Shown here: one piece after another, positions 1 to 64,000 of the stretch | Numbering within the stretch: the first letter of the stretch is position 1 | Layout: each line of letters opens with the position of its first letter | Origin: an uncultured Desulfobacterales bacterium | GTDB lineage: Bacteria; Desulfobacterota; Dissulfuribacteria; Dissulfuribacterales; QOAL01 | Assembly (NCBI GenBank): GCA_964573805.1 | Contig: CAZNKP010000020.1 | Location: forward strand, 75,647-139,646 | Length of the DNA: 64,000 bases | Direction of reading: 5' to 3' | The notes under the pieces: generated by a model | What the model was told of the DNA's origin: nothing | The model's database searches: none | The model's input: only the letters and a program-made list of their open reading frames with translations | Position numbers and translations under genes: made by a program

Positions 1-37
1 AAGTAAGCAAGGCCTGATGGAGCAGGGAGGTTAGAAA

Positions 38-616
38 ATGGCAAGGATGAAGTTCTTGTGTGACGTAGAACGTTGCATCGATTGCAAGGGCTGTGTGATA
101 GCCTGCAAGGAAGGTAATGGTGTCCCGGTGGGCATAAATAGGAGGCGGGTAATTACCATCAATCAGGGTAAACCTGGCGAGAAGAGCATTTCTATTGCAT
201 GTATGCACTGTTCAGATGCTCCCTGCATAGCGGTTTGCCCTGTTAGTGCCATATATCAACGCGATGACGGTATAGTGCTGGTAAACAAGGATGTCTGTAT
301 CGGATGCGGTTACTGTTTTATCGCCTGTCCTTTCGGTGTGCCCCAGTTCCCCAAGGGGGATATCTTTGGAAAGCGCGGTGTCATGGACAAGTGCACTTTT
401 TGTGCAGGAGGACCAGCACCAAACTTCAGCGAGAAGGAAAGGCGCCTGTATGGTCAGAACAGGATCGCCGAGGGCAAGGTTCCTCTATGTGCTGCTATGT
501 GTTCTACAAAGGCACTCCTTGCAGGAGATGGAGACGTAATTTCACGCATATTCCAGGAAAGGGTGGCCAAGAGGGGAACAGGCTCTAAGGCCCCTGGCTG
601 GTCTGTTGCTTATTAG
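38..616 (+). CDS. 4Fe-4S iron-sulfur (beta) subunit of a formate dehydrogenase / DMSO-reductase-family complex (FdnH/NrfC-like)
   Basis: 192 aa with four ferredoxin-type Cys clusters (CIDCKGCVIAC, CMHCSDAPCIAVC, CIGCGYCFIAC, CTFC...CAAMC). GGGAGG Shine-Dalgarno 7 nt upstream of the ATG. Followed by a cytochrome b-type subunit. Confidence 0.8.
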   Translation: MARMKFLCDVERCIDCKGCVIACKEGNGVPVGINRRRVITINQGKPGEKSISIACMHCSDAPCIAVCPVSAIYQRDDGIVLVNKDVCIGCGYCFIACPFGVPQFPKGDIFGKRGVMDKCTFCAGGPAPNFSEKERRLYGQNRIAEGKVPLCAAMCSTKALLAGDGDVISRIFQERVAKRGTGSKAPGWSVAY

Positions 617-639
617 TTATAGTTGATTTGGGTGAGGGG

Positions 640-1512
640 ATGAAGGGCGTTGTGCAAGGGCGCAGTATATGTCAGCTGGGCATTGTAACAGTCTATGTGC
701 TCGGTTGTTGCTTGGTGTTTGCTTCTGAAACGCTTCTAAGGAAATCCGGTTTTGTCTCCACCCCCCAGATTTTTAGAGAATTCGGGTTGGTGCCCCAAGA
801 CTGGCAACATTATGCTCCAGACTTTATTGCCTTTATAAATAACCTTTGCAGGTTTTACCTGCCCGTGATATTCGGAGTTCCTCTTGTCTTTCTGTTGCAT
901 TATATAACGATTGGGCCAAAAGAGTTTGACCATTCAGGCAAAAAAGTATGGTTTTATTCTTCTCTTGTAAGGTTTTTGCATTGGTTGTGTGCTGTATTTT
1001 TCACGTTGCTTGTAATAACAGGTCTTATGATAGTTTTTGCAAAGCTGTTTGGCGGTGGTGCTGGAATACTTTGGGCCAGGACGGTGCATCTTGGCTGTGC
1101 CTACGGATTTGCAGTAACTGCCACTCCTCTTTTCTTCATATGGATAAGAGATATGTTTCCTGCCCCTTACGATCTGCTTTGGCTTGCGAAGGCAGGTGGA
1201 TATCTTACAAAGAAGACTGTGGAGGTCCCTGCAGGCAAGTTCAACTTTGGACAAAAGATATGGTTTTGGCTAGCCTTTGTTGGTGGAGGCATAATGTTTT
1301 ATACAGGCTACTATGTCAGTACTATGGCAGGACAACAGCCTGAAATGGCAGGCTTTATTAAACTTCATCTTATCCTTGGCTTGTTTATTGTAGCCTTTTT
1401 TGTTACCCACCTCTACATGTCTCTTTTTGTTGTTAAGGGTTCCTTAAAAAGTATGCTTTCTGGCTATAAATGGGAAGAAGAAGTGAGAATCCTTCATGGC
1501 AGGATGCTCTAA
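640..1512 (+). CDS. Membrane cytochrome b-type (gamma) subunit, FdnI/FdoI-like
   Basis: Multi-TM protein with conserved His in the helices (FLHWLC, RTVHLGC, KLHLILG, VTHLYM). Sits immediately downstream of the Fe-S subunit. The ORF opens at 628; ATG at 640 is preferred and the start is uncertain. Confidence 0.7.
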   Translation: MKGVVQGRSICQLGIVTVYVLGCCLVFASETLLRKSGFVSTPQIFREFGLVPQDWQHYAPDFIAFINNLCRFYLPVIFGVPLVFLLHYITIGPKEFDHSGKKVWFYSSLVRFLHWLCAVFFTLLVITGLMIVFAKLFGGGAGILWARTVHLGCAYGFAVTATPLFFIWIRDMFPAPYDLLWLAKAGGYLTKKTVEVPAGKFNFGQKIWFWLAFVGGGIMFYTGYYVSTMAGQQPEMAGFIKLHLILGLFIVAFFVTHLYMSLFVVKGSLKSMLSGYKWEEEVRILHGRML

Positions 1513-1522
1513 ATAATGCGCT

Positions 1523-2680
1523 TTGGTCTCCACGGGTCTTGAAATATTCATAAAAGAACGGCCCTCTTGGGCCAAAAGGCGTATTGGTTTGCTTTGTAAT
1601 CAGGCGTCTGTGGATAGTAACTTGATACATGCCCGTTTTCTTGTTAACGATGCCTTTCCTGGCAGCCTCAAAGCACTTTTTAGTCCTCAGCATGGTCTTT
1701 ATGCAGAAAAGCAGGATAACATGAAGGAATCGCAAGATACTTTTGATCCGATACTTGGCATTCCAATATTCAGCCTGTATGGCCAAAATAGAAAACCACA
1801 AAAGGAGCAGCTTTCCCTTATAGATATCCTGCTTGTTGATCTGCAAGACTGTGGTACAAGGGTCTATACTTATGTATGGACATTGTTCCTTGCAATGAAG
1901 GAATGCGCAAAAAAAGGTGTGGCGGTTGCAATTCTTGACAGGCCAAATCCAATAGGTGGTGAAGTGGTGGAGGGAAATATCTTGGAAGAGGAACTATTTT
2001 CTTTTGTAGGTATGGCTCCTCTTCCAATGCGCCATGGAATGACCATGGGAGAGCTTGCTTGTTTTCTCGCAAGTTATGCAAGTCTTGATCTTGACCTGTA
2101 TGTTGTAAAGGCAAAGGGATGGCAGAGAAATATGTATTTTGACCAGACAGGGCTTTGCTGGGTAATACCTTCTCCTAATATGCCCAGGATAGAGACTGCT
2201 ATGGTATATCCAGGCCAAGTAATTTTAGAAGGAACAAACCTTTCAGAAGGTAGAGGGACTACGTTGCCTTTTGAGATCTTTGGGGCTCCCTATCTTGACG
2301 TTGATCGATTAATCAAAGAAATCGGAATCGTAGAGGGGGCTATTTTGAGATACCAGTCTTTTGAGCCCACCTTTAACAAGTGGCAGCATCAAAGATGCCA
2401 TGGCCTCCAATTACATATAATAGATAGAGAACGTTTCAGGCCCTATAGATTCACTGTCAATCTTTTATCAGCCCTAAGAAGGCTTCAGGGGCAGGATTTT
2501 TCCTGGACTCCTCCTCCCTATGAATATGATTTTTTTAATCTTCCTGCAGACCTAATAATGGGCAGCAAGGCCTTGAGGCGAATGATTGAAAGTGGGAAGC
2601 CGCCAGAGGAAATAGATGAATTTTTAAAGACACATGAGAAAACATTTTATAAAAAAAGACGGGACTTCCTTATTTATTGA
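1523..2680 (+). CDS. DUF1343 family protein (NamZ-like exo-beta-N-acetylmuramidase)
   Basis: 385 aa. N-terminal RIGLLCNQASV and LFSPQHGLYAEKQDNM match the DUF1343/NamZ family pattern by eye. TTG start. Confidence 0.8.
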   Translation: MVSTGLEIFIKERPSWAKRRIGLLCNQASVDSNLIHARFLVNDAFPGSLKALFSPQHGLYAEKQDNMKESQDTFDPILGIPIFSLYGQNRKPQKEQLSLIDILLVDLQDCGTRVYTYVWTLFLAMKECAKKGVAVAILDRPNPIGGEVVEGNILEEELFSFVGMAPLPMRHGMTMGELACFLASYASLDLDLYVVKAKGWQRNMYFDQTGLCWVIPSPNMPRIETAMVYPGQVILEGTNLSEGRGTTLPFEIFGAPYLDVDRLIKEIGIVEGAILRYQSFEPTFNKWQHQRCHGLQLHIIDRERFRPYRFTVNLLSALRRLQGQDFSWTPPPYEYDFFNLPADLIMGSKALRRMIESGKPPEEIDEFLKTHEKTFYKKRRDFLIY

Positions 2681-2695
2681 GTTTGAGGAAACAAT

Positions 2696-3046
2696 CTAGC
2701 CTTTTTCTCTCTTTAGGGTAACCTCTTTTTTTATTCTATTTAGGCAGTGGCTCAAAGCAGAGATGACATTTTCCCTGAAGTCACCGGCAACTCCGAGAAG
2801 CATTATATCTTCCCCTGTTTTTAGATGTCCTGGAGAGATTTCCACCTCTACAGCGAAAACACCGGGCATGCCCCTTGTTTCTTCTATAATTTCAGACAGT
2901 TTTTCAAAATTTACTTCCATATCTATAGAGGAACATGGTGTCCCGTCTTTAGAATACTCCCGCACTATACCATTATGGATCAAGATCATCCCGGCCTTGG
3001 TCCCGGCCCTTTCTTTAAGTTTCGCCCTAAATTTTGCAATATCCAT
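2696..3046 (-). CDS. MoaE-like small protein (molybdopterin synthase large-subunit fold), probable cofactor accessory protein
   Basis: 116 aa. GMILIHNGIVRE ... GHLKTGEDIMLLGVAGDFRENVISALSHCLNRIKKEV..KRE aligns by eye with the E. coli MoaE core. Lies directly downstream of the AOR gene. Confidence 0.5.
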   Translation of the reverse strand: MDIAKFRAKLKERAGTKAGMILIHNGIVREYSKDGTPCSSIDMEVNFEKLSEIIEETRGMPGVFAVEVEISPGHLKTGEDIMLLGVAGDFRENVISALSHCLNRIKKEVTLKREKG

Positions 3047-3060
3047 AACTTGCTTTTCCT

Positions 3061-4836
3061 TTAGTTATTGCTGTCAAATACTAGATCTCTTATAGCTTTG
3101 CCGTAGGACTTTTTAAGTTCAAGTAGAAATTTTTGATTTACTTGGCCTTTCCATGAGACAACTTTAAAAAAACGTTTTGGGATGGTGATCTTATCTGGAT
3201 CAAAGCCGGTTTCAAACCTAAGTTTCCATCTAGCCTTTCTAATTTCCTTGGAGGCCTTATCAAGCTCGGTAGCGAGTTTTATATATCCTAAGCTTTCAAG
3301 GCATTGGGCAAGACGTTTTGGAGTGTATACCTTTCTTGAAAACAGACAGGCCACCATAGAGTTTAAGAGACACCTTGGCAGCTCATCGTCAAGCAAGAAA
3401 GAGATGGCCTTTTTCAGGTCCCGCTCTGCATGTTTTTGTTCATAGGAATAGGCTCCGGTGTCTAAGTGGGAATGGCGAAATCCAAGAGACTGGGCTGTAA
3501 AAAAGAGTTCTCCAGTGACATAACCTGCCATCTCTTGGCCAAGTACACAGGCGAACCCTGTTCCTCCAAATTCTTGAGCAGCCTTGATGGTCCCTTGCGC
3601 AAGAAGACGGTAAAAATCGTTGGATGCCTTTGCAAGGTGTTCAAGGGCCTGTAGATACAGAATGGCGTTTCCAAATGCCAGCGGAACAAGAGTCTCTTTA
3701 TGGGTTAAAATGGCCTTTTCCAAGGCCTCTGTAGCCCATGCCAAGGCAACTCCGGATGAAATTGCGTCAAGGCCAAGACGGTCTGCTTTCTCAATCAGTT
3801 TTAGTATCGCGACAGGATCTTTTATCCCCAGCATACTTCCCAGGGCAAAGATGGGCTCATAGTCGTAGGCTACCTGCTGGTAATAATAGCGGCTGTCTTC
3901 AGTAAATTTTTCTCTGACAAATCCAACGTGTATGCAACCAACCGGACAACCAGAGCAGGCGAGGTTTCTAAGAAGATGGTTAGTCGCAAATGCCTGACCG
4001 GAGATCATATGTGCATCTGGGTCGTAACTGGCCTGAAGATTACGCCATGGTAAGGATTTTAGGTCATTTAGACGTTCTAAATTGGCTGGCGTTCCAAGGT
4101 CATGATATTTGTGCATCATTCCAGAAGCGTGCACGTCATGATAGACCTCTTTCCAGATTCTTCGGTATAGTTTATCGTCTTCAGGTATGTTAAGTGATGA
4201 ATCTCCAAGGATCACAATGGCCTTGAGATTCTTATGACCCATGACTGCTCCTGCTCCAAGTCTGCCAAAATGCCGGTACGTATCTGCATTTATGCAGGCC
4301 ATGGCCGAAAGATTTTCTCCTGCCGGACCTATTCGTAAAATAGATCTGTGGCCATGGGCCTTTTCTACCATATGACGAATTATTCTTCCGCAATGTATCA
4401 CGTCCATACCCCACAAAAAGTGGGCATCTTTTATCTCCAGAGTATTTGAGCCAACACTTAACAGGCATGGCCTTTTGGCCCGGCCTTTAATTACTAGGGC
4501 ATCCAGACCTGTAAACTTAAGACTCAGTGCGCTTCTGCCTCCTGCATGACTTTCAGTGTATTGATTATGATATGGAGACTTAAAGGCACATACGGTTTTA
4601 CTCATAAGGGGAAAGTAGCCTGTAAGAGGGCCGATAGCAAAGATTAGTGGCTGTTCAGGATGATTCCAAGGTTCATCTTTAAGCCCCATCTTCTCAAACA
4701 GAAATGCACAAAGTCCACTTCCTCCAATTGTCCTCCTTTGATCTGTGATCCAATCGATCTTGGCCTTTCTGGAGGACAAGTCCACCGTCATTATCCGGAA
4801 GCCATCTTTATTCACGTGTTTGTCTCCCTTGATCAA
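3061..4836 (-). CDS. Aldehyde:ferredoxin oxidoreductase family (tungstopterin) enzyme
   Basis: 591 aa. AOR N-terminal pattern (GFRIMTVDLSSRKAKID), Fe-S Cys motif CSGCPVGC and pterin-binding-like ADRLGLDAISSG. The ORF opens with TTG at 4836. GTG at 4815 preceded by AAGGGAG is an alternative start. Confidence 0.9.
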   Translation of the reverse strand: MIKGDKHVNKDGFRIMTVDLSSRKAKIDWITDQRRTIGGSGLCAFLFEKMGLKDEPWNHPEQPLIFAIGPLTGYFPLMSKTVCAFKSPYHNQYTESHAGGRSALSLKFTGLDALVIKGRAKRPCLLSVGSNTLEIKDAHFLWGMDVIHCGRIIRHMVEKAHGHRSILRIGPAGENLSAMACINADTYRHFGRLGAGAVMGHKNLKAIVILGDSSLNIPEDDKLYRRIWKEVYHDVHASGMMHKYHDLGTPANLERLNDLKSLPWRNLQASYDPDAHMISGQAFATNHLLRNLACSGCPVGCIHVGFVREKFTEDSRYYYQQVAYDYEPIFALGSMLGIKDPVAILKLIEKADRLGLDAISSGVALAWATEALEKAILTHKETLVPLAFGNAILYLQALEHLAKASNDFYRLLAQGTIKAAQEFGGTGFACVLGQEMAGYVTGELFFTAQSLGFRHSHLDTGAYSYEQKHAERDLKKAISFLLDDELPRCLLNSMVACLFSRKVYTPKRLAQCLESLGYIKLATELDKASKEIRKARWKLRFETGFDPDKITIPKRFFKVVSWKGQVNQKFLLELKKSYGKAIRDLVFDSNN

Positions 4837-5251
4837 AAGGCTCTTGAGCTAACGATGCCTCCACCATTTCCAGACAACCATGTGGGCAGAATTTGGTACA
4901 AAGACCACAATGAATACAAACTACAGGGAATCCATTATCTGTAACAGTTATGGCATTAACAGGACAGGCTTCTATACAGTTAGAACATCTTATGCAAAGG
5001 TCTTTTCTGATCCTTATGCCTCCAGACTTACGTACCGTGATTGCACCAGTTGGACATGACTTGGCGCATTCAGGGTCTTTGCACGCCAAGCAGTATGAGG
5101 CCTCAAAGCCTGTAGATATACCCCCTGCACTTTTAATTCTTATGCCTGCTACTTGCCACGACAACAGACCGTGTACCAGCCTTGCACAGCTCATGGAGCA
5201 GACATGGCATCCTATGCATCGCTCTATTCTGGTAACCGTTAATATCTTCAT
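4808..5251 (-). CDS. Polyferredoxin-like 4x[4Fe-4S] protein, probable electron-transfer subunit of the AOR (AorA-like)
   Basis: 147 aa with four Cys clusters (CIGCHVCSMSC, CLACKDPECAKSC, CIRCSNCIEAC, CIHCGLCTKFC). Overlaps the AOR start. Confidence 0.85.
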   Translation of the reverse strand: MKILTVTRIERCIGCHVCSMSCARLVHGLLSWQVAGIRIKSAGGISTGFEASYCLACKDPECAKSCPTGAITVRKSGGIRIRKDLCIRCSNCIEACPVNAITVTDNGFPVVCIHCGLCTKFCPHGCLEMVEASLAQEPFDQGRQTRE

Positions 5252-6381
5252 TGTATTTGTATAGTACGCAATTTTTGTTTTTAAAAAATTATAAAAAAGG
5301 ATTCATATCTTCTTTTCTTCTTTGGATCTTGATATAGACCTCATTCTAAGACTTATAATGCCATTAGGAAAGTTCAAAATTTACTGCTTTGTCGTTTTAT
5401 GGTTGCCCTAACCATTGAGAGCAAATAATAGTTATTGGCTAAAAGATTCTATGTGACATGCTCTTAGATTCTCAAAGTTCCTCTTTAAGCGTCTTGTTGG
5501 ATATAGATGATTTTGGACATTCAATTTTAAAAAGCAATTTTCACAATGCCCCTCGTTTTTTATTGGATAGCAAGGAGTAGATATACTTTCTATAAATTGG
5601 ATAGAGTGGTTTGGCTATTTTGCATCTTTTGTAGTTTTGACCTCTTTGATCATGACCTCTATTGTAAAGCTTCGTTGGATCAGGCTCTGTGCTCCATTCT
5701 TTTCACGGTATATTGGCACTTGATAGAGTCTGTCCCGGTTACCTTTATGAATTCTGGTATAGCCTTTATAAATGCCTATTACCTTTTTAATCCTTTAAGA
5801 AAGGAAAAATTTCACTTTGGTTAAAGTCGAAATTGGATCTGAATGATTTAGTTACTCTTGAGTGTTAATAAGAAAGAGATTGATCGTTTTGTCTCTGTCA
5901 AACAGATAAAACAAGCGGTTAATGCCCTTTACATGTTAAGGCACAATGAAATAGCAGGTATTTGGGCAGGGAATCTGAAAGAAGATCTATTTATTAGACT
6001 TGGTTCTATAATATCCAAATACAGAGATTTAAACCTTGGTAATTATTTTTTGCGGAGCATCCTGAATTTCTTGAGCAGCCAGGCATAAAGGGATTACATG
6101 CTATGGCCATAGATAAAAATTACAAAATTTATCTTGATAAATGGTTTTTTTTAAGCTGATTGATAAGGATCCCAATATTTACGAAAAGGAGTTGTAGCTT
6201 GATCTTTCTCCATCTTAATCACCACTAGCAACGACAATCGACTTATTTTGAACTTTTTTATCTATCAAAAGTACATACTAACAAAACGCCAGAAAAGATT
6301 GATTCAATGTTTGATCATGCAAAATCGGGCTTGATTTTGTGCAAAATAGTTTATCCTTTAAAAGATTAGGAGGGCTATATA

Positions 6382-7671
6382 ATGAAAAGGATAACAGGGA
6401 CCTTAATTATGATGATTTTTTATCTGTTTTGTAGTGTTTGCCTTGCAGCTCCTATCAATAGCCATGTTGGTAATGCAAATGTTGCAAACCAACTTGATGC
6501 TTTTAAGCTTAAGTCTAAACCCAATTTACATATTTTCCCAATTAATTTTAGTAAGTCAAAGTTGGTTGTTGGACAAGCATTCGACATTATCGTTACAGTC
6601 AAAAACTCATCGGGTTTTTCTCTATCTACCGATTCAGGAGGAGTGGGGATAACAAGCGCAGATAAATATGGGCCATCTAGGCATCATGTGGGAAGCAGCG
6701 GCAGTTCGCGTAATGTCAGGATCCCTGGGACAGCCACTACTCCTACAGAGTTGACCTTAAAAATCGGAAACGGTCCGAGTGCAACTTTCCAAGTGCCTGC
6801 CTTGGCTCCTGGACAAACTGTTACATTTAAAAAAAGTTATACAGCAACAAAAGCAGGCAATTTGACGATTTCGTGCACAGTAGATCCGAGAAATCTTGTT
6901 AAAGAAGCTAACGAGCATGACAATACCCAGAGAAAGGTAGTACGAATTCTGGGACTTCCAGACTTTAAAATAGTTCGATTCTACGTAACTCCATCCTCTA
7001 TTCGGGTAAATGATGAAATGACAATTCATGCAGTTATTAAAAATTTTGGAGAATCCGGTGCTGCAACTTCAATGCGTTTTGATATACATGGGGACATATC
7101 AGGTGCACAAGATGTGGTATTACATCAAGAAGTAAATGTTCCTTTTCTGGACGCTGGTCAAAAGACTACAGTAACCTATCAGTTTACACCACGTCAGGCC
7201 GGTACTTATACACTTGGAGGTGGTGTGAACACGCCTGCAAGGACTCCCGAGTCCAACACGATTAACAACTCGGTGCCAAGGCTTTTAAGAGTCCAAGTTA
7301 AACCTGCAGGCATAGATCTCGCTCTTGTAGCCATCAATACAAAACACAAAAAGAGAAGATGGTACCAAAATTTTCGAATAACTGTAGTGGTAAAGAATAT
7401 TGGAAATCAGCCAAGCGGTCCTTTTAATGTGCATTTTTATCGACCGTATGATAAAGGAGCTTTGACGGCGCAAGGGACCTGGAAAGATATGAAGCAAAGC
7501 TGTCCTTCTCTTGCCCCCAATCAGATGTGTCGGAAAACCTTTGTATTTCAATACAAAATCTATTTAGGAGAGTTTACAGCGTATAGCAAGGTTGACCCAG
7601 AAAGGAAGGTAAATGATATAAACAGGACCAACAATTCAAGAACCATCAGATTGAAAGTAGCCAATCTCTGA
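6382..7671 (+). CDS. Secreted protein with three CARDB-like (Ig-fold) repeats
   Basis: 429 aa. Signal peptide (LFCSVCLAAP). Repeats carry the V.NxG core (IIVTVKNSSG, IHAVIKNFGESG, VVVKNIGNQPSG) and repeat ends of the VDP..-V.E.NE.NN type (VDPRNLVKEANEHDNT, VDPERKVNDINRTNNS). AGGAGG Shine-Dalgarno upstream. Confidence 0.7.
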   Translation: MKRITGTLIMMIFYLFCSVCLAAPINSHVGNANVANQLDAFKLKSKPNLHIFPINFSKSKLVVGQAFDIIVTVKNSSGFSLSTDSGGVGITSADKYGPSRHHVGSSGSSRNVRIPGTATTPTELTLKIGNGPSATFQVPALAPGQTVTFKKSYTATKAGNLTISCTVDPRNLVKEANEHDNTQRKVVRILGLPDFKIVRFYVTPSSIRVNDEMTIHAVIKNFGESGAATSMRFDIHGDISGAQDVVLHQEVNVPFLDAGQKTTVTYQFTPRQAGTYTLGGGVNTPARTPESNTINNSVPRLLRVQVKPAGIDLALVAINTKHKKRRWYQNFRITVVVKNIGNQPSGPFNVHFYRPYDKGALTAQGTWKDMKQSCPSLAPNQMCRKTFVFQYKIYLGEFTAYSKVDPERKVNDINRTNNSRTIRLKVANL

Positions 7672-7698
7672 AAGTAGCCAATCTCTCTTAAGCAAATA

Positions 7699-7734
7699 GA
7701 AACGGGCTTGGGTTGTCTTTCCTGAGCCCGTTTC
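7699..7734. terminator. Hairpin between convergent genes (possible bidirectional terminator)
   Basis: GAAACGGGCT (7699-7708) pairs perfectly with AGCCCGTTTC (7725-7734) around a 16-nt loop. Located between the CARDB gene stop (7671) and the MCE gene stop (7759). No strong U-tract. Confidence 0.45.
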
Positions 7735-7758
7735 CTTCTATGGGGTGATTTACAGTAA

Positions 7759-17209: not shown

Positions 17210-20200
17210 CTATCTGATCTTAAAAAATGTTGCATAGAGCACTGGCACAAACACCAATGTTAAGACCGTGGCAAAACCAAGGCCAAAGACAATGGTAACT
17301 GCCATGGATACAAAGAAGGCATCCTGGAACAGGGGAATCATCCCCATCATGGTTGTTAGCGCAGCCATCATAACAGGTTGCATCCTAGATACTCCAGATT
17401 CTATAATGGCCTCCATTCCTTTCATGCCAGATCTGATATTTATATCTATCTGATCAATAAGCACTAATGCGTTCTTTATGAGCATCCCTGAGAGACTCAT
17501 CAGGCCAAGGAGCGCCATGAAACCAAAGGGCTGTTTCAACAAAAGGAGACCTGCAGTTACGCCTATAAGGGCAAGGGGAACGGTGAGCCAGATAATCAGT
17601 GGTTGTCTGAAGGCATTGAACATAAAAATTACAATCAAGACCATCATTCCAAAGTATATAGGGATATTGGCCGCCAGCTGTTTTTGGGAATCTGATGAAT
17701 CCTCAAGTTCACCTCCCCACGCGATAAAATACCCCGGTTTGCCCTTGAGGGGTATTATGTCATCATATTTTATAGGGATGGTGGAAGCCGTCCACTTTTC
17801 GTCTTTCTCAAGAGGTTTTCCCCTGTAGGCAACAAGATCTACTCCGAGGGCCTGCTCGATTATTGGCTTTACTCTATTCATTAGTTCTGCAGGCAGCTCT
17901 TGGCGTGGATCCGCATGGATTTTGATCATCTGGCGCCTGTGCCATCTAGAGAGCCTCGCATTTTCCCATTTTGTCTCGATTCCGTTCAATACTTGTAATA
18001 TAGGCACATACTTATTGGCCATTGGACTGAAAAGTTGGATCTCGCTCAAATCTTCAATAGAGTCTCTTTCATCGTCAGGGGCACGGGCGATTATCGGAAG
18101 CAAGTTAACGCCTTCGCGGTAGACGCCTGTTGTCTTTCCAGAAAAGTTGGCCTCAATTGCTTGGGCCACCATTGGTCTAGTAATCCCCAGGGCCATAGCC
18201 CTGTCCTCTGCCAAAATTGGTACAGGAACCTTTACTTTTTCTCCCCACTCTGTTCTGACGGCCTTTGCATTTTCTTCCCTGAAAATCTCAATAGCCTTTT
18301 CCGCCAAGGCACGGAGCACTTCAGGATCGTCTCCATTTATTCTAAGTTGGATTTTTCCTCCATTGGCAGGTCCAAGATTGAATTTTTTGACATTTATCAC
18401 TGCATCCGGGAACATTCGTTCCAGATCTTTTTGAAACTTGGGCTGCATGGCGTCTATTTTTCTATAGTCGTCAACAGAGACCAGTATGCTTGCATATTGA
18501 TTAGCTGCCTCTACAGGTACGCCGTAGGTCAATAAAAAACGGGGATGTCCGCCTCCGATGGCTGATGCCACCTGGGTGATTCCCTCCTGTTTCATTAAAT
18601 ATTCTTCGATTTTTTTGACCTGTTTGGAAGTCTCCATTATATGAATTCCTTCCCTGAAAAAGCACTCTACCATAAATTGGGGCCTGGTTGATGCAGGGAA
18701 GAAGAGTTGTTTGACAAAACCGAAACCGTAAACAGACAAGGCGAAAAGACCAGCTACCACGGCAATGGTAATCCACCTGTGATTTATAGCCGTAAAGAGA
18801 AGTTTACGATAGATCTGATAAAACTTTCCGCCATATGCTCCTTCTGAGCCGCCCTTCATCTCCTTGTCCTTTTTGCTCATTATAAATTGTTTAGTTACAA
18901 GGGGAGTTGTCGTAACGGCAGTGATCCAAGAAAGAGACAGGGAAATAAGAATTACATAATAAAGGGACTGGCAATATTCTCCAGTAGAATTTGACATGCC
19001 TCCAATAGAAGCAAAGGCCATAATGGCTACTGCTGTAGCAGCAAGAAGCGGCATGGCATTTTGACCAACTATTTCCTTTGCCGCCTGGAGACCATCCATA
19101 CCTTGCTGCATCTTCACCTTCATGCCGTCAACAACCACTATGGCATTGTCTACCAGCATACCGAGGGCAATAATTAAAGCACCAAGGGATATGCGTTCCA
19201 AGGTTATGTGATAATAACCCATGACCACAAAGGTGGCAGCAATAGTCAGAATCAGGATGAAACCAATTATGATGCCTGAGCGGACTCCCATAAAAATGGC
19301 CAGGACAACTATAACAATGGCAACAGATTCAAGCAGGTTTATCACAAAGCCGTTTACAGCCTTGGTGACACTCTTGGACTGCATTGCAATCTCTACAAGT
19401 TCCATACCTACAGGGATTTGACTCTTTAACTCTTCAAGGCGCTTGAGCACAGCATTCCCCATTGTAACTGCGTTCCCGCCAAGAACAGTGGAAATGGCAA
19501 TACCTATACCCTCCTTGCCATCCACTCTTAGAATCTTGGAAGGTGGCTCCACATAGCCACGTTTTATTGTTGCAACATCCCTTAAATAGATGAGCCTGCC
19601 GTTTTTAGAGGCAAGAAATAGGTTGCCAAAGTCCTTTTCTGACTTGAACCCTCCTGTAGGATTTATTGCTAGGTATTGGGTGCCAAACTCGATACGCCCA
19701 GAATCTACAGCAAGGTTCTTAGCCCTAAGAGCATCAAAGATCTCCTGACGTGTAATGCCAAGAGCAGCCATTTTGGAACGGGATATCTCTACATAGATTG
19801 CTTCAGGGCGAACACCAAAAAGCTCGATCTTCTTTACATCCTGGACTACCAATAGTTCCCTTTGGAGAAGATCTGCTACCTCTTTCAGCTCTGCAAAGGT
19901 GTAGCCGTCACCCACAAGAGCAAAATAGACGCCAAAGACATCTCCAAAGGCGTCATTTACTGTAATGGGGCCAGCACCTGGAGGAAGCTCCTTTTCATGG
20001 TCTCCCATCCGTCTTCTAAGCTCATCCCATACTTGGGGCAGATCATTCTTCCGATATTTGTCTTTTATCTTTACATGGACAAGAGACATTCCCCGTGATG
20101 AATAAGACTCCACCCTTTTAAGTTGGCCCATTTCCTGGCAGGCCTTTTCAATTACTTCTGTTACCTCCTCCTGCACCTCTTTGGGTGAGGCACCAGGATA

Positions 20201-20350
20201 TGGGGTGAGAATTACTGCCTCTTTTATTGCAAACTCTGGATCTTCAAGGCGGGGAAGCCCCATGTAGGCGAAGTAGCCTAAAAAGAGCATAACCACTGTC
20301 AGTGTCCAGGTTATTACATTTTTCTTTATGGCAAATTCGGCAATGTTCAT
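17210..20350 (-). CDS. RND efflux transporter, AcrB/AcrD/AcrF (HAE) family inner-membrane permease
   Basis: 1046 aa with a 12-TM RND architecture and two large periplasmic loops. N-terminus MNIAEFAIKKNVITWTLTVVML is typical. Confidence 0.9.
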   Translation of the reverse strand: MNIAEFAIKKNVITWTLTVVMLFLGYFAYMGLPRLEDPEFAIKEAVILTPYPGASPKEVQEEVTEVIEKACQEMGQLKRVESYSSRGMSLVHVKIKDKYRKNDLPQVWDELRRRMGDHEKELPPGAGPITVNDAFGDVFGVYFALVGDGYTFAELKEVADLLQRELLVVQDVKKIELFGVRPEAIYVEISRSKMAALGITRQEIFDALRAKNLAVDSGRIEFGTQYLAINPTGGFKSEKDFGNLFLASKNGRLIYLRDVATIKRGYVEPPSKILRVDGKEGIGIAISTVLGGNAVTMGNAVLKRLEELKSQIPVGMELVEIAMQSKSVTKAVNGFVINLLESVAIVIVVLAIFMGVRSGIIIGFILILTIAATFVVMGYYHITLERISLGALIIALGMLVDNAIVVVDGMKVKMQQGMDGLQAAKEIVGQNAMPLLAATAVAIMAFASIGGMSNSTGEYCQSLYYVILISLSLSWITAVTTTPLVTKQFIMSKKDKEMKGGSEGAYGGKFYQIYRKLLFTAINHRWITIAVVAGLFALSVYGFGFVKQLFFPASTRPQFMVECFFREGIHIMETSKQVKKIEEYLMKQEGITQVASAIGGGHPRFLLTYGVPVEAANQYASILVSVDDYRKIDAMQPKFQKDLERMFPDAVINVKKFNLGPANGGKIQLRINGDDPEVLRALAEKAIEIFREENAKAVRTEWGEKVKVPVPILAEDRAMALGITRPMVAQAIEANFSGKTTGVYREGVNLLPIIARAPDDERDSIEDLSEIQLFSPMANKYVPILQVLNGIETKWENARLSRWHRRQMIKIHADPRQELPAELMNRVKPIIEQALGVDLVAYRGKPLEKDEKWTASTIPIKYDDIIPLKGKPGYFIAWGGELEDSSDSQKQLAANIPIYFGMMVLIVIFMFNAFRQPLIIWLTVPLALIGVTAGLLLLKQPFGFMALLGLMSLSGMLIKNALVLIDQIDINIRSGMKGMEAIIESGVSRMQPVMMAALTTMMGMIPLFQDAFFVSMAVTIVFGLGFATVLTLVFVPVLYATFFKIR

Positions 20351-20352
20351 GC

Positions 20353-21468
20353 TCAGATTTCCTCTCGCTGCTTCTCCCAGGGCCTGACCTTCATTCCCTC
20401 CTTCAGTTTTGTAACGCCAGCTATTACTATAATTTCTCCTGGTTTAAGCCCATCTGTGACCTTTATGCAGCAGGAATCTTTAAGGCTGCCCACTTTTACA
20501 AAACGTTTGTGCACCACCCCAGCATTTTTATCAAAGACCCAAAGATATGGCCGGTTGCCAGGAGCATCAAGCACGGCAAGGGCCGGAACTATAATCTCAA
20601 ATCCTTCAGGATTGCGGAAAGATGCCGTTACCGTTGCTGTCATACCGGGCAGGATCGCAGCCCCTTCTGGTTTGTTCATTTCGAAAACCACTTCGTAGGT
20701 CTGAGTGGCCGGATCTGCCTCTGTAGAATATTCTTTTATGGTAATTGGAAATTCCTTCCCTGGTATGGCTTGGAAAGATACAGAGACCCTATCTGCACTT
20801 CTTCCCTTAAGTGCAGCCATAATTAATTCTGGCACATTAATTATTATTTCCAGATGGGATATGTCTTGAAGAAAGGCTATAGGTTCTTTTGCCTTTACTT
20901 TATAAAAGTTTTCCACATATCTTTTGGCAATGACACCATCAAAGGGAGCTGTGAGGGTTGTATCACAAAGGGCATTTTTGGCATCTTCCAGTTTAGCTTT
21001 CGCAACGTCTCTTGCAGCAAGATAACGGTCGAAGTCTGCTTTTGACACCTGTCGTTTGGCATACAACTCTTGATATCGCCTGAATTGCTGTTCGGCTTCC
21101 CTGTAGCGAGCTAGCGCCTCTTTTACAGCTATGCGAAAATCTCTGGGATCTATTCGGGCTATAAGATCTCCTTTTTTCACAAATTGTCCTTCTTCAACAG
21201 GAAGCTCAACTAGCGGACCAGATACCTTAAATGAAAGAATCGCCCTTTTGCTTGCCCTGACTATTCCAGGAAAACCTTGGGTAAGAATTTGAGCCGTGTC
21301 CTTAACTTCCATGATTTTTACCGGTCTTATTATCTCTGGCTTTTGGGGAGGTTCCTCTTTCCCGCAACCGGGAATAAAAAGGAACAATACCAAAAAAACA
21401 GGCAATACTGAGGCCTTAGCGTATTTCCTCCAAATGAAATTTATAAGCCAATAAAATCTAATATCCAT
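20353..21468 (-). CDS. RND efflux periplasmic adaptor (membrane fusion protein, HlyD/AcrA family)
   Basis: 371 aa. Lipobox FIPGC, coiled-coil hairpin region and beta-barrel C-terminus. Lies 2 nt upstream of the RND pump. Confidence 0.85.
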   Translation of the reverse strand: MDIRFYWLINFIWRKYAKASVLPVFLVLFLFIPGCGKEEPPQKPEIIRPVKIMEVKDTAQILTQGFPGIVRASKRAILSFKVSGPLVELPVEEGQFVKKGDLIARIDPRDFRIAVKEALARYREAEQQFRRYQELYAKRQVSKADFDRYLAARDVAKAKLEDAKNALCDTTLTAPFDGVIAKRYVENFYKVKAKEPIAFLQDISHLEIIINVPELIMAALKGRSADRVSVSFQAIPGKEFPITIKEYSTEADPATQTYEVVFEMNKPEGAAILPGMTATVTASFRNPEGFEIIVPALAVLDAPGNRPYLWVFDKNAGVVHKRFVKVGSLKDSCCIKVTDGLKPGEIIVIAGVTKLKEGMKVRPWEKQREEI

Positions 21469-22160
21469 CGTTACCCCCCAAAAAGGTATAAGAAAATTGT
21501 TGTTGCGTCCCCAAACGGCCTAGAAAGACCAAACTAAGCAAACAGCATCTAAATCTGCATCGTTGTCACACAGAGCCGGAACTACAAATATCAGGAAAGA
21601 GCGCAATTGAGATGCAGGAAATGGTTGCGGAGCAAACAGGGCGCAATTAATCCTTTGAAATCTTGCCGTTGTTTCCTTTAAATAGCTATTGCTCAAACTG
21701 GATCTTCCCTATGAAAAAACATATTCTTCAGGGCTGATTGGTGCCTTACTCTATTATTGGCCAATAATCTTGTCAATAAAGGTATAACACTAAGCAAAGG
21801 TGTTTAGAAATTTTCTCCAAGTTGTTTATTCAAAAGATATAATGTTTCTGTAACAACAATTTTAATATATACAAAAAGCTGCATTATTTTTGTTGGCTCA
21901 TTGGTTATCTTTTAAACGTTATCAAATAAAGCCCTGCAATATTAATCGGTTAAAATAAAAGACTTCTTCTTTTAAACCTGGTTATTTTAAAATCCGATTA
22001 TTGGATGAGACCGCCTTTTGATCTGAAAAAATGCATGCAAGGACTGCCTTAATCTCTTGGGGATCTTGTAGGTGAACATTGCCTTCATTCCTTTAGGATC
22101 TTAGGCCTGCTGCTTTTCGAGGAGAGAAGGCAATAAAAATTTGTCAATAGAGGTGAGCTT

Positions 22161-22271
22161 ATGAAACTATTGAAAAATTGGAGATTAAGACCGTTGTTAC
22201 TTTGCCTGTCGGCTATATGGGCAGCCGGCCTCATTCTATTTGGGTTTTTTCCCCATTATGTCTATGTATAA
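22161..22271 (+). CDS. 36-codon ORF encoding a TM helix, probably the displaced N-terminus (TM1) of the downstream MCP
   Basis: ATG at 22161 is preceded by AGAGGTGAG at 5-nt spacing. Translation is [36 protein letters not shown]. It overlaps the open reading frame of the MCP in another frame across a T6C4 tract (22245-22254). Confidence 0.45.
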
Positions 22272-23763
22272 GATGGAAAATAAGTTTTTCTTTATTACCA
22301 ATAAAATTATGCCAATATCTATAGGCTTCGAAAACATTACTAAAGAGCTGCTTAATCAGTCCAATATTCTCCTATTCCAAAGTCAACATGAGCCGTTATC
22401 CCTTAGGAGGTCAATAAAAAAGACTGAGACAGAAATGAAACGGATAAACAATATCCTTTCTGGCGCAAAGGCCAGGGTCCGTAACGGTCACTTTCAGATA
22501 GGAGAACTTGAGACAAGCATAAAGGCATTTGAAACACTGTTTCAGAAATACAAAACCACTATTCTGGCACAAATTGGTTCTGGCCCCGGCGGCAGTTCTA
22601 GACAGACAGACCTTGAAATGCAAAAGCTTAAGGCCCTGTTTGCTGATCTTACCTCTCTCAACACAAAGATTTCCTTGGGTTTAAGAGGACTTAACAAACT
22701 TGCATGGGATATGATAAGTGATCATGTAAATAAGCAGAAGCAGGTCTTGGCAATAATTAGCGGGGTTGTTTTTGTGTTTGGGGCGTTTTTCAGCATGCTG
22801 GTTTTTAAAGGTATAACAGCCAAGCTTAAAGATACCCATGATGCTGTTTCAGCTATAGCGACAGGGGAAGCAGATCTCACAAAGCGCGTGACTGTTGATG
22901 GCAAGACCGAGGTGGATGAGATTGCCATCTTACTGAACAAGTTTATAGAGAGAATGCAGTGTTTAATAAGAGATGTAAAGGAATATGGTCTTCAGGTAAG
23001 CTCTGGAGCAAAGGAAATGGGTGAGCTAGCCACGTCCTTGGCCAGTACTGCAGTTGAAGGAAATGCCCAGTCAGAAGAGGTTGCAAAATGTGCAAATGAT
23101 ACCGGAGACCAAATGGCCTCTATTGCCGCGGCAATGGAGCAGATGACTGCAACTGTCGGAGAGATAGCCCATAGTACAGCGGTTACCAGTCAGAAGTCGG
23201 GAGAGGCCGTTGAAAAGACGAGGCAGGCCCAGGAATTGGTGGAAGAACTGTCAACAGCCTCTGCAAGGATAAATGAAATGAGTAGTCTCATAGGCAGCAT
23301 TGCAGAGCAGACCAACCTCCTTGCTCTGAATGCGACTATAGAGGCAGCAAGGGCTGGAGAGGCAGGCAAGGGTTTTGCCGTAGTTGCAGGTGAGGTTAAG
23401 GAGCTTGCCAAACAAACCGGTGAGGCTGTTCAGAAGATAGATGCTACTGTAGTAGAATTGACAGAGCATGTAGAGCGGGTAAGGTCTGTCACAGACGACA
23501 TAGTTGACTCTATTCAGGAAGTAAGCGAACTTGCCGATAATGTTGCTGTTGCAGTGGAAGAGCAAACCGCCACCACCAACGAGATAAGTCAAAACGCTCA
23601 AACAGTTTCTGCAAATACAGGGCTGCTTGTAAGCCAAAGCGAAGGGATCAAAGAGGCAAGTACACAGACTGCGGCTGGCTCTGAACAGGCAAGGATTTCT
23701 GCTGGAGATCTTACGCTTACAGCATCCAACTTAGAAAAGACCCTTCATGCCTTTACTGTTTAA
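22240..23763 (+). CDS. Methyl-accepting chemotaxis protein (helical sensor domain, TM, HAMP, MCP signalling domain), apparently 5'-frameshifted
   Basis: 507 aa. Highly conserved MCP hairpin tip ([37 protein letters not shown]). One TM ([21 protein letters not shown]) followed by a HAMP domain. Only TM2 is present in this frame. Confidence 0.85.
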
Positions 23764-23770
23764 TATTAGG

Positions 23771-23812
23771 GGGCTACCTCTAAAATGTAATCCTGATTTT
23801 TAGAGGTAGCCC
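23771..23812. terminator. Strong hairpin between convergent genes (bidirectional intrinsic terminator)
   Basis: GGGCTACCTCTAAAA (23771-23785) pairs perfectly with TTTTAGAGGTAGCCC (23798-23812). A/T runs flank both arms. Located between the MCP stop (23763) and the ydbL-like stop (23829). Confidence 0.7.
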
Positions 23813-23828
23813 AAAAACTTTGGCTAGA

Positions 23829-24401
23829 TTATTTTCTTATCCATTTTCCAGGCTTCTTTTCTATAAAAGTACCCTTTGGGGCCGTATTTTGCCACTGTTG
23901 GGCGAAAATGGCCTGCACCCTTGCCAGCTGTGACGATGGAATGTTCAATGCTTGGGCAACGGCATTGTAAAGGGCCATTCTATCGCTGTTTTCTGCGTCT
24001 ATAAGTTTTTTTAAGTTTGCCTTCTCTTTCAGGCCAAGTCCAGAAAGGCTTCTGATGGTAAGAAGACCGTTTAGCCCTTCACCTATCAGTCCCTTTGCCA
24101 TATAAGGAGCAAGGGCGGGGAAGCGTTTTTTCATCCTTTCTTTAAGTTGACGTATGGTTGCATTTGATACGGTAAGCTCACTAGCTGCATGCGCCTCTGA
24201 AACAGAAAAGAACCAGGATGTAGGAGATGGTGTTGCCGGCTGCCCGTCCTGTTTAGGTTGTTGTTCTCGCACGTCTTTAACTATGTCTTCTGCAGCCTTT
24301 CTTACCTCAGCAGCTGGAAAATAGATATTTACAGTTACACATGCTGTCAAAAACAATAAAAGCATAGGCACCAAAAGTCCCCGGTTTTTTGTTACTGTCA
24401 T
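23829..24401 (-). CDS. YdbL-like DUF1318 lipoprotein
   Basis: 190 aa with lipobox LFLTAC. The C-terminal ~100 aa match the DUF1318 pattern by eye (GLIGEGLNGLL...LIDAENSDRMALYNAVAQALNIP...FIEKKPGKWIRK). Confidence 0.75.
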   Translation of the reverse strand: MTVTKNRGLLVPMLLLFLTACVTVNIYFPAAEVRKAAEDIVKDVREQQPKQDGQPATPSPTSWFFSVSEAHAASELTVSNATIRQLKERMKKRFPALAPYMAKGLIGEGLNGLLTIRSLSGLGLKEKANLKKLIDAENSDRMALYNAVAQALNIPSSQLARVQAIFAQQWQNTAPKGTFIEKKPGKWIRK

Positions 24402-24402
24402 A

Positions 24403-26103
24403 TTATTTCACCTCCACTTTACTTTGACCGGACTCGCTGATCCTTTTGAGTCTATCAAGCATGTCCCTGAAACTTATCCTACCGTTGGGATTCATATTAA
24501 TAACATTAACGCCACCCCAAAAGCCCCTTTTTACCAAATATTCCTTTCCTCCACTTTTATAGAGACCATGGAGTTCAAATACATCGTTTTTGAGCCTGCA
24601 GGATATTCCTATACGACTGTAAGAGAATTCTTTAAAAAGTCCGCCAAGAAATGATACAGAACCTCCTCCTCCTCCAAGTATAGAGAGATTCTCAATGGCT
24701 TTGATGCTGATTTTTTTGGGTTCTTTAGAAGATTGATCAGTCTCTATCTGCAAGTCAAAGGCCTCTGGTTGTCCTCCGCTCATGATCAGCCCTTTTATCC
24801 ATCCATTAATTTTGCCAGTAACTAGACCAAAAGAAGTGTCTTTGCTAAACTCTTTAAGATCAATATGGGAGAAGCTTATATCAGCGCCCCATCGCGGGAT
24901 GGCTGCATAGGGCTCAATCCAGATATTGGTTATCTCAATTTCACCTTTTGCGACTTCTATGTCAATTTTTCCTTTAAATAAAAGCCGATCTTTTTCAAAA
25001 TTTGCCTTTGGTAAGGTGCCGTTTACCACTATTTCAAGAGGAACGTTATTTAAGAGCTCGTTAACTTTTAGATTGTTAATTTTGATATTTTTTAGAACCA
25101 ATGTTCCACGTGAAAATAGAAATTGGGCCTCTTCCATTGATATGATACCAGAGCCAAGACTTAACCTTAGAGTCCCAAGATGGAGACTTTTGTGACAAAG
25201 GGTCACAGGAAGACTCGTTCCGAGTATGGCCATGCTAGCATGTTTTTTGAATATTCCTCTGGGAATTAGCGGAGCAAGATAAACTTCCTGCCACATCAAG
25301 GTTCCTTTGTCGCACCTTGTATCAGAAAGAGGATAGGAAAGATGTGCCTCAAGCCCCTTTATCAGCCTTTTCTCTTTGTAGAAAATATCACTGGTAAGCC
25401 TAAGCAAGATGCTTGTTGACTTGCCCTGTAATAGAAGTCTGCCATTGGGTCTGAAGTCTTTAACTATAGGCCGAGAATCAGAAAAGGCATCCCTTATAAA
25501 GATATTATAAGTACGTTCGATATTTGCATCCAACTGCCAATTTGCTTTTATAAGACGGTTTAAAAAAACGTTTCCCTTGTTTGCATTTTTGGGCAAGGCC
25601 AGCCTCTTAATCTTTAGAGAGAAAGGGCCGTACAATCTGAAATCTTTGATGAAAATTTGACGGTCAGTAACTTTGCCTTCTGCCTTAAGGCTCCCTTTTA
25701 CTTCAGAAAGATCAAGAAACCATGGAAAGATAAGCACTTGGCCTCTAGGCCAAGCAGCCTTGACCTGCCAGGAAAAAGAAGGATTCTTGCCAGATAGGTC
25801 ACCTTCCAAGTCGAAATTCAAAAGGATATCTAGCCCTTCAAAGGCATGGTCTATATCTTTTGAGCCTGCCAGATCTGTTAGATTAAACCTTCCCTTTATG
25901 CACAGTATCTCTCCATCACTAGCTCTTGATACCGAAACGCCTGGCAAGGATAAGGCCAGCCCACTTATTTGATGGGCTGCTAAAGGGTAGGCATGGATTA
26001 TTTTGGGACACAGCATAAATAACAATAGCCCTAGACCTAGCCAGAGGCAGCGATACGGGTATACCTGTCTATTAGGTGTATTCAGATATCTTTTTCTTTC
26101 CAT
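24403..26103 (-). CDS. YdbH-like (AsmA-like superfamily) envelope protein
   Basis: 566 aa. N-terminal signal/anchor (CLWLGLGLLLFMLCPKIIHA) and a beta-rich repetitive body. The call rests mainly on synteny with the DUF1318 gene 1 nt downstream, as in the E. coli ydbH-ynbE-ydbL operon. Confidence 0.5.
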   Translation of the reverse strand: MERKRYLNTPNRQVYPYRCLWLGLGLLLFMLCPKIIHAYPLAAHQISGLALSLPGVSVSRASDGEILCIKGRFNLTDLAGSKDIDHAFEGLDILLNFDLEGDLSGKNPSFSWQVKAAWPRGQVLIFPWFLDLSEVKGSLKAEGKVTDRQIFIKDFRLYGPFSLKIKRLALPKNANKGNVFLNRLIKANWQLDANIERTYNIFIRDAFSDSRPIVKDFRPNGRLLLQGKSTSILLRLTSDIFYKEKRLIKGLEAHLSYPLSDTRCDKGTLMWQEVYLAPLIPRGIFKKHASMAILGTSLPVTLCHKSLHLGTLRLSLGSGIISMEEAQFLFSRGTLVLKNIKINNLKVNELLNNVPLEIVVNGTLPKANFEKDRLLFKGKIDIEVAKGEIEITNIWIEPYAAIPRWGADISFSHIDLKEFSKDTSFGLVTGKINGWIKGLIMSGGQPEAFDLQIETDQSSKEPKKISIKAIENLSILGGGGGSVSFLGGLFKEFSYSRIGISCRLKNDVFELHGLYKSGGKEYLVKRGFWGGVNVINMNPNGRISFRDMLDRLKRISESGQSKVEVK

Positions 26104-27380
26104 CTCAGTGGGAAAAGCAGCGTTACTCTGGTGCCATGGCCTGGGATGCTATCTATCTCGATTTGTCCTTGATGTTCCTTCATGATGTGATGGACCATTA
26201 TGAGCCCCACTCCAGTGCCTGAAGGTTTGGTGGTAACAAGTTCCTTAAATAGTTTAGCCTTTACTTCCCTGCTTATTCCTGGTCCCTGATCCTCGATCTC
26301 AATGGCTGGCCTCCCTTCTATTTTTTTGATCTCCACTTTTATGCTTGCTCCATTGGGAGAGGCATCTGCTGCGTTTTTGAGCAAATGTAATACGGCTACT
26401 TTCAGGGTTCTTGGGTTTCCTCTTATGCGAACTGGATTTTCTGGGGCCTTGAACTCTACCCGAATCCCCTTTTTTTCAAAATTAGGCTGCCAGGCTTCCA
26501 GTATCTCTTTGACCAGATCTTGCAACACGACCTTTGTAAAGAACCTCTCCTGTTCCCTGGCCAATCCTTCAAAGTCTTTTACTATGGCCTCGAGTTTTTG
26601 AGCTTCAAGATATATGGCCTTTATCTTGTCCCTTTCAGAGGAATTTTCAGGAAGTTTTTTCAAAAGTATTCTTGCCAGGCCTCCGATAATGGTGGCAGGA
26701 TTTCGAACTTTATCTGCTATCTTGAGGGCAAATTCTACTATTGTGCGCTCATGGACTAAAGATTCCATGTCTTTGCTAAGCTCTAAAAGTTCAGCATTTA
26801 CCTTATCTAATTCCTTGTTTTTCAAGGAAATGGTTCTTAAAAGCGACAAGACTTCTTGGTGCTTGGCCCTAAGATTTTCAATATAAGATTCCTGCAAGTC
26901 CTTAAAGACCTGTTGGCGAATCTGCTCCTGTCCCTTTAAAAGACTCCCGCAGTCTGGTTCATCTCCAAACAGCATTACCTCTAGCTCAAAGGATCTGTCT
27001 TGGTTGAATTTTTTTATCTCTAACCGATCAGCTATGTTTTTGATTCCTTGAATAAGTTGGTGAATGGGAGAATGTGAATCAAAGGAACGGGGGCATATTT
27101 CACCCCAAAAATGCACCATTAAGCCAGGAAGTCCAGGACTGTCCCATCCGTTAATACTTGCGCATATAATGTAGAAAATAACTCGCCCTCCCTTTGTCTG
27201 TTTTAATAAAAAACGGGCCATTTCTGAGGCCATAAGGGCTATTTTAACGCGTCTAGTACGTGAAAATCCTCCAAGAGTAGCAAGAAGTTTTGCTTTGGAT
27301 CTGACGAGTGGAATGTCTTTCGGGCGTTTGATAACCAAGGTCAAGACGTGAATCTTCTGGCTCAGCTTTTCCATTTCCAC
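26082..27380 (-). CDS. Histidine-kinase-like ATP-binding protein (degenerate N-terminal GHKL-like domain, coiled coil, DHp-like helix, HATPase_c)
   Basis: 432 aa. C-terminal N/G1/G2 boxes (LLKNAADAS, EDQGPGI, GTGVGL). The H-box-like segment FALKIADKVRNPATIIGGLARIL has Asp where the phospho-His is expected. Confidence 0.75.
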   Translation of the reverse strand: MEMEKLSQKIHVLTLVIKRPKDIPLVRSKAKLLATLGGFSRTRRVKIALMASEMARFLLKQTKGGRVIFYIICASINGWDSPGLPGLMVHFWGEICPRSFDSHSPIHQLIQGIKNIADRLEIKKFNQDRSFELEVMLFGDEPDCGSLLKGQEQIRQQVFKDLQESYIENLRAKHQEVLSLLRTISLKNKELDKVNAELLELSKDMESLVHERTIVEFALKIADKVRNPATIIGGLARILLKKLPENSSERDKIKAIYLEAQKLEAIVKDFEGLAREQERFFTKVVLQDLVKEILEAWQPNFEKKGIRVEFKAPENPVRIRGNPRTLKVAVLHLLKNAADASPNGASIKVEIKKIEGRPAIEIEDQGPGISREVKAKLFKELVTTKPSGTGVGLIMVHHIMKEHQGQIEIDSIPGHGTRVTLLFPLRWKEKDI

Positions 27381-28444
27381 ACCACTAGTGCAGCGTCATC
27401 GCACTGCCTATCGCAAGGGAGAAACAGATAGTTTGTCCATATCAAGCTTGGGATATCCATTAGGACCTGTTGAAATTTTATGGGAGGAATAGGGCCAATT
27501 CCGTCTGTGTAAAGGATACCCATTGTTTCTTTAAAATTCTTATAATGCCAGGAAACGAGGCCACTTTTTGAATTTATAGGACCGATAAGCCCCTTTTTCC
27601 CAGAAATTAGATTTTCTTTTCCGTCTAAAAACAAAAGATGGTTTACATTTCCGGCCACAGCGATCTTTACCTCTGGCCTTTCTATATCCAATCTGACCAC
27701 TTGAGCCATCAGGCCCCGTGAGCCAACCATATGATTCCCAAGGGCCATCAGTGCATCCATCGGTTCGGTTTCAGCAGGTAAAAGGGCAAGAAATTTTTTG
27801 GCAGAAAAGATTATTTTTGCTGCCTCTGGACCCTTGCCAAGGGCGTCCATAAGCACCATTAGGATGTAGGGATGCCTGCAGGAAAAAAAGAAACCGTCTC
27901 CACAGTAGAGGTTTCCCTTTGCAGGTCTTACAAGAAAGGATAGCTCCACAGGTAAGCGACTCAAGATGTCTGGAGGTTCTGCAAAGGAGGCAGCAACCAA
28001 GGTTTCATACTCCTTTTTCCCCAACAAAAGATCCGGACAGGGAAAGTCTCCGAGTCTTCCAGAGCACACAGCAAATTCTTCGGCAAGCCTTCTTGCAGTG
28101 CCAAGACCAGCCCCTAAGCCTTGGTTTCCGTAAAAATCTCTGTTGCAGATCCGAAAGACAGGCATTATTCCTGGCCCCTTATCCAAGCTGCATGTTACGA
28201 AAAAGGCCTGCTCTGTTCCAATCCTTTGCCCAAAGAGTCTGATCATTCCTTTGTGGGTATTATGATCTATATGATTTTGGGCAAGTTCGCTTACGCACAA
28301 GACTATATCAGAGATTTTAGAGGAGGAAAAACCAAGTTGCCTGGCAAGCTTGTCCGCTGCCTTTCTGATCAAAAATACATGGGCCTGGATGGATATATCT
28401 TTTTCGTACCACAGGGGTTGTAGCCCATCTATATCCACTTCCAC
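27362..28444 (-). CDS. ATP-binding SpoIIE/PP2C-family protein phosphatase (RsbW-like GHKL domain + PP2C domain, RsbX/RsbU analogue)
   Basis: 360 aa. N-terminal anti-sigma-kinase-like boxes (VSELAQNHIDH, DKGPGI, GLGAGLG). C-terminal PP2C motifs (CGDGFFF, LMDALGKGPEAA, ILYTDGI). Confidence 0.8.
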   Translation of the reverse strand: MEVDIDGLQPLWYEKDISIQAHVFLIRKAADKLARQLGFSSSKISDIVLCVSELAQNHIDHNTHKGMIRLFGQRIGTEQAFFVTCSLDKGPGIMPVFRICNRDFYGNQGLGAGLGTARRLAEEFAVCSGRLGDFPCPDLLLGKKEYETLVAASFAEPPDILSRLPVELSFLVRPAKGNLYCGDGFFFSCRHPYILMVLMDALGKGPEAAKIIFSAKKFLALLPAETEPMDALMALGNHMVGSRGLMAQVVRLDIERPEVKIAVAGNVNHLLFLDGKENLISGKKGLIGPINSKSGLVSWHYKNFKETMGILYTDGIGPIPPIKFQQVLMDIPSLIWTNYLFLPCDRQCDDAALVVWKWKS

Positions 28445-28857
28445 ACCTCCACCCGTGTTCCGCCATCAATAAGGCTTGCAACCCTTAGATCATCTGCAAG
28501 GGCATTCAAAAGATTTAATCCCATGCCCATACCTTTATCTTGAGAAAAGCCTGGGGTCATAGCCTCGGCCAGATCGGATATTCCAGTACCCCGGTCTTCA
28601 GCTACCATCCTTACGGCCTTCTTTTCTCCTTCTTGGTAAACTGTTATACATATCTTTCCTCCTTGACTGTGCCGAAGAATATTGTTTCCAAGCTCATCCA
28701 AGATGGTAAGGGCTTCAGCCTGTTTCATCTCGTTTTTTAGACCCAGCCAAGAAAAAAGCTCCCTTAAGACCTTTCTGGCCTTTGTTAGTCCTACATTTCT
28801 AGATACAGGTGTACACCTTTTGGCTATCGAAATTTTATTTTTTACTGTATCAGTCAA
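28429..28857 (-). CDS. RsbT-like serine/threonine kinase (anti-sigma regulatory factor, GHKL)
   Basis: 142 aa. N box ELGNNILRH, G1 EDRGTGI, G2 GMGMGL. TTG start overlaps the upstream STAS gene stop. Confidence 0.8.
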   Translation of the reverse strand: MTDTVKNKISIAKRCTPVSRNVGLTKARKVLRELFSWLGLKNEMKQAEALTILDELGNNILRHSQGGKICITVYQEGEKKAVRMVAEDRGTGISDLAEAMTPGFSQDKGMGMGLNLLNALADDLRVASLIDGGTRVEVWKWI

Positions 28858-29218
28858 CTCTTATTAGTTTGTGTCCCAGTTTCCCAAGCGCCTGTTCTGC
28901 ATCAAGTGCAAATCTTAGGTTGTGTCCAAAACTCATGTTAAAACTTTTCAAGGCGGCAATTGCAGAAGCTCCAAGGCCTGCCACCACTATCTGTGCTTTG
29001 AAAAGTCCCATGGTAGAGGCGAGCTTTTGTATATTTTCTGCAAGAAAGGTATCTATTACTTCTACATCAGATAGATCTACAATTACAGCTTTTGAATTTG
29101 TGGCCCGCACCTTTTCTGCTAGTTCCTTCAGAAGTTGAAGCACCTGTGCATCGTCTATTTCCTCTTGAAGAGACACAAGGAGGATCTTACCAAGATGAAA
29201 TATTGAAAAAGATTTCAT
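28850..29218 (-). CDS. RsbS-like single STAS-domain protein
   Basis: 122 aa. STAS core VIVDLSDVEVIDTFLAENI, with Thr at the position of the phosphorylatable Ser of B. subtilis RsbS. Confidence 0.8.
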   Translation of the reverse strand: MKSFSIFHLGKILLVSLQEEIDDAQVLQLLKELAEKVRATNSKAVIVDLSDVEVIDTFLAENIQKLASTMGLFKAQIVVAGLGASAIAALKSFNMSFGHNLRFALDAEQALGKLGHKLIRVD

Positions 29219-29226
29219 TCAAGACC

Positions 29227-30108
29227 TCAGAGTTCTTGGTTATCTTCCAATGCCTTAATGGCCTTTACCTGTTTTTGGCGCGTTTTGGTTATCTGTTGCA
29301 TGGCATAATGGAGTCCATCTGCCATGCGGCTCCTTACGTTTATGGTACCAAGATCGACCCCAAGGTGGGCCATGGTCAGGGCAATACGTGAAGAGATTCC
29401 TGTCAGGACCGCCTCGCTTCCCATAAGGCGGACTGCATCAACTGTCTGGAGGAGGTAGTTTGCCACAGCAGTATCGACATTGGGTACCCCTGTAATATCA
29501 ATAATAACAAAGGGAGCGCGTGTTGACTCTATTGTAACGAGTAATCTTTCCATTGCGGATTGTGCCCGATGGCTGTCAAGTGTACCAACCAGCGGGAGCG
29601 CCAAGACCCCGTCCCATACTTCGATAACTGGCGTGGAAAGTTCAAGGATTTCTTCTTGCAAGTGGCGGATGTCTTCATCACGTTTTTTTAAGAGTTCTTC
29701 TTGCTGCCTGAGGATGAGCCTTTCCTTTTCAAGACGGTCAGAAATGTCTATGAAATGTTCAACGCAACCTATTATCTCTCCCTGATGATTTTTTATAGGG
29801 CGGCTGGCAAACTCGATGGGTATCTCTTTCTCTCCTACTTTTAAAGTGGTCTGTCCTTGATTGACTGTATTGTTTTTCGTGGCTACCTTGCAGGTACATT
29901 GATCTGTCTGGCACATTGGTGTATGGAATATCTCGTAGCACTTGCGGTCGAAGCAGTCTCCAGGGGTTCTGCCAACTAGTTCTGCCCCCGCCTTGTTAAT
30001 AATAAGTATATTGTTATCCAGGTCTGTTACAAATATGCCCGAGGGAACGGCATTGATTATCTCAAACAGGAATCCTTCATCTCCTTGGTAGTCCTTTAAT
30101 TCAGTCAT
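29227..30108 (-). CDS. RsbR-like sensor: Cys-rich PAS domain + coiled linker + STAS domain
   Basis: 293 aa. PAS (INAVPSGIFVTDLDNNILIINKAGAELVG...), linker, then STAS (PVIEVWDGVLALPLVGTLDSHRA...VIIDITGVPNVDTAVANYLL). Strong AAGGAGGGAGG Shine-Dalgarno upstream. Confidence 0.8.
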   Translation of the reverse strand: MTELKDYQGDEGFLFEIINAVPSGIFVTDLDNNILIINKAGAELVGRTPGDCFDRKCYEIFHTPMCQTDQCTCKVATKNNTVNQGQTTLKVGEKEIPIEFASRPIKNHQGEIIGCVEHFIDISDRLEKERLILRQQEELLKKRDEDIRHLQEEILELSTPVIEVWDGVLALPLVGTLDSHRAQSAMERLLVTIESTRAPFVIIDITGVPNVDTAVANYLLQTVDAVRLMGSEAVLTGISSRIALTMAHLGVDLGTINVRSRMADGLHYAMQQITKTRQKQVKAIKALEDNQEL

Positions 30109-30291
30109 GACCTCCCTCCTTTTGATCGTGTAATAAAAAATTTTAGCAAAAAGGGGGCATTTCGTCTAATAACCGCCCTGTTAATCAAGCAGATAAAAAA
30201 TAAAAAGTTGCATTCGCATTTAAGAAAAAAAGCGGCAAATCCGATGGATTTAATGAAAATAAGGATTTTTAAAGGAGGCTTAAAGATTCTC

Positions 30292-30978
30292 ATGAAAAAT
30301 TATTTAAAAAAAAACTTTTTCTCAAAATCTAAAAGCCAGATGGCAGGTTTTACATTGATAGAGATGGCCATAGTTCTTGTAATTATTGGTATCATCATAG
30401 GCGCTGTTATGAAAGGACGGGATCTCATAAAATCTGCCCAGATCAAGAATGCCTATGAAACCTTTTTTGCTGCCCATTACAAGATGATCGGTTCCTATTA
30501 TGATAAGACAGGAAGAATCTTGGGGGATGGAACCATTAATGGGGGAACTGGTACTAACCCAAATGGTTGGATGGACAATATCGGTCTTTACAATGGAACA
30601 AACAGAAGCAATATCATCAATGCCCTAAAAAGTGTTGGAATAGATGTATGCTCTTTAGTAAAAAGCAACCTTACATCTACCGAATGTGGCCCAAATGGAT
30701 TGAACATTGGCCAGATTTCTCTAGATGGCGAATATGCCAGGCAGACCGTTTGGGTAGGTTATTATTATGCAAACTTTGCCGGAAGGTATAGAAACTATCT
30801 GAGGATCGATAGGATACCTACAGACTTTGCCATCGCCCTGGATAAGATGATAGATGGGGTTGCAAATTGTGCATCAGGTTCCTTTGTTGTCGTTCCTGGA
30901 GAGACCTGTAATAACGGCCAATGGCCTGATGCCAGCTCCACACCCTATGTAAGGGCCGCTTGGATTGTAGAGTTTTAG
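30292..30978 (+). CDS. Type IV pilin / pseudopilin-like protein (probable major subunit)
   Basis: Start set at ATG 30292 (AAAGGAGG upstream). Class III signal MKNYLKKNFFSKSKSQMAG|FTLIEMAIVLVIIGIIIGAV with Glu at +5. About 209 aa mature. Confidence 0.8.
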   Translation: MKNYLKKNFFSKSKSQMAGFTLIEMAIVLVIIGIIIGAVMKGRDLIKSAQIKNAYETFFAAHYKMIGSYYDKTGRILGDGTINGGTGTNPNGWMDNIGLYNGTNRSNIINALKSVGIDVCSLVKSNLTSTECGPNGLNIGQISLDGEYARQTVWVGYYYANFAGRYRNYLRIDRIPTDFAIALDKMIDGVANCASGSFVVVPGETCNNGQWPDASSTPYVRAAWIVEF

Positions 30979-31006
30979 TTTTCCACCAACCACCTCCTCC
31001 TCATAT

Positions 31007-31034
31007 GCCGGACCTGCTAGAAGGCAGGTCCGGC
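31007..31034 (+). terminator. Perfect 11-bp GC-rich hairpin after the pilin gene (attenuator or mRNA-stabilising element)
   Basis: GCCGGACCTGC (31007-31017) and GCAGGTCCGGC (31024-31034) around a 6-nt loop. No U-tract. Lies between the pilin stop and the ATPase start. Confidence 0.45.
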
Positions 31035-31078
31035 CACATTCAAAATACCTGTCCAAATGCTAGCAAGGGTCTGTATCT

Positions 31079-32725
31079 ATGAACAGAAATAAGAAACCAC
31101 TTGGAGCACTTTTAAAAGAACAAGGCCTTGTCACCGAGCAACAGATCCAATTCGCCTTAGCCGAGCAAAAGGCAACCGGGGAAAAACTCGGCGAATGCCT
31201 CATGCGTCTGGGTATAATTACCGATTCGGAGCTTGCCATTGCTCTCTCTAAACAGACAGGTGTCCCCTATATAGATCTCAAGTCTTTTTCGGCAAATAAA
31301 GAGGCCTTGAGAAAGGTGCCCTCGCATATTGCAAGGACCCAGCAAATCTTGCCCCTGCGTTTAAATGGTAATGAAATAGAGGTGGCAACGGCAGACCCCT
31401 ATGATCTCAATGCTACCCAGATAATACTCAGGGCAACAGGACTCAGGGCCAGACTCTTTGTTGCCGCGGAGGGAGAAATCAGGAAGCTGGTTGAACGATA
31501 TTACTATCTTATTGAACATCCTGTTGATGAAGAGATTCTGAAGATTATTCAGATGGCTAGCCAAAGATCCGGTATGGAAATAGACATGACCGGATTGACC
31601 GACCTTATTCTTACCTCGGCAGTTATACAAAGGGCTACAGATGTACATATCACTCCAAGTGATCGTTCTTGCAGGATTATGTTCCGGATAGATGGGGTAT
31701 TAGAGGCAAAGTATGTTTTCCCTTTTAAAATCCACAACAAGATTATAACCAACCTTAAGGTCAAGGCGGGGATGGATATATCCGAACAGAGGAGAGCCCA
31801 GGACGGCCGGATGTCCTTCGAGTTTCTTGGAGACAGTTTTGACATCAGGGCGTCTACAGTAAAGACAAATTTTGGAGAAAACATGGTGCTTAGGCTTTTG
31901 CCATCCAAGGGCGAATCCCTATTAAACCTGGAACAACTTGGTTTCCATAAGGAACAGCTTGGGCTTATTCAGCGTCTTTTTTCTCGTCCCTACGGTATCG
32001 TGCTCATAACTGGTCCTACCGGCAGTGGAAAAACAACAACACTTTATGCAGCCTTGAGGCGCCAGAATGCCATAGAGAAAAATATAGTTACAGTTGAAGA
32101 TCCGATTGAATACCAATTTTTAATGATAAGACAGACCCAAGTCAACACCAAGGCTGGGTATACCTTCGCCTCTGCAATCAGGACCTTTTTGCGTCAGGAT
32201 CCAGATGTGATTTTGGTAGGCGAAATTAGGGATAGCGAAACCGCTTCCCTTGCAACCCGGGCTGCCATTACAGGGCATCTTGTCCTTTCCACCCTTCACA
32301 CTAACAGCGCTGTAGGGGCCTTGGCCAGGCTCAAAGATTTAGATATTTCTCCCTATCTGCTTTCAACTTCTTTGTCAGGGATAATTGCCCAGCGTTTGGT
32401 AAGAAAACTTTGTCCTTATTGCAAGAATCCTTCTCGTCCCACCCCTGAGGAGGCTGCAGCCCTGGATATACCACCTGAGACAGAAATCTTTAGAGAAAAG
32501 GGCTGTAGTCAATGCAGGAATACCGGTTTTATGGGCAGGACAGTTGTTGCGGAAATCCTTAGTTTTTCGGAGGCATTGCTGAAACAGGTGGCTAGAGACG
32601 AACCACTTAGCGAGATACTTTCCACTGCCCATTCTGAAGGTTTCTTGCCTCTTAAAGAGCAGGCAAGACTAAAGGTAATTAACGGAGTAACAAGTCCTGG
32701 CGAGGTAAGGAGGGTGATTGGCTGA
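31079..32725 (+). CDS. GspE/PilB-family type IV filament assembly ATPase with an MshEN-type N-terminal domain (MshE-like)
   Basis: 548 aa. Walker A GPTGSGKTT, Asp box VEDPIEY, Walker B DPDVILVGEIRD, His box GHLVLSTLHTN, tetra-Cys CPYC...CSQC. Two tandem 24-residue MshEN-like motifs in the N-terminus. Confidence 0.9.
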   Translation: MNRNKKPLGALLKEQGLVTEQQIQFALAEQKATGEKLGECLMRLGIITDSELAIALSKQTGVPYIDLKSFSANKEALRKVPSHIARTQQILPLRLNGNEIEVATADPYDLNATQIILRATGLRARLFVAAEGEIRKLVERYYYLIEHPVDEEILKIIQMASQRSGMEIDMTGLTDLILTSAVIQRATDVHITPSDRSCRIMFRIDGVLEAKYVFPFKIHNKIITNLKVKAGMDISEQRRAQDGRMSFEFLGDSFDIRASTVKTNFGENMVLRLLPSKGESLLNLEQLGFHKEQLGLIQRLFSRPYGIVLITGPTGSGKTTTLYAALRRQNAIEKNIVTVEDPIEYQFLMIRQTQVNTKAGYTFASAIRTFLRQDPDVILVGEIRDSETASLATRAAITGHLVLSTLHTNSAVGALARLKDLDISPYLLSTSLSGIIAQRLVRKLCPYCKNPSRPTPEEAAALDIPPETEIFREKGCSQCRNTGFMGRTVVAEILSFSEALLKQVARDEPLSEILSTAHSEGFLPLKEQARLKVINGVTSPGEVRRVIG

Positions 32726-33927
32726 TGAGTTGGTACAGGTATGAGGCCCTTGCCCCTGACGGTACGAAGATAGTTGATGAAGGCCAATTCGGGACCTCTG
32801 CCGAGCTTTATAGGAGCCTTCGGGATCAGGGCTACGTACTGCTTGACTATAAAAAAAAGATATTCAGGTTCGGAAGCCTGTTTCCCGTCAGGATAAAGCG
32901 TGGTGTACTTGCAGAATTTTTCAGGAATCTTGCACTCGTACTGAAGGCAGGAGTACCTTTGGTTGAGGCACTACAAGATATTGCGGATTCACCAGGTGCA
33001 GTAAAGTTCAGGATCGTTATTAAGGACCTTGTACAGAGAATAAGGTCTGGAGAACTTTTTTCCGAGGCCCTTTCCCATCATGAGTCTATTTTCCCAAACA
33101 TAGTTATAGTTCTCGCCCGTCTCGGTGAGGAGACAGGACAGCTTGACAGGACCCTTGAGGATGCTGCCAACCATCTGGAAAGGGTCCAAGAAATTATTGA
33201 TAAGACCAAACGGGCCCTCAGTTATCCTGTCGTAATTTTGACAGCCATGATTGGTGCTTTGGCGTTTTGGCTTATCTATGTGTTGCCAAAGTTGTTTGAG
33301 TTGTTCAAAAGTCTTGGCCTAAAAAAGCTCCCTATTATGACAAGGATACTTTTTTCGGTTGTAGAAGGGGTTAAGGCCTACTGGTTCGTCTTGCCAACGA
33401 CAGTGGTTATTTTGACTGTTTTTGGCATTTTGGCATCCAGGAATCAAAAGCTAAAGCTCTTTTGGGATACCTTGTGGTCTAAGGTGCCACTTGTCGGGAG
33501 AATAATCAAGGCCTCCCAGCTGGCATTCTTTTTTGAATACCTGGCCCTTCTCACAGCTTCTGGCATAGATGTCATTAGAAGTCTTGATGTGATGGAGGGC
33601 GCCATTACTCATCAGATATTGAAGAAAGACATCTCTAAGGTAAAGAAACTGGTACTTTCAGGCTTTTCTCTATCCGAGGCTTTTAGAGAGTGCTCGTTTT
33701 TCGAGGCCTTTATCCTCCGTATGATAAAAGTGGGAGAGACTACCGGCCATATGCCTGAACAACTCAAGATACTGGCAGATTTTTATATGGTAAAGGTAAA
33801 CAGGATGGTGGATTCCATGGCCAAGACCTTGGAACCCCTGCTCATAATATTCGCTGGCATAATATTTGTAATCATAGTTATGGGTCTACTTGGTCCAATA
33901 TATGACATGATGGGGAGTCTCAAATAA
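32725..33927 (+). CDS. GspF/PilC/MshG-family platform protein
   Basis: 400 aa with two T2SSF-type repeats and 3 TM segments. ATG overlaps the ATPase stop (TGATGA). Confidence 0.9.
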   Translation: MSWYRYEALAPDGTKIVDEGQFGTSAELYRSLRDQGYVLLDYKKKIFRFGSLFPVRIKRGVLAEFFRNLALVLKAGVPLVEALQDIADSPGAVKFRIVIKDLVQRIRSGELFSEALSHHESIFPNIVIVLARLGEETGQLDRTLEDAANHLERVQEIIDKTKRALSYPVVILTAMIGALAFWLIYVLPKLFELFKSLGLKKLPIMTRILFSVVEGVKAYWFVLPTTVVILTVFGILASRNQKLKLFWDTLWSKVPLVGRIIKASQLAFFFEYLALLTASGIDVIRSLDVMEGAITHQILKKDISKVKKLVLSGFSLSEAFRECSFFEAFILRMIKVGETTGHMPEQLKILADFYMVKVNRMVDSMAKTLEPLLIIFAGIIFVIIVMGLLGPIYDMMGSLK

Positions 33928-35211
33928 ATGGCACAGCATGTAACCGATTATCTGCAGTGGTTTCATTTCCGGGAACCGCCTTTTAGGCTTTCTCCTGATA
34001 TTGACTTTTTTTTCCCGTCCAAGGCCCACAAACAGGCCATTGAGATCCTGAAATATGGCATAAGCAGAGGGGAAGGTTTTATGGTGCTTAGCGGTCAGGC
34101 AGGCACTGGGAAGACCATGCTTTTGCGTTTGTTGTTAAGGGATCTTCCCGAGGAAAAACAGGCAGCATTTATTGTGACTCCTGCAGTGAGTCCTAGGGGG
34201 CTTCTAACTCTGCTTTTAGAGGAGTTAGACATTCCTATAACTCCTGAAAGGAGGGAGCTTGCCCTTCTTCTGAAAGATTTTCAGGAGCATATAATAGCTC
34301 TGGCCAAAGAGGGAAAGAGTATAGTCATAGTAATTGACGAGGCCCAGGATCTACCACTTGAAACCATCGAACAGTTACGGTTGCTTTCGAATATAGAGAC
34401 CAGAAAGAAGAAACTTGTTCAGATTCTGCTTGTTGGTCAGCCAGAGCTACGCTCTCTTCTTGCAGACCCTAGGCTTTGTCAGCTTACACAGCGTATAGTC
34501 ATAAATGAGATCCTTGCTCCCCTTGGAGAGCAAGAGACTGCAGACTATGTTCAATTTCGTTTATCTAGGGCTGGAGTGGGAGATTTAGGAATCTCAAAAC
34601 AGTTTTTCCCTGAATTACATAAATACACTAGAGGGCTGCCAAGGCTCATAAACAGGGCCATGGACAGGGTGCTTCTTATGGCTGCCGCTTCTGGCTCCAT
34701 GGTTCTTACCCCTTCTCATCTCCATGATGCCATGTCTACATTGCCTGAGCCTGTGTTTCAGCAGGAGATTAGGTCGTATTCAGGGGCAAGGCTGGCTGCC
34801 ATCAGTAGGAATTTGGGGTTTATAGCCATGGGTTGTGGTGTAGGAGCAGCTCTGTGTTTTCTGCTCTTTTCTGGCAATATATTACATCGTACAGAAGGTC
34901 CCTTGCCAGTTAAAGCTGAGATTACCAAGGCCGATTCAGCAATGTTTCCTGTCAAGGTTTCTGTCAAGAGCGTAAAGATTCATGCCCAACCAGCCAAAAC
35001 TTCCCATGTTGTTACCACTGTCAAGAAAGGTCACGGACTTATGGTCTTAGAAGAAAAGGGTAAGTGGTTTAGAGTCCAGGCCCAAAATTCTCAAGGGGAA
35101 GCCTTTAAAGGCTGGCTGCTCAAGAAGCAGGTGGAAAGGAGTTTTAGTGCGATTAATACCTTTTCAAAGAAAGAAGTGGATTGTCCAGAAGGACCACAAA
35201 GGTCAATTTGA
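33928..35211 (+). CDS. ExeA/MshM-like AAA+ ATPase with a C-terminal TM segment and SH3b-like domain
   Basis: 427 aa. Walker A GQAGTGKT and Walker B VIVIDEAQDL. TM LGFIAMGCGVGAALCFLLFSG. C-terminal VKIHAQPAKTSHVVTTVKKGHGLMVLEEKGKWFRVQA...GWLLKKQV resembles bacterial SH3. Confidence 0.8.
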   Translation: MAQHVTDYLQWFHFREPPFRLSPDIDFFFPSKAHKQAIEILKYGISRGEGFMVLSGQAGTGKTMLLRLLLRDLPEEKQAAFIVTPAVSPRGLLTLLLEELDIPITPERRELALLLKDFQEHIIALAKEGKSIVIVIDEAQDLPLETIEQLRLLSNIETRKKKLVQILLVGQPELRSLLADPRLCQLTQRIVINEILAPLGEQETADYVQFRLSRAGVGDLGISKQFFPELHKYTRGLPRLINRAMDRVLLMAAASGSMVLTPSHLHDAMSTLPEPVFQQEIRSYSGARLAAISRNLGFIAMGCGVGAALCFLLFSGNILHRTEGPLPVKAEITKADSAMFPVKVSVKSVKIHAQPAKTSHVVTTVKKGHGLMVLEEKGKWFRVQAQNSQGEAFKGWLLKKQVERSFSAINTFSKKEVDCPEGPQRSI

Positions 35212-36601
35212 CTGTTTGCATGTCAAGGTTTCAGGCCCAAGACTCGAGATCTTAGAGCAGATTACCTGTAAAAGTCCTTCTGAGCTTCCTTTTGATAAGA
35301 TGGAATTGGTTATCCACTCTGAGAGGATTGCCATATCAACAGAATCCTTTCCTCCTATGAAGCAAGAGCTTCTAATGCTCCAAATCGATGAAAGGGTTCG
35401 GCCTGTAGGTCCATGGGCAGAAGACACCATATTACATCATTGTACGTATTTGCTTGATAAGGATTCCAGTCTCAATTCCTTTGTTATTATCTCATTACCT
35501 GAAACGGATATCCGAAATGTTTTGTCTTCCTTGACCGGTACAGGACTTAGGATAAATAGGTGTGTCACCCATGTGGCGGCTGTTGCTGCCCTGGCAGGAC
35601 AGCTTACAGACGAGCCTATAATATCATGTATACTTGACAAATCTTATCTTGAGATCCTGGTTACTGAAAAGGGAATTCCCTACTATTCTCAGATATCTCC
35701 GATAGATGATCAACTTGTAGATTTCGACATAATAGCTCAGGCAGTTTTCAATGTCCGCCAAATTATCGACTCTCGTTTCAATAAGAGTGTCAAAAAAACG
35801 CTCATTTTCAGCAAAGAGAAATTGGATATTCCTGATAAATTAGGGGAGGAAAAGATTTGGAGACCCGACTTCGATTTTGTATCAGGAGGAAATCATGATA
35901 TAGTTTGGCGGTTCCCCCAACTTATAGGGGCCCTATTTGTCCCTAAAAGTTTCGATTGTTTGCCAGAAGATCTTCGTTTTTCTTATCTTATCCAAGACAT
36001 CAATAAGGTGGCTGTGTTTGTCGCCTTGAGTGGCGTGGCAATCCTAGGTGCTTCAGGGCTATACCTTTCTAATCAACATGTGAAGGTCTTGGCTGATTTT
36101 CAGCAGCTCGACTCCTCTGTAGAAAATCGCAAGACAGAATTGATAAAAAAGATGCCAGGAAGAGATGAAGCAAGCTCGGTGGCCCATGTTCTTAAGGTTA
36201 TTAACTCCGTTTCAAAAGAACCTCCTTTAGATGCGCTTCTATATTCTTTGGCTCTTAGTGTGCCAGAGGACGTTATTATAGATGAGATCAAGATAGATAG
36301 AAAGCCAGATCAAAATATGCAGTCACCTGCAGAAGCTCCTAGTCCAGAGATGCTTTCTCAAGAATCCGCGTCTCAACTCGAAGGCCATGAGGCAGACAAG
36401 GCCTTTTTTGACATGCCACTAACTGTCTGGTTGAGATTTTTGACATCTGGAGATTTTCAGCAGGTGAAAACCAGACTTGAAAAAACTGTAGACCTCCTTG
36501 GAGCCAAGTTTGAAGTGAGTAATATCAAAATGGAATATAAGGAAGATACAGGTCAGGGCCAACTTTCTTGCCGCCTGGAAATTTTGGGAGAAGGTGTATG
36601 A
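35147..36601 (+). CDS. MshI-like assembly protein (PilM-like cytoplasmic domain - TM - PilN-like periplasmic domain)
   Basis: 484 aa. GTG start preceded by AAGGAG at 5-nt spacing, overlapping the upstream gene by 65 nt. Single TM (VAVFVALSGVAILGASGLYLS) near residue 300. Function inferred from size, topology and position. Confidence 0.55.
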   Translation: MRLIPFQRKKWIVQKDHKGQFDCLHVKVSGPRLEILEQITCKSPSELPFDKMELVIHSERIAISTESFPPMKQELLMLQIDERVRPVGPWAEDTILHHCTYLLDKDSSLNSFVIISLPETDIRNVLSSLTGTGLRINRCVTHVAAVAALAGQLTDEPIISCILDKSYLEILVTEKGIPYYSQISPIDDQLVDFDIIAQAVFNVRQIIDSRFNKSVKKTLIFSKEKLDIPDKLGEEKIWRPDFDFVSGGNHDIVWRFPQLIGALFVPKSFDCLPEDLRFSYLIQDINKVAVFVALSGVAILGASGLYLSNQHVKVLADFQQLDSSVENRKTELIKKMPGRDEASSVAHVLKVINSVSKEPPLDALLYSLALSVPEDVIIDEIKIDRKPDQNMQSPAEAPSPEMLSQESASQLEGHEADKAFFDMPLTVWLRFLTSGDFQQVKTRLEKTVDLLGAKFEVSNIKMEYKEDTGQGQLSCRLEILGEGV

Positions 36602-37092
36602 AAATTTCCTGGTTTCTTTCTCCAAGATTGTCTTTTGTCATTGAAATTGTAGTTGTTATGGTCTTTTTAGGAGCACTCTACTGGAATCTGAGCACTTATG
36701 CCAAGATCAGAAATCTGAGAGAGGAGATCAAAAAGCTGGAGCAAACGCTTACAAGGCTTGACCGGCTTGAAAGAAAGGTCAAAAGATACAACCGGGTGAA
36801 AGCATCCCTTTTGTCTTCTATGTCAGCACAGAAGCTCAACTATCACTGGGAAGATGTAAGCTTAGAGTTTGGACCTATCGAATTTTCAGATCTTTTAAGC
36901 CGCTTAGAGCTTCTCAATACAGAAATCCAACAAAAGTACCACAAAAGAGGAATATTTGTCCTTACCCAATTCAACACTATTCATCCCGACTCTAAGGCAA
37001 CGGATCAGTCCAATGATACAACAGGCGCCTTTAAGGCAAAAGGACGTCCTGGTTTTGAAATTCGAGGAAGGCTTTTATGTCTATGTCAATAG
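36598..37092 (+). CDS. PilO/MshJ-like bitopic assembly protein
   Basis: Start set at ATG 36598, overlapping the previous stop (ATGA). TM (LSFVIEIVVVMVFLGALYWNL) followed by a coiled coil (IRNLREEIKKLEQTLTRLDRLERKV). Confidence 0.5.
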   Translation: MKISWFLSPRLSFVIEIVVVMVFLGALYWNLSTYAKIRNLREEIKKLEQTLTRLDRLERKVKRYNRVKASLLSSMSAQKLNYHWEDVSLEFGPIEFSDLLSRLELLNTEIQQKYHKRGIFVLTQFNTIHPDSKATDQSNDTTGAFKAKGRPGFEIRGRLLCLCQ

Positions 37093-37538
37093 AGTATGTA
37101 AAAAAGAGCATCCTACAAGCAGCACCAGTTACTTGCCTGGTAATTGGTTCTATAGTGGTCATATATGCTTCTTTATGGGTTAGGCCAATAAGTAACATTG
37201 CTAATGAGCAGATAACTGCTGATTCCCTTGGAATGCTTCCACAAGATATGATCCCAAGGTCATTTTTGGGCACACATAAACATCTTAGCTATGCTAACGT
37301 GAAAGATCCTTTTGAATTGTCACAACTTGACACAGGAGCAAAGGCAGAAGAATTGCCACAGCTAAAACTGACCATGATTATTATCAACAAAAGGCACAAG
37401 ATGTGCAAGGTTAACGGAAAACTTTATACAGAAGGAGAAAAGGGGCCCGATTTCCAAGTAAAGTACATTGGTGAAGAAAAGGTTCTAATAGAAAGACAAG
37501 GTAGGGGACAATGGCTTTTCCTTGCACAAAACAGCTAG
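37077..37538 (+). CDS. PilP/MshK/GspC-like small bitopic protein
   Basis: 153 aa. TM (APVTCLVIGSIVVIYASLWV). C-terminal beta-domain pattern (MCKVNGKLYTEGEKGPDFQVKYIGEEKVLIERQG). GAGGAAGG Shine-Dalgarno upstream. Confidence 0.5.
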   Translation: MSMSIEYVKKSILQAAPVTCLVIGSIVVIYASLWVRPISNIANEQITADSLGMLPQDMIPRSFLGTHKHLSYANVKDPFELSQLDTGAKAEELPQLKLTMIIINKRHKMCKVNGKLYTEGEKGPDFQVKYIGEEKVLIERQGRGQWLFLAQNS

Positions 37539-39184
37539 CCATCAGAAAACAAAAAAGGCGCTCGTTTAATCTGTATCGATATCTAGCGATTATTATTATC
37601 CTTGGTTTCTTTTCCTTAATCTCAGGATGTGCTTTACAGCCAAAAGTGGCAGACTCTGTAGCCATTCCCAAAGAAAGAAAGGCCCCTAATAAAAGACCTT
37701 CTCACTGTCTGATGTCTAAAAGGTCAGATCCAAGTTCTCCTGTCATAAAGAGAGCATCTTTAAAAAAACCAAAACCTAAATTTAAGGAACTTTCACCTCT
37801 GGATATCCAGTTGGTATCCCTCTCGTTTATACAGGAAGATTACAGGTCTATTTTTCAGGCTTTGGCACATGCTGCTGGTCTAAATCTGGTAATAGATGAT
37901 TCAGCAGTAGCTACCCTCTCCCAAGGCAAGAAGCTTACGGCCGAATTCGTGGAACAGCCGGTACGACAGGTGCTGAACGCAGTTTGCAGGGCAGCGAATC
38001 TTGGCTGGGAAGAGAGAGATGGAACGGTTTATATACTGGGTTTTGTGGAGAAGATACTCAATTTGGATTTTATTGCCTCTACCCATAGGGCCAAGGTCAC
38101 TGTTGGAGGTGATGTCCTTGGAGGCCAAGCAGGAGGAGGTGGAGGAGGCTCCAATCAGGGTATCACTGCACAGGGGGAAGGCGAGATCGCAACTCCTCTT
38201 ACTGGAAGTTTTGAAATCAGTGGTGAAACCGCGCCAGGAGCCCTTGATATTTACAAAGAGATAGATAACTCCGTTAAGGCCTATCTTGAGGGTAAGGGAA
38301 AGTATTTTTTGAACCGCAACACTGGAACTTTGTTGGTCCAAGGTCCGCCAAAGATGGTCCAAAGAATCGAAGACTATATTAATACCCTAAAAGAGAAGTA
38401 TCAAAGGCAGGTGCTGATAGAGGCCAGGATCATAGAGGTTGCTCTGGATGAAAGCTCAGAGCTTGGAATAGATTGGAGGCGGCTAACTATAAATGCCAGC
38501 GATAACCCTATTCATCCCAAAGGTACCTCTTTTCAGTTAAGTAGCCAGCTCTTGGAAGGTGCCCTTAGAGAATCCACCATGTATGGTATCACCTTAACCA
38601 ATCCTTACTATGACCTGTCTGTAGTAATCAGGGCCTTAGAACAATTTGGCAATGTTAAAACGCTCTCTAATCCTAGACTTAAGGTGCTAAATGGACAACC
38701 TGCCATGATCAGCGTTGGACAGTCTGTTTCCTATTTGCGTAAGTTTGAGATTATGGTGGATCAACAGCAGGGCTTCCGGAGCGAGACTCCAAATGCAGAA
38801 ATTGCCTCTATCTTTAACGGTATCCTCCTTGGTGTTACCCCAATCATAGATGATAAAGACAATGTAACCTTGAACATGGTTCCTATAAAAAGTGACATAA
38901 TCTCTTTGGAACAAAGAGAGCTTACAGATGGCAACCTATATACATTCCCAGTGGTAAATCTTAGGGAGGCAGCCACTACTGTTAGGGCCCATTCTGGAGA
39001 TTTAGTGATACTTGGAGGACTAATTGAGGAAAGAAGTGGTAAAAATACCACAGGCCTTCCTATCCTTTCGCGTCTGCCTGGTTTTTTAAGTCTCCCATTT
39101 AGTTTTAAACAGAATACAAATAGAAAGGTTGAATTAGTTATTATATTAAAAATAGATGTGATAAAAGATGAGCAAACTGTTTGA
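37511..39184 (+). CDS. Secretin (MshL/PilQ/GspD family), lipoprotein type
   Basis: 557 aa. Lipobox LISGC. C-terminal secretin domain (NPRLKVLNGQPAMISVGQ..., VVNLREAATTVRAHSGDLVILGGLIEE...GLPILSRLPG...ELVIILK). Gly-rich insert AGGGGGGS. Confidence 0.9.
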   Translation: MAFPCTKQLAIRKQKRRSFNLYRYLAIIIILGFFSLISGCALQPKVADSVAIPKERKAPNKRPSHCLMSKRSDPSSPVIKRASLKKPKPKFKELSPLDIQLVSLSFIQEDYRSIFQALAHAAGLNLVIDDSAVATLSQGKKLTAEFVEQPVRQVLNAVCRAANLGWEERDGTVYILGFVEKILNLDFIASTHRAKVTVGGDVLGGQAGGGGGGSNQGITAQGEGEIATPLTGSFEISGETAPGALDIYKEIDNSVKAYLEGKGKYFLNRNTGTLLVQGPPKMVQRIEDYINTLKEKYQRQVLIEARIIEVALDESSELGIDWRRLTINASDNPIHPKGTSFQLSSQLLEGALRESTMYGITLTNPYYDLSVVIRALEQFGNVKTLSNPRLKVLNGQPAMISVGQSVSYLRKFEIMVDQQQGFRSETPNAEIASIFNGILLGVTPIIDDKDNVTLNMVPIKSDIISLEQRELTDGNLYTFPVVNLREAATTVRAHSGDLVILGGLIEERSGKNTTGLPILSRLPGFLSLPFSFKQNTNRKVELVIILKIDVIKDEQTV

Positions 39185-39992
39185 GGCCATAAACAGCCTG
39201 GAGGCAAATACCAGTCAGGTAGTGGTAGAATCGCCATTCGACCCTAAATTATTAGATGTAGATGATGCTGGTGCCAAGACAAAACCAAAGGGAAAGAGGC
39301 TCCTTGTATCAGCAGGCCTCATAGTTATCTTGGCAGTAGCAATAGGCCTTGGTGCGCTTCTTATTCTTAGAAAGATGTCAAGGCCAGAGCTTTCGAATCA
39401 GGTCTTACATAAAGTTCAAACACCTGTATATCAAGCAAATATAGCTGACCATGCTAAGACTACTATTAGGGTTCAAACAGACAACTCTTCTGTATCTGCC
39501 TCCAAAACAAAGACAGGCCTTGGAAAACAAACAGCAAAGGTGGATACTCATAATATAGCCTCGTCATTCAAAGAGATAAAGGGTGCAGGACAAAAGGTTA
39601 AGAAAAAACATAATGAAGGATCAGATATTAATCCCTTACCATCTACTTTAACATTAAAAGATCGCAGTGCCTCTCAAGAGGTACTTGCACCATTGGTGGC
39701 AAATCCGTTAATTCTCAATAGTAGACAAAAACGTCTTTTATACCGTGCTGAAAAGCTTAGAAAATCAGGCCTAGAGAATCAGGCCTTGGCCCTTTACAAA
39801 AAGATATGGAATAAATCTCATAATCCCTTGGTAGCCAACAACTTGGCAGCTATACTTATGGAAAAGGGAGAATATCAAGAGGCCAAAGACATCTTGGAAC
39901 AAGCGATTGACATCTCACCAGGAGACAATGACCTAATATATAATCTGAAGCAGGTTAAAGCTTTCATCAGAGCCAAAGAAACGGCATACTAG
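39168..39992 (+). CDS. Bitopic TPR-repeat protein (MshN-like)
   Basis: 274 aa. TM (LLVSAGLIVILAVAIGLGALLIL). C-terminal TPR-like repeats (ALALYKKIWNKSHNPLVANNLAAILMEKGEYQEAKDILEQAIDISPGD). Confidence 0.6.
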   Translation: MSKLFEAINSLEANTSQVVVESPFDPKLLDVDDAGAKTKPKGKRLLVSAGLIVILAVAIGLGALLILRKMSRPELSNQVLHKVQTPVYQANIADHAKTTIRVQTDNSSVSASKTKTGLGKQTAKVDTHNIASSFKEIKGAGQKVKKKHNEGSDINPLPSTLTLKDRSASQEVLAPLVANPLILNSRQKRLLYRAEKLRKSGLENQALALYKKIWNKSHNPLVANNLAAILMEKGEYQEAKDILEQAIDISPGDNDLIYNLKQVKAFIRAKETAY

Positions 39993-40011
39993 CCCTCAAA
40001 AGAGGTGAACC

Positions 40012-40521
40012 TTGAGCAGCCTTTTTAGGCAGAAAAGCCACAGTGAGGGATTTACCTTTGTGGAGTTAGCCATATTCCTATTGATTGTTGGCCTAATTCT
40101 GGGGGTAGCTGTAGCAGCCTGGAGCGTTCTTGCACAGGGAAGGCAGATACAGGCAGCCAAAAACACCCTCAAAACTGTTAATAACTGTCTTACAGACTAT
40201 ACTGTGATGGCCAAAAAGATATCCGGGACAGAATATTTTTCAAAATTTTGTCAAAAAAATGATCCATGGGGTTTGGAACTAAAATATTTACATGCTCATG
40301 ATACCAATGGGATGAATTGTTCTTCGCCATTAAGCGGAACATTAAGTGTAAAAGTGGCTCCTGGAGATACTAGAAATTCGGTTGCATGGATAGTTATTAG
40401 TGCAGGACCCAACAGGCATTTCGATTATTATATGAGCGGTACTTTGGTAGACTTTACCTCAGGAGATGACGTTTATATCATGTCATCCGATATGGAGATC
40501 CATAATGAAGTATGCCCATAA
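40012..40521 (+). CDS. Type IV pilin / pseudopilin-like protein (minor subunit candidate)
   Basis: 169 aa. TTG start with a GAGGTGA Shine-Dalgarno. Class III signal MSSLFRQKSHSEG|FTFVELAIFLLIVGLILG. Confidence 0.75.
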   Translation: MSSLFRQKSHSEGFTFVELAIFLLIVGLILGVAVAAWSVLAQGRQIQAAKNTLKTVNNCLTDYTVMAKKISGTEYFSKFCQKNDPWGLELKYLHAHDTNGMNCSSPLSGTLSVKVAPGDTRNSVAWIVISAGPNRHFDYYMSGTLVDFTSGDDVYIMSSDMEIHNEVCP

Positions 40522-41104
40522 AGGCCAAGGGTTCACTTTAGTAGAGATAGCAGTTGTATTAGTGATTGTTGGTCTAATTGTTGGGACTTTGGCCCCGTTA
40601 ATGATGAGCATGATAAAAAAAGATAAGCTCAAGAACGGTAGAGATACAGTACAAAGGGCTAGGGACGAAATTATTGGTTATACCATGATCAACAATGGTA
40701 AGCTTCCTTCGAGTATAAATGCGCTTTCTCACAGGCTAGATCCTTGGGGGAACCCCATTTTTTTGATAGTCGATCCAAATCTTCCAAACAGAGATATATG
40801 TAGTGTTAATTTGGGTGATTCTGACCTGCTAAGTATAATCTTTTATCAAGCCTCTGGAGGAGGAGTATGCTCCAATTCCAACATTTTAAACAATATAGTC
40901 TGCATTATCGGTTCGAAAGGACCTGATTATAATAGACAGATAAGCGGTCTTGCCTCACATAATCGGGTGGGAATACTAGACTATGGTTGTCAAAATGACC
41001 TGTTTCCGGCAGATAATGCGGGCCTGTCTAGTAATAGGCCCTTTGATGATATATACGAATACATAAGCCTTAGTGAAATCAAGTCCAGAGTATGCTCACC
41101 CTAG
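40505..41104 (+). CDS. Type IV pilin / pseudopilin-like protein (minor subunit candidate)
   Basis: Start set at ATG 40505 (TGGAGA upstream). Class III signal MKYAHKGQG|FTLVEIAVVLVIVGLIVG. Confidence 0.75.
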   Translation: MKYAHKGQGFTLVEIAVVLVIVGLIVGTLAPLMMSMIKKDKLKNGRDTVQRARDEIIGYTMINNGKLPSSINALSHRLDPWGNPIFLIVDPNLPNRDICSVNLGDSDLLSIIFYQASGGGVCSNSNILNNIVCIIGSKGPDYNRQISGLASHNRVGILDYGCQNDLFPADNAGLSSNRPFDDIYEYISLSEIKSRVCSP

Positions 41105-41171
41105 TTGTTCTTGCTTTTGTATTTACTGCATAGGATAAGGCCAAAAAGACATTGTGGCATATCCATAAAAA

Positions 41172-41200
41172 AGCCGGACGTACTGGAAGTACCTCCGGCT
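41172..41200 (-). terminator. Intrinsic terminator for the minus-strand MCP gene
   Basis: On the minus strand, AGCCGGAGGTAC-TTCCA-GTACGTCCGGCT (one mismatch) is followed by TTTTTT (complement of 41166-41171). Lies about 110 nt downstream of the MCP stop. Confidence 0.65.
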
Positions 41201-41307
41201 GATCAGTTTAAAACCCTGGTAAAGGCAATTCTCTCAAATTATGTCTTGCCACTGAGCCAAGGGTTATGATTTTTTTAGGCAGCCTTGGATTCTCGATTCC
41301 TTATACC

Positions 41308-43650
41308 TTATTGAAAAGATGAGACCTTAAATTTTCTTATAATCTTCTCTACCTTCTTGGCCTTGACCTGTAATTCTTCCATAGAATTTAGGGCCCTTTC
41401 TGCTCCTTGGGCATTTTGGAGTGCAACAGAAGCAACTGTATCCATAAGTTTTTGCAGTGCAGAACTTCTCTCTTTCTGTTTTGAGGTACGGTTTGTTATT
41501 TCACTGGAATTAATTACAACCTTATCAACAGTTTCAACTGCTGTCCGTGTGGTGAGGGTTGTGGAGTTGGCAATAGAACTGATGTCGTCACTTAGTCTTT
41601 CCAGTTCCAATATTGCCTTTTCTGCAAGCTGTCGTCTCTCTGCCTGTTTGTTAGTCATATCCACAATAGCGCCAGATTGAAGCTTTAGATTTTCCATGGA
41701 TGATAAGAGGCTCTGGATAGACTTATTTTGGCGACCTGATATGGCAGCGATGCCTACTGTAACCTTACTGCTATTTTCTACAGTATTTAGGAGTTCTCCA
41801 AGGGTTTTTTCGCTTTCTGCAGCAAGCCGAAGTCCTTTAACAACGCTGTCCCGGCTGCCCTGGATAAGGCTTTCTATTTCTTTGGTGGACTCGCTGGTAC
41901 GATCTGCAAGCTTTCTGATTTCCTCAGCAACAACGGCAAAACCCCTGCCATGTTCACCGGCCCTGGCAGCCTCAATAGCTGCGTTAAGGGCCAAGAGGTT
42001 GGTCTGTTCTGCAATATCAGAGATCAGATCGACGATTTCCCTAACTTGCTCCGAGCTTCTGGCAATTTCTTGCATACCTTTAACTGTTTCGCTCATTGCA
42101 GCGCGTCCTTTTTGGGCACTGTCTAAGGTCTGTTTTGCCTGGGCAGCGGCATTGTTTGCTTCCTTGGCCATTTCTTCAAGTTCAGTGGCCATATCATTAA
42201 GGGCCTTAGCTGTTTTTTCAGCGGCTTCAGATTGCTTAACGGCCCTTTCCTGTACCTTTTTGGCAGTATCTCCCATTGCCGCAACAGTCTGGGCCACACC
42301 TTCTGCACCTTCTTTGTTTTGGGCAGATACCTTTGTAATTTGAGCGTTAGTCCTAGCCATCTCCTCAATGACTTGGGCAGCCTCTTTGGCCAACTTTGCA
42401 GATGATTCGGCATGATAAGCAACCTCTTGTGCCGTCTGGCCCATTAATGCCATTCTCTTGCGGACGTCATCAGCCCTTTGGGCCTGCTGAGTGGCGTTTT
42501 CTGTAATGCGTTTGGCAACTTCATAGACCTCTGAGCTTGCCTCGCTGAATTCGGCGGCAGTCTTGATAACGTCTTTGAACGCCTCTTGCAAGCTTGCCAA
42601 GAATTTGTTGACTGATTCTGCCATCTCGCCAACTTCGTCTCTGCTCCTTACTTTCAATCTCTTGGTTAAGTCCATATTTTTGGCAGTAGAATTAAGAAAT
42701 GTTGCTGCCTCAACAATTGGTCGGGCAACATCTTTGTTCAGAAAGTATGCCAAGAGAAGAAGCATAAGAAAGACAACACCATTTGCGATTAGGGTTGGCT
42801 GTAGAAGTTCTTGCATTGATGAAAAAAGTGCATCCTCTGCCACAAAAGATACGGCAAAGCCATCCTTGTTAGTTAGTTTTTTCCATTGTTCCACATAACG
42901 GGATGCAACCGCTATATTGCCATCGTCTCCTTCAACTATAGCTGCTCCTGTAGAGGCGTTTCTGATGGCAGCCCATAACCAATCAGGTGCTTTTGTGCCG
43001 ATTTGATCCTTGGTTGCTGCCATTACGATGATACCAGAGCCGTCCAAGATCAGAAATTGGGAGCCACTACCCCATTTTTGCAGATGGGCGCTTAAAGAAT
43101 CGGGCAAAATAGATGCTATAACATATGCCTTTTGACCAGAAGCGGCTTTTATGTCCTTAATTAGTAGAAAGACTTTCCGACCCTTACCAAAGGGATCTTG
43201 AACTGGCCCTATGAGGGCTGGGGCCTTGCTGCTAGAGACAGAAGGCAACCGTATGCGTTTTCCGAGGAAAGATGAACGGTTAGCAGCTATTACAGAGCCC
43301 CCTTGCACGACAACTAGGCCACTATAATAGGAATATTTTGTAGCCATCTTGGAAAGCAGGCTGTTCGCCCCAGAAAATCCGTTGCCTTCAACTGCTGCAG
43401 ATTTAATGGCGTCTAAGGACGACAGGGTTTCAACATCATTTTGCCTATTTTCCCAGTAACTGTTAAAGGATTCGGCAATCCCCATGGCCACAAGTTCAAG
43501 TTGCTTAGCACCGTCTTTTTTAAGGAGATTATGGATTGAATAAAAATGATAGGCCTGTGTAGCCATGGCCACCAAACCTGTCAAAAATATCAAAAACAAC
43601 ACCTTATTTTGAATTTTCATGTTTTTTAAAGTTGTTAATTGATCTATCAT
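41308..43650 (-). CDS. Methyl-accepting chemotaxis protein with a large periplasmic (Cache-like) sensor, HAMP and a long signalling domain
   Basis: 780 aa with two TMs flanking a ~270-aa periplasmic region. Conserved hairpin tip [43 protein letters not shown] Shine-Dalgarno upstream. Confidence 0.9.
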
Positions 43651-44171
43651 TGGATTCCTCCTGCCACTGAAGAAACACGAATATCTTTGTTATAGACATG
43701 GCCTTTTTGCGATGCCTGGGCCTTGATGCATTCGATTACAAGCCTCACATCAACCATTGGAGCAACTCCAGAATTCGAAAGATAAACATGGCATGATACT
43801 ATCTCTGGTTCTGATATCGCCTTGTCTTCCACACCGTCCCCAAGATCATAGGCATGAATATCTTCGATAGAAGATACCCGATCCACCTTTAGCCCTATTG
43901 ATTCCTGTCCTGCCTGGAGAATGACTACTGTCTTGGAACGACTAGCATGACCTACATGCCCGTCAGACCAAAAGGCAATTACAGGAATCACCTCGCCTCT
44001 AACATTTATTACTCCTGCTACCTTGGGGGTAGAATTGGGCAACGATGTGATGGTAGCAAAACGGACTATTTCCCTTACCTTGTTCAGTTCACAAGCCCAG
44101 CTTTTGCCATCGGCTTTAAATACAAGGGCCTTACCAAGGCTAACTGCCCTTTTTCCGTTATCTTTTGACAA
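43647..44171 (-). CDS. CheW-like coupling protein
   Basis: CheW core ([22 protein letters not shown]...[15 protein letters not shown]). The ORF opens at 44252 with TTG, but an internal TTG at 44171 preceded by GGGAG at 6-nt spacing gives a typical 174-aa size. The stop overlaps the MCP start (ATGA). Confidence 0.8.
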
Positions 44172-44297
44172 TATCTTCTCCCGAAAAGAAAAATTTCTCT
44201 CTTTTTCTTTTCGGTATAAAAAAATAGAACTTAAACAGACAAATGTATTCAAAAAAAAAGGGAATGATTAAGATCGAAACCCTAAGTTAAAGAAATT

Positions 44298-44867
44298 CTA
44301 ATGGCCTTTTATTAAAGGGAACTGAGAAATGGATCTATATTCTGGGCCACTTGGATGTAGTATGCTTTGGTAGAGGTGGATCTCTTTGACCAGTGTCTTC
44401 AGCAGAGGCGGATTTATCCTTAAAAAGTCTTCCAAGTCAGGGGCTTTCAGAGATCTGGCCTTTATCCTTCCTATTGTAATGTGAGGAGTAAAAGCTCTGC
44501 AGTCTGGCTCGAAACCAAGAACTGAAAGCTTCTGATCGATATCCGATTGAAGTTGCCTTAAAGTAGCTAATTCGCCTTTTAGACCAAACCAGAGCACTCT
44601 TGGAGCTTTTAGATTCGGGAATACGCCTGTTCTGCTAAGCTCGATCTCAAAAGGATTGCAGTTACTGGAGACCCTTTTGACTTGCTGTTTTAGGTTTACA
44701 ATCAAATGTTCATTAACATTTCCGAGAAATTTTAGGGTAATATGGCAATTTTTGGGTTTAACCCATTTTACCTTCTTGTGATAGATGAGCCTGAATCTTT
44801 CGATAGACTTTGAAAGGTATTTTTCCGTTTCAGTCGACAGGTTTATAGCCAGGAAGCAGCGAACCAT
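44298..44867 (-). CDS. thpR: RNA 2',3'-cyclic phosphodiesterase (2H family, ThpR/LigT)
   Basis: 189 aa with two HxT motifs (HITLKFLG and HITIGR). Confidence 0.85.
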   Translation of the reverse strand: MVRCFLAINLSTETEKYLSKSIERFRLIYHKKVKWVKPKNCHITLKFLGNVNEHLIVNLKQQVKRVSSNCNPFEIELSRTGVFPNLKAPRVLWFGLKGELATLRQLQSDIDQKLSVLGFEPDCRAFTPHITIGRIKARSLKAPDLEDFLRINPPLLKTLVKEIHLYQSILHPSGPEYRSISQFPLIKGH

Positions 44868-46104
44868 ATTTTAAAAATCTCCTGAGCCAGTCCAGGGCCG
44901 TTTCCACAGTAAGTTTTCTTACTTCCTGACGGGTGCCAGGAAAAAGGAAACGATGAACCAAATAGGTATCTTCCACAGACATTGATATAAAAACGGTGCC
45001 AACAGGCTTTTCAGGGGAACCACCTCCTGGTCCAGCAATCCCGGTAATTGCAAGAGCGCACTGACTCCCTGCCCTTTTTCTGACACCTTGCACCATCTCT
45101 AGGGCGGTCTGGCGACTAACCGCTCCATACCGTTCAAGTGTTTTAGGAGAAACTCCAAGAAGATCCATCTTCGCCTTGTTGCTATAGGTAACCATCACCC
45201 TGTCAAACCAATCTGAACTTCCAGCAACCGAGGTGACTGTTTCTCCTAGCATACCTCCTGTACACGATTCGGCTGCTGAGAGTACAAAATTTTTTGACTT
45301 TAAGAGCTGGCCAAGGGTGGCCGGGAGACTGCCGTCATCGTCCTCAGCCACGATGAATTTTTCAAACTCGGTCCGGATAGTTCTTGCAGCTTCTTGTAGG
45401 AGTTGTTCTGCCTTGTTTTTAGACTTGTCGGTTACAGTAATACTTACATGCACTTCTGGAAAGACAGGATAATAGCCGAACTTTACATGCCTGTTCGATA
45501 CTGGCATTTCCTCAAGCCTCATATTTATTTCGGTCTCTGTAAGACCAAAGAGTTTGAATACCTGCTGAAATACATAGGGTCTGTCTTTGTCCAAGTCGTT
45601 TAAGCGGGGCAATACCCTTTCTATAAGATGTGTATGCAACTGTTCAGGTACCCCTGGAAGAAAAAAGAGATATACTCCACTGTAGTTCAATTCATATCCT
45701 GCTGCATGTCCGTTAGGATTAAGGACCTTTGCTCCCTTTGGCAGCATGATAAGTTTACGTTTGAACTGGTCTGGAGCATGTTCGCCAAAACGGGCCTCCA
45801 TCTCTTTTATTTGTTTTTCCACCTGGCTATTTTTTTCTAGAGGAAGGCCCAATGCCTTGGATACAGACTCATTTGTAATGTCATCGGTGGTGGGGCCAAG
45901 GCCACCACTGACAATTACAAACTCGTTTTTAGTAATTGCCTCAAGCAGGGTCTCTCTGATTATTTTAGGATCATCTCCAACGATGGTGATCTTTCTCACT
46001 AGATGACCTGCAGAAAAGAGTCTTGAGGCAGCAAAGCTGCTTGTAGTGTTTAGAATCCTTCCTGATACGAGTTCGTCACCAATGGCTATGATTTCCCCAA
46101 TCAT
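44830..46104 (-). CDS. cinA: CinA family protein (MoCF-binding domain + nicotinamide-nucleotide amidase PncC domain)
   Basis: 424 aa. N-terminus MIGEIIAIGDELVSGRILNT is typical. C-terminal CinA/PncC domain (AESCTGGMLG). Confidence 0.9.
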   Translation of the reverse strand: MIGEIIAIGDELVSGRILNTTSSFAASRLFSAGHLVRKITIVGDDPKIIRETLLEAITKNEFVIVSGGLGPTTDDITNESVSKALGLPLEKNSQVEKQIKEMEARFGEHAPDQFKRKLIMLPKGAKVLNPNGHAAGYELNYSGVYLFFLPGVPEQLHTHLIERVLPRLNDLDKDRPYVFQQVFKLFGLTETEINMRLEEMPVSNRHVKFGYYPVFPEVHVSITVTDKSKNKAEQLLQEAARTIRTEFEKFIVAEDDDGSLPATLGQLLKSKNFVLSAAESCTGGMLGETVTSVAGSSDWFDRVMVTYSNKAKMDLLGVSPKTLERYGAVSRQTALEMVQGVRKRAGSQCALAITGIAGPGGGSPEKPVGTVFISMSVEDTYLVHRFLFPGTRQEVRKLTVETALDWLRRFLKYGSLLPGYKPVD

Positions 46105-46634
46105 GATAAGATCAAACCCCCAACCCGGAAAAGCACGTTTGCTATAATCCCTGCCATGACATCATCCATAACTATAGAGGCTCCTCCTGTGAAAACATCC
46201 TCCATCTGTTTTACAGGAAAAGGTTTATATATGTCAAACAGGCGAAAAAGAAGAAACAGTGTTGCCACTGAGGCAAGCGATGCAGGAATTAGCCATAAAG
46301 AGATGGCCATGCCAGCAATCTCATCAATAACTACTACCTGCGGATCTTCCTCTCCGAGAGATCTTTCTGTTATATGAGCACAGATGCATGAAAATACAAC
46401 AAGGCATGAAAGTAGAAGAAGCGATGTCCATATTGAGGTAAGATTTACGCCAAGCCCTACAGGAATACCAAGCAAGGCCCCTGCTGTTCCAGGAGCCTTT
46501 GGAAGGTAGCCAACACCAAAACCTGTTGCAAAAAATCTACATACCTTTTGAGGAAGAGTGCTGCTAATCTTTTCTGTTACTTCTCTTTGGATGTTGCCTG
46601 CCACAAACAATAACCTCCTCGTATACTTGGGCAA
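46101..46634 (-). CDS. pgpA: Phosphatidylglycerophosphatase A
   Basis: 177 aa. GFGVGYLPKAPGTAGAL, VVIDEIAG and FRLFDIYKPFP motifs. The 5' end overlaps larC by 71 nt, so the start is uncertain. Confidence 0.85.
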   Translation of the reverse strand: MPKYTRRLLFVAGNIQREVTEKISSTLPQKVCRFFATGFGVGYLPKAPGTAGALLGIPVGLGVNLTSIWTSLLLLSCLVVFSCICAHITERSLGEEDPQVVVIDEIAGMAISLWLIPASLASVATLFLLFRLFDIYKPFPVKQMEDVFTGGASIVMDDVMAGIIANVLFRVGGLILS

Positions 46635-47757
46635 TTGGCACTTCGAATTTTTCAGATATCATCTTACATTGATCAAACTCTGGAACAATATCATTGCCAT
46701 TAGGTCTTGTGATAATTTTAGCAGCCACATTTCCCCATTTAGTTTTTATATGCACCAATTTTCTACGCAAGACAATGCGGGCAGTTCTTTTGATCCGGAC
46801 TCCTATTGTAGTGGTATTTGAAAGAAAAAAGCCTGATATCAGGCTTGCGTCTTCTGGTCGTGAAAGGACATGTATCTCAAAGCCGGGTCTGTTTTTTTTC
46901 ATAAATACCGGACAGATCCAGGCATCAAGTGCCCCTTTATCAAGAACCGATTCCATAAAATAGCCAATATGTTCCGGATTCATGTCGTCAACAACAGTGC
47001 ACAATTCCGCAACTTCGTCTGAAAGTGCATCAAGAGTATCTCTTTCCCCAAGGATGATTCTCAAGAGATTCGGCCTGCTTCTGAGTTCCCATGTGCCTGC
47101 TCCATAGCCTGTATGTAAAATTTTCATCTTTGGAAGCTCTGACCAACTATCTGAAAGTTCTGTTGCAAGTAAGGCTCCTGTCGGGGTAACAAGCTCTTTT
47201 TCTTCTCTCACAAAGTATATCTCTTTACCTTTTAAGAGCTCAACAACCGCAGGGGCAGGAAGTGGAATGATGCCGTGTCCGCATTTGGTAAAGTTGCGCG
47301 ACAATGGCAAAGGGGAACAGGTAACAAGGTCTATTTTAAGAGAACGCTTGGCAACAAAAGCGCCGGTTACATCTATTATTGCGTCTACAGCCCCGGTTTC
47401 ATGAAAGTGGACATCACCGGTTCCAATTCCATGAACCTTTGCTTCTACTTCTGCAAGCCTTTCAAAGGCTGTTATAACCCGATTTTTTATACCTTGCTGC
47501 AAAGAGGAGCGGTCGATAAGGTCTTTAATTTGTTTTATGTTTCTGCAAGATCTATCGTTATTGCCAGGTATTACATCTACTTTAATTGCAGACAGGCCTC
47601 CTCTTTGGACACGTCTTACAGAAACCCGGGTATCTGTTAATCCAAGTATTCGGGGAAGCTCTAATAGTTCTTTTTCTTCCCAGCCCACATCCAAAAAGGC
47701 CCCTAGCAGCATATCCCCACTTATGCCTGAAAAGCAGTCGAGAAAACAGATGTTCAT
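46564..47757 (-). CDS. larC: LarC family nickel-insertion protein (DUF111)
   Basis: 397 aa. N-terminus MNICFLDCFSGISGDMLLGAFLDVG is diagnostic of LarC/DUF111. Confidence 0.85.
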   Translation of the reverse strand: MNICFLDCFSGISGDMLLGAFLDVGWEEKELLELPRILGLTDTRVSVRRVQRGGLSAIKVDVIPGNNDRSCRNIKQIKDLIDRSSLQQGIKNRVITAFERLAEVEAKVHGIGTGDVHFHETGAVDAIIDVTGAFVAKRSLKIDLVTCSPLPLSRNFTKCGHGIIPLPAPAVVELLKGKEIYFVREEKELVTPTGALLATELSDSWSELPKMKILHTGYGAGTWELRSRPNLLRIILGERDTLDALSDEVAELCTVVDDMNPEHIGYFMESVLDKGALDAWICPVFMKKNRPGFEIHVLSRPEDASLISGFFLSNTTTIGVRIKRTARIVLRRKLVHIKTKWGNVAAKIITRPNGNDIVPEFDQCKMISEKFEVPIAQVYEEVIVCGRQHPKRSNRKD

Positions 47758-48455
47758 TTTAGCTCTTCCCTAGTTTTGGCTTCCACCCAGGCATAGATCC
47801 TTTCCCTGTAGTACCAGGCCGGTGCGGCAACTACCAAGGTGATAACAAGTATGGATACAAAACCTGCCCAGTTTCCATTGTATATTTCTGCCCCTTGCCA
47901 ACTCAGCATAAGGGTGCCTGGTATACGGCCTACTGAGGATATAAATACAAAGATCTGCCAAGGCATTCTGGTAAGTCCCAAGAAGTAACAAAGGAAGTCT
48001 TTGGGAAATCCTGGGAATATATATAAAAAGAAACAGATAAAGATCCCCTGATGTTCCAATAGGCCTTCCAGTTTCCAGTACCACTCTGATTTCTTGAGCC
48101 AAGGCTCTACAAGACGGCGAAAGTGTCGAGCGATCGAGAAGGCCAGTATGGAACCTAGGCTGAGTCCTAATGTAGAATAAAAAAGACCAAGCCATTTCCC
48201 AAATAAAAAGCCTCCCACCACACCTGTAGCCTCTCCTGGTATAGGAGAGAGTACTACTTGAAGGGCCTGGAGCAAAATGAAGCCTATAGGACCAAATGGT
48301 CCAAGAGAGAGTACAAATTCTCTAAGAGTTTCCCGCTTTTCAAGGATTGTTAGACCCCAGGCAAATATATCCTGAATCCTGTGTCTGAAAAGAAACAGAA
48401 AAATGAAACAGGCCAAAACGGCCACTAAGATGACAGCCCATTTTTTCCTTTGCAT
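47754..48455 (-). CDS. TVP38/TMEM64 (DedA superfamily) membrane protein
   Basis: 233 aa polytopic protein with SNARE_assoc-type motifs (VLSPIPGEATGVVGGFLFG). Confidence 0.75.
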   Translation of the reverse strand: MQRKKWAVILVAVLACFIFLFLFRHRIQDIFAWGLTILEKRETLREFVLSLGPFGPIGFILLQALQVVLSPIPGEATGVVGGFLFGKWLGLFYSTLGLSLGSILAFSIARHFRRLVEPWLKKSEWYWKLEGLLEHQGIFICFFLYIFPGFPKDFLCYFLGLTRMPWQIFVFISSVGRIPGTLMLSWQGAEIYNGNWAGFVSILVITLVVAAPAWYYRERIYAWVEAKTREELK

Positions 48456-48487
48456 CAGATGGAGTCTATTTCAGGCTGGCCCTTGAA

Positions 48488-50101
48488 TCAACTCCTGCGA
48501 AGAAGGGTGTCACGGCGCCAGTTCCAGTCATCTTTTGAGGGATAATCAAGGACATAGTGGCCTCCTCGGCTTTCTTTTCTAGAGGATGCAGCCTCAATGA
48601 TTAGTTGGGCCGTCATGGCTAGATTTCTAAGCTCTAGAAAATCCCTGGTTATTATGTAGTCCCAATAATGCTGATTTATTTCCTTCAAAATTGGCTTTAG
48701 CCTCTGGGCGGCCAGTTGAAGTCTTTTCGAGCTTCTGACAATGCCCACATAATTCCACATAAGCCTTCTTATAACGTCCCAATTGTGGGATATGAGGACT
48801 GCTTCTTCCATATCTACGGCACCACCAGAATCCCATGGAGGCACGTCCACGTGAGGCATAGCTTTAAATTTCGTCAGAAGCTGAACCGCTCTTTTGGCTG
48901 CCCGGTGGGCCATGACCATTCCTTCTAGAAGAGAGTTAGATGCGAGCCTGTTAGCCCCATGAAAGCCTGTGCAGGCAGTTTCTCCAACGGCAAAAAGTCC
49001 AGGCAGATCTGTTTGTCCCCAAATATCTGTCACCACTCCTCCACACATATAGTGAGCTGCAGGAACTACAGGAATGGGCTCCTTAGTTATATCTATTCCA
49101 AACTCTAGACACGTTTTATAGATATTTGGAAATCTTTTTTTGATAAAGTCGGCAGGTTTGTGGCTTATGTCAAGATAAACACATTCTTTTCCTGTGCGCT
49201 TCAGTTCCGCATCAATGGCCCTGGCTACAACATCCCGCCCCGCAAGTTCTTTTCTAACAGGATCATAGCGCTCCATAAATGAATGGCCTTGCCAGTCTAT
49301 AAGCCGTGCTCCCTCTCCACGAAGCGCCTCTGATATAAGAAAATTTTTTGCCTTTGTATGATAAAGAAGGGTAGGATGGAATTGTACAAACTCTAGATTG
49401 GCGATTCTTGCACCTGCCCTGTAGGCAATGGCAATGCCGTCTCCTGTGGCCACGTCAGGGTTACTGGTATACAAATAGACCTTTCCGGCACCTCCAGTTG
49501 CTAAAAAAGTGATATATGCAAGTATAGTGTGTATTTTCCCATTGGAGGCCTCAAGAACGTATGCGCCAAGACAGCGGTCCCCTTTAGTAAATCCGGAGGC
49601 CTTATCCTGGCTACAAGCTATCTTGCAAGAGGTCAGGAGATCTACTACTACAAAGTCCTCAAGTATCTCTATATTGGGGTTTGAGATGGCCTTTTCCACC
49701 AAGATTCGTTGTATTTCAAGCCCTGTAAAATCACCGCTATGCACAATCCTTCTTCTACTGTGCCCTCCTTCTTTGCCAAGCTCATATTGGCCATCATCGT
49801 CTTTGCTAAATTTTACCCCGAGTTCTTCAAGCTCTTTAATACGTTTGGGGCCGTCTCTTACTATAGCTCGCACCACATCTTCATGGCTGAGTCCATCTCC
49901 GGCAAGGATTGTATCATATTCATGCAAAACAAAGTGATCGTCATTGCCAAGTACACATGCAATCCCTCCCTGGGCCAATCTAGTTGCAGTATCAGAGTGC
50001 CGTTTTTTGGTGACAACAAGGACGTTTCCATGTTGGGCTAATTTTAGCGCAAGGCTCAGACCCGCTATGCCACTGCCTACAATTAGAAAATCTGTTTGCA
50101 T
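48488..50101 (-). CDS. nadB: L-aspartate oxidase
   Basis: 537 aa. FAD-binding N-terminus (DFLIVGSGIAGLSLA), AQGGIA and the fumarate reductase/succinate dehydrogenase flavoprotein fold pattern. Confidence 0.9.
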   Translation of the reverse strand: MQTDFLIVGSGIAGLSLALKLAQHGNVLVVTKKRHSDTATRLAQGGIACVLGNDDHFVLHEYDTILAGDGLSHEDVVRAIVRDGPKRIKELEELGVKFSKDDDGQYELGKEGGHSRRRIVHSGDFTGLEIQRILVEKAISNPNIEILEDFVVVDLLTSCKIACSQDKASGFTKGDRCLGAYVLEASNGKIHTILAYITFLATGGAGKVYLYTSNPDVATGDGIAIAYRAGARIANLEFVQFHPTLLYHTKAKNFLISEALRGEGARLIDWQGHSFMERYDPVRKELAGRDVVARAIDAELKRTGKECVYLDISHKPADFIKKRFPNIYKTCLEFGIDITKEPIPVVPAAHYMCGGVVTDIWGQTDLPGLFAVGETACTGFHGANRLASNSLLEGMVMAHRAAKRAVQLLTKFKAMPHVDVPPWDSGGAVDMEEAVLISHNWDVIRRLMWNYVGIVRSSKRLQLAAQRLKPILKEINQHYWDYIITRDFLELRNLAMTAQLIIEAASSRKESRGGHYVLDYPSKDDWNWRRDTLLRRS

Positions 50102-50109
50102 ATATTTTT

Positions 50110-51066
50110 TTATTGGTCCACAGATTTTAAGATGTCTTCAAAGACTTTTGGAAATTTCTTTGCAAATTCCGGCAGCATCATAAGCATGATCTCTCTCATA
50201 GATGGGTCTGCAGCCTTTGATGCCCTGAGTCTAAATATATGTTGCCACTCTTCAAGTGTTGCATGAACCATTATCTCTGTTTTACACGAGTTTGGAAGCA
50301 CAGTCCTTGCGGCTTGAGGAGAAGAGTTTTTCAGCAACTCCAGGTAAATAGCCTCGGTTTCTTTCATCGCCCTTTCCCATAGCTCGTATTGAGGTGTGCC
50401 TTCATCAAAGAAGCAAGGCCTTATGAATGTCACTTGTCCACCAAATTTTTCTTCACCATATCGGCAGTACCTTTGAGATTCCTGGAGATAAGAGGCGACC
50501 CTATGTCTGACTAGTTCATGAGTTACGGCCCTGTTCACTATAATATGCGTAAGGAGACAACGGTGTTTTACAAGAAGTGATGTCTCTAGGTTGTCAACTT
50601 CTTTTGGCAAAAGGAGCCTGACCTTCAGCTTGGAATCTGTTTGGCTTGCTGTCTCCAGGTCTTCAAATAAGACCGGATAGTGGCGTTGCAACTCAGATTT
50701 TATGGCGCAGATCAAAGGGGCGTTAGGCAATCGTCTGGCAAGATCTCTAAAAGAGCGGGGATTGCCAGAGATTAAATAAAGATTCTCTGTAAGCCTTGAT
50801 GCCTGGCAAAATCTAGGAATGTGAATAAAAAAATCTTTAAAAAGTCTTTCCTGCGGGGCCTCTACCTCCATCACCAGATTAGCCATCTCTATTACAGATT
50901 CGTGCCCCCTTTTAATGATGCCCTTAATAAAAGGGATGGCACTTTCTTCAGTTATTTTGTCTTCACTCTTATAGCATACCCTGCCACAGCGCTCTATTTG
51001 CTCAAGCACCTTTCCTTTTTGGAAATATTCATCAAGAATCTTAAAGCTTGGATAGATTACCTTCAT
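50110..51066 (-). CDS. thyX: FAD-dependent thymidylate synthase ThyX (long form with an internal ~100-aa insertion)
   Basis: 318 aa. Exact ThyX signature RHR-x7-S (RHRVASYLQESQRY) at residues 187-197, and an upstream GHESVIEM block. Confidence 0.75.
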   Translation of the reverse strand: MKVIYPSFKILDEYFQKGKVLEQIERCGRVCYKSEDKITEESAIPFIKGIIKRGHESVIEMANLVMEVEAPQERLFKDFFIHIPRFCQASRLTENLYLISGNPRSFRDLARRLPNAPLICAIKSELQRHYPVLFEDLETASQTDSKLKVRLLLPKEVDNLETSLLVKHRCLLTHIIVNRAVTHELVRHRVASYLQESQRYCRYGEEKFGGQVTFIRPCFFDEGTPQYELWERAMKETEAIYLELLKNSSPQAARTVLPNSCKTEIMVHATLEEWQHIFRLRASKAADPSMREIMLMMLPEFAKKFPKVFEDILKSVDQ

Positions 51067-51078
51067 GGAGCCCCCTCT

Positions 51079-52971
51079 TTAATCCCTTTTAATAGATAAG
51101 ACTTGGACCGTTGTCCCGGTTCGTTTCGGGTCAATTTTTTCAAATGAGACGAGAGGTCTCATTTGTATGCATTTGACACCAAGTTTTTTGCACTTGTCTC
51201 TTATTACTTCAAAAAGAGAAAAGGGCGACGAAAGAATAGAGATAAACACTATCTTGACACCGTGACGTTTTATTATCTTTTCAAGATCGTCTCCGGTACC
51301 GATAACTTTCACACCGTGAATTTCTTGCCCTTGTTTGGCTATATCATCGTCGATGAAACCAACAGGGAGATAATCATGATTTCTTCTTTTTCTAAGCTCT
51401 CTAAGGAACAAATCCCCACCGTCTCCAGCACCATAGATAAGAATAGGAATCGAATGTCCCTTTTCTGCCTGTCTAATAAAATATTCATTGAACATCCGCA
51501 TCAAAAAGCGGATACCGCCAATGAGTAGAAAGGTCATAATGGCATCTAGGAAAAAGACCACCCTTGAGAAGCCTTGAAATCTGTAGACAAAGACCAAGAC
51601 CCCCACAATGATAGCGGAACTTGCCAAAGTGGCCTTTATTATCTTGAATGTGTCGTCCAAGCTTGCAAAGCGCCACTGGCCCCTGTAGAGGCCCAAAAAC
51701 CACAAACAGCACACCTTGACTCCCAGTACCAGTGGGAGGGTCTTTTCTATGAGTCCCTGATTAAATGGGCTTATCTGTCCGTCAAACTTTAGGAGATAGG
51801 CAGAATAGTAGCCAACTGTTAGCAGGAATAGATCGATACAGACCTGTAGTATCTGACGCTTATTTAATATCATGGCCATTGCTCCTGCTATTCTCGACCG
51901 CTTCTTGTTTTCGTTCCCATCGTAGACGTCCTTGTTTAGATAGCTCAAAAAGACCCCAAAAAATATAGAGATCACAGCAGTGATACTTAGCACGGCCAAC
52001 AGTCCCCCCATTGAATGGGCTGCCATATATAGGGTTATAGCAGATACCACAGCCGCAGCTATCATAAGGGTAAGGACTGCTCGTTCTTCAGATAATCCAA
52101 GGAGTACAAGCCTGTGGGATGTATGATCTCGCCCGCCTTGAGATATGGCTCGTCCGCTTTGGAGTCTGGACAATGAAACAAAGGCTGTATCGAAGATGGG
52201 TATAATCAGCACCGATATAGGGACTGCCATCATAAGTACAATGTTAGAGAGACCAGCAAGAGAATCCTGCCCCCCTGGGATATTTGCCTGATGCATATGG
52301 GTACTGACAATTGCAAGGCCTCCTAACATAAAGCCGAGAAAGAGGCTTCCACAATCTCCCATAAAGATTTTTGCAGGTTTGAAATTGTATATAAAAAAAC
52401 CGAGACAGGCACCTGCAAGAAGGACAGACGGCAGGATCAACTTTAAGATCCCAAACATCAGTCCATATCCAGCAAGGGAGAAACAGGCCACCATAGTAAT
52501 ACCAGATGATAGCCCATCCATATTGTCCAATATGTTGATGGCGTTGGCCATGCCTATTAGCCAAAATAGGCTCAAACATATAGAGGTTACCGGATATCCT
52601 GGAAGGTTAATTTTCAGGCCAAAGCCAACAAGCAATACTGCACAGACCAGTTGAGCTAGGAATTTGCTTTGTGGAGTAAATTCAAAGAAGTCGTCAAGGA
52701 GGCCTATCAGAAAAAAAAGACATCCACCTGCTATAAGCAAAAGATTTTCGTTTTCATGTACAGGGCTTGCAATGATAAAGGGAATGATAAACGCGATAAA
52801 TATGGCTGTGCCACCGTAAAGGGCTGTAGGTTGGTCGTGCCATCTGTCTTGTCTTGGCATGGCAACCAAGCCCGTTTTTTGGGCAAACAGTATGGCAATT
52901 GGAGTAAACGTTGCGCTAAGAATAAACGATAAAAGAAAATAACCAACCAATTCTGCCACCATGGTGGCCAT
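51079..52971 (-). CDS. Fusion protein: MraY/WecA-type polyprenyl-phosphate sugar-phosphate transferase (Glycos_transf_4) + 4-TM/CoA-binding-like Rossmann module (CapD/WbpM N-terminal-like)
   Basis: 630 aa. GT4 motifs NAINILDNMDGLSSG and GDCGSLFLGFMLG in the N-terminal ~340 aa. Further TMs follow, then IPILIYGAGDGGDLFLRELRKRRNHDYLPVGFIDDD...GVKVIG. Confidence 0.7.
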   Translation of the reverse strand: MATMVAELVGYFLLSFILSATFTPIAILFAQKTGLVAMPRQDRWHDQPTALYGGTAIFIAFIIPFIIASPVHENENLLLIAGGCLFFLIGLLDDFFEFTPQSKFLAQLVCAVLLVGFGLKINLPGYPVTSICLSLFWLIGMANAINILDNMDGLSSGITMVACFSLAGYGLMFGILKLILPSVLLAGACLGFFIYNFKPAKIFMGDCGSLFLGFMLGGLAIVSTHMHQANIPGGQDSLAGLSNIVLMMAVPISVLIIPIFDTAFVSLSRLQSGRAISQGGRDHTSHRLVLLGLSEERAVLTLMIAAAVVSAITLYMAAHSMGGLLAVLSITAVISIFFGVFLSYLNKDVYDGNENKKRSRIAGAMAMILNKRQILQVCIDLFLLTVGYYSAYLLKFDGQISPFNQGLIEKTLPLVLGVKVCCLWFLGLYRGQWRFASLDDTFKIIKATLASSAIIVGVLVFVYRFQGFSRVVFFLDAIMTFLLIGGIRFLMRMFNEYFIRQAEKGHSIPILIYGAGDGGDLFLRELRKRRNHDYLPVGFIDDDIAKQGQEIHGVKVIGTGDDLEKIIKRHGVKIVFISILSSPFSLFEVIRDKCKKLGVKCIQMRPLVSFEKIDPKRTGTTVQVLSIKRD

Positions 52972-52972
52972 C

Positions 52973-53944
52973 TTACGCAGCCCTTGCCCTAAAATATTCG
53001 ATGGTGTACTTGAGTATCTGGTCTAAAGGTGTCTCAGGAATGAATCCTATAAGTGACTTGAGTTTTTCAAGGGATGGAACCCTCCGCATCATGTCCTCGA
53101 AATCCTTCCCATATGCCTGGTCGTATGGAATGAATACTATCTCTGAGTTACTTCCTACAAGTTCTTTTATTTTATTGGCAAGCTCAGCTATGCTTATCTC
53201 CTCGGTGCCTCCTATATTTACCACTTCTCCGGCCCCTTTTTTACATTTTATCAGTTTATAAATTGCCTTAACGACATCTCCTACATAGGTAAAGGTGCGG
53301 GTTTGTTTACCGTCTCCATACACAGTGATAGGATCATCTCTAAGGGCCTGCTGAATAAACCTTGGCACGACCATACCATACATTCCTGTCTGGCGTGGAC
53401 CGATGGTGTTGAAACACCTGATTATTATTGTATCGAGTTTTTTGGTTCTGTGATAGGCTAGAGCCGTAAATTCATCTACGAGTTTACTTGCTGCATAACT
53501 CCACCTCATGGTGCTTGGAGGACCATATATGAGGTTGTCATTTTCTTTCAAGGGTGCATGCATATGCTTGCCATAGACTTCCGAAGTTGATGCAACCAAT
53601 ATCTTTTTTTGATAGCGGTTTGCCAGTTTCAGGGCCGTTTCCGTTCCAAGGATGTTTGTTTCAATGGACGAAAGCGGATTTTCAAGGACGTGTTTTACCC
53701 CTACTGCAGCGGCCAAGTGTACTATGCAGTCGCAGGAGGATATGAGTTTATCCATGATATCTTCATTCAGTATGGTGTCAATGACATAACTGAAGCTGGG
53801 ATTGTCAAATAGATGAGAAATGTTGTCCAGACTGCCTGTAGAAAGGTCATCTATTATGGCAACTTCCTCACCTTGTTCTAAAAGCAGGTCGCACAAGTTT
53901 GACCCTATGAACCCAGCTCCTCCTGTGACAAGGATTTTCATCAA
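52973..53944 (-). CDS. NAD-dependent sugar-nucleotide epimerase/dehydratase (extended SDR)
   Basis: 323 aa. MKILVTGGAGFIGSNL Rossmann motif and catalytic YAASK. Confidence 0.85.
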   Translation of the reverse strand: MMKILVTGGAGFIGSNLCDLLLEQGEEVAIIDDLSTGSLDNISHLFDNPSFSYVIDTILNEDIMDKLISSCDCIVHLAAAVGVKHVLENPLSSIETNILGTETALKLANRYQKKILVASTSEVYGKHMHAPLKENDNLIYGPPSTMRWSYAASKLVDEFTALAYHRTKKLDTIIIRCFNTIGPRQTGMYGMVVPRFIQQALRDDPITVYGDGKQTRTFTYVGDVVKAIYKLIKCKKGAGEVVNIGGTEEISIAELANKIKELVGSNSEIVFIPYDQAYGKDFEDMMRRVPSLEKLKSLIGFIPETPLDQILKYTIEYFRARAA

Positions 53945-54196
53945 TCTCCCCTATTGCTTTAAAATGGCTGCCCTGCAAATAAGCTCTCAGAATATGTTTA
54001 TTTCAAGGCAATAGAAAATCAATCACAAAAATTGAAATATTTTGAAATAATAACATGTTAGTTTTAACGCAATACCATTATAGTTTCAACAGCCTGTAAA
54101 TGGAATATTACTTATAATAAAATATATGAGCTTTTTGTAACAATTTTTGAAGTTATTTTCGTCGTGCATGTTTGCATACTCTTAATTCTAATGTGT

Positions 54197-55252
54197 CTAG
54201 GCAATGGATATTTCTTCCTTTAACATACAGCAGGCTATTTTATAAAGGGGGTCGCCATTAGAATCATAGGAGAGGTTGCCAGGATGAAGGAGTTTATTCA
54301 TTACGCAGCCTTCTGGAATCTTGAGGCTAAACAGCTCTGTCTCAGTAATTGGTGGCCTTTTGATTAGTCTACCATTCTCTATTTCATATGAATGAAGTGG
54401 ATAGTCTTCACATAAGGGACAGGTATACACCCGCCCGTTTGGAAAAACAAAGTAGTTTTCAGCCACAAGACCTGCACATTCGAAAGGTCCATCTTTTGAA
54501 AGGAAAACCGTTGGATAATGACAAATAAGCCCCAATTCAGCGGCCTTTTGTGCAGTTTCTGGTACAATCGATTCCCATTCTTGTTTGGTGAGCTGGAGTA
54601 GCGGCCCTCTACCTTTGGCGGATTTCCCCCTGATGCCAATAACCTGAATAAAAAATCTGCTCACCCCAAGCCTTTTTAAGAGTTCAGGCATGTTAGGCAG
54701 GTCATGGATATTTCCAGCGTTGGCCGTGAAGATAGAACTGACAGAGAATCCAAGCTCAACGGCCCTTTGGATCCCGGCTGTACAGGTGTCAAAGGAGCCA
54801 TTTCCTCGAATGGCATCGTTTACCTCAGGGCAGGAGCCATCAAGACTAAAGCTAAAATAGTCTACCTCTTCAGGGGTAACCCTTTCCAAGATGTTGTGAA
54901 ACAAGTAACCGTTTGTGTCTACAGTAACCGAAGCATAGCCTAGTCTCCTGGCCTCTTTTATCCCTAGGGCCAGTGCAGGGTTCAGGGTGGGTTCACCACC
55001 GAGAAAGATGACATTGGTATCTTGTACATCCTTTATGGCCTTTGAAGAGTTGGAACGAGAAAAAAGATCAAGCCATTTCTTGATCGTATCTGCATCAAGG
55101 GTTCTGGTTCCATGTTGCTCTTGATTGATATAGCAATGGGCGCACTTTAGATTACATGCCGTTAGGATATGGAAAAACAGGTTCCTGGAGTGTGGACTAA
55201 ACTGGACTGTGCGCCTTTTGATGGCCTTACCTGATTTATTTATGGCTTTCAT
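54197..55252 (-). CDS. Radical SAM protein with a C-terminal Cys-containing (twitch/SPASM-like) extension
   Basis: 351 aa. CNLKCAHCY (Cx3Cx2C), FLGGEPTL, and C-terminal Cys residues (FECAG, CPLCEDYP, CCML). Confidence 0.8.
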   Translation of the reverse strand: MKAINKSGKAIKRRTVQFSPHSRNLFFHILTACNLKCAHCYINQEQHGTRTLDADTIKKWLDLFSRSNSSKAIKDVQDTNVIFLGGEPTLNPALALGIKEARRLGYASVTVDTNGYLFHNILERVTPEEVDYFSFSLDGSCPEVNDAIRGNGSFDTCTAGIQRAVELGFSVSSIFTANAGNIHDLPNMPELLKRLGVSRFFIQVIGIRGKSAKGRGPLLQLTKQEWESIVPETAQKAAELGLICHYPTVFLSKDGPFECAGLVAENYFVFPNGRVYTCPLCEDYPLHSYEIENGRLIKRPPITETELFSLKIPEGCVMNKLLHPGNLSYDSNGDPLYKIACCMLKEEISIA

Positions 55253-55255
55253 ATC

Positions 55256-55792
55256 TCAAAACGTTTTTAATGTATACTGCTCAAGAGGGGTCCCCCTTAA
55301 GTAATTGTTATCGGGTTGCAGAAAAAAGGTTTGAAATAACTTTAGACTTTCATGTCGCAATACCCCTGGTGTTACTATCAACTTTTTGTATATAGAATAT
55401 TCCCCCTGATTTTGCCCCTTGATGGATATGGAACCAAGTTTCATTCCACAAGCCCCGCCCATCACGTCTTCATAGGCAAATACTATATGATTTACTCCAC
55501 TTATGAGAAGCGCACCTGTACACATAAGACATGGCTCCAGTGTGGAATAGGCTATCAAATTCTCACCAGGCTTTCCATGTGCGACCCAGTCCCTGAGAGC
55601 TAATATTTCTGCATGGTCTAGTTCATTTTGTGTCTTGCCCCCGCTGTTTATTCTGTTGCCCTTGCCCACTATTTTATCTTGGCTAACCAAGATGCAGCCT
55701 ACAGGGAATTCTCCTTTATCCAAGGCCATCCTTGCAAGGGTCAATGCCTCTTGCATCCATTTTTCATGTAGCTTGATGTCTTGATTAGGCAT
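55256..55792 (-). CDS. CMP/dCMP-type zinc deaminase (TadA/guanine deaminase-like)
   Basis: 178 aa. HAEILAL and PCLMCTGAL zinc-binding motifs with a ~40-aa C-terminal extension. Confidence 0.8.
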   Translation of the reverse strand: MPNQDIKLHEKWMQEALTLARMALDKGEFPVGCILVSQDKIVGKGNRINSGGKTQNELDHAEILALRDWVAHGKPGENLIAYSTLEPCLMCTGALLISGVNHIVFAYEDVMGGACGMKLGSISIKGQNQGEYSIYKKLIVTPGVLRHESLKLFQTFFLQPDNNYLRGTPLEQYTLKTF

Positions 55793-56312
55793 TTTTTATC
55801 AACCAAAGCTTCAGATATTCTTCAAGGATAAAGGCATTTTCAGTCTCTTTTTCCATGGCTGCCTGCACCCTTTTTATTTTTTCCGGGGTTAGTGCTTCAT
55901 AAAGTCTTTTGCACATAAAGTTTACACAAATTACATGTCTTGCCATAATTTGGCATCCGTTTTCACCAAGAAACCAGCAACCGGTAGGGTCCCAGGGACT
56001 TGAAGGTAGTTTTATACCCATAAGTAGATTTATCAACAGGTTAACCACATCGAATTTGTTTTCTATGCCGCTACCACAACAGCTCCCTCCATCTTCCAGG
56101 GCACAACGGGTGCATTCTTTTACCACTCCTGTGTCCCGCATGGCTTGCCAGCTTTCTTCAATGCTTTTTTTGTAGTTTTCAAGAAGAGAGCAAACGGTCT
56201 TGTCTTTTAATAGACGGGAGGAAAAGCTATCATAGATATGTTGTGCCCATTGGAGTTTTTTCTCCATAGAGTGATCGGGTCCTATTGGTATTTTGGAAAA
56301 ATTTGTCTTCAT
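55785..56312 (-). CDS. Cys-rich hypothetical protein, possibly a YkgJ/UPF0153-like zinc/iron-chelating domain
   Basis: 175 aa. CTRCALEDGGSCCGSG and CWFLGENGCQIMARHVICVNFMC resemble the CxxCxxCC family by eye. Overlaps the deaminase gene by 8 nt. Confidence 0.4.
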   Translation of the reverse strand: MKTNFSKIPIGPDHSMEKKLQWAQHIYDSFSSRLLKDKTVCSLLENYKKSIEESWQAMRDTGVVKECTRCALEDGGSCCGSGIENKFDVVNLLINLLMGIKLPSSPWDPTGCWFLGENGCQIMARHVICVNFMCKRLYEALTPEKIKRVQAAMEKETENAFILEEYLKLWLIKNA

Positions 56313-56444
56313 TGCAATGGATTAAGGTTGCACTACTTGATTTGCTGCACTACTCATAGGGATTGCAGCCGCTCTATTTGAAGAATATCATATATAGGGC
56401 CTGTGATAAAATGGAATCTGGATTTTTCAAACGGAGAAGAGGTT

Positions 56445-57506
56445 GTGAGTAAAAAATCTTTATATGCCGAGGCAGGTGTAGATATAGACAAGGCAAATCG
56501 TCTTGTGAGTTCTATAAAGGATGTGGTCCATTCTACATATACTAAGGGAGTAATTACAGAAATAGGGGGGTTTGCAGGACTTTTTGCCTTGGATCATGAA
56601 AAATACAAAAATCCTGTGCTGGTTTCGTCTACCGATGGGGTGGGGACCAAGCTCAAGATCGCTTTCATGACCGGTGTACATGATACGGTCGGGATAGATC
56701 TGGTGGCTATGTGTGCCAACGATATAGTAGTAACTGGGGCAGCCCCGTTATTCTTTCTCGATTACTTTGCTACAGGAAAGTTGGAGGAGGATGTTGCCAT
56801 AGATGTGATAAAGGGCATAGCCAAAGGGTGTAGGATGGCAGGATGTGCCCTTATTGGTGGCGAGACGGCAGAGATGCCAGGTATGTATCCACCAAACGAA
56901 TACGATTTGGCTGGCTTTGCTGTTGGAGTTGTAGACAGAGACAAGATTATTGACGGATCAGAAATAGGTGTAGGCCATGAGATAATAGGGATTGCTTCAT
57001 CAGGGCTGCATAGTAACGGTTATTCTTTGGTCAGAAGGCTGTTATTCGGTCAACTGTCTCTTAAGGTGACAGATATAATAGAAGAGCTTCCTGGAGGCAG
57101 TATTGGGCAAATACTTTTGACGCCTACCAAGATATACGTCAAAACAGTCCTGAACCTATTAAAGAGTTTCAAGGTCCATGGAATAGTTCATATTACTGGA
57201 GGAGGATTCCAAGACAACATTCCAAGGGTCTTGCCAGAATCATGTAAGGCTGTGATAAACTTGGGCAGTTGGTATGTCCCTGCTATTTTTAAGTTCCTGA
57301 AGAATGAAGGGAAGATAAGCCAAGAGGAAATGCTAAGGACTTTTAACTGTGGAATTGGTATGGTGCTTATCGTGCCTTCTTCTGAAACCCAGGAAGTGCT
57401 CTTGCAACTAAAGGCCTTGCATGAGGAACCTTTTCTAATAGGTACTATTGAGGAAAGAAAACAGAATGAGGATTCGGTAGTTTTTACTGGAGATAATCTG
57501 TTTTGA
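56445..57506 (+). CDS. purM: Phosphoribosylformylglycinamidine cyclo-ligase (AIR synthetase)
   Basis: Start set at GTG 56445 (GGAG 8 nt upstream), giving SKKSLYAEAGVDIDKAN as in other PurM proteins. DGVGTKL motif present. The ORF opens at 56403. Confidence 0.9.
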   Translation: MSKKSLYAEAGVDIDKANRLVSSIKDVVHSTYTKGVITEIGGFAGLFALDHEKYKNPVLVSSTDGVGTKLKIAFMTGVHDTVGIDLVAMCANDIVVTGAAPLFFLDYFATGKLEEDVAIDVIKGIAKGCRMAGCALIGGETAEMPGMYPPNEYDLAGFAVGVVDRDKIIDGSEIGVGHEIIGIASSGLHSNGYSLVRRLLFGQLSLKVTDIIEELPGGSIGQILLTPTKIYVKTVLNLLKSFKVHGIVHITGGGFQDNIPRVLPESCKAVINLGSWYVPAIFKFLKNEGKISQEEMLRTFNCGIGMVLIVPSSETQEVLLQLKALHEEPFLIGTIEERKQNEDSVVFTGDNLF

Positions 57507-57907
57507 TTTTAGTCAGCAGTTGTCTGATAGGTATTTGTTGCAGATATGATGGTCTTTCAAGGCCAAATAAGGAAATCATAAATTTGGCCCAATATGCCCA
57601 TGTCATTCCTGTGTGTCCGGAACAACTTGGAGGGCTGCCTACCCCACGAGCTGCATCTTACATTGCCGGGGGTGATGGGTTTGATGTCATTGCAGGTAAG
57701 GCCAAGGTATTGACTGTAAGACAAAAGACAGATGTTACTAAAAATTTTCTCCAAGGAGCCAGAGAATGCGAAAGGCTTGTCAAGCTTTTTGATATAAAGA
57801 GGGCCATAGTAAAAAGCCGCAGCCCCTCTTGCGGTTTACGTCCCCAGGTAGGTGTTACTACTGCGGCATTAATTCTTCTTGGTGTGGATGTTTCAGAGGC
57901 AGGTTAG
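57503..57907 (+). CDS. DUF523 family protein (TudS-like)
   Basis: 134 aa. ILVSSCLIGICCRYDG, PVCPEQLGGLPTPR and SPSCG motifs. Confidence 0.75.
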   Translation: MILVSSCLIGICCRYDGLSRPNKEIINLAQYAHVIPVCPEQLGGLPTPRAASYIAGGDGFDVIAGKAKVLTVRQKTDVTKNFLQGARECERLVKLFDIKRAIVKSRSPSCGLRPQVGVTTAALILLGVDVSEAG

Positions 57908-58203
57908 GTGCCTGCCTTTGCCATGACCCTTTCTTTAAGGTCTTTACCCACCTTAAAAAACGGCAGCTTTTTGGGCTTTACTTTTATTTTTTCCCCTGTT
58001 TTGGGGTTTCTGCCAATGTATGACTTATACTCTCTAATAGAAAAAGAGCCAAAGCCACGTATTTCAATCCCTTCACCCCTTACCAGGGCCTCGGTCATGT
58101 CATCAAATATAGAATTTACAATAAATTCACTCAACTGCCTGTGAATATTTAATCTTTCTGCCAAGACGTCAATAAGATCTGATTTGTTCACAAGCCCCTC
58201 CAT
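57904..58203 (-). CDS. HU/IHF-family DNA-binding protein (integration host factor subunit-like)
   Basis: 99 aa. RGFGSFSIREYKSYIGRNPKTGEKIKVKPKKLPFFKVGKDLKERV is the typical IHF/HU arm. Confidence 0.85.
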   Translation of the reverse strand: MEGLVNKSDLIDVLAERLNIHRQLSEFIVNSIFDDMTEALVRGEGIEIRGFGSFSIREYKSYIGRNPKTGEKIKVKPKKLPFFKVGKDLKERVMAKAGT

Positions 58204-58330
58204 GAAAGAATAATTTATTTTATAGATAATTTCTTTAATTCCAAATTGTTGCTATTAAATACGAGTATGTTTATATCTGTCAATAATAAACTTTCACAAG
58301 CACCCTTTTGAAAGGAAAGGTAAGAGGCAC

Positions 58331-59245
58331 ATGTTCAAGAGGTTGAAGGAAAAGATATCGCGTTCGCGAAGCGGTTTTATTAAACAGCTTGATGAGCTTT
58401 TTCTTGGAAAAAAAGAGATCGATCCCGAGCTGATAGAAGAGATAGAAGAGATACTTGTGATGGCAGATATGGGTATAGGCACTGTGCAACAGGTTATAGA
58501 GAAGTTGCAGCAAGCTGTTGACAGTGGTGAAGTCTCAGATCCCGATGCCCTGAGAAACAGACTCAAGGAACAGATAAAGGCAATATTTAAGGAAGGACAA
58601 AATGGCAGCCAGATTAAAGAGACTGACAGCAAGCCCTTTGTTATCCTGGTAGTAGGTGTGAATGGTGTAGGTAAAACTACGACTATAGCCAAGCTGGCAT
58701 ACAAGTATAAACAGGAGGGGAAGCAGACACTGCTTATTGCAGCCGATACATTCAGAGCAGCTGCTGTGGAGCAGCTTGAAAAGTGGGGTCAAAGGCTTAA
58801 CGTACCGGTGATCAGCCAGAAGGCAGGGGCAGACCCTTCAGCAGTGGTTTTTGACGGTCTTGAAGTTGCTAAATCAAAGGGTACAGATGTGGCAATAGTA
58901 GATACCGCAGGCCGACTTCATACCCAAGTAAATCTTATGAAAGAACTTGAAAAGATTAAGCGGGTTATATCAAAAAAGGTGGAAGGGGCTCCACATGAAA
59001 CCCTTTTAGTTCTTGATGCAACCACTGGGCAAAACGCACTCAGCCAGGCCAAAACTTTTTGCGAGGCTACTGACGTGACAGGGATCGTCCTTACAAAGCT
59101 TGATGGTACTGCCAAGGGGGGTATAGTTGCTAGCGTCGCCCATGAAATGAAGATCCCTGTAAAGTACATTGGCATTGGTGAGCAGATGGATGACTTGAGG
59201 CCCTTTGATCCGGATCAGTTTGTCGAGGCGCTATTTGAGGATTAG
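58331..59245 (+). CDS. ftsY: Signal recognition particle receptor FtsY (short form, NG domain only)
   Basis: 304 aa. GVNGVGKTTTIAKLA, DTAGRL and LTKLDGTAKGG motifs. Confidence 0.95.
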   Translation: MFKRLKEKISRSRSGFIKQLDELFLGKKEIDPELIEEIEEILVMADMGIGTVQQVIEKLQQAVDSGEVSDPDALRNRLKEQIKAIFKEGQNGSQIKETDSKPFVILVVGVNGVGKTTTIAKLAYKYKQEGKQTLLIAADTFRAAAVEQLEKWGQRLNVPVISQKAGADPSAVVFDGLEVAKSKGTDVAIVDTAGRLHTQVNLMKELEKIKRVISKKVEGAPHETLLVLDATTGQNALSQAKTFCEATDVTGIVLTKLDGTAKGGIVASVAHEMKIPVKYIGIGEQMDDLRPFDPDQFVEALFED

Positions 59246-60594
59246 GGCTGTGCAGGATGTTGTGTGTCAGGATTAACGGTTACCTGTAGCGCCCGTCCTG
59301 TGGCAACCGCAGTAAAAAACCAGTAAAGGGACGCCGAATCATGTCTGAATACATCCGTGAACATGTTGGTTGTCCAATAGATTAACAAAAAGACAAGGGC
59401 AACAATAAAAAGCCTTTCTTCATTTTTGCCTTTCTGTTTTATCAGCGCTGCCCAAAAAAGCCTCCACTGGCTAACTATTATAGCCATAAGTGCCAGGGCT
59501 CCCTGGATGCCCATATAAAAGGCCTGATTGATAAAGGTGTTGTGGCCGTGTTGAAGGCCTGCTTTTTGGACAAGCTGTTGCCAATATTCTTTTATGAATT
59601 TTTTGCCAAGTCCTCTAGGCAAAAAGGGATGCTGGGCTATTTCTTTTATAAATTCCCTGTATGTGGTGATTCTCAATGGTATGGAGCCACCAAGATGCCG
59701 GGCCTCTTCTATCTTTCCTTTTGAAATAAGATGCCAATCTTCTCGCACAAAGTGTTTCCCTGCTCCAGAGCCGATGACTGTTCCAAGGATCGCAATTACC
59801 ACAAAGAGAATTGCTATAGCTGGTAATGTCGCAATTTTACGGGCTGTAAGCTTATACGAAAGAAAAAGCCCCAGCAAACAAGCAATAATGGCCCCTCTCC
59901 TTGTTGTAGTAAAAAGCACTAAAAAATTGACGAAAAGAAATATAAAGTTTACCGAAGGTTTCTTGAAAGGGGAAATACTCCAAAAAGCTATCATAAGTCC
60001 TAAAAAGATGCTTGTATGATGAATGCCTTGAAAGAGTTTGCATGTTCTCCCAAACTCAAAGACGATATCCATTCTGTCTGCAATAAAGCGATTTATAAGC
60101 TCTTGATCACCCCAAAATAGGTTGTGGGGAAATAGCAGCCAGGCACCCATGATGCCAAGATAGCTGGCCAAGAAGACCAGATTTGTCCCAAAGAGGATGT
60201 TTTCCCATTTTAACGGACAGTTTTTGCTCGTCGCCAGGGCGAGTGACAGGGTTGCAAATAAGCTAGAATTTATAAAAAATTCACTAAGATAAACTCGTAA
60301 AGAATAATCCGGCTCTGGACTAAAATATATAGAAACCACTGCAAAAAGGTTCCATAACATGAGGCCCAGGAAGATAGGATTAACCAACAAAGATTTCATT
60401 CTTGCCACTTCCTTATCAGGATGGGCATAATACTTTTTAAAAAAGAGGGCTGAAAATACTGCAACCAAAAACGAGAGAATGTAACGAGCCGTAGGACCTA
60501 TACCAAACGGCATAAGGGTCAGAAACAAAAAGGCCGTTATATTGAGGGCCTTCTTTATTGTAAAGATGGGCTCTTTTGCCTTTTGTTTTGTCAA
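59242..60594 (-). CDS. O-antigen ligase/polymerase family membrane protein (Wzy_C)
   Basis: 450 aa with ~11 TMs. TTRRGAIIACLLGLFL motif and a large periplasmic loop. Confidence 0.6.
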   Translation of the reverse strand: MTKQKAKEPIFTIKKALNITAFLFLTLMPFGIGPTARYILSFLVAVFSALFFKKYYAHPDKEVARMKSLLVNPIFLGLMLWNLFAVVSIYFSPEPDYSLRVYLSEFFINSSLFATLSLALATSKNCPLKWENILFGTNLVFLASYLGIMGAWLLFPHNLFWGDQELINRFIADRMDIVFEFGRTCKLFQGIHHTSIFLGLMIAFWSISPFKKPSVNFIFLFVNFLVLFTTTRRGAIIACLLGLFLSYKLTARKIATLPAIAILFVVIAILGTVIGSGAGKHFVREDWHLISKGKIEEARHLGGSIPLRITTYREFIKEIAQHPFLPRGLGKKFIKEYWQQLVQKAGLQHGHNTFINQAFYMGIQGALALMAIIVSQWRLFWAALIKQKGKNEERLFIVALVFLLIYWTTNMFTDVFRHDSASLYWFFTAVATGRALQVTVNPDTQHPAQP

Positions 60595-60611
60595 CTTGTA
60601 TCCCTATCCAA

Positions 60612-61928
60612 CTATTGTTCGTTTCTGGCAAGCACCTTTCTTGCAATATGATACATGCCTTGATCTGTTAGATTTTTTCTGTTCGCTTTTACTTCGTATC
60701 TGATTTTCAGATAACGGATAAGACGGTCCAGCTTTTGGGCATCAATCGGTGTATTAAGGGCCTGCCACATTATCCCAGAGAGATCTTCCAGGCTTTCTGG
60801 CCAATGGACTAGACCTTTTAACCTGTAAAATAGAGGACCAAGCATTACTACCGGTTTTTTATTTTGTAGGGCCTCAAAACCTGCAAGAGAGTTGAAGGTA
60901 ACCACCATTGACGTCTTCTCTAGAAGCTTGGCCATGTCATATTTTCTGAAAAAGACTGCCTTTGGATGCCTTTGTGCAAAATCCTCGCTTATTACAAACG
61001 GCCTAAAGGGATGTTCTTTTAATACTACATTAAAGTGCGTACCTTTGTCTCTATTAAGTAGTTCTGTAGCCTCAACAATCACTTGAAAAAGATGCTCCAT
61101 ACTTACGATACCTAGTGGATTGGGAACCAGATTCAAGACTTCGTTGCCCTGAAGGGGTACTAGTATAAATGGCTCCCTAATGGGTTTCGGATTCTGCTTG
61201 TATGAGCATATCTTATGCTTTTTATATTTGTGAATGAGTTTGTTTAAGAAGGGCCTTTGAGGCCTTAGATAAGAAAAATATCTCTTTTTTTCTGGATTAA
61301 GGATAAGCCCTAGTCTAGCCAACCAAAGTGATATGGCTGAAGGAGTCGATACAGACTGGTCTGAAAGACGTGACATAGGAAGGTCTTGCAGCATTGCAGG
61401 TGGATCGAGTTTTTGCGAGATGCGTTTTTCCCAAATTTCACAATCGGTGAATCTAATTCTTTCTGGAGCAACGCTAAGGGTCTGTCCGCGAAAAAAGCCA
61501 GTTGAAAGATAATAAATGGGACAATTTAATATCTTAGCAGCAAGCTGTGCACAGGCGGTATCGAGGAAGTCCCGTTCATGGCAAAGGCACACATCAATTC
61601 TGTTTTTTTCAAAAACGGTTAAAAGAAAGCCAAGATAGCTCAAAAAGAAGTCCTTTATTCGTTTTTTTTCTATGGGATCTTGGGCAAGCCGGTAACACTC
61701 CACCTCTTCCAGGGTCTTTTGCCATTGAAGATGGTCTATCCAATCTGGTGCTAATTTAGGATACCGGGGAGCTTGAGACAGTGCATCTACAGGATGTTGA
61801 TTATTTGACCTGAAAAAGAGGGGGTCTGTAGGATGATTAGTTACAAAAAAGACGTTGCAGTAATTTTGCAGATACCTTCCGAGCGTTAAGTCAAAACCTT
61901 TTTTTGAAACGATGTACAAAAGATTCAT
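60612..61928 (-). CDS. Capsule polysaccharide biosynthesis protein (KpsC/KpsS-like Capsule_synth family)
   Basis: 438 aa. ILVPLQGNEV...VLKEHPF and VVTFNSLAGFEALQNKKPVVMLGPLFY match the family pattern by eye. Confidence 0.55.
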   Translation of the reverse strand: MNLLYIVSKKGFDLTLGRYLQNYCNVFFVTNHPTDPLFFRSNNQHPVDALSQAPRYPKLAPDWIDHLQWQKTLEEVECYRLAQDPIEKKRIKDFFLSYLGFLLTVFEKNRIDVCLCHERDFLDTACAQLAAKILNCPIYYLSTGFFRGQTLSVAPERIRFTDCEIWEKRISQKLDPPAMLQDLPMSRLSDQSVSTPSAISLWLARLGLILNPEKKRYFSYLRPQRPFLNKLIHKYKKHKICSYKQNPKPIREPFILVPLQGNEVLNLVPNPLGIVSMEHLFQVIVEATELLNRDKGTHFNVVLKEHPFRPFVISEDFAQRHPKAVFFRKYDMAKLLEKTSMVVTFNSLAGFEALQNKKPVVMLGPLFYRLKGLVHWPESLEDLSGIMWQALNTPIDAQKLDRLIRYLKIRYEVKANRKNLTDQGMYHIARKVLARNEQ

Positions 61929-62017
61929 ACAATAAAATGTAATAAAGAGTCTTGTTAATAGAAAGGGTAAGTCTGTCTGATAGTATGCAGTTTTTTAAAA
62001 AGTCCAGCGGAGAAAAA

Positions 62018-62848
62018 TCAAGAGGAGAAAATGTGATAGAGGCTTTTTGAAATCTCAGGATATCGAAAGTGAAACCCCTCTTTCAAGAGCCTTGAAGGAT
62101 AAACTATTTTTGAGGCAGTAAGAACAGAGGCTGCCTGTCCGTATAAAAGCCGTAGGGCAATGCTTGGAACTGGGAGTAGCGCTGGCCTTTTCAAAGCTCT
62201 TCCAAGGGCTTTTGAAAATTCCTTATTGGTTACAGGCCTTGGACTTACTGCATTGAAAATGCCTGTAAGCCCCTTGTCAAGAACAAAGGCATAGATTCGT
62301 ATAAGGTCTTTTATGTCTATCCAGCTCATTATCATAGATCCGTCCCCTATTGGACCACCAAGGCCAAGTTTGAAGGGCAAGAGCATCTTTTTCAGTGCCC
62401 CTCCTTCTTTCCCTAATACAACTCCCAAACGGAGGATTGCCGTATTTTTTTCGCACTTCAGTGCCTCTCTTTCCCACTGTTTTGCAAGCCTTCCCAAAAA
62501 GTCATCAGCAAGGTCTGAACATGACTCGTCGCACTCTTTATTATCTGGATAGATGCCTGTTGCAGATGTCGAAATGAAGTATTTTACAGATGTGCCTTTC
62601 ATGGCCTCGACAAGTTTTTTTGTGATCTTGATTCGACTTGACACGAGGGTCTGTTTGTATGACGCGGTCCATCTCTTAATGATTGGCGCACCTGCAAGGT
62701 TGATTACTGCATCAACACCTTGCAGCTTGACGTGTATGCTCTCCAGAGAGTCATCACGATGGATAACAACTAGCCGATCTATTTTAGACTGAAGATGTGT
62801 CCCAATAAAACCACTTGCTCCTGTAAGGGCGATCTTTAAATCTTTCAT
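62018..62848 (-). CDS. TIGR01777-family epimerase-like protein (YfcH/SDR39U1, DUF1731 C-terminus)
   Basis: 276 aa. ALTGASGFIGTHL, NLAGAPIIKRWT and C-terminal PSRLLKEGFHFRYPEI. Confidence 0.75.
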   Translation of the reverse strand: MKDLKIALTGASGFIGTHLQSKIDRLVVIHRDDSLESIHVKLQGVDAVINLAGAPIIKRWTASYKQTLVSSRIKITKKLVEAMKGTSVKYFISTSATGIYPDNKECDESCSDLADDFLGRLAKQWEREALKCEKNTAILRLGVVLGKEGGALKKMLLPFKLGLGGPIGDGSMIMSWIDIKDLIRIYAFVLDKGLTGIFNAVSPRPVTNKEFSKALGRALKRPALLPVPSIALRLLYGQAASVLTASKIVYPSRLLKEGFHFRYPEISKSLYHIFSS

Positions 62849-62865
62849 GATCGGTAGGGGAATTT

Positions 62866-63534
62866 TTAGGCGAATTCTCCTCTAACTATTTCGCCTTCTA
62901 TCAAATAGATAACCTCTTCAGCTATATTTGTTGCCCGGTCTGCAATCCTTTCCAAGTGTCTTGCAAGGATGTAGCAGTCAATTAGATATCTTGCCGCCTC
63001 AGGCTGTTTCTGTATTTCTTCTATCACCCTGTTATAATGTATAGTCCTGAGCTTATCCACGTCATCATCCAGGATGAATATCCGATGGGCCATATCGCTG
63101 TCCTGATATGTAATAGCGTCTAGCGCAAGTTTGAACATCTTTAACACGGCAGAGATCATATCGTCATAGTCAGGCTTGTACTTCATTTTGACCTTGGCCT
63201 TTGAAAGATCCCTTACCCTTCTCGCTATGCTAACTGCATAATCGCCAATACGTTCAAGTTCGTTATTGATTTTTATTATGGCTATAACCACTCGCAAATC
63301 TTTAGCTACCGGTTGATACAAAGCCAATATTTTCAGGCATTCTTCTTCAATATCAATTTCTAGCTCATCAATTTCATAATCTGACGAGGAGACAAAGGTT
63401 ATAAGCTTTTCATCTCCAGTCCTTATTGCCTCACACGCCTTCCTGATCCTGTCTTCTACAAGGGCACCAAGCCCGAGAAACTTTTCAAAGAGTTTGTCAA
63501 GCTGTTTGTGAAAGGTGTAGCGATGAGGTGTCAT
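62866..63534 (-). CDS. phoU: Phosphate signalling complex protein PhoU
   Basis: Two PhoU repeats (NELERIGDYAVSIA and RHLERIADRATNIAE). Start set at ATG 63534, preceded by GGAGG. The ORF opens at 63546. Confidence 0.9.
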   Translation of the reverse strand: MTPHRYTFHKQLDKLFEKFLGLGALVEDRIRKACEAIRTGDEKLITFVSSSDYEIDELEIDIEEECLKILALYQPVAKDLRVVIAIIKINNELERIGDYAVSIARRVRDLSKAKVKMKYKPDYDDMISAVLKMFKLALDAITYQDSDMAHRIFILDDDVDKLRTIHYNRVIEEIQKQPEAARYLIDCYILARHLERIADRATNIAEEVIYLIEGEIVRGEFA

Positions 63535-63692
63535 GGCTTCCTCCATTTTTAGTGTGCAAGGCTACAAGACAAAGTTTAGAGTTATGTTAATATTAGTTTA
63601 AATAATTATTAAAGTTTGTTTTTTTTATTGCTTTAAATAAAAAAGTTTAACATTATCTCAAGGCAAAAATCCACTGTTTTAAACAATTTCTT

Positions 63693-64000
63693 ATGCCTAA
63701 AAAGACAATTTTAGTTGTGGAAGACGAGGAAGATATCCAGCAACTTGTTAGCTTTAATTTAATCAAAGAAGATTTTTTTGTCCTTTGCGCAGACGATGGG
63801 GACGAATGCCTTGAAAAATTCTGCCAAGAACATGTTGATCTGATAATTCTGGATATCATGCTCCCTGGCAAAAGTGGTCTTGATGTCTGTAGACTAATTC
63901 GTGAAGATCCCAGAGGCTCTGCCATACCTATCATCATACTTACTGCAAAGTCTGAAGAGGATGACATTGTAAAAGGATTAGAGTCTGGGGCAGATGACTA
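63693..64000 (+). CDS. Response regulator receiver domain (OmpR/PhoB-like), 3'-truncated by the window edge
   Basis: Absent from the ORF track because no stop lies in the window. ATG 63693 gives MPKKTILVVEDEEDIQQLVSFNL...DLIILDIMLPGKSGLDVCRLIR...IPIIILTAKSEEDDIVKGLESGADD. Divergent from phoU. Confidence 0.85.
   Translation, partial: MPKKTILVVEDEEDIQQLVSFNLIKEDFFVLCADDGDECLEKFCQEHVDLIILDIMLPGKSGLDVCRLIREDPRGSAIPIIILTAKSEEDDIVKGLESGADD

Follow-up and report, generated by a model that had tools for sequence, protein, structure and literature searches.

Two open questions, by what route stressosomes signal in bacteria that lack SigB and whether AsmA-like lipid bridges are regulated, are raised by one locus of an uncultured Desulfobacterales bacterium. 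There, seven genes that encode RsbR-, RsbS- and RsbT-like proteins, a phosphatase, a kinase-like protein and two envelope proteins follow one another in a single stretch of DNA of 64 kb (here called the window, in its entirety; all coordinates are counted from its first letter). The original prediction was that these genes form one operon in which an envelope device, rather than a sigma factor, may be the output of a stressosome. Does the sensory half of this locus control the envelope half, or are the two simply expressed together?

Results

Seven genes form a compact operon

All seven open reading frames are present on the minus strand between positions 23829 and 30108, and the junctions between them, in order, measure +8, -8, -16, -19, -22 and +1 nt, in agreement with the predicted compactness. 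The first gene is preceded by a 5' leader (30109..30175, minus strand) that contains a strong Shine-Dalgarno sequence, AAAGGAGGGAGG, and one sigma-70-like site (30168-30140); the match to this site is weak, with a site count no higher than in shuffled sequences. The leader matched no Rfam family. A strong Shine-Dalgarno had been claimed for the first gene only; GGAGG is also found 5' of the DUF1318 gene and of the GHKL-PP2C gene, so that a strong site is not confined to the start of the operon. At the opposite end, a 15-bp hairpin (23771..23812) separates the DUF1318 gene from an MCP gene that runs toward it. This hairpin folds at -23.9 kcal/mol (z = -4.42; 0 of 200 shuffles fold as well), has no U-tract and received no call there in a consensus terminator scan. 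It stands where a strong terminator had been predicted, and we consider it a likely bidirectional transcript end.

As had been predicted, neither a sigma factor nor a response regulator nor a GGDEF protein emerged from domain searches of the operon genes, and no receiver domain was found in these genes or in the flanking genes scanned. The accompanying claim that RsbV/W is missing requires amendment: RsbW has no gene to itself, but in homologues of the kinase-like protein the N terminus is of RsbW type. Among the open reading frames of the window, there was no PilR/PilS-type response regulator or kinase. The window does contain a type IV pilus/MSHA-like cluster, divergent from the operon.

Genes 1 to 5 encode a stressosome-type cassette

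The RsbR-like co-antagonist (29227..30108, minus strand, as for all genes below) consists of a Cys-rich PAS domain, a linker helix and a STAS domain (Pfam PAS_4, 1.1e-12; STAS, 1.2e-14), and its top PDB matches are the stressosome RsbR chains 7o0i, 6qcm and 7b0u. The PAS domain contains six cysteines, and its Cys motif is conserved. The serine of the LDSHRA motif is invariant, and the threonine of the VDT motif is found in all RsbT-containing cassettes, the position being A, S or E in those that are RsbT-less. The RsbS-like single-STAS antagonist (28850..29218; STAS, 2.1e-8) has stressosome RsbS as its best PDB match and retains the phosphorylatable Ser/Thr of its IDT/IDS motif in 27 sequences, which are all of the orthologues. 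The third gene (28429..28857) encodes an RsbT-like GHKL serine/threonine kinase (HATPase_c, 2.4e-10; HATPase_c_2, 1.6e-9) with conserved N, G1 and G2 boxes; its matches among solved structures are SpoIIAB-type anti-sigma kinases only, which is a family-level similarity. This gene is missing from a subset of related cassettes. In the fourth product (27362..28444), an RsbW/RsbT-like GHKL domain (HATPase_c_2, 1.9e-7) is fused to a probable PP2C phosphatase domain of the SpoIIE/RsbX type (SpoIIE, 4.4e-5; 23.9 bits, just below the 25-bit cutoff), whereas RsbX has a single domain. Across 24 orthologues, both the catalytic Asp motifs (GD, DxxGxG, T/SDG and DD) and the GHKL boxes have been kept. The best matches of both STAS proteins to solved stressosome chains, together with the intact RsbT boxes, uphold the predicted RsbR/RsbS/RsbT assignment, and by sequence, genes 1 to 5 are a stressosome-type cassette.

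This cassette resembles the rsbRSTX module of Vibrio (V. vulnificus/V. brasiliensis; PMC9237108, PMC4976288), in which RsbR, RsbS, RsbT and a PP2C phosphatase are likewise followed directly by a histidine-kinase-type protein, in a Gram-negative host and without a SigB, RsbU, RsbV or RsbW gene. A further feature shared with the Vibrio-type module is that the downstream kinase lacks a detectable RsbU_N domain (PMC9237108). The two differ in the sensor, a six-Cys PAS domain here and a globin in Vibrio; in the phosphatase, which is GHKL-fused here; in the kinase, where Asp replaces the phospho-acceptor here and the N-terminal domain is RsbW-like; and in what comes next, since no response-regulator or GGDEF partner follows here and two envelope genes are joined to the operon. 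With the Bacillus subtilis/Listeria stressosome (RsbR-RsbS-RsbT, RsbU-V-W-SigB-RsbX), the cassette has in common STAS proteins that match the solved chains best, conserved Ser/Thr residues that can be phosphorylated and conserved motifs of a GHKL kinase. In contrast to that system, it has no sigma-factor partner-switching arm.

The fifth gene encodes a pseudo-histidine kinase with an invariant Asp

The kinase-like protein (HK-like; 26082..27380) is composed of a degenerate RsbW-like GHKL domain, a long coiled coil, a DHp domain and an intact CA domain (HATPase_c, 7.8e-22, 78 bits; HisKA, 1.1e-4, weak and sub-threshold). Its homologues carry precomputed PF13581 and PF02518 matches, which identifies the N terminus as an RsbW-type HATPase_c_2 domain. 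The ATP-binding N, G1 and G2 boxes of the CA domain are conserved. In the H-box, IADKVRNPA, Asp223 takes the place of the canonical histidine, and this aspartate is invariant across 18 orthologues found via the neighboring gene and 37 homologues found by protein search, confirming that the kinase is His-less. Compared with a HisKA-type sensor kinase, the protein has a CA domain of the expected kind but lacks the phospho-acceptor His of the H-box, and no response regulator is encoded among the operon genes and the flanking genes scanned. Since the substitution makes a canonical His-Asp relay impossible, signaling by contact is probable. Phosphorylation of a noncanonical histidine, His210, is possible, because the helix that bears Asp223 also carries, 13 residues before it, a His210-Glu211 pair that is invariant. 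An AF2 model of the protein (pLDDT 79) matched the cores of ZraS, DivL, HK853 and RetS in Foldseek. DivL has Tyr in place of His, and both DivL and RetS signal via protein-protein contact. Like these two proteins, which are among its top structural matches, the HK-like protein keeps a DHp-CA core without canonical His autophosphorylation; it differs from them in its Asp substitution, its RsbW-like N-terminal domain and its setting in a STAS/GHKL partner-switching cassette.

Genes 6 and 7 encode an AsmA-like protein and a YdbL lipoprotein

The 566-aa product of gene 6 (24403..26103) had been labeled YdbH-like. It matched nothing in Pfam or NCBIfam, PF11739 (YdbH-like) included, even at E = 10, so the label cannot be verified as written. 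Alignment with hhalign to an enterobacterial YdbH profile, itself shallow, gave no match, and PF11739 appeared in longer relatives of gene 6 at sub-threshold scores only (4 of 42 and 3 of 45; best, 3e-6). Membership in the YdbH family is not supported. A profile search placed the protein in a different family of 2,197 clusters (at 50% identity) that is without annotation. Gene 6 corresponds to the last ~500 aa of family members of 850 to 1,100 aa, some of which have N termini with AsmA, DUF748 or YhdP matches (for example, AsmA at residues 1-180 of P0165, 115 bits); the window protein retains only a hydrophobic N terminus and the C-terminal ~500-residue module. The N termini of the longer relatives and the DUF1318 lipoprotein almost always encoded downstream support the term "AsmA-like." Hence, of the predicted YdbH/AsmA-like homology, the YdbH part was not detected and the AsmA-like part was found via longer family members, and gene 6 is best described as a putative N-terminally shortened member of an unannotated AsmA-like family. 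Its hydrophobic anchor or signal is followed by an all-beta region, modeled by AF2 (pLDDT 81.5) as long beta strands.

Public gene calls begin gene 6 at Met30, giving 537 aa and a 65-nt gap. The start at -22, however, recurs in 11 of 17 operons as an ATG or GTG within the same RW codons, with the hydrophobic signal or anchor coming after it, which supports the predicted placement of the HK-like stop 22 nt inside the 566-aa reading frame. Gene 6 has no Shine-Dalgarno of its own.

Gene 7 (23829..24401) encodes a lipoprotein with a signal sequence, the lipobox LTAC and a C-terminal YdbL/DUF1318 domain (PF07027, 6.8e-17; 62.2 bits against a 27-bit cutoff). BLASTP against Escherichia coli YdbL (1e-8) and the best PDB match, YdbL 28oj, identify this as a true YdbL domain, as predicted. 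The N terminus contains an invariant strand-helix segment, and a CVT[VI]NIYFPA motif is conserved family-wide. No sequence similarity to YnbE was detected in this N terminus: BLASTP gave no alignment, and six N-terminal fragments gave no Pfam YnbE match; the likeness is in layout only (lipid anchor, short strand and helix).

The pair is therefore comparable with the YdbH-YnbE-YdbL system of E. coli (PMC11126948; bioRxiv 10.64898/2026.03.16.712125), in which a large, beta-rich, inner-membrane-anchored AsmA-like protein also precedes a lipoprotein and YdbL/DUF1318 in the same gene order. The pairing is near-universal here, genes 6 and 7 occurring together in 78 of the 80 loci found through gene 6. 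Unlike YdbH, gene 6 has no PF11739 match and lacks the N-terminal AsmA/chorein-like part of its longer relatives, and unlike YnbE and YdbL, the lipoprotein and YdbL domain form one polypeptide, the N terminus of which has no detectable YnbE homology.

The linkage is conserved and the halves are separable

About 16 further Thermodesulfobacteriota assemblies or loci have the seven genes in this order, and the rearranged flanks represent at least five different contexts on the upstream and downstream sides. Recurrence amid such different flanks argues against chance adjacency, and the original prediction of a conserved RsbRST-envelope association, tight HK-like/566-aa junction included, holds in these genomes. 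The full operon is distributed over three branches of the gene-6 tree, with which the HK-like tree is consistent. Gene order is kept at deep divergence (35-68% identity for gene 6 and 45-79% for HK-like), whether gene 6 is of the long or the short form.

Either half can also be found by itself. The cassette is present without the envelope pair in the cultured bacterium Dissulfurimicrobium hydrothermale (CP085041), in L164/L165 and in at least 14 metagenome loci, where unrelated genes follow or the operon ends; downstream genes in loci L094 to L110 are Fe-S/CCG, glutamate-synthase-like, PAS-HK, HisF/H or DUF2238. Over 60 loci have the envelope pair without the cassette, and the close relatives L002, L014 and L018 are among them. 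Other arrangements lie in between: in one lineage (L017 and L090), HK-like alone remains with the envelope pair and RsbRSTG are absent; in L031 and L032, the linkage is kept without RsbT and with an extra small CxxCH lipoprotein gene; and in L093, two other genes separate the cassette from the pair.

Discussion

We lean toward reading this locus as a composite operon, in which two units found alone elsewhere have undergone a lineage-specific fusion that enforces their co-expression. Unit 1 (genes 1 to 5) would be a cytoplasmic phospho-signaling cassette of the stressosome type. The six-cysteine PAS domain of RsbR probably senses redox state or a metal, RsbR and RsbS would build the STAS scaffold, and its conserved Ser/Thr sites would be phosphorylated by RsbT and reset by the GHKL-PP2C fusion. 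The pseudo-kinase, as the terminal component, probably makes ATP-dependent protein-protein contacts, by analogy with DivL and RetS. Unit 2 (genes 6 and 7) would be a periplasmic envelope pair analogous to YdbH-YnbE-YdbL that, in one Thermodesulfobacteriota lineage, lies directly behind unit 1. Because gene 6 starts 22 nt inside the pseudo-kinase gene without a Shine-Dalgarno, synthesis of the pair would depend on the cassette being transcribed and translated; a promoter within the pseudo-kinase gene is possible.

The conserved linkage is in keeping with the proposal that the envelope device is the stressosome output. A dedicated output is weakened, however, by the occurrence of cassette and pair alone in other genomes, and control of the device by the sensor is for this reason best treated as a proposal. 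Direct control of the AsmA-like/YdbL device by the cassette, be it of its activity, its assembly or its stability, with the pseudo-kinase as an inner-membrane adaptor that may, for example, bind or phosphorylate the short basic cytoplasmic tail of the 566-aa protein, is in our view unlikely. Such control would account for an operon kept while its flanks were rearranged, for the tight overlapping HK-like/gene-6 junction, for linkage that persists without RsbT and with an added gene, and for the lack of an alternative output gene, both in the operon and in the window. It sits poorly with the varied neighbors of cassettes that have no envelope pair, with the absence of the cassette from most of the gene-6 family and with predicted localization: the cassette is cytoplasmic, whereas the envelope proteins are periplasmic apart from ~18 N-terminal residues. 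The retention of only HK-like with genes 6 and 7 in two loci (L017 and L090) nevertheless hints at more than passive co-expression. Together with the conserved overlapping junction, it keeps alive the specific proposal, which we hold to be slightly more doubtful, that the His-to-Asp pseudo-kinase is a dedicated adaptor coupling a cytoplasmic Cys-based (redox/metal) stressosome to AsmA-like lipid-bridge assembly or activity.

It is also improbable, though conceivable, that the output is transcriptional and runs through an unlinked NtrC-type (sigma-54) regulator, the envelope genes being passengers or regulon members. RetS acts on GacS and provides the model: a pseudo-kinase derived from an NtrB/PilS/ZraS-type kinase would modulate a PilS-PilR-like pair by heterodimerization or by sequestering the regulator. 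The xxxRNPx context of the H-box and the best family and structure matches (AtoS, ZraS and PilS-type kinases) suggest such descent, and the divergent pilus cluster in the window fits with a transcriptional output. In L163, L164/L165 and L097, the cassette is immediately preceded by genes resembling pilR-pilS, and in SEEP-SRB2-like loci such genes precede the envelope pair by ~2 kb, but this adjacency is limited to some lineages and no PilR/PilS homologue is encoded within the 64-kb window.

Quite improbable is the absence of any functional link, with ancestral neighbors, or a cassette inserted upstream, kept adjacent by descent: the distribution fits one ancestral junction followed by losses, the units are parted in L093 and each appears functional alone elsewhere, but the order has persisted through deep divergence while flanks changed repeatedly, the junctions have been compacted into overlaps, and the linkage has outlasted RsbT loss, extra-gene gain and changes between long and short gene-6 forms.

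Three undescribed features stand out at this locus: a widespread stressosome-type cassette that ends in an invariant His-to-Asp pseudo-kinase; a large AsmA-like family (~2,200 clusters) for which Pfam offers no dedicated model and which is paired with a lipoprotein-YdbL fusion; and a lineage in which the two are combined in one translationally compact operon. The pairing extends the logic of YdbH-YnbE-YdbL far beyond the Proteobacteria, and the presence of the cassette in cultured D. hydrothermale makes it experimentally accessible. Were the pseudo-kinase an adaptor, the locus would provide the first case of a bacterial bridge-type lipid transporter regulated by a signal, as well as a stressosome output other than a sigma factor, a two-component relay or c-di-GMP. 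Even if the units are only co-expressed, their fusion is a pointer to the circumstances in which envelope remodeling takes place in these anaerobes.

Seven-gene operon and its surroundings

All seven minus-strand genes predicted at 23829-30108 are present as open reading frames at those coordinates and are as tightly packed as proposed, with junctions of +8, -8, -16, -19, -22, and +1 nt. Pfam and NCBIfam searches gave concordant results and assigned domains to six of the seven proteins: RsbR (293 aa; PAS and STAS), RsbS (122 aa; STAS), RsbT (142 aa; HATPase_c/HATPase_c_2), a GHKL-PP2C fusion (360 aa; HATPase_c_2 plus SpoIIE at 23.9 bits, with a cutoff of 25 bits), a histidine kinase-like protein (HK-like; 432 aa; HATPase_c, with HisKA weak only), and the gene 7 product (190 aa; DUF1318, 62 bits). 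The 566-aa product of gene 6 (p566; 24403-26103) matched nothing in either database, even in a relaxed scan at E = 10. Genes 1 to 5 are referred to here as the cassette, the first four of them as RsbRSTG, and genes 6 and 7 as the envelope pair.

The original prediction placed a strong Shine-Dalgarno sequence at the first gene only; one is present there, but GGAGG is also found 5' of the DUF1318 gene and of the GHKL-PP2C gene. The strong terminator proposed after the last gene is a real 15-bp hairpin (-23.9 kcal/mol, z = -4.4), although it has no U-tract and sits between convergent genes. The converging gene encodes a HAMP-MCP chemoreceptor (22240-23763, plus strand). Consensus promoter and terminator scans returned sites no more numerous than in shuffled sequences, and an Rfam scan of 23000-31500 matched no RNA element. 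The window is part of a 177-kb metagenome contig (ENA ERZ27262694; also SRR8542060), and in public gene calls, gene 6 starts at Met30. Divergent from the operon is a type IV pilus/MSHA-like cluster (30208-35211, plus strand) encoding a pilin-like protein with an N-methylation motif, a T2SSE ATPase with MshEN (c-di-GMP-binding type), a T2SSF platform protein, and an AAA_22 protein with SH3; synteny of the pilin-like and ATPase genes is shared by the closest relatives. Downstream of the operon lies an RND efflux pair (17210-21468, minus strand), comprising an AcrB-type transporter and a HlyD-type adaptor.

Signaling cassette

The best solved-structure matches of RsbR and RsbS were stressosome chains (Vibrio vulnificus 7o0i and Listeria 6qcm/7b0u). 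The phosphorylatable residues are conserved in RsbR (Ser of LDSHRA and Thr of VDT) and in RsbS (Thr/Ser of the IDT/IDS motif). RsbT and the N-terminal domain of GHKL-PP2C keep the GHKL N, G1, and G2 boxes, and the PP2C half of the fusion retains the GD, DxxGxG, T/SDG, and DD motifs. No other protein of the operon approaches RsbR in conservation. The RsbR PAS domain has six cysteines in the window (residues ~49-116; 29761-29964 and the 29764-29778 region), arranged as GDCFDRKC...F.TPMC....CTC plus GCVEHF. The general pattern, GxCFDRKC..F.TP[ML]C....C[TP]C plus GCVE[HN]F, was invariant in all 28 sequences compared, including those of the most distant cassettes, which suggests that the PAS domain may be a metal (Zn), Fe-S, or redox sensor. 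All cassettes with RsbT keep the Thr of VDT in RsbR; in cassettes lacking RsbT (loci L031, L032, L093-L110, and L137 from other genomes and metagenomes), the matching position is Ala, Ser, or Glu, and kinase function may there be provided by the GHKL-PP2C fusion.

The HK-like protein has a normal CA domain. Its canonical H-box reads IADK[IV]RNPA, placing an Asp (D223) at the phospho-acceptor His position. This Asp was invariant in 18 orthologues reached via the neighboring gene and in 37 homologues from a protein search, at identities down to 34%. Metagenome cassette loci were retrieved in part by the H-box motif, one of two search patterns, and therefore do not independently confirm the Asp. 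Many homologues carry a precomputed HATPase_c_2 match besides HATPase_c; in agreement with this, an AF2 model built on an alignment of database homologues has an alpha/beta N-terminal domain (pLDDT 79). The DHp-CA part gave structural matches to ZraS, DivL, HK853, and RetS. On the basis of the H-box Asp, the HATPase_c_2 N-terminal domain, the model, and the DHp-CA matches, the HK-like protein is predicted to be an NtrB/PilS-derived pseudo-histidine kinase whose N-terminal domain is RsbW-like. The long helix that bears D223 also has, 13 residues upstream of it, an invariant His-Glu-Arg-Thr (residues 210-213; 26742-26753), an H-box-like (HExxT) segment that might serve as a displaced phospho-acceptor.

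Envelope pair

The 566-aa protein had been described as YdbH-like. A comparison of the gene 6 family with Escherichia coli YdbH alone (hhalign) gave no match, nor did a comparison with a 17-sequence enterobacterial YdbH profile, which was too shallow to be decisive since the homologue search had yielded only relatives at least 70% identical. The gene 6 family profile also found no match among PDB sequences. The structural model of p566 (pLDDT 81.5) is nearly pure beta after an N-terminal hydrophobic helix, and a Foldseek search of PDB returned nothing significant, with weak LptA, LptC, and ApoB100 matches only.

When 1.84 billion proteins were searched with the gene 6 profile, 2,197 clusters (50% identity) were recovered, 1,659 of them at E <= 1e-30; profile positions ~60-565 align to the C-terminal ~500 residues of proteins of 850 to 1,100 aa. 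Longer relatives were scanned with Pfam, using 42 loci from the genome scan and 45 profile-search matches. AsmA was detected in 5 and 8 of these, respectively (best E, 5.7e-33), DUF748 in 10 and 13 (3e-15), YhdP in 11 and 9 (6.5e-9), and YdbH-like in 4 and 3 (3e-6, sub-threshold). One profile match, P0165 (1,442 aa), joins an AsmA N terminus (residues 1-180, 115 bits) to a p566-like module (residues 924-1431). Pfam annotation above threshold is absent from most family members (P0149-P0292 set). Because longer relatives match AsmA, DUF748, and YhdP, and because of the junction in P0165, we assign the gene 6 family, as judged by sequence, to AsmA-like proteins outside the Pfam YdbH family, in place of the proposed YdbH identity. 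The 566-aa protein is a short form without the N-terminal AsmA part. A single subclade contains both forms (short in L008 and L013; long in L009-L012), and seven-gene operons include both long (~835 aa) and short versions of gene 6.

Gene 7 (23829-24401) was correctly predicted to encode a DUF1318/YdbL-like lipoprotein: it has the lipobox LTAC and a YdbL/DUF1318 domain at residues 92-190, matches E. coli YdbL by BLASTP (1e-8), and has YdbL (28oj) as its best PDB match. The N terminus, C-VT[VI]NIYFPA followed by a helix, is conserved family-wide and is like E. coli YnbE in layout (lipid anchor, strand, helix). A YnbE-YdbL fusion was considered, but neither BLASTP nor Pfam, applied to six N-terminal fragments, revealed YnbE similarity, and the likeness is retained as an architectural analogy only. 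A DUF1318 gene directly follows gene 6 in 78 of the 80 loci found via gene 6, an order that mirrors E. coli ydbH-ynbE-ydbL, which forms an intermembrane lipid bridge (PMC11126948; PMC8593681; bioRxiv 10.64898/2026.03.16.712125).

Conservation and separability of the two units

Conservation of the linkage is confined to a lineage. The full order RsbR-RsbS-RsbT-GHKL/PP2C-HK-like-p566-DUF1318 was found in L003, L004, L007-L013, L015, L016, and L030 and is broken off by contig ends in L005 and L006. L031 and L032 have the operon without RsbT. The operon is carried by Thermodesulfobacteriota/"Deltaproteobacteria" MAGs, the majority assembled from sediment, with identities to the window of 35 to 68% for gene 6 and 45 to 79% for HK-like. 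Flanking genes vary among the seven-gene loci. In 11 of 17 operons, the gene 6 ATG or GTG lies within the RW codons of the HK-like C terminus (-22, or -19 in L017); in the remaining core-clade operons the two genes are 0 to +17 nt apart, and L030 has its first start candidate at +43. Since the order is conserved, the flanks differ, and the start is embedded in those 11 operons, the linkage is not the chance adjacency that would have refuted the original prediction. In L003 (9908-9954) and L086, the HK-like C terminus reads KEGKIEGPF versus RWKEK.., with no start at -22, a TTG at -17, and an ATG at +31; a local frameshift or an assembly difference at the junction may explain this. In L031 (4065-4334) and L032 (3799-4050), a small gene between the HK-like and AsmA-like genes encodes an 83- to 89-aa lipoprotein-like protein with a CxxCH heme-binding motif. 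The L031 gene was examined and is not an AsmA-like N-terminal half that has become a separate gene.

The two units are not obligate partners. In L002 (63% identity), the cassette is missing and a divergent pilin-like gene abuts gene 6 directly; in L014 (54%), which shares its upstream synteny with L003, a PurQ-like gene is found where the cassette would be. The cassette is also absent from L018, another close relative, and from all more distant gene 6 loci. Conversely, a search from the HK-like side found the cassette RsbR-RsbS-(RsbT)-GHKL/PP2C-HK-like in L094-L110, where unrelated genes follow it (Fe-S/CCG, glutamate-synthase-like, PAS kinase, HisF/H, and DUF2238). The five-gene cassette ends at a convergent gene in cultured Dissulfurimicrobium hydrothermale (complete genome, CP085041) and also in L164/L165. 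In L093, two genes separate the units. The gene 6 and HK-like trees fit one old junction followed by several losses.

Modules of rsbRSTX followed by kinase-type downstream modules are known in Vibrio and others (PMC9237108). Within the literature library searched, no paper was found on a stressosome with DUF1318 or AsmA-like proteins and none on RsbR/S/T in Deltaproteobacteria. The anatomy of the operon is solid and partly new: new features are the Cys-rich PAS RsbR, the GHKL-PP2C fusion, the invariant His-to-Asp pseudo-kinase, the unannotated AsmA-like family with its lipoprotein-YdbL fusion partner, and the operon fusion of both units.

Proposed mechanism

With modest confidence, we favor a mechanism in which the cassette is a self-contained cytoplasmic partner-switching device with which the envelope pair is coexpressed. 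The original prediction suggested that the envelope device may be the stressosome output; the linkage behind it is conserved, but the output itself is doubtful, both units also occurring apart, and direct post-translational control of the envelope device appears unlikely. Similarly unlikely as the route of output is a PilS/PilR-type sigma-54 system unlinked to the operon. The pilRS genes adjoin the cassette in L163, L164, and L097 and are close to the envelope pair in SEEP-SRB2-like loci; no PilR or PilS homologue was found in the 64-kb window. In Dissulfurimicrobium and other lineages, these PilR-like (sigma-54 activator) and PilS-like (6TM_PilS) genes (L163, 2836-5911; L164, 2325-5388; L097, 3453-5228; L023, 3497-6734) directly precede the cassette, and in SEEP-SRB2-like MAGs they precede the AsmA-like/DUF1318 pair by ~2 kb, a recurring three-way neighborhood. 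Inherited adjacency without function is the least probable reading. One arrangement speaks for more than a passive link: in L017, the HK-like gene alone, lacking RsbRSTG, stands ahead of genes 6 and 7 and overlaps gene 6 as usual. The sister of the L017 HK-like protein in the tree, on the short contig L090, has no Rsb genes upstream, and the contig ends just after the gene.

In the favored partner-switching mechanism, a redox or metal cue would be sensed by the Cys-rich RsbR PAS domain while RsbT is held by the RsbR/RsbS STAS scaffold. RsbT would then phosphorylate the conserved Ser/Thr residues and GHKL-PP2C would reset them, activities to which the motifs present in these proteins point. The pseudo-kinase, which lacks the canonical His, would be the terminal element and, by analogy with DivL and RetS, would act by protein contact and not by His-Asp transfer. 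In the window lineage, the AsmA-like/YdbL pair would have been joined to the cassette transcript and, given the -22 overlap and the lack of a Shine-Dalgarno sequence of its own at gene 6, probably to a shared translation train, so that the envelope pair would be produced whenever the cassette is, and at no other time.

Follow-up and report, generated by a model that had tools for sequence, protein, structure and literature searches.

Conserved cysteines in the PAS domain of an RsbR-like stressosome sensor: a possible iron-sulfur redox site

Six cysteines in the PAS domain of an RsbR-like sensor, encoded at the head of a stressosome-type operon in the 64,000-nucleotide stretch of DNA analysed here (the window), were found to be nearly invariant among 60 orthologues. 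We propose, with about as much confidence as doubt, that these cysteines ligate an iron-sulfur cluster in the PAS pocket, and that the protein would act as a redox sensor feeding the stressosome. To our knowledge, stressosome inputs are known in few cases, such as blue light for YtvA and O2 for the heme-globin RsbR of Vibrio. If the proposal is true, a stressosome with a conserved OrpR-like cysteine site would receive a chemically defined signal (redox, O2 or sulfur species) in strict anaerobes.

The RsbR-like sensor and its operon

The sensor gene was identified as an open reading frame on the minus strand, and its translation includes the segment GDCFDRKCYEIFHTPMCQTDQCTCK. The exact sequence of this PAS-linker-STAS protein is present on a 73.8-kb metagenomic contig. 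The gene and its domains are located as follows.

29227..30108, minus strand: RsbR-like sensor gene (ORF, 293 aa, PAS-linker helix-STAS)
29734..30054, minus strand: PAS core, residues 19-125 (Pfam PAS_4, E 1.1e-12)
29635..29742, minus strand: linker helix from PAS to STAS, about residues 123-158 (AF2 helix 123-138 and YtvA/RsbR alignment)
29353..29631, minus strand: STAS domain, residues 160-252 (Pfam STAS, E 1.2e-14), carrying D178-S179

The PAS core was matched by the Pfam models PAS_4, PAS_9 and PAS. Helix 123-138 continues to where the modelled construct stops (AF2), and the linker and STAS region aligns with YtvA and RsbR; the NCBIfam model YtvA_fam covers residues 141-259 at E 1.1e-23, below its cut-off. 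By phmmer, the STAS part (residues 142-272) matched the solved RsbR chains 7o0i, 6qcm and 7b0u at E 1e-25. The Pfam PAS_4 and STAS matches together with the RsbR chains bear out the identity of an RsbR-like PAS sensor given in an earlier note on this DNA, and as judged from its domains the 293-aa protein is an RsbR-like PAS-STAS sensor of the stressosome type. Within the STAS domain, D178-S179 is located at the phospho-threonine position of RsbR, where 'GtiDtera' of Listeria RsbR aligns with 'GtlDshra' of the present protein. S179, the equivalent of RsbR T171/T175, is a candidate phosphorylatable serine, and both D178 and S179 were invariant in 34 orthologues. The second candidate site, T213, is present in the query but unconserved among the orthologues.

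The sensor gene heads an RsbR-RsbS-RsbT-kinase/PP2C-kinase operon, in which the RsbS-like and RsbT-like genes lie directly downstream of the sensor gene. Synteny of the partners was observed among 59 genome loci.

28850..29218, minus strand: RsbS-like single STAS protein (Pfam STAS; syntenic in 55/59 loci)
28429..28857, minus strand: RsbT-like HATPase_c_2 kinase (Pfam HATPase_c and HATPase_c_2; encoded on its own in just 18/59 loci)
27362..28444, minus strand: fusion of an RsbT/RsbW-type kinase with a PP2C (SpoIIE) phosphatase (Pfam; syntenic in 52/59 loci)
26082..27380, minus strand: DHp-CA 'histidine kinase' (Pfam HATPase_c E 7.8e-22, HisKA weak; syntenic in 57/59 loci)

In the loci without a separate RsbT gene, the HATPase_c_2-PP2C fusion comes after RsbS. 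The fusion protein of the window gave 31.5 bits for HATPase_c_2 at residues 21-126 (cut-off 27.4) and 23.9 bits for SpoIIE at residues 194-316, just below the cut-off of 25. The H-box of the DHp-CA kinase reads IADKVRNP, with Asp where the phospho-acceptor His would stand, and Asp was observed in all 47 of the 47 orthologues. This His-less kinase is predicted to be the likely output partner of the sensor. Fusion of the Cys-containing PAS domain straight to a DHp-CA kinase core was found in L059-L061, P0020 and P0028.

Conservation of the cysteines among orthologues and in a PAS subfamily

The earlier note had drawn attention to five cysteines and H62 within the PAS core. Residue count and codon positions agree with its assignment of C52, C57, H62, C66, C71 and C73: on the plus strand, 29890-29892 reads gca, the reverse complement of tgc (C73), and 29896-29898 reads aca, that of tgt (C71). 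A sixth conserved cysteine, C115, had been missed.

29890..29955, minus strand: cysteine run C52-x4-C57-x8-C66-x4-C71-x-C73 (translation; the span is exactly C73 to C52)
29764..29766, minus strand: codon of C115, the sixth conserved cysteine, on the I-beta strand (plus strand gca, reverse complement of tgc)
29758..29760, minus strand: codon of E117, acidic residue on the I-beta strand, co-occurring with the triad C57/C66/C71 (family counts)

At the Cys frequency of 1.31% in the 50 ORFs of at least 150 aa in the window, the probability of at least five cysteines in 22 residues is 8.6e-6, and about 0.16 such segments are expected by chance over all 18,798 residues. The real proof is conservation, and as judged from the orthologue alignment the conserved cysteines of the RsbR-like PAS domain are not due to chance. 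By a genome scan with clade alignment, 60 orthologues of 50-95% identity were collected from Thermodesulfobacteriota genomes. C52, C57, C66 and C71 were each present in 60/60 orthologues, C73 in 58/60 and C115 in 59/60, and E117 was invariant; the five cysteines noticed at the outset thus proved to be conserved. C66, C71, C73 and C115 played no part in sequence retrieval, while C52 and C57 were also present in the loci L045 (GECFDQKC) and L050 (GECFDQQC), which are without the full G[DE]CFDRKC and so must have been fetched via a Cys-free pattern. Position 62 was His in 4 of 58 orthologues, being mostly N, D or K, so H62 drops out of the site and was ruled out as a ligand candidate. The proteins P0001 and P0002, from word-indexed homologue searches (2 and 9 proteins), also keep the five cysteines and lose H62. 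All of the 59 genome loci belong to Thermodesulfobacteriota (Desulfobulbaceae, Thermodesulfatator, Dissulfuribacterales and Desulfurivibrio). With cysteines this close to invariant, and with every orthologue originating in anaerobic Thermodesulfobacteriota, it is reasonable to suppose that the domain binds a metal or cluster; both the maintenance of six cysteines at this range of identity and the distribution of the loci argue for an iron-sulfur cluster. On the other side of the balance, six cysteines exceed the needs of one cluster.

Among the best 150 representative proteins matched, 237 of the 417 PAS domain copies carried the triad of C57, C66 and C71, and 35 copies carried all five cysteines. 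Within this match set, the number of cysteines per PAS domain was 1.7 for non-triad copies, 4.4 for triad copies and 6 for the query. The density described earlier as unusual is indeed so in comparison with PAS domains generally, but not within the query's own subfamily. The 237 triad copies share the consensus K-C-[YFH]-[DE]-x-[FL]-x-T-x-x-C-x-T-x-x-C followed by E on the I-beta strand, and the query fits it with K56, C57, Y58, E59, F61, T63, C66, T68, C71 and E117. Co-variation with the triad was observed for K56, D/E59, T63, T68 and E117, the last being Glu in 217/237 triad domains vs 51/180 non-triad copies, and this co-variation supports a cluster-binding role of the triad. As judged from the family alignment, the core unit is the triad C57-x8-C66-x4-C71 with D/E59, T68 and E117, and this core sets apart a large PAS subfamily; the run of five cysteines had been taken for the conserved unit, which it is not. 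According to the same alignment, C52, C73 and C115 are clade-specific supplements to this core in the RsbR-like proteins. C115 was specific to the RsbR/HK clade, being present in just 9/237 domains of the triad family at large.

Such co-variation bears also on a metal-free thiol switch, in which reversible disulfides, persulfides or polysulfide bridges formed on exposure to oxidants or sulfane sulfur would rearrange the PAS domain. Several cysteines are near to each other in sequence, including the CxC pair C71/C73, and the hosts are sulfur-cycling bacteria. As a precedent, the PAS domain of ArcB signals via redox-active cysteines. ArcB has been counted among redox PAS sensors (PMC8534201). 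A thiol switch, however, normally takes two cysteines, so that an invariant triad kept together with T63, T68 and E117 in hundreds of divergent copies would be superfluous to it, and a triad in OrpR-like spacing binds a cluster. We regard a metal-free switch as improbable.

A fourth ligand next to the triad was sought at position 65 and among the additional cysteines. In the wider family, position 65 was His in 125/237 and Asp or Glu in 54/237 triad domains; in the RsbR clade it is never His, and C52 and C73 are both present. Swapping of the fourth ligand, with C52 or C73 replacing His65, was unsupported as a general rule, because none of C52, C73 and H/D/E65 was found in 35/237 triad domains and all three in 22/237. 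The 35 domains left without any of these candidate fourth ligands count against an iron-sulfur cluster.

The triad PAS domain was found mainly as tandem copies, up to five repeats, in soluble chemoreceptors. Family members in the cluster look-up bear generic names ('PAS domain-containing protein', 'methyl-accepting chemotaxis protein' and the like), and only generic PAS and sensory_box models match, with no specific Pfam or NCBIfam model for the triad subfamily. A tblastn search of plasmids with a consensus-like domain of the family gave no match, the PDB profile search and Foldseek gave generic PAS/LOV structures and no solved triad family member, and the literature search on the Cys-triad PAS family yielded nothing beyond OrpR. 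Once the cofactor of this domain is established, a large number of sensors of anaerobic bacteria would be annotated in a single step.

Position of the cysteines in the PAS fold and candidate cofactors

The PAS domain was modelled by AF2 with a pLDDT of 93.9 and with the canonical order of PAS strands (24-28, 33-37, 83-91, 94-106 and 112-121) and helices (39-44, 49-52, 57-60 and 72-79). By Foldseek, the PAS domains of NifL, LOV and DosP were matched at probability 1.00. In the alignment to LOV domains, C57 coincides with the photoactive, flavin-adduct Cys of GRNCRFL, while C115, E117 and F119 fall on every second position of the I-beta strand, F119 being aligned with the flavin-contacting Gln. 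In LOV domains, the flavin pocket is lined by the residues at these I-beta and adduct-Cys positions. Loop 61-71, an 11-residue coil that carries C66, was modelled at pLDDT 96-98 despite having no secondary structure. The location of C57 at the adduct site, the alternation of C115, E117 and F119 on I-beta, and the confident modelling of the C66-bearing coil are all in line with a cluster held in the pocket.

The coincidence of C57 with the adduct Cys, together with the common occurrence of heme or flavin in PAS pockets, also brings up an organic cofactor, either a Cys-thiolate heme or a thioether-linked flavin or tetrapyrrole. The LOV signature GRNCRFLQG is absent, however, and the local sequence DRKCYEIF departs from the flavin-adduct motif GXNCRFLQ; the I-beta Gln is replaced by F119, the heme-ligand His of F-alpha is absent with H62 unconserved, and three to six cysteines are needless for one cofactor link. 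The CxxCH motif is missing from the whole 293-aa sequence, in agreement with the earlier note, and this absence likewise argues against such a cofactor; a c-type heme PAS domain (DcrA or GSU0582-like) was rejected on this ground. An organic cofactor is thus considered very improbable.

The confident coil is also what would be expected of a metal-stapled loop. A mononuclear site, either Zn(Cys)3-4 of structural or Zn-sensing nature or a rubredoxin-like Fe(Cys)4, might staple the loop between E-alpha and F-alpha, and sensing would then concern another ligand or the metal. His65 or Asp/Glu65, as frequently found in the wider family, would make with the triad a Cys3His or Cys3Asp set; these are typical of zinc, and the abundance of His65 beside C66 counts against an iron-sulfur cluster. 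In addition, the cytoplasmic PAS domain of WalK binds Zn via His, Asp and Glu ligands (bioRxiv 10.1101/405365), and the WalK entries 4mn5 and 4mn6 were among the matches of the PDB profile search. The spacing of the cysteines lacks CxxC or CxxCxxC elements, and this absence cuts both ways, removing the CxxC knuckles from a zinc site and the classical elements from an iron-sulfur site. Further against a mononuclear site, the six conserved cysteines with acidic E59 and E117 facing the same pocket exceed the needs of structural zinc, purely structural zinc would not explain the restriction of the orthologues found to anaerobic Thermodesulfobacteriota, and OrpR, the closest motif match, holds Fe-S and not Zn (PMC8359166). 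Such a site is considered rather unlikely.

Comparison with known sensors and a proposed signalling path

The PAS domain of OrpR (DVU2106), a sigma54 activator of Desulfovibrio vulgaris Hildenborough, carries a redox-sensitive [4Fe-4S]2+ cluster; C52, C61 and C65 are required by OrpR, in which D/E54 is conserved as well (PMC8359166). As judged from the spacing reported there, C52-x-[D/E]54-x6-C61-x3-C65 comes close to C57-x-E59-x6-C66-x4-C71 of the present protein, and both are N-terminal cytoplasmic PAS domains of anaerobes, OrpR being from a sulfate reducer with redox potential as its proposed signal. The differences are the spacer between the second and third Cys, one residue longer here; the output, which is STAS/stressosome here and an AAA+ sigma54 activator in OrpR; and the three more conserved cysteines (C52, C73 and C115) of the RsbR clade. 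The link is one of motif spacing taken from a paper and is one residue off, which tells against the iron-sulfur reading.

By the same comparison of spacing, the closest characterised precedent is OrpR rather than NreB, to which the earlier note had turned. NreB carries [4Fe-4S] with CX2CX11CX2C in S. carnosus and [2Fe-2S] with CX2CX11C in B. licheniformis, and for the latter the crystal structure revealed three-Cys Fe-S coordination in the PAS pocket with a labile fourth ligand (PMC13478379). Both proteins would have an Fe-S cluster in a PAS domain that controls a kinase, and the three-Cys coordination could serve as a model for the triad core. NreB is nevertheless a poor analogue: neither of its motifs nor a CX2C pair is present among the spacers x4, x8, x4 and x1, and NreB is a Firmicutes histidine kinase without STAS. 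Neither the matches of the PDB profile search (E <=0.01) nor the 50 listed Foldseek matches included an NreB chain. The [4Fe-4S] of OrpR and the three-Cys site of B. licheniformis NreB together favour an iron-sulfur cluster on the triad.

With respect to the output side, YtvA, the LOV-STAS component of the blue-light stressosome of B. subtilis, shares the PAS-type sensor, helical linker and RsbR-type STAS domain, and its structure 2mwg was matched at E 2.7e-15. FMN is bound in YtvA, whereas the present protein has the Cys cluster and no LOV flavin signature, and its setting is an anaerobic host with a His-less kinase output instead of SigB. The stressosome of Vibrio vulnificus consists of an RSTX module with a heme-globin RsbR as O2 sensor, followed by a two-component system (PMC9237108). 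It resembles the present system in an RsbR sensor with a gas or redox cofactor (predicted here) and in kinase-type output genes without a sigma factor, and this precedent of cofactor-based O2 sensing by RsbR with two-component output lends support to the iron-sulfur reading. It differs in the globin and heme, as against PAS and a predicted Fe-S cluster here, and in that here the phosphatase and an RsbT/W-type kinase domain form one fusion protein and the downstream kinase is without the phospho-acceptor His.

By analogy with OrpR, a [4Fe-4S] cluster is proposed, which might change into [3Fe-4S] or [2Fe-2S]; C57, C66 and C71 would be the three core ligands, and the fourth would be one of C52, C73 and C115 or else acidic, E59 or E117. 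The cluster would be intact under reducing, anoxic conditions, and oxidants (O2, ROS, a higher redox potential, perhaps also NO or sulfur species) would convert or destroy it. The resulting change in the PAS core may be transmitted through the linker helix to the STAS domain, which would sit with RsbS in a stressosome-type complex. The change in STAS could in turn affect whether the RsbT-type kinase and the kinase-PP2C fusion are sequestered or how active they are, and the effect could finally reach the His-less DHp-CA kinase.

A composite site, with Fe-S on C57, C66 and C71 and adjacent reactive thiols at C52, C73 and C115 (including C71-x-C73), might also be imagined. It would be comparable to ferredoxin:thioredoxin reductase or to B. 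licheniformis NreB with its labile-sulfur [2Fe-2S]. In this case sulfide, polysulfide or the thiol-disulfide state, and not oxygen, would be the input of the stressosome, which would signal via the kinase with Asp for the phospho-acceptor His. We give this combination a low probability. We know of no description of such Asp-for-His kinase output chemistry for stressosomes. The setting of a composite site of this kind would be sulfur-disproportionating and sulfate-reducing Thermodesulfobacteriota.

The RsbR-like protein and its cysteine run

The ORF at 29227..30108 (-) encodes a 293-aa product, here the query, that contains GDCFDRKCYEIFHTPMCQTDQCTCK by translation. Pfam assigned PAS_4 to residues 19-125 and STAS to residues 160-252. 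The STAS half matched solved RsbR chains (E ~1e-25) and also YtvA (E 2.7e-15), and the query has the PAS-linker-STAS layout of YtvA. The domain assignments, the RsbR matches and the downstream genes agree with its description in the earlier note as an RsbR-like sensor with a PAS domain. Residue counting and codons on the plus strand placed C52, C57, H62, C66, C71 and C73 exactly within 29890..29955; the five-Cys run was thus confirmed, as was the absence of the CxxCH motif from the 293-aa protein. At the Cys frequency of long ORFs of the window (1.31%), a 22-residue segment holding 5 or more Cys is expected about 0.16 times over the whole window. Composition alone makes the Cys cluster somewhat unexpected; its conservation argues more strongly.

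Conservation in orthologues and in a wider PAS subfamily

One genome per GTDB species was scanned for orthologues by two peptide patterns, of which one contained no Cys. All 59 loci returned were from Thermodesulfobacteriota (MAGs or isolates), including Desulfobulbaceae, Desulfobulbia, Thermodesulfatator, Dissulfuribacterales and Desulfurivibrio, with PAS identity to the query of 50-94%. Conservation of the five Cys, the lack of which the earlier note named as refuting its reading, was observed in 58-60 of 60 translated orthologues for each: C52, C57, C66 and C71 in 60/60, and C73 in 58/60. A sixth Cys, C115, which had not been listed, was kept in 59/60. Neither search pattern included C66, C71, C73 or C115. 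Furthermore, the loci L045 (GECFDQKC) and L050 (GECFDQQC) lack the full Cys-containing pattern and must have been retrieved by the Cys-free pattern, yet they keep all six Cys, indicating that the conservation is not an ascertainment artefact. H62, listed in the earlier note beside the five Cys, is not a credible part of the site: only 4/58 orthologues have His there, the others having N, D or K. At position 65, only M, L, I and V occur.

When 1.84 billion representative proteins were searched exhaustively with HMMER, there were 16,325 matches at E <=1e-3 and 74 at E <=1e-30; 417 PAS copies from the top 150 proteins were re-aligned. The triad C57-x8-C66-x4-C71 was common to 237/417 copies, with one to five triad copies per protein in 116/150 proteins. 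Among the 237 triad copies, C52 was present in 85, C73 in 109, both in 35 and neither in 78. The triad was accompanied by K56 (207/237), D/E59 (170/237), T63 (193/237) and T68 (201/237), while E117 was found in 217/237 triad copies versus 51/180 non-triad copies. The RsbR/HK clade is set apart by C52, C73 and C115 being fixed together and by loss of His65; as judged from the alignment, the conserved unit is the triad plus three clade-specific Cys. The Cys density, noted earlier as unusual for a PAS domain, is indeed so against PAS domains generally (six in the query versus 1.7 per non-triad copy), but is the norm within the triad subfamily (4.4 per copy). Pfam analysis of ten top matches identified one kinase (HATPase_c), two further PAS-STAS proteins and five chemoreceptors with MCPsignal, of which three have HAMP or HAMP_2 in addition. 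No dedicated model for the subfamily was found in Pfam or NCBIfam, nor any solved structure of a member by PDB profile search and Foldseek.

From the conservation of Cys, a metal or cluster site in the query PAS is likely, and to this extent the proposal of Fe-S or metal sensing is partly supported. The Cys3His pattern in the wider triad family would also fit a mononuclear Zn or Fe site, which we regard as a rather unlikely reading for the query.

Two side observations were made on the library proteins. Soluble chemoreceptors (P0003-P0008 and others) carry two to five tandem Cys-triad PAS copies, and P0006, P0007 and P0008 are examples with all five Cys and His65 in every copy. A sister pattern, detected in PAS copies of P0045-P0151 and accounting for 50/180 non-triad copies, keeps only C57 and C71, with K or E for C66 and often H or R at position 52 (e.g. 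H-C-E-K-C-V).

Predicted pocket and candidate cofactor

AlphaFold2 with a 60-sequence family alignment predicted a canonical PAS fold with confidence (pLDDT 93.9, pTM 0.83), including an N-cap helix (11-19) and a C-terminal helix (123-138) leading to the STAS domain.

Positions of conserved residues in the AlphaFold2 model
C52: end of the D-alpha helix
C57: start of the E-alpha helix
C66: 11-residue coil 61-71 (pLDDT 96-98)
C71 and C73: start of the F-alpha helix
C115 and E117: I-beta strand

By profile alignment to the LOV domain 6rhg, C57 aligns with the flavin-adduct Cys of GRNCRFL; 115, 117 and 119 are every second residue of the I-beta strand, and F119 falls on the flavin-contacting Gln. 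In LOV domains these elements form the lining of the cofactor pocket, and the conserved Cys and Glu residues are therefore predicted to lie in the wall of the canonical PAS cofactor cavity. Two other uses of such residues, a metal-free thiol, disulfide or persulfide switch and a Cys-linked organic cofactor, are considered improbable, the latter even more so.

In the literature covered, Fe-S clusters in PAS domains are described in three cases. NreB of Staphylococcus carnosus carries [4Fe-4S] on CX2CX11CX2C, and that of Bacillus licheniformis, solved at 1.52 A, carries [2Fe-2S] on CX2CX11C, where three Cys are joined by a labile sulfur ligand (PMC13478379). Neither motif is present in the query, and the analogy to NreB drawn in the earlier note was wrong. 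The third, OrpR of Desulfovibrio vulgaris, needs C52, C61 and C65 for its cluster, with a conserved D/E54 within 6 A, and converts from [4Fe-4S]2+ to [3Fe-4S]1+ with mild oxidant (PMC8359166). Its C-x-[D/E]-x6-C-x3-C differs by a single residue from C57-x-E59-x6-C66-x4-C71 of the query. Given this near-identical spacing and its origin in an anaerobic sulfate reducer, OrpR is, compared by published motif spacing, the nearest analogue so far characterised, and probably also a relative. In the PAS classification of Xing et al., Fe-S is mentioned only for nine NreB-like domains, and our literature search on the triad motif, on stressosomes with Fe-S and on chemoreceptors with [4Fe-4S] found nothing concerning the triad subfamily.

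The best-supported reading, to which we give about an even chance, is an Fe-S cluster held in the PAS pocket by C57, C66, C71 and one further ligand, which would act as a sensor of redox state, O2 or reactive species. The architecture, the fold, the conservation of the Cys and the taxonomic spread are observations; a bound cluster, its signal and any relay to the kinases are inferred. A cofactor-bearing, O2-sensing RsbR is known in the stressosome module of Vibrio vulnificus, coupled to two-component-type output (PMC9237108). Both kinds of sensor, Fe-S-type PAS and RsbR with a cofactor-bearing input domain, are already known, and the query would be a variant of both.

Operon and probable output kinase

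Downstream of the query on the same strand are four genes, for an RsbS-like STAS protein, an RsbT-like HATPase_c_2 kinase, a fusion of HATPase_c_2 with PP2C (SpoIIE), and a DHp-CA kinase. The order RsbR-RsbS-(RsbT)-kinase/PP2C-kinase is conserved across loci: 55/59 have a syntenic RsbS, 52/59 the fusion and 57/59 the final kinase. RsbT was detectable as a gene of its own in only 18/59; in the other 41/59, the HATPase_c_2-PP2C fusion directly follows RsbS, and its kinase domain may replace RsbT. Most of the loci without a separate RsbT belong to the more distant set with the labels Desulfobulbaceae, Desulfobulbia or Desulfobulbus.

Operon features
26082..27380 (-): final kinase, the 'histidine kinase' of the operon; H-box FALKIADKVRNPATIIGG, with Asp for the phospho-acceptor His
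L020-L058, e.g. L026:6905-8300 (compared with window 27362..28857): loci with no separate RsbT detected
L059:6001-7230, L060:5060-6259, L061:6001-7182, also P0020 and P0028: Cys-PAS-kinase fusions of about 400 aa, no STAS

In the final kinase, the H-box is replaced by IAD[KRQ][IV]RNP: all orthologues (47/47) have Asp where the phospho-acceptor His would be, whereas unrelated neighbouring kinases in L015, L016, L057 and L058 read AHEIRNP. The final kinase is, on this motif, a conserved His-less DHp-CA protein. In L059-L061, P0020 and P0028, the Cys-PAS is fused directly to the final-kinase core in place of the N-terminal approximately 190 residues; C52, C57, C66 and C71 are kept in all, and C73 is lost in L060. 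By the Rosetta-stone argument, these fusions suggest that the PAS signal ends at the final kinase. Through the linker helix, the state of the proposed Fe-S cluster would reach the STAS/stressosome core and then be passed on to the RsbT-type kinase, PP2C and the His-less kinase.

The final kinase gene is followed by a 566-aa ORF without Pfam match (24403..26103, -) and a DUF1318 protein (23829..24401, -); 15 of the closer loci also keep the former and 9 the latter. On the other side, a divergently transcribed type IV pilus/T2SS-like cluster (30208..35211, +) adjoins the operon, including a pilin-like N_methyl protein, a T2SSE ATPase with MshEN, T2SSF, an AAA_16/SH3_3 protein and a secretin. It lies beside the stressosome operon in only four loci (L003, L004, L008 and L010), and extends further upstream in L001. 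At the start of the window, a 192-aa protein with several ferredoxin-type CxxCxxCxxxC motifs (38..616, +) precedes a hydrophobic one of 294 aa (628..1512, +); from their sequences, the pair look like the Fe-S subunit and the membrane subunit of an anaerobic oxidoreductase.

Follow-up and report, generated by a model that had tools for sequence, protein, structure and literature searches.

The type IV filament systems closest to the locus described here are those of the MSH class, represented by MSHA of Vibrio cholerae and the Msh (Bsp) system of Aeromonas. MSH genes almost always form single loci, and these reportedly never contain a prepilin peptidase (Denise 2019). According to the literature, c-di-GMP controls MSHA via the ATPase MshE, and MshEN domains are also present on T2SS ATPases. 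V. cholerae MSHA uses PilT as its retraction ATPase (PMC9815625). A second similar arrangement is the Pul system (OxpG/PulG/TklG) of Geobacter sulfurreducens and Pelobacter carbinolicus, described as an 'atypical' T2SS (Mehta 2006, Aklujkar 2012). Annotation of Pelobacter in 2012 gave a near-identical pulF-E-M-N-O-P-Q-G-oxpG cluster, said to have 'two or three pseudopilins', and ascribed it to the Geobacteraceae (Aklujkar 2012).

We analyzed a 64-kb window (the whole stretch of DNA studied) from an uncultured, sulfur-cycling member of the Thermodesulfobacteriota/Desulfobacterota and compared an 11-gene locus within it to these systems. We consider it rather probable that this locus encodes a self-contained, complete type IV filament machine of the MSH class, because it combines an MshL-class secretin, MshM- and MshK-type proteins and an MshEN ATPase with a weaker TPR match to MshN.

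Gene order and neighbors of the locus

The locus spans positions 30292–41104 and contains 11 abutting or overlapping open reading frames on the + strand, in the order pilin-E-G-M-I-J-K-L-N-pilin-pilin. All 11 are intact and translationally coupled, and their junctions measure, in order, +100, -1, 0, -65, -4, -16, -28, -17, +19 and -17 nt. An earlier note on this DNA had described a same-strand operon with a divergent stressosome operon on one side and a convergent MCP-CheW pair on the other; every frame was recovered where that note had placed it, and a domain search found both neighbors. The note's statement that the window lacks a prepilin peptidase and a PilT-like ATPase agrees with our scans, which detected no Peptidase_A24 among the scanned ORFs of the 64-kb window and no PilT-type paralog of the E ATPase in it. 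A cinA gene lies three genes downstream of the locus, inside the window. The features are as follows.

30292..30978, + strand, prepilin 1 (N_methyl and TIGR02532)
30986..30997, + strand, 3′ motif of pilin 1 (invariant across three loci)
31007..31034, + strand, stem-loop (fold energy; structure kept in L002 and L010)
31079..32725, + strand, assembly (extension) ATPase, GspE/PilB/MshE family (T2SSE and MshEN)
32725..33927, + strand, inner-membrane platform protein, GspF/PilC/MshG family (T2SSF twice)
33928..35211, + strand, MshM-type AAA+ ATPase (AAA_22, TM and SH3_3; identity to MshM)
35147..36601, + strand, putative MshI/GspL-like alignment protein, 484 aa (AF2 fold, TM)
36598..37092, + strand, bitopic protein in MshJ/PilO position, 164 aa (topology, position)
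37077..37538, + strand, bitopic MshK homolog, 153 aa (hhalign, T2SSB)
37511..39184, + strand, MshL-class outer-membrane lipoprotein secretin (TIGR02519, BLAST, tree)
39168..39992, + strand, TM and TPR protein in MshN position (TPR_19, TPR_2, hhalign)
40012..40521, + strand, prepilin 2, 169 aa (N_methyl below the curated cut-off)
40505..41104, + strand, prepilin 3, 199 aa (N_methyl above the cut-off)

The order had been called non-canonical, and it does differ from the H-I-J-K-L-M-N-E-G-F/B-A-C-D-O-P-Q order that we see in the Aeromonas reference locus. It is not novel, however: pilin-E-G-M-I-J-K-L-N(-pilins) is likewise the order in Thermodesulfatator indicus DSM 15286, Desulfolithobacter dissulfuricans, Desulforhopalus sp. 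52FAK and several MAGs, so that the arrangement, recurring in cultured Thermodesulfobacteriota, is largely standard in this lineage. Identities to the nearest relatives are 78–86% for E, 80–84% for L and 45–53% for I, and the secretins of same-order relatives are already named MshL by NCBI. Since the same order is normal across the phylum, we regard the locus as a divergent member of the MSH class and not as a new system, and the claim to novelty is weak. Conservation of the 9–11 gene block throughout the phylum implies a functional machine.

Assembly proteins and secretin

The secretin L exceeds the cut-off of the MshL equivalog model TIGR02519 (253.6 versus 250.2), scores higher by BLAST against MshL (129 and 121 bits) than against GspD (75 and 55 bits) or HofQ (47 bits), and has a lipobox, LISG|C40, that marks it as a lipoprotein. 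In neighbor-joining (NJ) trees built with few reference sequences, it falls with MshL of Aeromonas and Legionella in a clade of 100% bootstrap support that excludes GspD and HofQ, but the E ATPase does not join MshE; it forms a separate clade about equidistant from MshE, GspE and PilB, with weak deeper nodes. The core of E is 41–43% identical to MshE versus 41–44% to GspE/EpsE/PilB.

The E protein carries a T2SSE domain (E = 2e-116) and an N-terminal MshEN domain (E = 6e-20), the latter matching NF053729 (61 bits versus a cut-off of 38) and the MshE N-domain in PDB entry 5htl (E = 6e-18). Its cysteines 445/448/476/479 form a CxxC...CxxC zinc motif; zinc tetracysteine motifs are typical of extension ATPases. 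The MshEN domain has two 24-residue motifs with a 5-residue spacer between them. Motif I starts with Pro, not with the guanine-stacking Arg, and has a Lys at a hydrophobic position; consequently, binding of c-di-GMP by E is predicted, not assured. The platform protein G contains two T2SSF domains (E = 2e-49), with BLAST scores of 142 bits to MshG, 130 to GspF and 104 to HofC.

The M protein has an AAA_22 domain (E = 7e-27), a TM helix at 296–314 and then a periplasmic SH3_3 domain (33.8 bits versus a cut-off of 27). Over 253 aa it shares 40% identity with Aeromonas MshM, versus a 23-bit match to E. coli GspA, and groups with MshM with 96% support (NJ tree). The N protein has a TM helix at 49–67 and matches TPR_19 and TPR_2, and, over the TPR region alone, its family aligns with MshN by hhalign (90% probability, E = 1.5e-6). 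The earlier reading of an MSH-like type IV filament is therefore borne out by L, M, K and E, and more weakly by N.

The three small membrane proteins I, J and K fall below recognition by curated models (Pfam, NCBIfam). The I protein (484 aa) matches nothing in Pfam or NCBIfam; its relatives comprise only 98 cluster representatives among 1.84e9, and by sequence it is a member of an orphan family. Two features back its GTG start at 35147, an RBS and an N-terminus conserved among long homologs. The AF2 model of I (pLDDT 65) shows an actin-like domain, then long helices, and at the C-terminus an alpha/beta domain; a TM helix at about 288–306 follows the actin-like domain, with a coiled coil after it. 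Foldseek matched it to PilM (5eou, E = 5e-10), to the cytoplasmic domains of EpsL and GspL and also to FtsA, and in hhalign the family aligns weakly and colinearly with GspL. The model agrees with the PilM-TM-PilN-like protein proposed earlier, and it suggests an MshI/GspL-like alignment protein.

The J gene likely starts at ATG 36598, giving 164 aa (alternatively 174 aa), and its position is kept in all related loci. Structure prediction for the 35147–37538 products, covering I and J, gave for J a single-sequence AF2 model (pLDDT 69) with a TM helix at 11–29 that leads into a long helix and then a beta-alpha-beta-beta domain of small size. J had no significant match in Foldseek, Pfam or hhalign; its proposed likeness to PilO is one of topology. 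For K, described earlier as PilP/MshK-like, the MshK part held: its family aligns with Aeromonas and Legionella MshK (hhalign, 95% probability, E = 2e-8), and three of eight members match Pfam T2SSB (best E = 6e-6). K is an MshK homolog, putatively secretin-associated, whose C-terminal domain is of the GspB type.

Pilins and the region behind pilin 1

Three prepilins with leaders of 19, 13 and 9 aa had been claimed, and all three N-termini read accordingly; each has G-1, F+1 and E+5, and no other prepilin motif occurs in the 64-kb window. Prepilin 1 (228 aa, ..SQMAG|FTLIEM, 19-aa leader) has a mature part of 209 aa with cysteines in two pairs, C120/C132 and C193/C206. Paired cysteines are typical of type IV pilins. 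An AGGAGG RBS precedes the gene, and its product is 91% and 77–80% identical to its orthologs in the related loci L002 and L010, and 33–43% in Desulfolithobacter and Desulforhopalus. We consider it the candidate major pilin. Prepilin 2 (..HSEG|FTFVELA, 13-aa leader) begins at a TTG with a good RBS, has an N_methyl match (E = 0.003) under the curated cut-off and has orthologs in four loci (L002, L010, L012 and L016). Prepilin 3 (..KGQG|FTLVEIA) has its 9-aa leader when read from ATG 40505, with a GGAG RBS ahead, and is 199 aa long, or 212 aa from an alternative start at 40466; it scores 23.8 bits on N_methyl, over the cut-off, and has orthologs in related loci. Both are probably minor pilins. 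BLAST against the Aeromonas reference found no specific similarity between the pilins and MshA.

Directly 3′ of the pilin 1 stop, the window, L002 and L010 all carry CCAACCACCTCC unchanged, amid sequence that varies. The motif looks like an anti-Shine-Dalgarno sequence. The hairpin noted earlier between the pilin 1 and ATPase genes was recovered as a strong fold, with a 12-bp GC-rich stem (-25.7 kcal/mol, z = -6.9) and no U tract at 31007–31034; its structure is kept at the orthologous positions of two loci, L002 and L010, with changed sequence. It is probably an attenuator or an mRNA stabilizer that sets the pilin-to-machinery ratio.

Function, alternatives and comparison with known systems

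A canonical T2SS or T4aP was rejected: all Gsp and Pil equivalog models score far under their cut-offs, and the secretin stands apart from GspD/HofQ. For the MSH-class machine, we infer that the most likely function is an adhesive pilus that responds to c-di-GMP. Processing of the three prepilins would fall to a prepilin peptidase whose gene lies elsewhere. The hexameric E ATPase would dock on G, the platform, and on the actin-like cytoplasmic domain of I, and would drive pilin 1 into a filament primed by the two minor pilins. This filament would exit via the lipoprotein MshL-type secretin. I and J would form the inner-membrane alignment complex. On the model of ExeA/ExeB, the MshK homolog, the TPR protein and MshM, an ATPase with a periplasmic SH3 domain, may help in assembly of the secretin or in its anchoring through the peptidoglycan. 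Extension would be turned on when the MshEN domain of E binds c-di-GMP, and the stem-loop after pilin 1 would yield more pilin than machinery transcript. The output would be a surface-attachment pilus like Vibrio MSHA. In an orthologous Desulfolithobacter locus, the last gene encodes a pilin with a fused He_PIG domain of Ig-like type, a hint of an adhesin. Gene content, homologies, folds and synteny are direct results; regulation by c-di-GMP, adhesion, the parts assigned to M, K and N and that of the hairpin are deductions from them.

Secretion of the Pul type is a possible but doubtful alternative, in which a short pseudopilus of three pseudopilins pushes folded periplasmic proteins through the lipoprotein secretin, with no external adhesive pilus. 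The published block pulF-pulE-pulM(ATPase)-pulN-pulO-pulP-pulQ(secretin lipoprotein)-pulG-oxpG, with tklG elsewhere, is almost the same, and Pul is reported to be necessary for OmpB secretion in G. sulfurreducens. The ATPase clade here stands apart from canonical MshE, and T2SS ATPases too can carry MshEN. The Pelobacter genome also has a separate canonical msh cluster, and Pul-type and Msh-type clusters are therefore distinct lineages there. However, homology to Pul is read from gene order and names alone, the E/F order is reversed, and the published Pul tables contain no TPR gene. Pilin 1, with its 209-aa mature part and two disulfide pairs, is unlike GspG (19.7 on the GspG model versus a cut-off of 88.85), GspC, H, I, J and K are missing from the locus, no conserved substrate candidate adjoins the related loci, and L, M and K side with the Msh proteins of pilus systems.

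We regard two further readings as very improbable. DNA uptake (competence) is a known task of few-pilin type IV filaments in other bacteria (Denise 2019), genes for DNA uptake and DNA metabolism are reported close to pul clusters (Aklujkar 2012), and cinA is close by in the window; but its neighborhood is not kept in related loci, ComG models score far under their cut-offs, and comEA, comEC and dprA were not found among the window ORFs scanned. A decaying or incomplete remnant that makes no filament would account for a locus that has three pilins only, without most of the minor ones, that has neither a peptidase nor a retraction ATPase (PilD and PilT were not detected in the window), and whose I, J and K escape the curated models. 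Yet all of its ORFs are intact and coupled, and block order and content are kept in distant genomes. The missing PilT proves little because V. cholerae MSHA relies on PilT, and V. cholerae pilT lies outside the msh locus. The missing peptidase is the rule in MSH loci (Denise 2019).

The MSH-class reading can be set against four described systems. With the T4aP PilMNOPQ alignment complex and GspL/GspM, the locus shares folds and topology: the N-terminal domain of I has the PilM/cytoplasmic GspL actin-like fold, its TM helix, long helices and alpha/beta C-terminal domain resemble PilN and the C-terminal half of GspL, and J has PilO/GspM topology. There is no sequence-level match to the PilM, PilN, PilO, PilP, GspL or GspM families, and PilB and PilQ equivalog models score far under cut-offs. 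With ExeA/ExeB (GspA/GspB), M shares the order of cytoplasmic AAA+, TM and periplasmic domain, the last of a type that is often peptidoglycan-binding, and K-family members match T2SSB (GspB); but M has SH3_3 in place of PG_binding_1 as its periplasmic domain and an ATPase domain of the MshM type, and the alignment of K is to MshK and not to E. coli GspB. Pul, from hosts of the former Deltaproteobacteria and with OmpB secretion as its reported function, is alike in E+F, an extra 'M' ATPase, three small proteins, a lipoprotein secretin and two pseudopilins, and in its lack of the same Gsp proteins; its third pilin gene lies elsewhere, whereas here it heads the operon.

Compared with MSH, the order is A-E-G-M-I-J-K-L-N-pilin-pilin versus H-I-J-K-L-M-N-E-G-F-B-A-C-D-O-P-Q, MshH, F, O, P and Q are missing, and there are three pilins versus at least seven in the canonical locus, a count that speaks against the MSH reading. 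I is one fused 484-aa PilM-TM-PilN-like orphan that is split into three ORFs in Aeromonas, M has an extra TM helix and the periplasmic SH3 domain, the ATPase lies outside the gammaproteobacterial MshE pair, and no similarity to MshJ was detected for J, or to MshA for the pilins. Shared with MSH are the MshL-class secretin, the MshM-type AAA+ protein, the MshK homolog, the TPR protein in MshN position, the MshEN extension ATPase and the GspF-family platform, in a single locus without a prepilin peptidase and with the I-J-K-L sub-block in the same order.

Layout of the locus, its prepilins and its surroundings

The pilus locus comprises eleven contiguous open reading frames (ORFs), all on the plus strand, and it proved to be real, complete and correctly dissected in the earlier note, which had also rightly described its flanks as a divergent stressosome operon and a convergent MCP and CheW pair. 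The block is operon-like and translationally coupled, with successive junctions of +100, -1, 0, -65, -4, -16, -28, -17, +19 and -17 nt. Its start sites are backed by ribosome-binding sites, by the genes called on the source contig and by ortholog lengths, and its base composition is unremarkable.

Features of the locus and its flanks
26082-30108, minus strand: stressosome operon RsbR(PAS-STAS)/RsbS/RsbT/PP2C-like/histidine kinase, divergent flank
30292-41104, plus strand: eleven-gene locus, in the order prepilin 1, extension ATPase (E), platform (G), MshM-type AAA+ protein (M), 484-aa protein (I), 164-aa protein (J), 153-aa MshK homolog (K), lipoprotein secretin (L), transmembrane (TM) and TPR protein (N), prepilins 2 and 3
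Prepilin 1 N-terminus, plus strand: class III signal peptide, MKNYLKKNFFSKSKSQMAG followed by FTLIEM
31007-31034: hairpin 3' of pilin 1, 12-bp stem, -25.7 kcal/mol, z = -6.9, without a U tract
Prepilin 2 N-terminus, plus strand: class III signal peptide, MSSLFRQKSHSEG followed by FTFVELA
Prepilin 3 N-terminus, plus strand: class III signal peptide, MKYAHKGQG followed by FTLVEIA
41308-43650, convergent, downstream: MCP
43647-44252, convergent, downstream: CheW

Class III signal peptides stand at the start of three ORFs, and a six-frame motif scan of the 64-kb window confirmed these three prepilin signals and found only these. The pilins are recognised by the curated N_methyl models. Pilin 1 has two Cys pairs; it resembles the Aeromonas Msh pilins in the N-terminal helix only, with MshB as the best BLASTP match, and the globular parts of the pilins gave no significant BLASTP match to the reference loci.

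The hairpin behind pilin 1 probably raises the ratio of pilin to machinery transcripts. Equivalent stems of different sequence occupy the orthologous spacers of two related loci, L002 and L010, and an invariant CCAACCACCTCC directly after the pilin 1 stop (30986-30997), upstream of the hairpin, is common to the window and to both of them. This element is likened to the 3' end of 16S rRNA and so might pair with Shine-Dalgarno sequences. No sigma-54 promoter was seen by eye upstream of pilin 1, and scans for sigma-70 promoters and terminators returned background levels. The intergenic region between rsbR and pilin 1 (30100-30291) holds two blocks conserved in three genomes, AAAAAATTTTAGCAAAAA near rsbR and AAATCCGATGGATTTAATGAAAA before the pilin ribosome-binding site; neither a sigma-54 nor a clear sigma-70 promoter was recognised within it.

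Several neighbouring genes are recorded here in their own right. Immediately downstream of the stressosome histidine kinase lies a 566-aa protein without a Pfam domain (24403-26103, minus strand), matched in position by a 573-aa gene in L010 and followed by a DUF1318 protein (23829-24401). Two PqiA-family genes and then a 912-aa multi-MlaD (PqiB-like) protein (7759-11878, minus strand) look like an envelope-spanning lipid-transport system of the Pqi/Let type. An RND efflux set and a second MCP gene occupy 14806-21468 (minus strand) and 22240-23763 (plus strand), the set consisting of an outer-membrane factor (OEP) fused within an ORF of 814 aa, an AcrB-type pump of 1046 aa and an HlyD-type adaptor. 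An aldehyde:ferredoxin oxidoreductase, several 4Fe-4S proteins and a radical SAM enzyme (38-616, 3061-5251 and 54197-55252) are consistent with an anaerobic host.

Components of the machine and class membership

We compared the proteins with a canonical MSH locus of Aeromonas caviae (L020), an MSH-like locus on a Legionella plasmid (L023), the E. coli gspA-O (L021), hofBC (L022) and hofMNOPQ (L024) loci and the gsp genes of a Bradyrhizobium plasmid (L025). Trees were built by neighbor joining on ungapped columns with bootstraps and are indicative only; PilB (M. xanthus) and EpsE (V. cholerae) entered the ATPase tree as transcribed from PDB alignments. Profile-profile comparison by hhalign used families built from nine loci. 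In PLSDB the A. caviae replicon (NZ_AP026896.1, 4.94 Mb) is classed as a 'plasmid' and has just 18 annotated features; it holds the full canonical msh locus and is evidently the chromosome, a data-quality issue of PLSDB.

The mandatory genes of the MSH class are mshA, E, G, L and M (Denise 2019), and gene order is no part of the TXSScan definition. The secretin L, which carries a lipobox (LISG followed by C40), is of the MshL type: it reaches 253.6 bits with the TIGR02519 pilus_MshL model, whose cut-off is 250.2, while the GspD, PilQ and T4bP-PilN models reach about 123-128 bits against cut-offs of 284-351. BLASTP gives the same ranking (MshL, 129 and 121 bits; GspD, 75 and 55; HofQ, 47), and in the secretin tree (338 columns) the window family, the Aeromonas and Legionella MshL proteins and the protein of a gammaproteobacterial MAG share a clade with 100% support, apart from GspD and HofQ. 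The AAA+ protein M is of the MshM type by both BLASTP and tree. It combines AAA_22 and SH3_3 domains, is 40% identical to Aeromonas MshM over 253 aa and 35% identical to the Legionella homolog, and reaches only 23 bits against E. coli GspA; its family and MshM group together at 96% (217 columns), apart from GspA. A hydropathy-predicted TM helix (296-314) sits between its ATPase and SH3 domains, giving M an ExeA/GspA-like topology. The platform G has two T2SSF domains and leans slightly to MshG (142 bits, against 130 for GspF and 104 for HofC).

The smaller proteins are more divergent. In the window, I, J and K have no Pfam or NCBIfam match, and BLASTP of these three against the reference loci gave nothing significant. 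By hhalign, the K family matches MshK (95% probability, E = 2e-8), and three of its eight members match Pfam T2SSB; the family of N, a TPR protein with a TM helix at 49-67, matches MshN in the TPR region (90% probability, E = 1.5e-6).

The extension ATPase E (31079-32725) has a T2SSE plus MshEN architecture and, by cysteine analysis, a CxxC...CxxC zinc motif. The NF053729 c-di-GMP motif model scores 61.1 bits (cut-off 38), and the crystal-structure domain 5htl is matched with E = 6e-18. MshEN domains carry two motifs of 24 residues each, RLGxx(L/V/I)(L/V/I)xxG(L/V/I)(L/V/I)xxxxLxxxLxxQ, with a 5-residue spacer between them (Wang 2016). The N-terminus of E contains two such 24-residue motifs, PLGALLKEQGLVTEQQIQFALAEQ (motif I) and KLGECLMRLGIITDSELAIALSKQ (motif II), joined by KATGE, a spacer of the correct length. 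Both agree with the relaxed motif of Wang 2016, the exception being a Lys at position 7 of motif I, a hydrophobic position. They begin with P and K where the published motif has R; the Pro that replaces the guanine-stacking Arg of motif I is conserved in the window's family, and Desulforhopalus has Arg. The Pro and the Lys in motif I are caveats on the predicted binding of c-di-GMP by E. The ATPase core is 41-43% identical to MshE versus 41-44% to GspE, EpsE, PilB and HofB. In the core tree (363 columns) the window family stands alone in a 100% clade, outside the gammaproteobacterial MshE pair, and the weakly supported deep nodes (46% and 16%) do not resolve its relation to MshE.

The 484-aa protein I belongs to a small family. 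A word-index search found homologs in only 10 clusters, and among 1.84 billion representatives a profile search matched no more than 98 proteins at E <= 0.001. Of ten family members tested, none has a Pfam domain; the named members belong to Thermodesulfatator indicus, T. atlanticus and Thermodesulfobacterium. The long form, which begins at GTG 35147, has a ribosome-binding site and an N-terminus conserved in full-length homologs. In its AF2 model (pLDDT 65) an alpha/beta domain at the N-terminus is followed by a TM helix, long helices and a C-terminal alpha/beta domain, and Foldseek against the PDB matched the model to PilM (5eou, E = 5e-10), to FtsA and to the cytoplasmic domains of EpsL and GspL. 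The model and these matches agree with the PilM-TM-PilN-like design read from the sequence earlier and point to a GspL/MshI-type architecture; the hhalign match to GspL is weak and colinear (E = 0.0045). For J, the label 'PilO-like' was not confirmed: fold and profile searches gave no significant match, and the label would follow from topology and position. The single-sequence AF2 model of J has a TM/long helix (residues 9-75) and then beta-alpha-beta-beta; Foldseek found no significant structural neighbour, hhalign of the J family against the reference families gave nothing, and the word-index search recovered only J itself. A PilN/PilO-like paralogy of I and J was also considered, and hhalign of one family against the other gave nothing. 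Neither Pfam nor NCBIfam recognises I- and J-like proteins, so annotation covers loci of this kind only in part.

Other classes fit poorly. For a canonical T2SS, scores stay below cut-offs for GspD (127.6/351), GspE (470/630), GspF (248/424) and GspG (19.7/88.85), models of GspC, I, J, K, L and M have no match at the locus, and L lies outside the GspD clade. For a type IVa pilus, PilB (487.7/675.65) and PilQ (122.7/284) likewise fall short, and Pfam matches to PilM, PilN, PilO and PilP are absent at the locus. A T4bP reading was raised by BfpB, the best PDB match of L, and was rejected because E is far from BfpD (134 bits versus >380 for PilB) and the T4bP secretin model scores far under its cut-off on L. 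The ATPase and secretin lie outside the canonical T2SS and T4aP clades in the neighbor-joining trees, and the placement that the earlier note had named as counting against its reading was not found.

The ORFs scanned in the window include no Peptidase_A24 and the window holds no PilT-type paralog of E; genes for a prepilin peptidase and for any retraction ATPase would have to lie outside the window. The earlier note had pointed to these absences and to the compactness of the locus, which are ordinary for MSH-class systems or for the phylum. The peptidase is missing from all MSH loci, which are almost always single loci (Denise 2019), and the window locus is likewise single and peptidase-free.

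Gene order and conservation among relatives

Relatives of the locus are found in MAGs labelled Deltaproteobacteria or Thermodesulfobacteriota and in cultured bacteria, whose secretins NCBI names 'pilus (MSHA type) biogenesis protein MshL'.

Gene orders in related loci
Two MAGs (I 45-53% identical): eleven-gene order as in the window, divergent stressosome operon included
Desulfolithobacter dissulfuricans: pilin-E-G-M(SH3)-I-J-K-L-N-pilin
Desulforhopalus sp. 52FAK: E-G-M-I-J-K-L-N-pilin-pilin...pilin
One MAG: E-G-M-I-x-x-J-K-L-N
Thermodesulfatator indicus DSM 15286: pilin/pilin-E-G-M-I-J-K-L-N
Gammaproteobacterial MAG: pilin-I-E-G-J-K-L-M-N, a third order

The gene order had been called non-canonical; it does differ from that of Aeromonas and Vibrio, but it is ordinary in its own lineage, among cultured relatives and MAGs alike. 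In the related locus L018, two extra genes (257 and 284 aa, without Pfam domains; 11371-13138) lie between I and J. In D. dissulfuricans (L015, 12403-13317) the terminal pilin has 304 aa and an Ig-like He_PIG domain, which suggests a putative tip adhesin; pilin 3 of the window differs in lacking this module.

Evolutionary rates inside the operon are strikingly uneven. Between the window and the related loci L002, L010 and L012, identity is 80-84% for the secretin, 78-86% for the ATPase and 77-91% for the major pilin; for I, J, K and N, compared across these pairs of genomes, it is only 41-59%. A major pilin does not usually rank with the best-conserved parts. The stressosome operon adjoins the pilus locus in all three genomes of the window's immediate clade (window 26082-30108, minus strand; L002, 870-4908; L010, 636-4678), and within the window's immediate clade RsbR is 94-95% identical, higher than every pilus protein. 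The pairing is absent in the more distant relatives examined, L015-L019. A putative regulatory link between stressosome and pilus, for example via c-di-GMP, is conceivable.

Function and comparison with known systems

The best-supported reading of the locus is a functional MSH-class filament machine. In such a machine, E would power the assembly of pilin 1 on the platform G, the cytoplasmic actin-like domain of I together with J would couple the motor to the periplasm, and the filament would exit by way of L, a secretin that is self-lipidated. K (MshK), N (TPR) and M may support secretin assembly through the cell wall, M possibly acting via its periplasmic SH3 domain, by analogy with ExeA/ExeB. 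Because E has two MshEN motifs with the correct spacer and a match to 5htl, c-di-GMP-gated extension with surface attachment is the most likely predicted function, as in V. cholerae MSHA.

The main rival is a pseudopilus secretion system of the 'Pul' type, known from Geobacter and Pelobacter (OxpG/PulG/TklG pseudopilins). This 'atypical type II secretion system' is reported to be necessary for OmpB export in G. sulfurreducens. The Pul system of Pelobacter, attributed to Geobacteraceae, has the order pulF-pulE-pulM(ATPase)-pulN-pulO-pulP-pulQ(secretin lipoprotein)-pulG-oxpG, its third pseudopilin being located elsewhere, and it is accompanied by two other clusters, a canonical msh cluster that is separate from it and one called 'pih' (Aklujkar et al. 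2012). Compared by layout only, it matches the window except for the E/F order and the window's extra TPR gene. This agreement in layout, the low number of pilins and an ATPase clade that stands apart speak for secretion. The 209-aa pilin, however, is disulfide-bearing and not a GspG, a relative carries the He_PIG-fused pilin, and L, M and K have Msh affinity, all of which speak against this rival. Geobacter and Pelobacter Pul proteins are absent among the best 120 secretin matches and among the plasmid-collection matches listed, and no multicopper oxidase gene was seen adjoining the locus.

A wider proposal, which we regard as rather unlikely, is that the window and its relatives form a distinct, phylum-wide Thermodesulfobacteriota subclass of MSH-like filaments, of the same lineage as Geobacter Pul/OxpG, acting as a minimal pseudopilus secretion machine and, in the window's clade, co-regulated with the stressosome via c-di-GMP. 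If it were true, the subclass would be marked by its own ATPase clade, a fused GspL-like orphan protein, two or three pilins and, in the window's sub-lineage, a peptidoglycan-anchored MshM.

To our knowledge, work on MSH-type filaments has been confined almost entirely to Vibrio, Aeromonas and Shewanella. The MSH-class filament reading would give anaerobic, sulfur-cycling Thermodesulfobacteriota a compact, rearranged machine with very few pilins, whose alignment proteins evolve fast and whose secretin, ATPase and major pilin are conserved. Study of a cultured relative could reveal which parts a type IV filament with a secretin needs at minimum, and could settle whether Geobacter 'Pul' is a pilus or a secretion system.

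Compared with the MSH locus of Aeromonas, ordered H-I-I1-I2-J-K-L-M-N-E-G-F-B-A-C-D-O-P-Q, the window locus runs A-E-G-M-I-J-K-L-N-pilin-pilin and is without the canonical accessory genes MshH, F, O, P and Q. Some of its characteristics are mildly new: I and J escape all curated models, I being one fused protein whose small family has 98 representatives; M bears, in this sub-lineage, a TM and SH3_3 extension that canonical MshM lacks; the ATPase forms its own clade; and the pairing of the stressosome with the locus is constant in the window's immediate clade.
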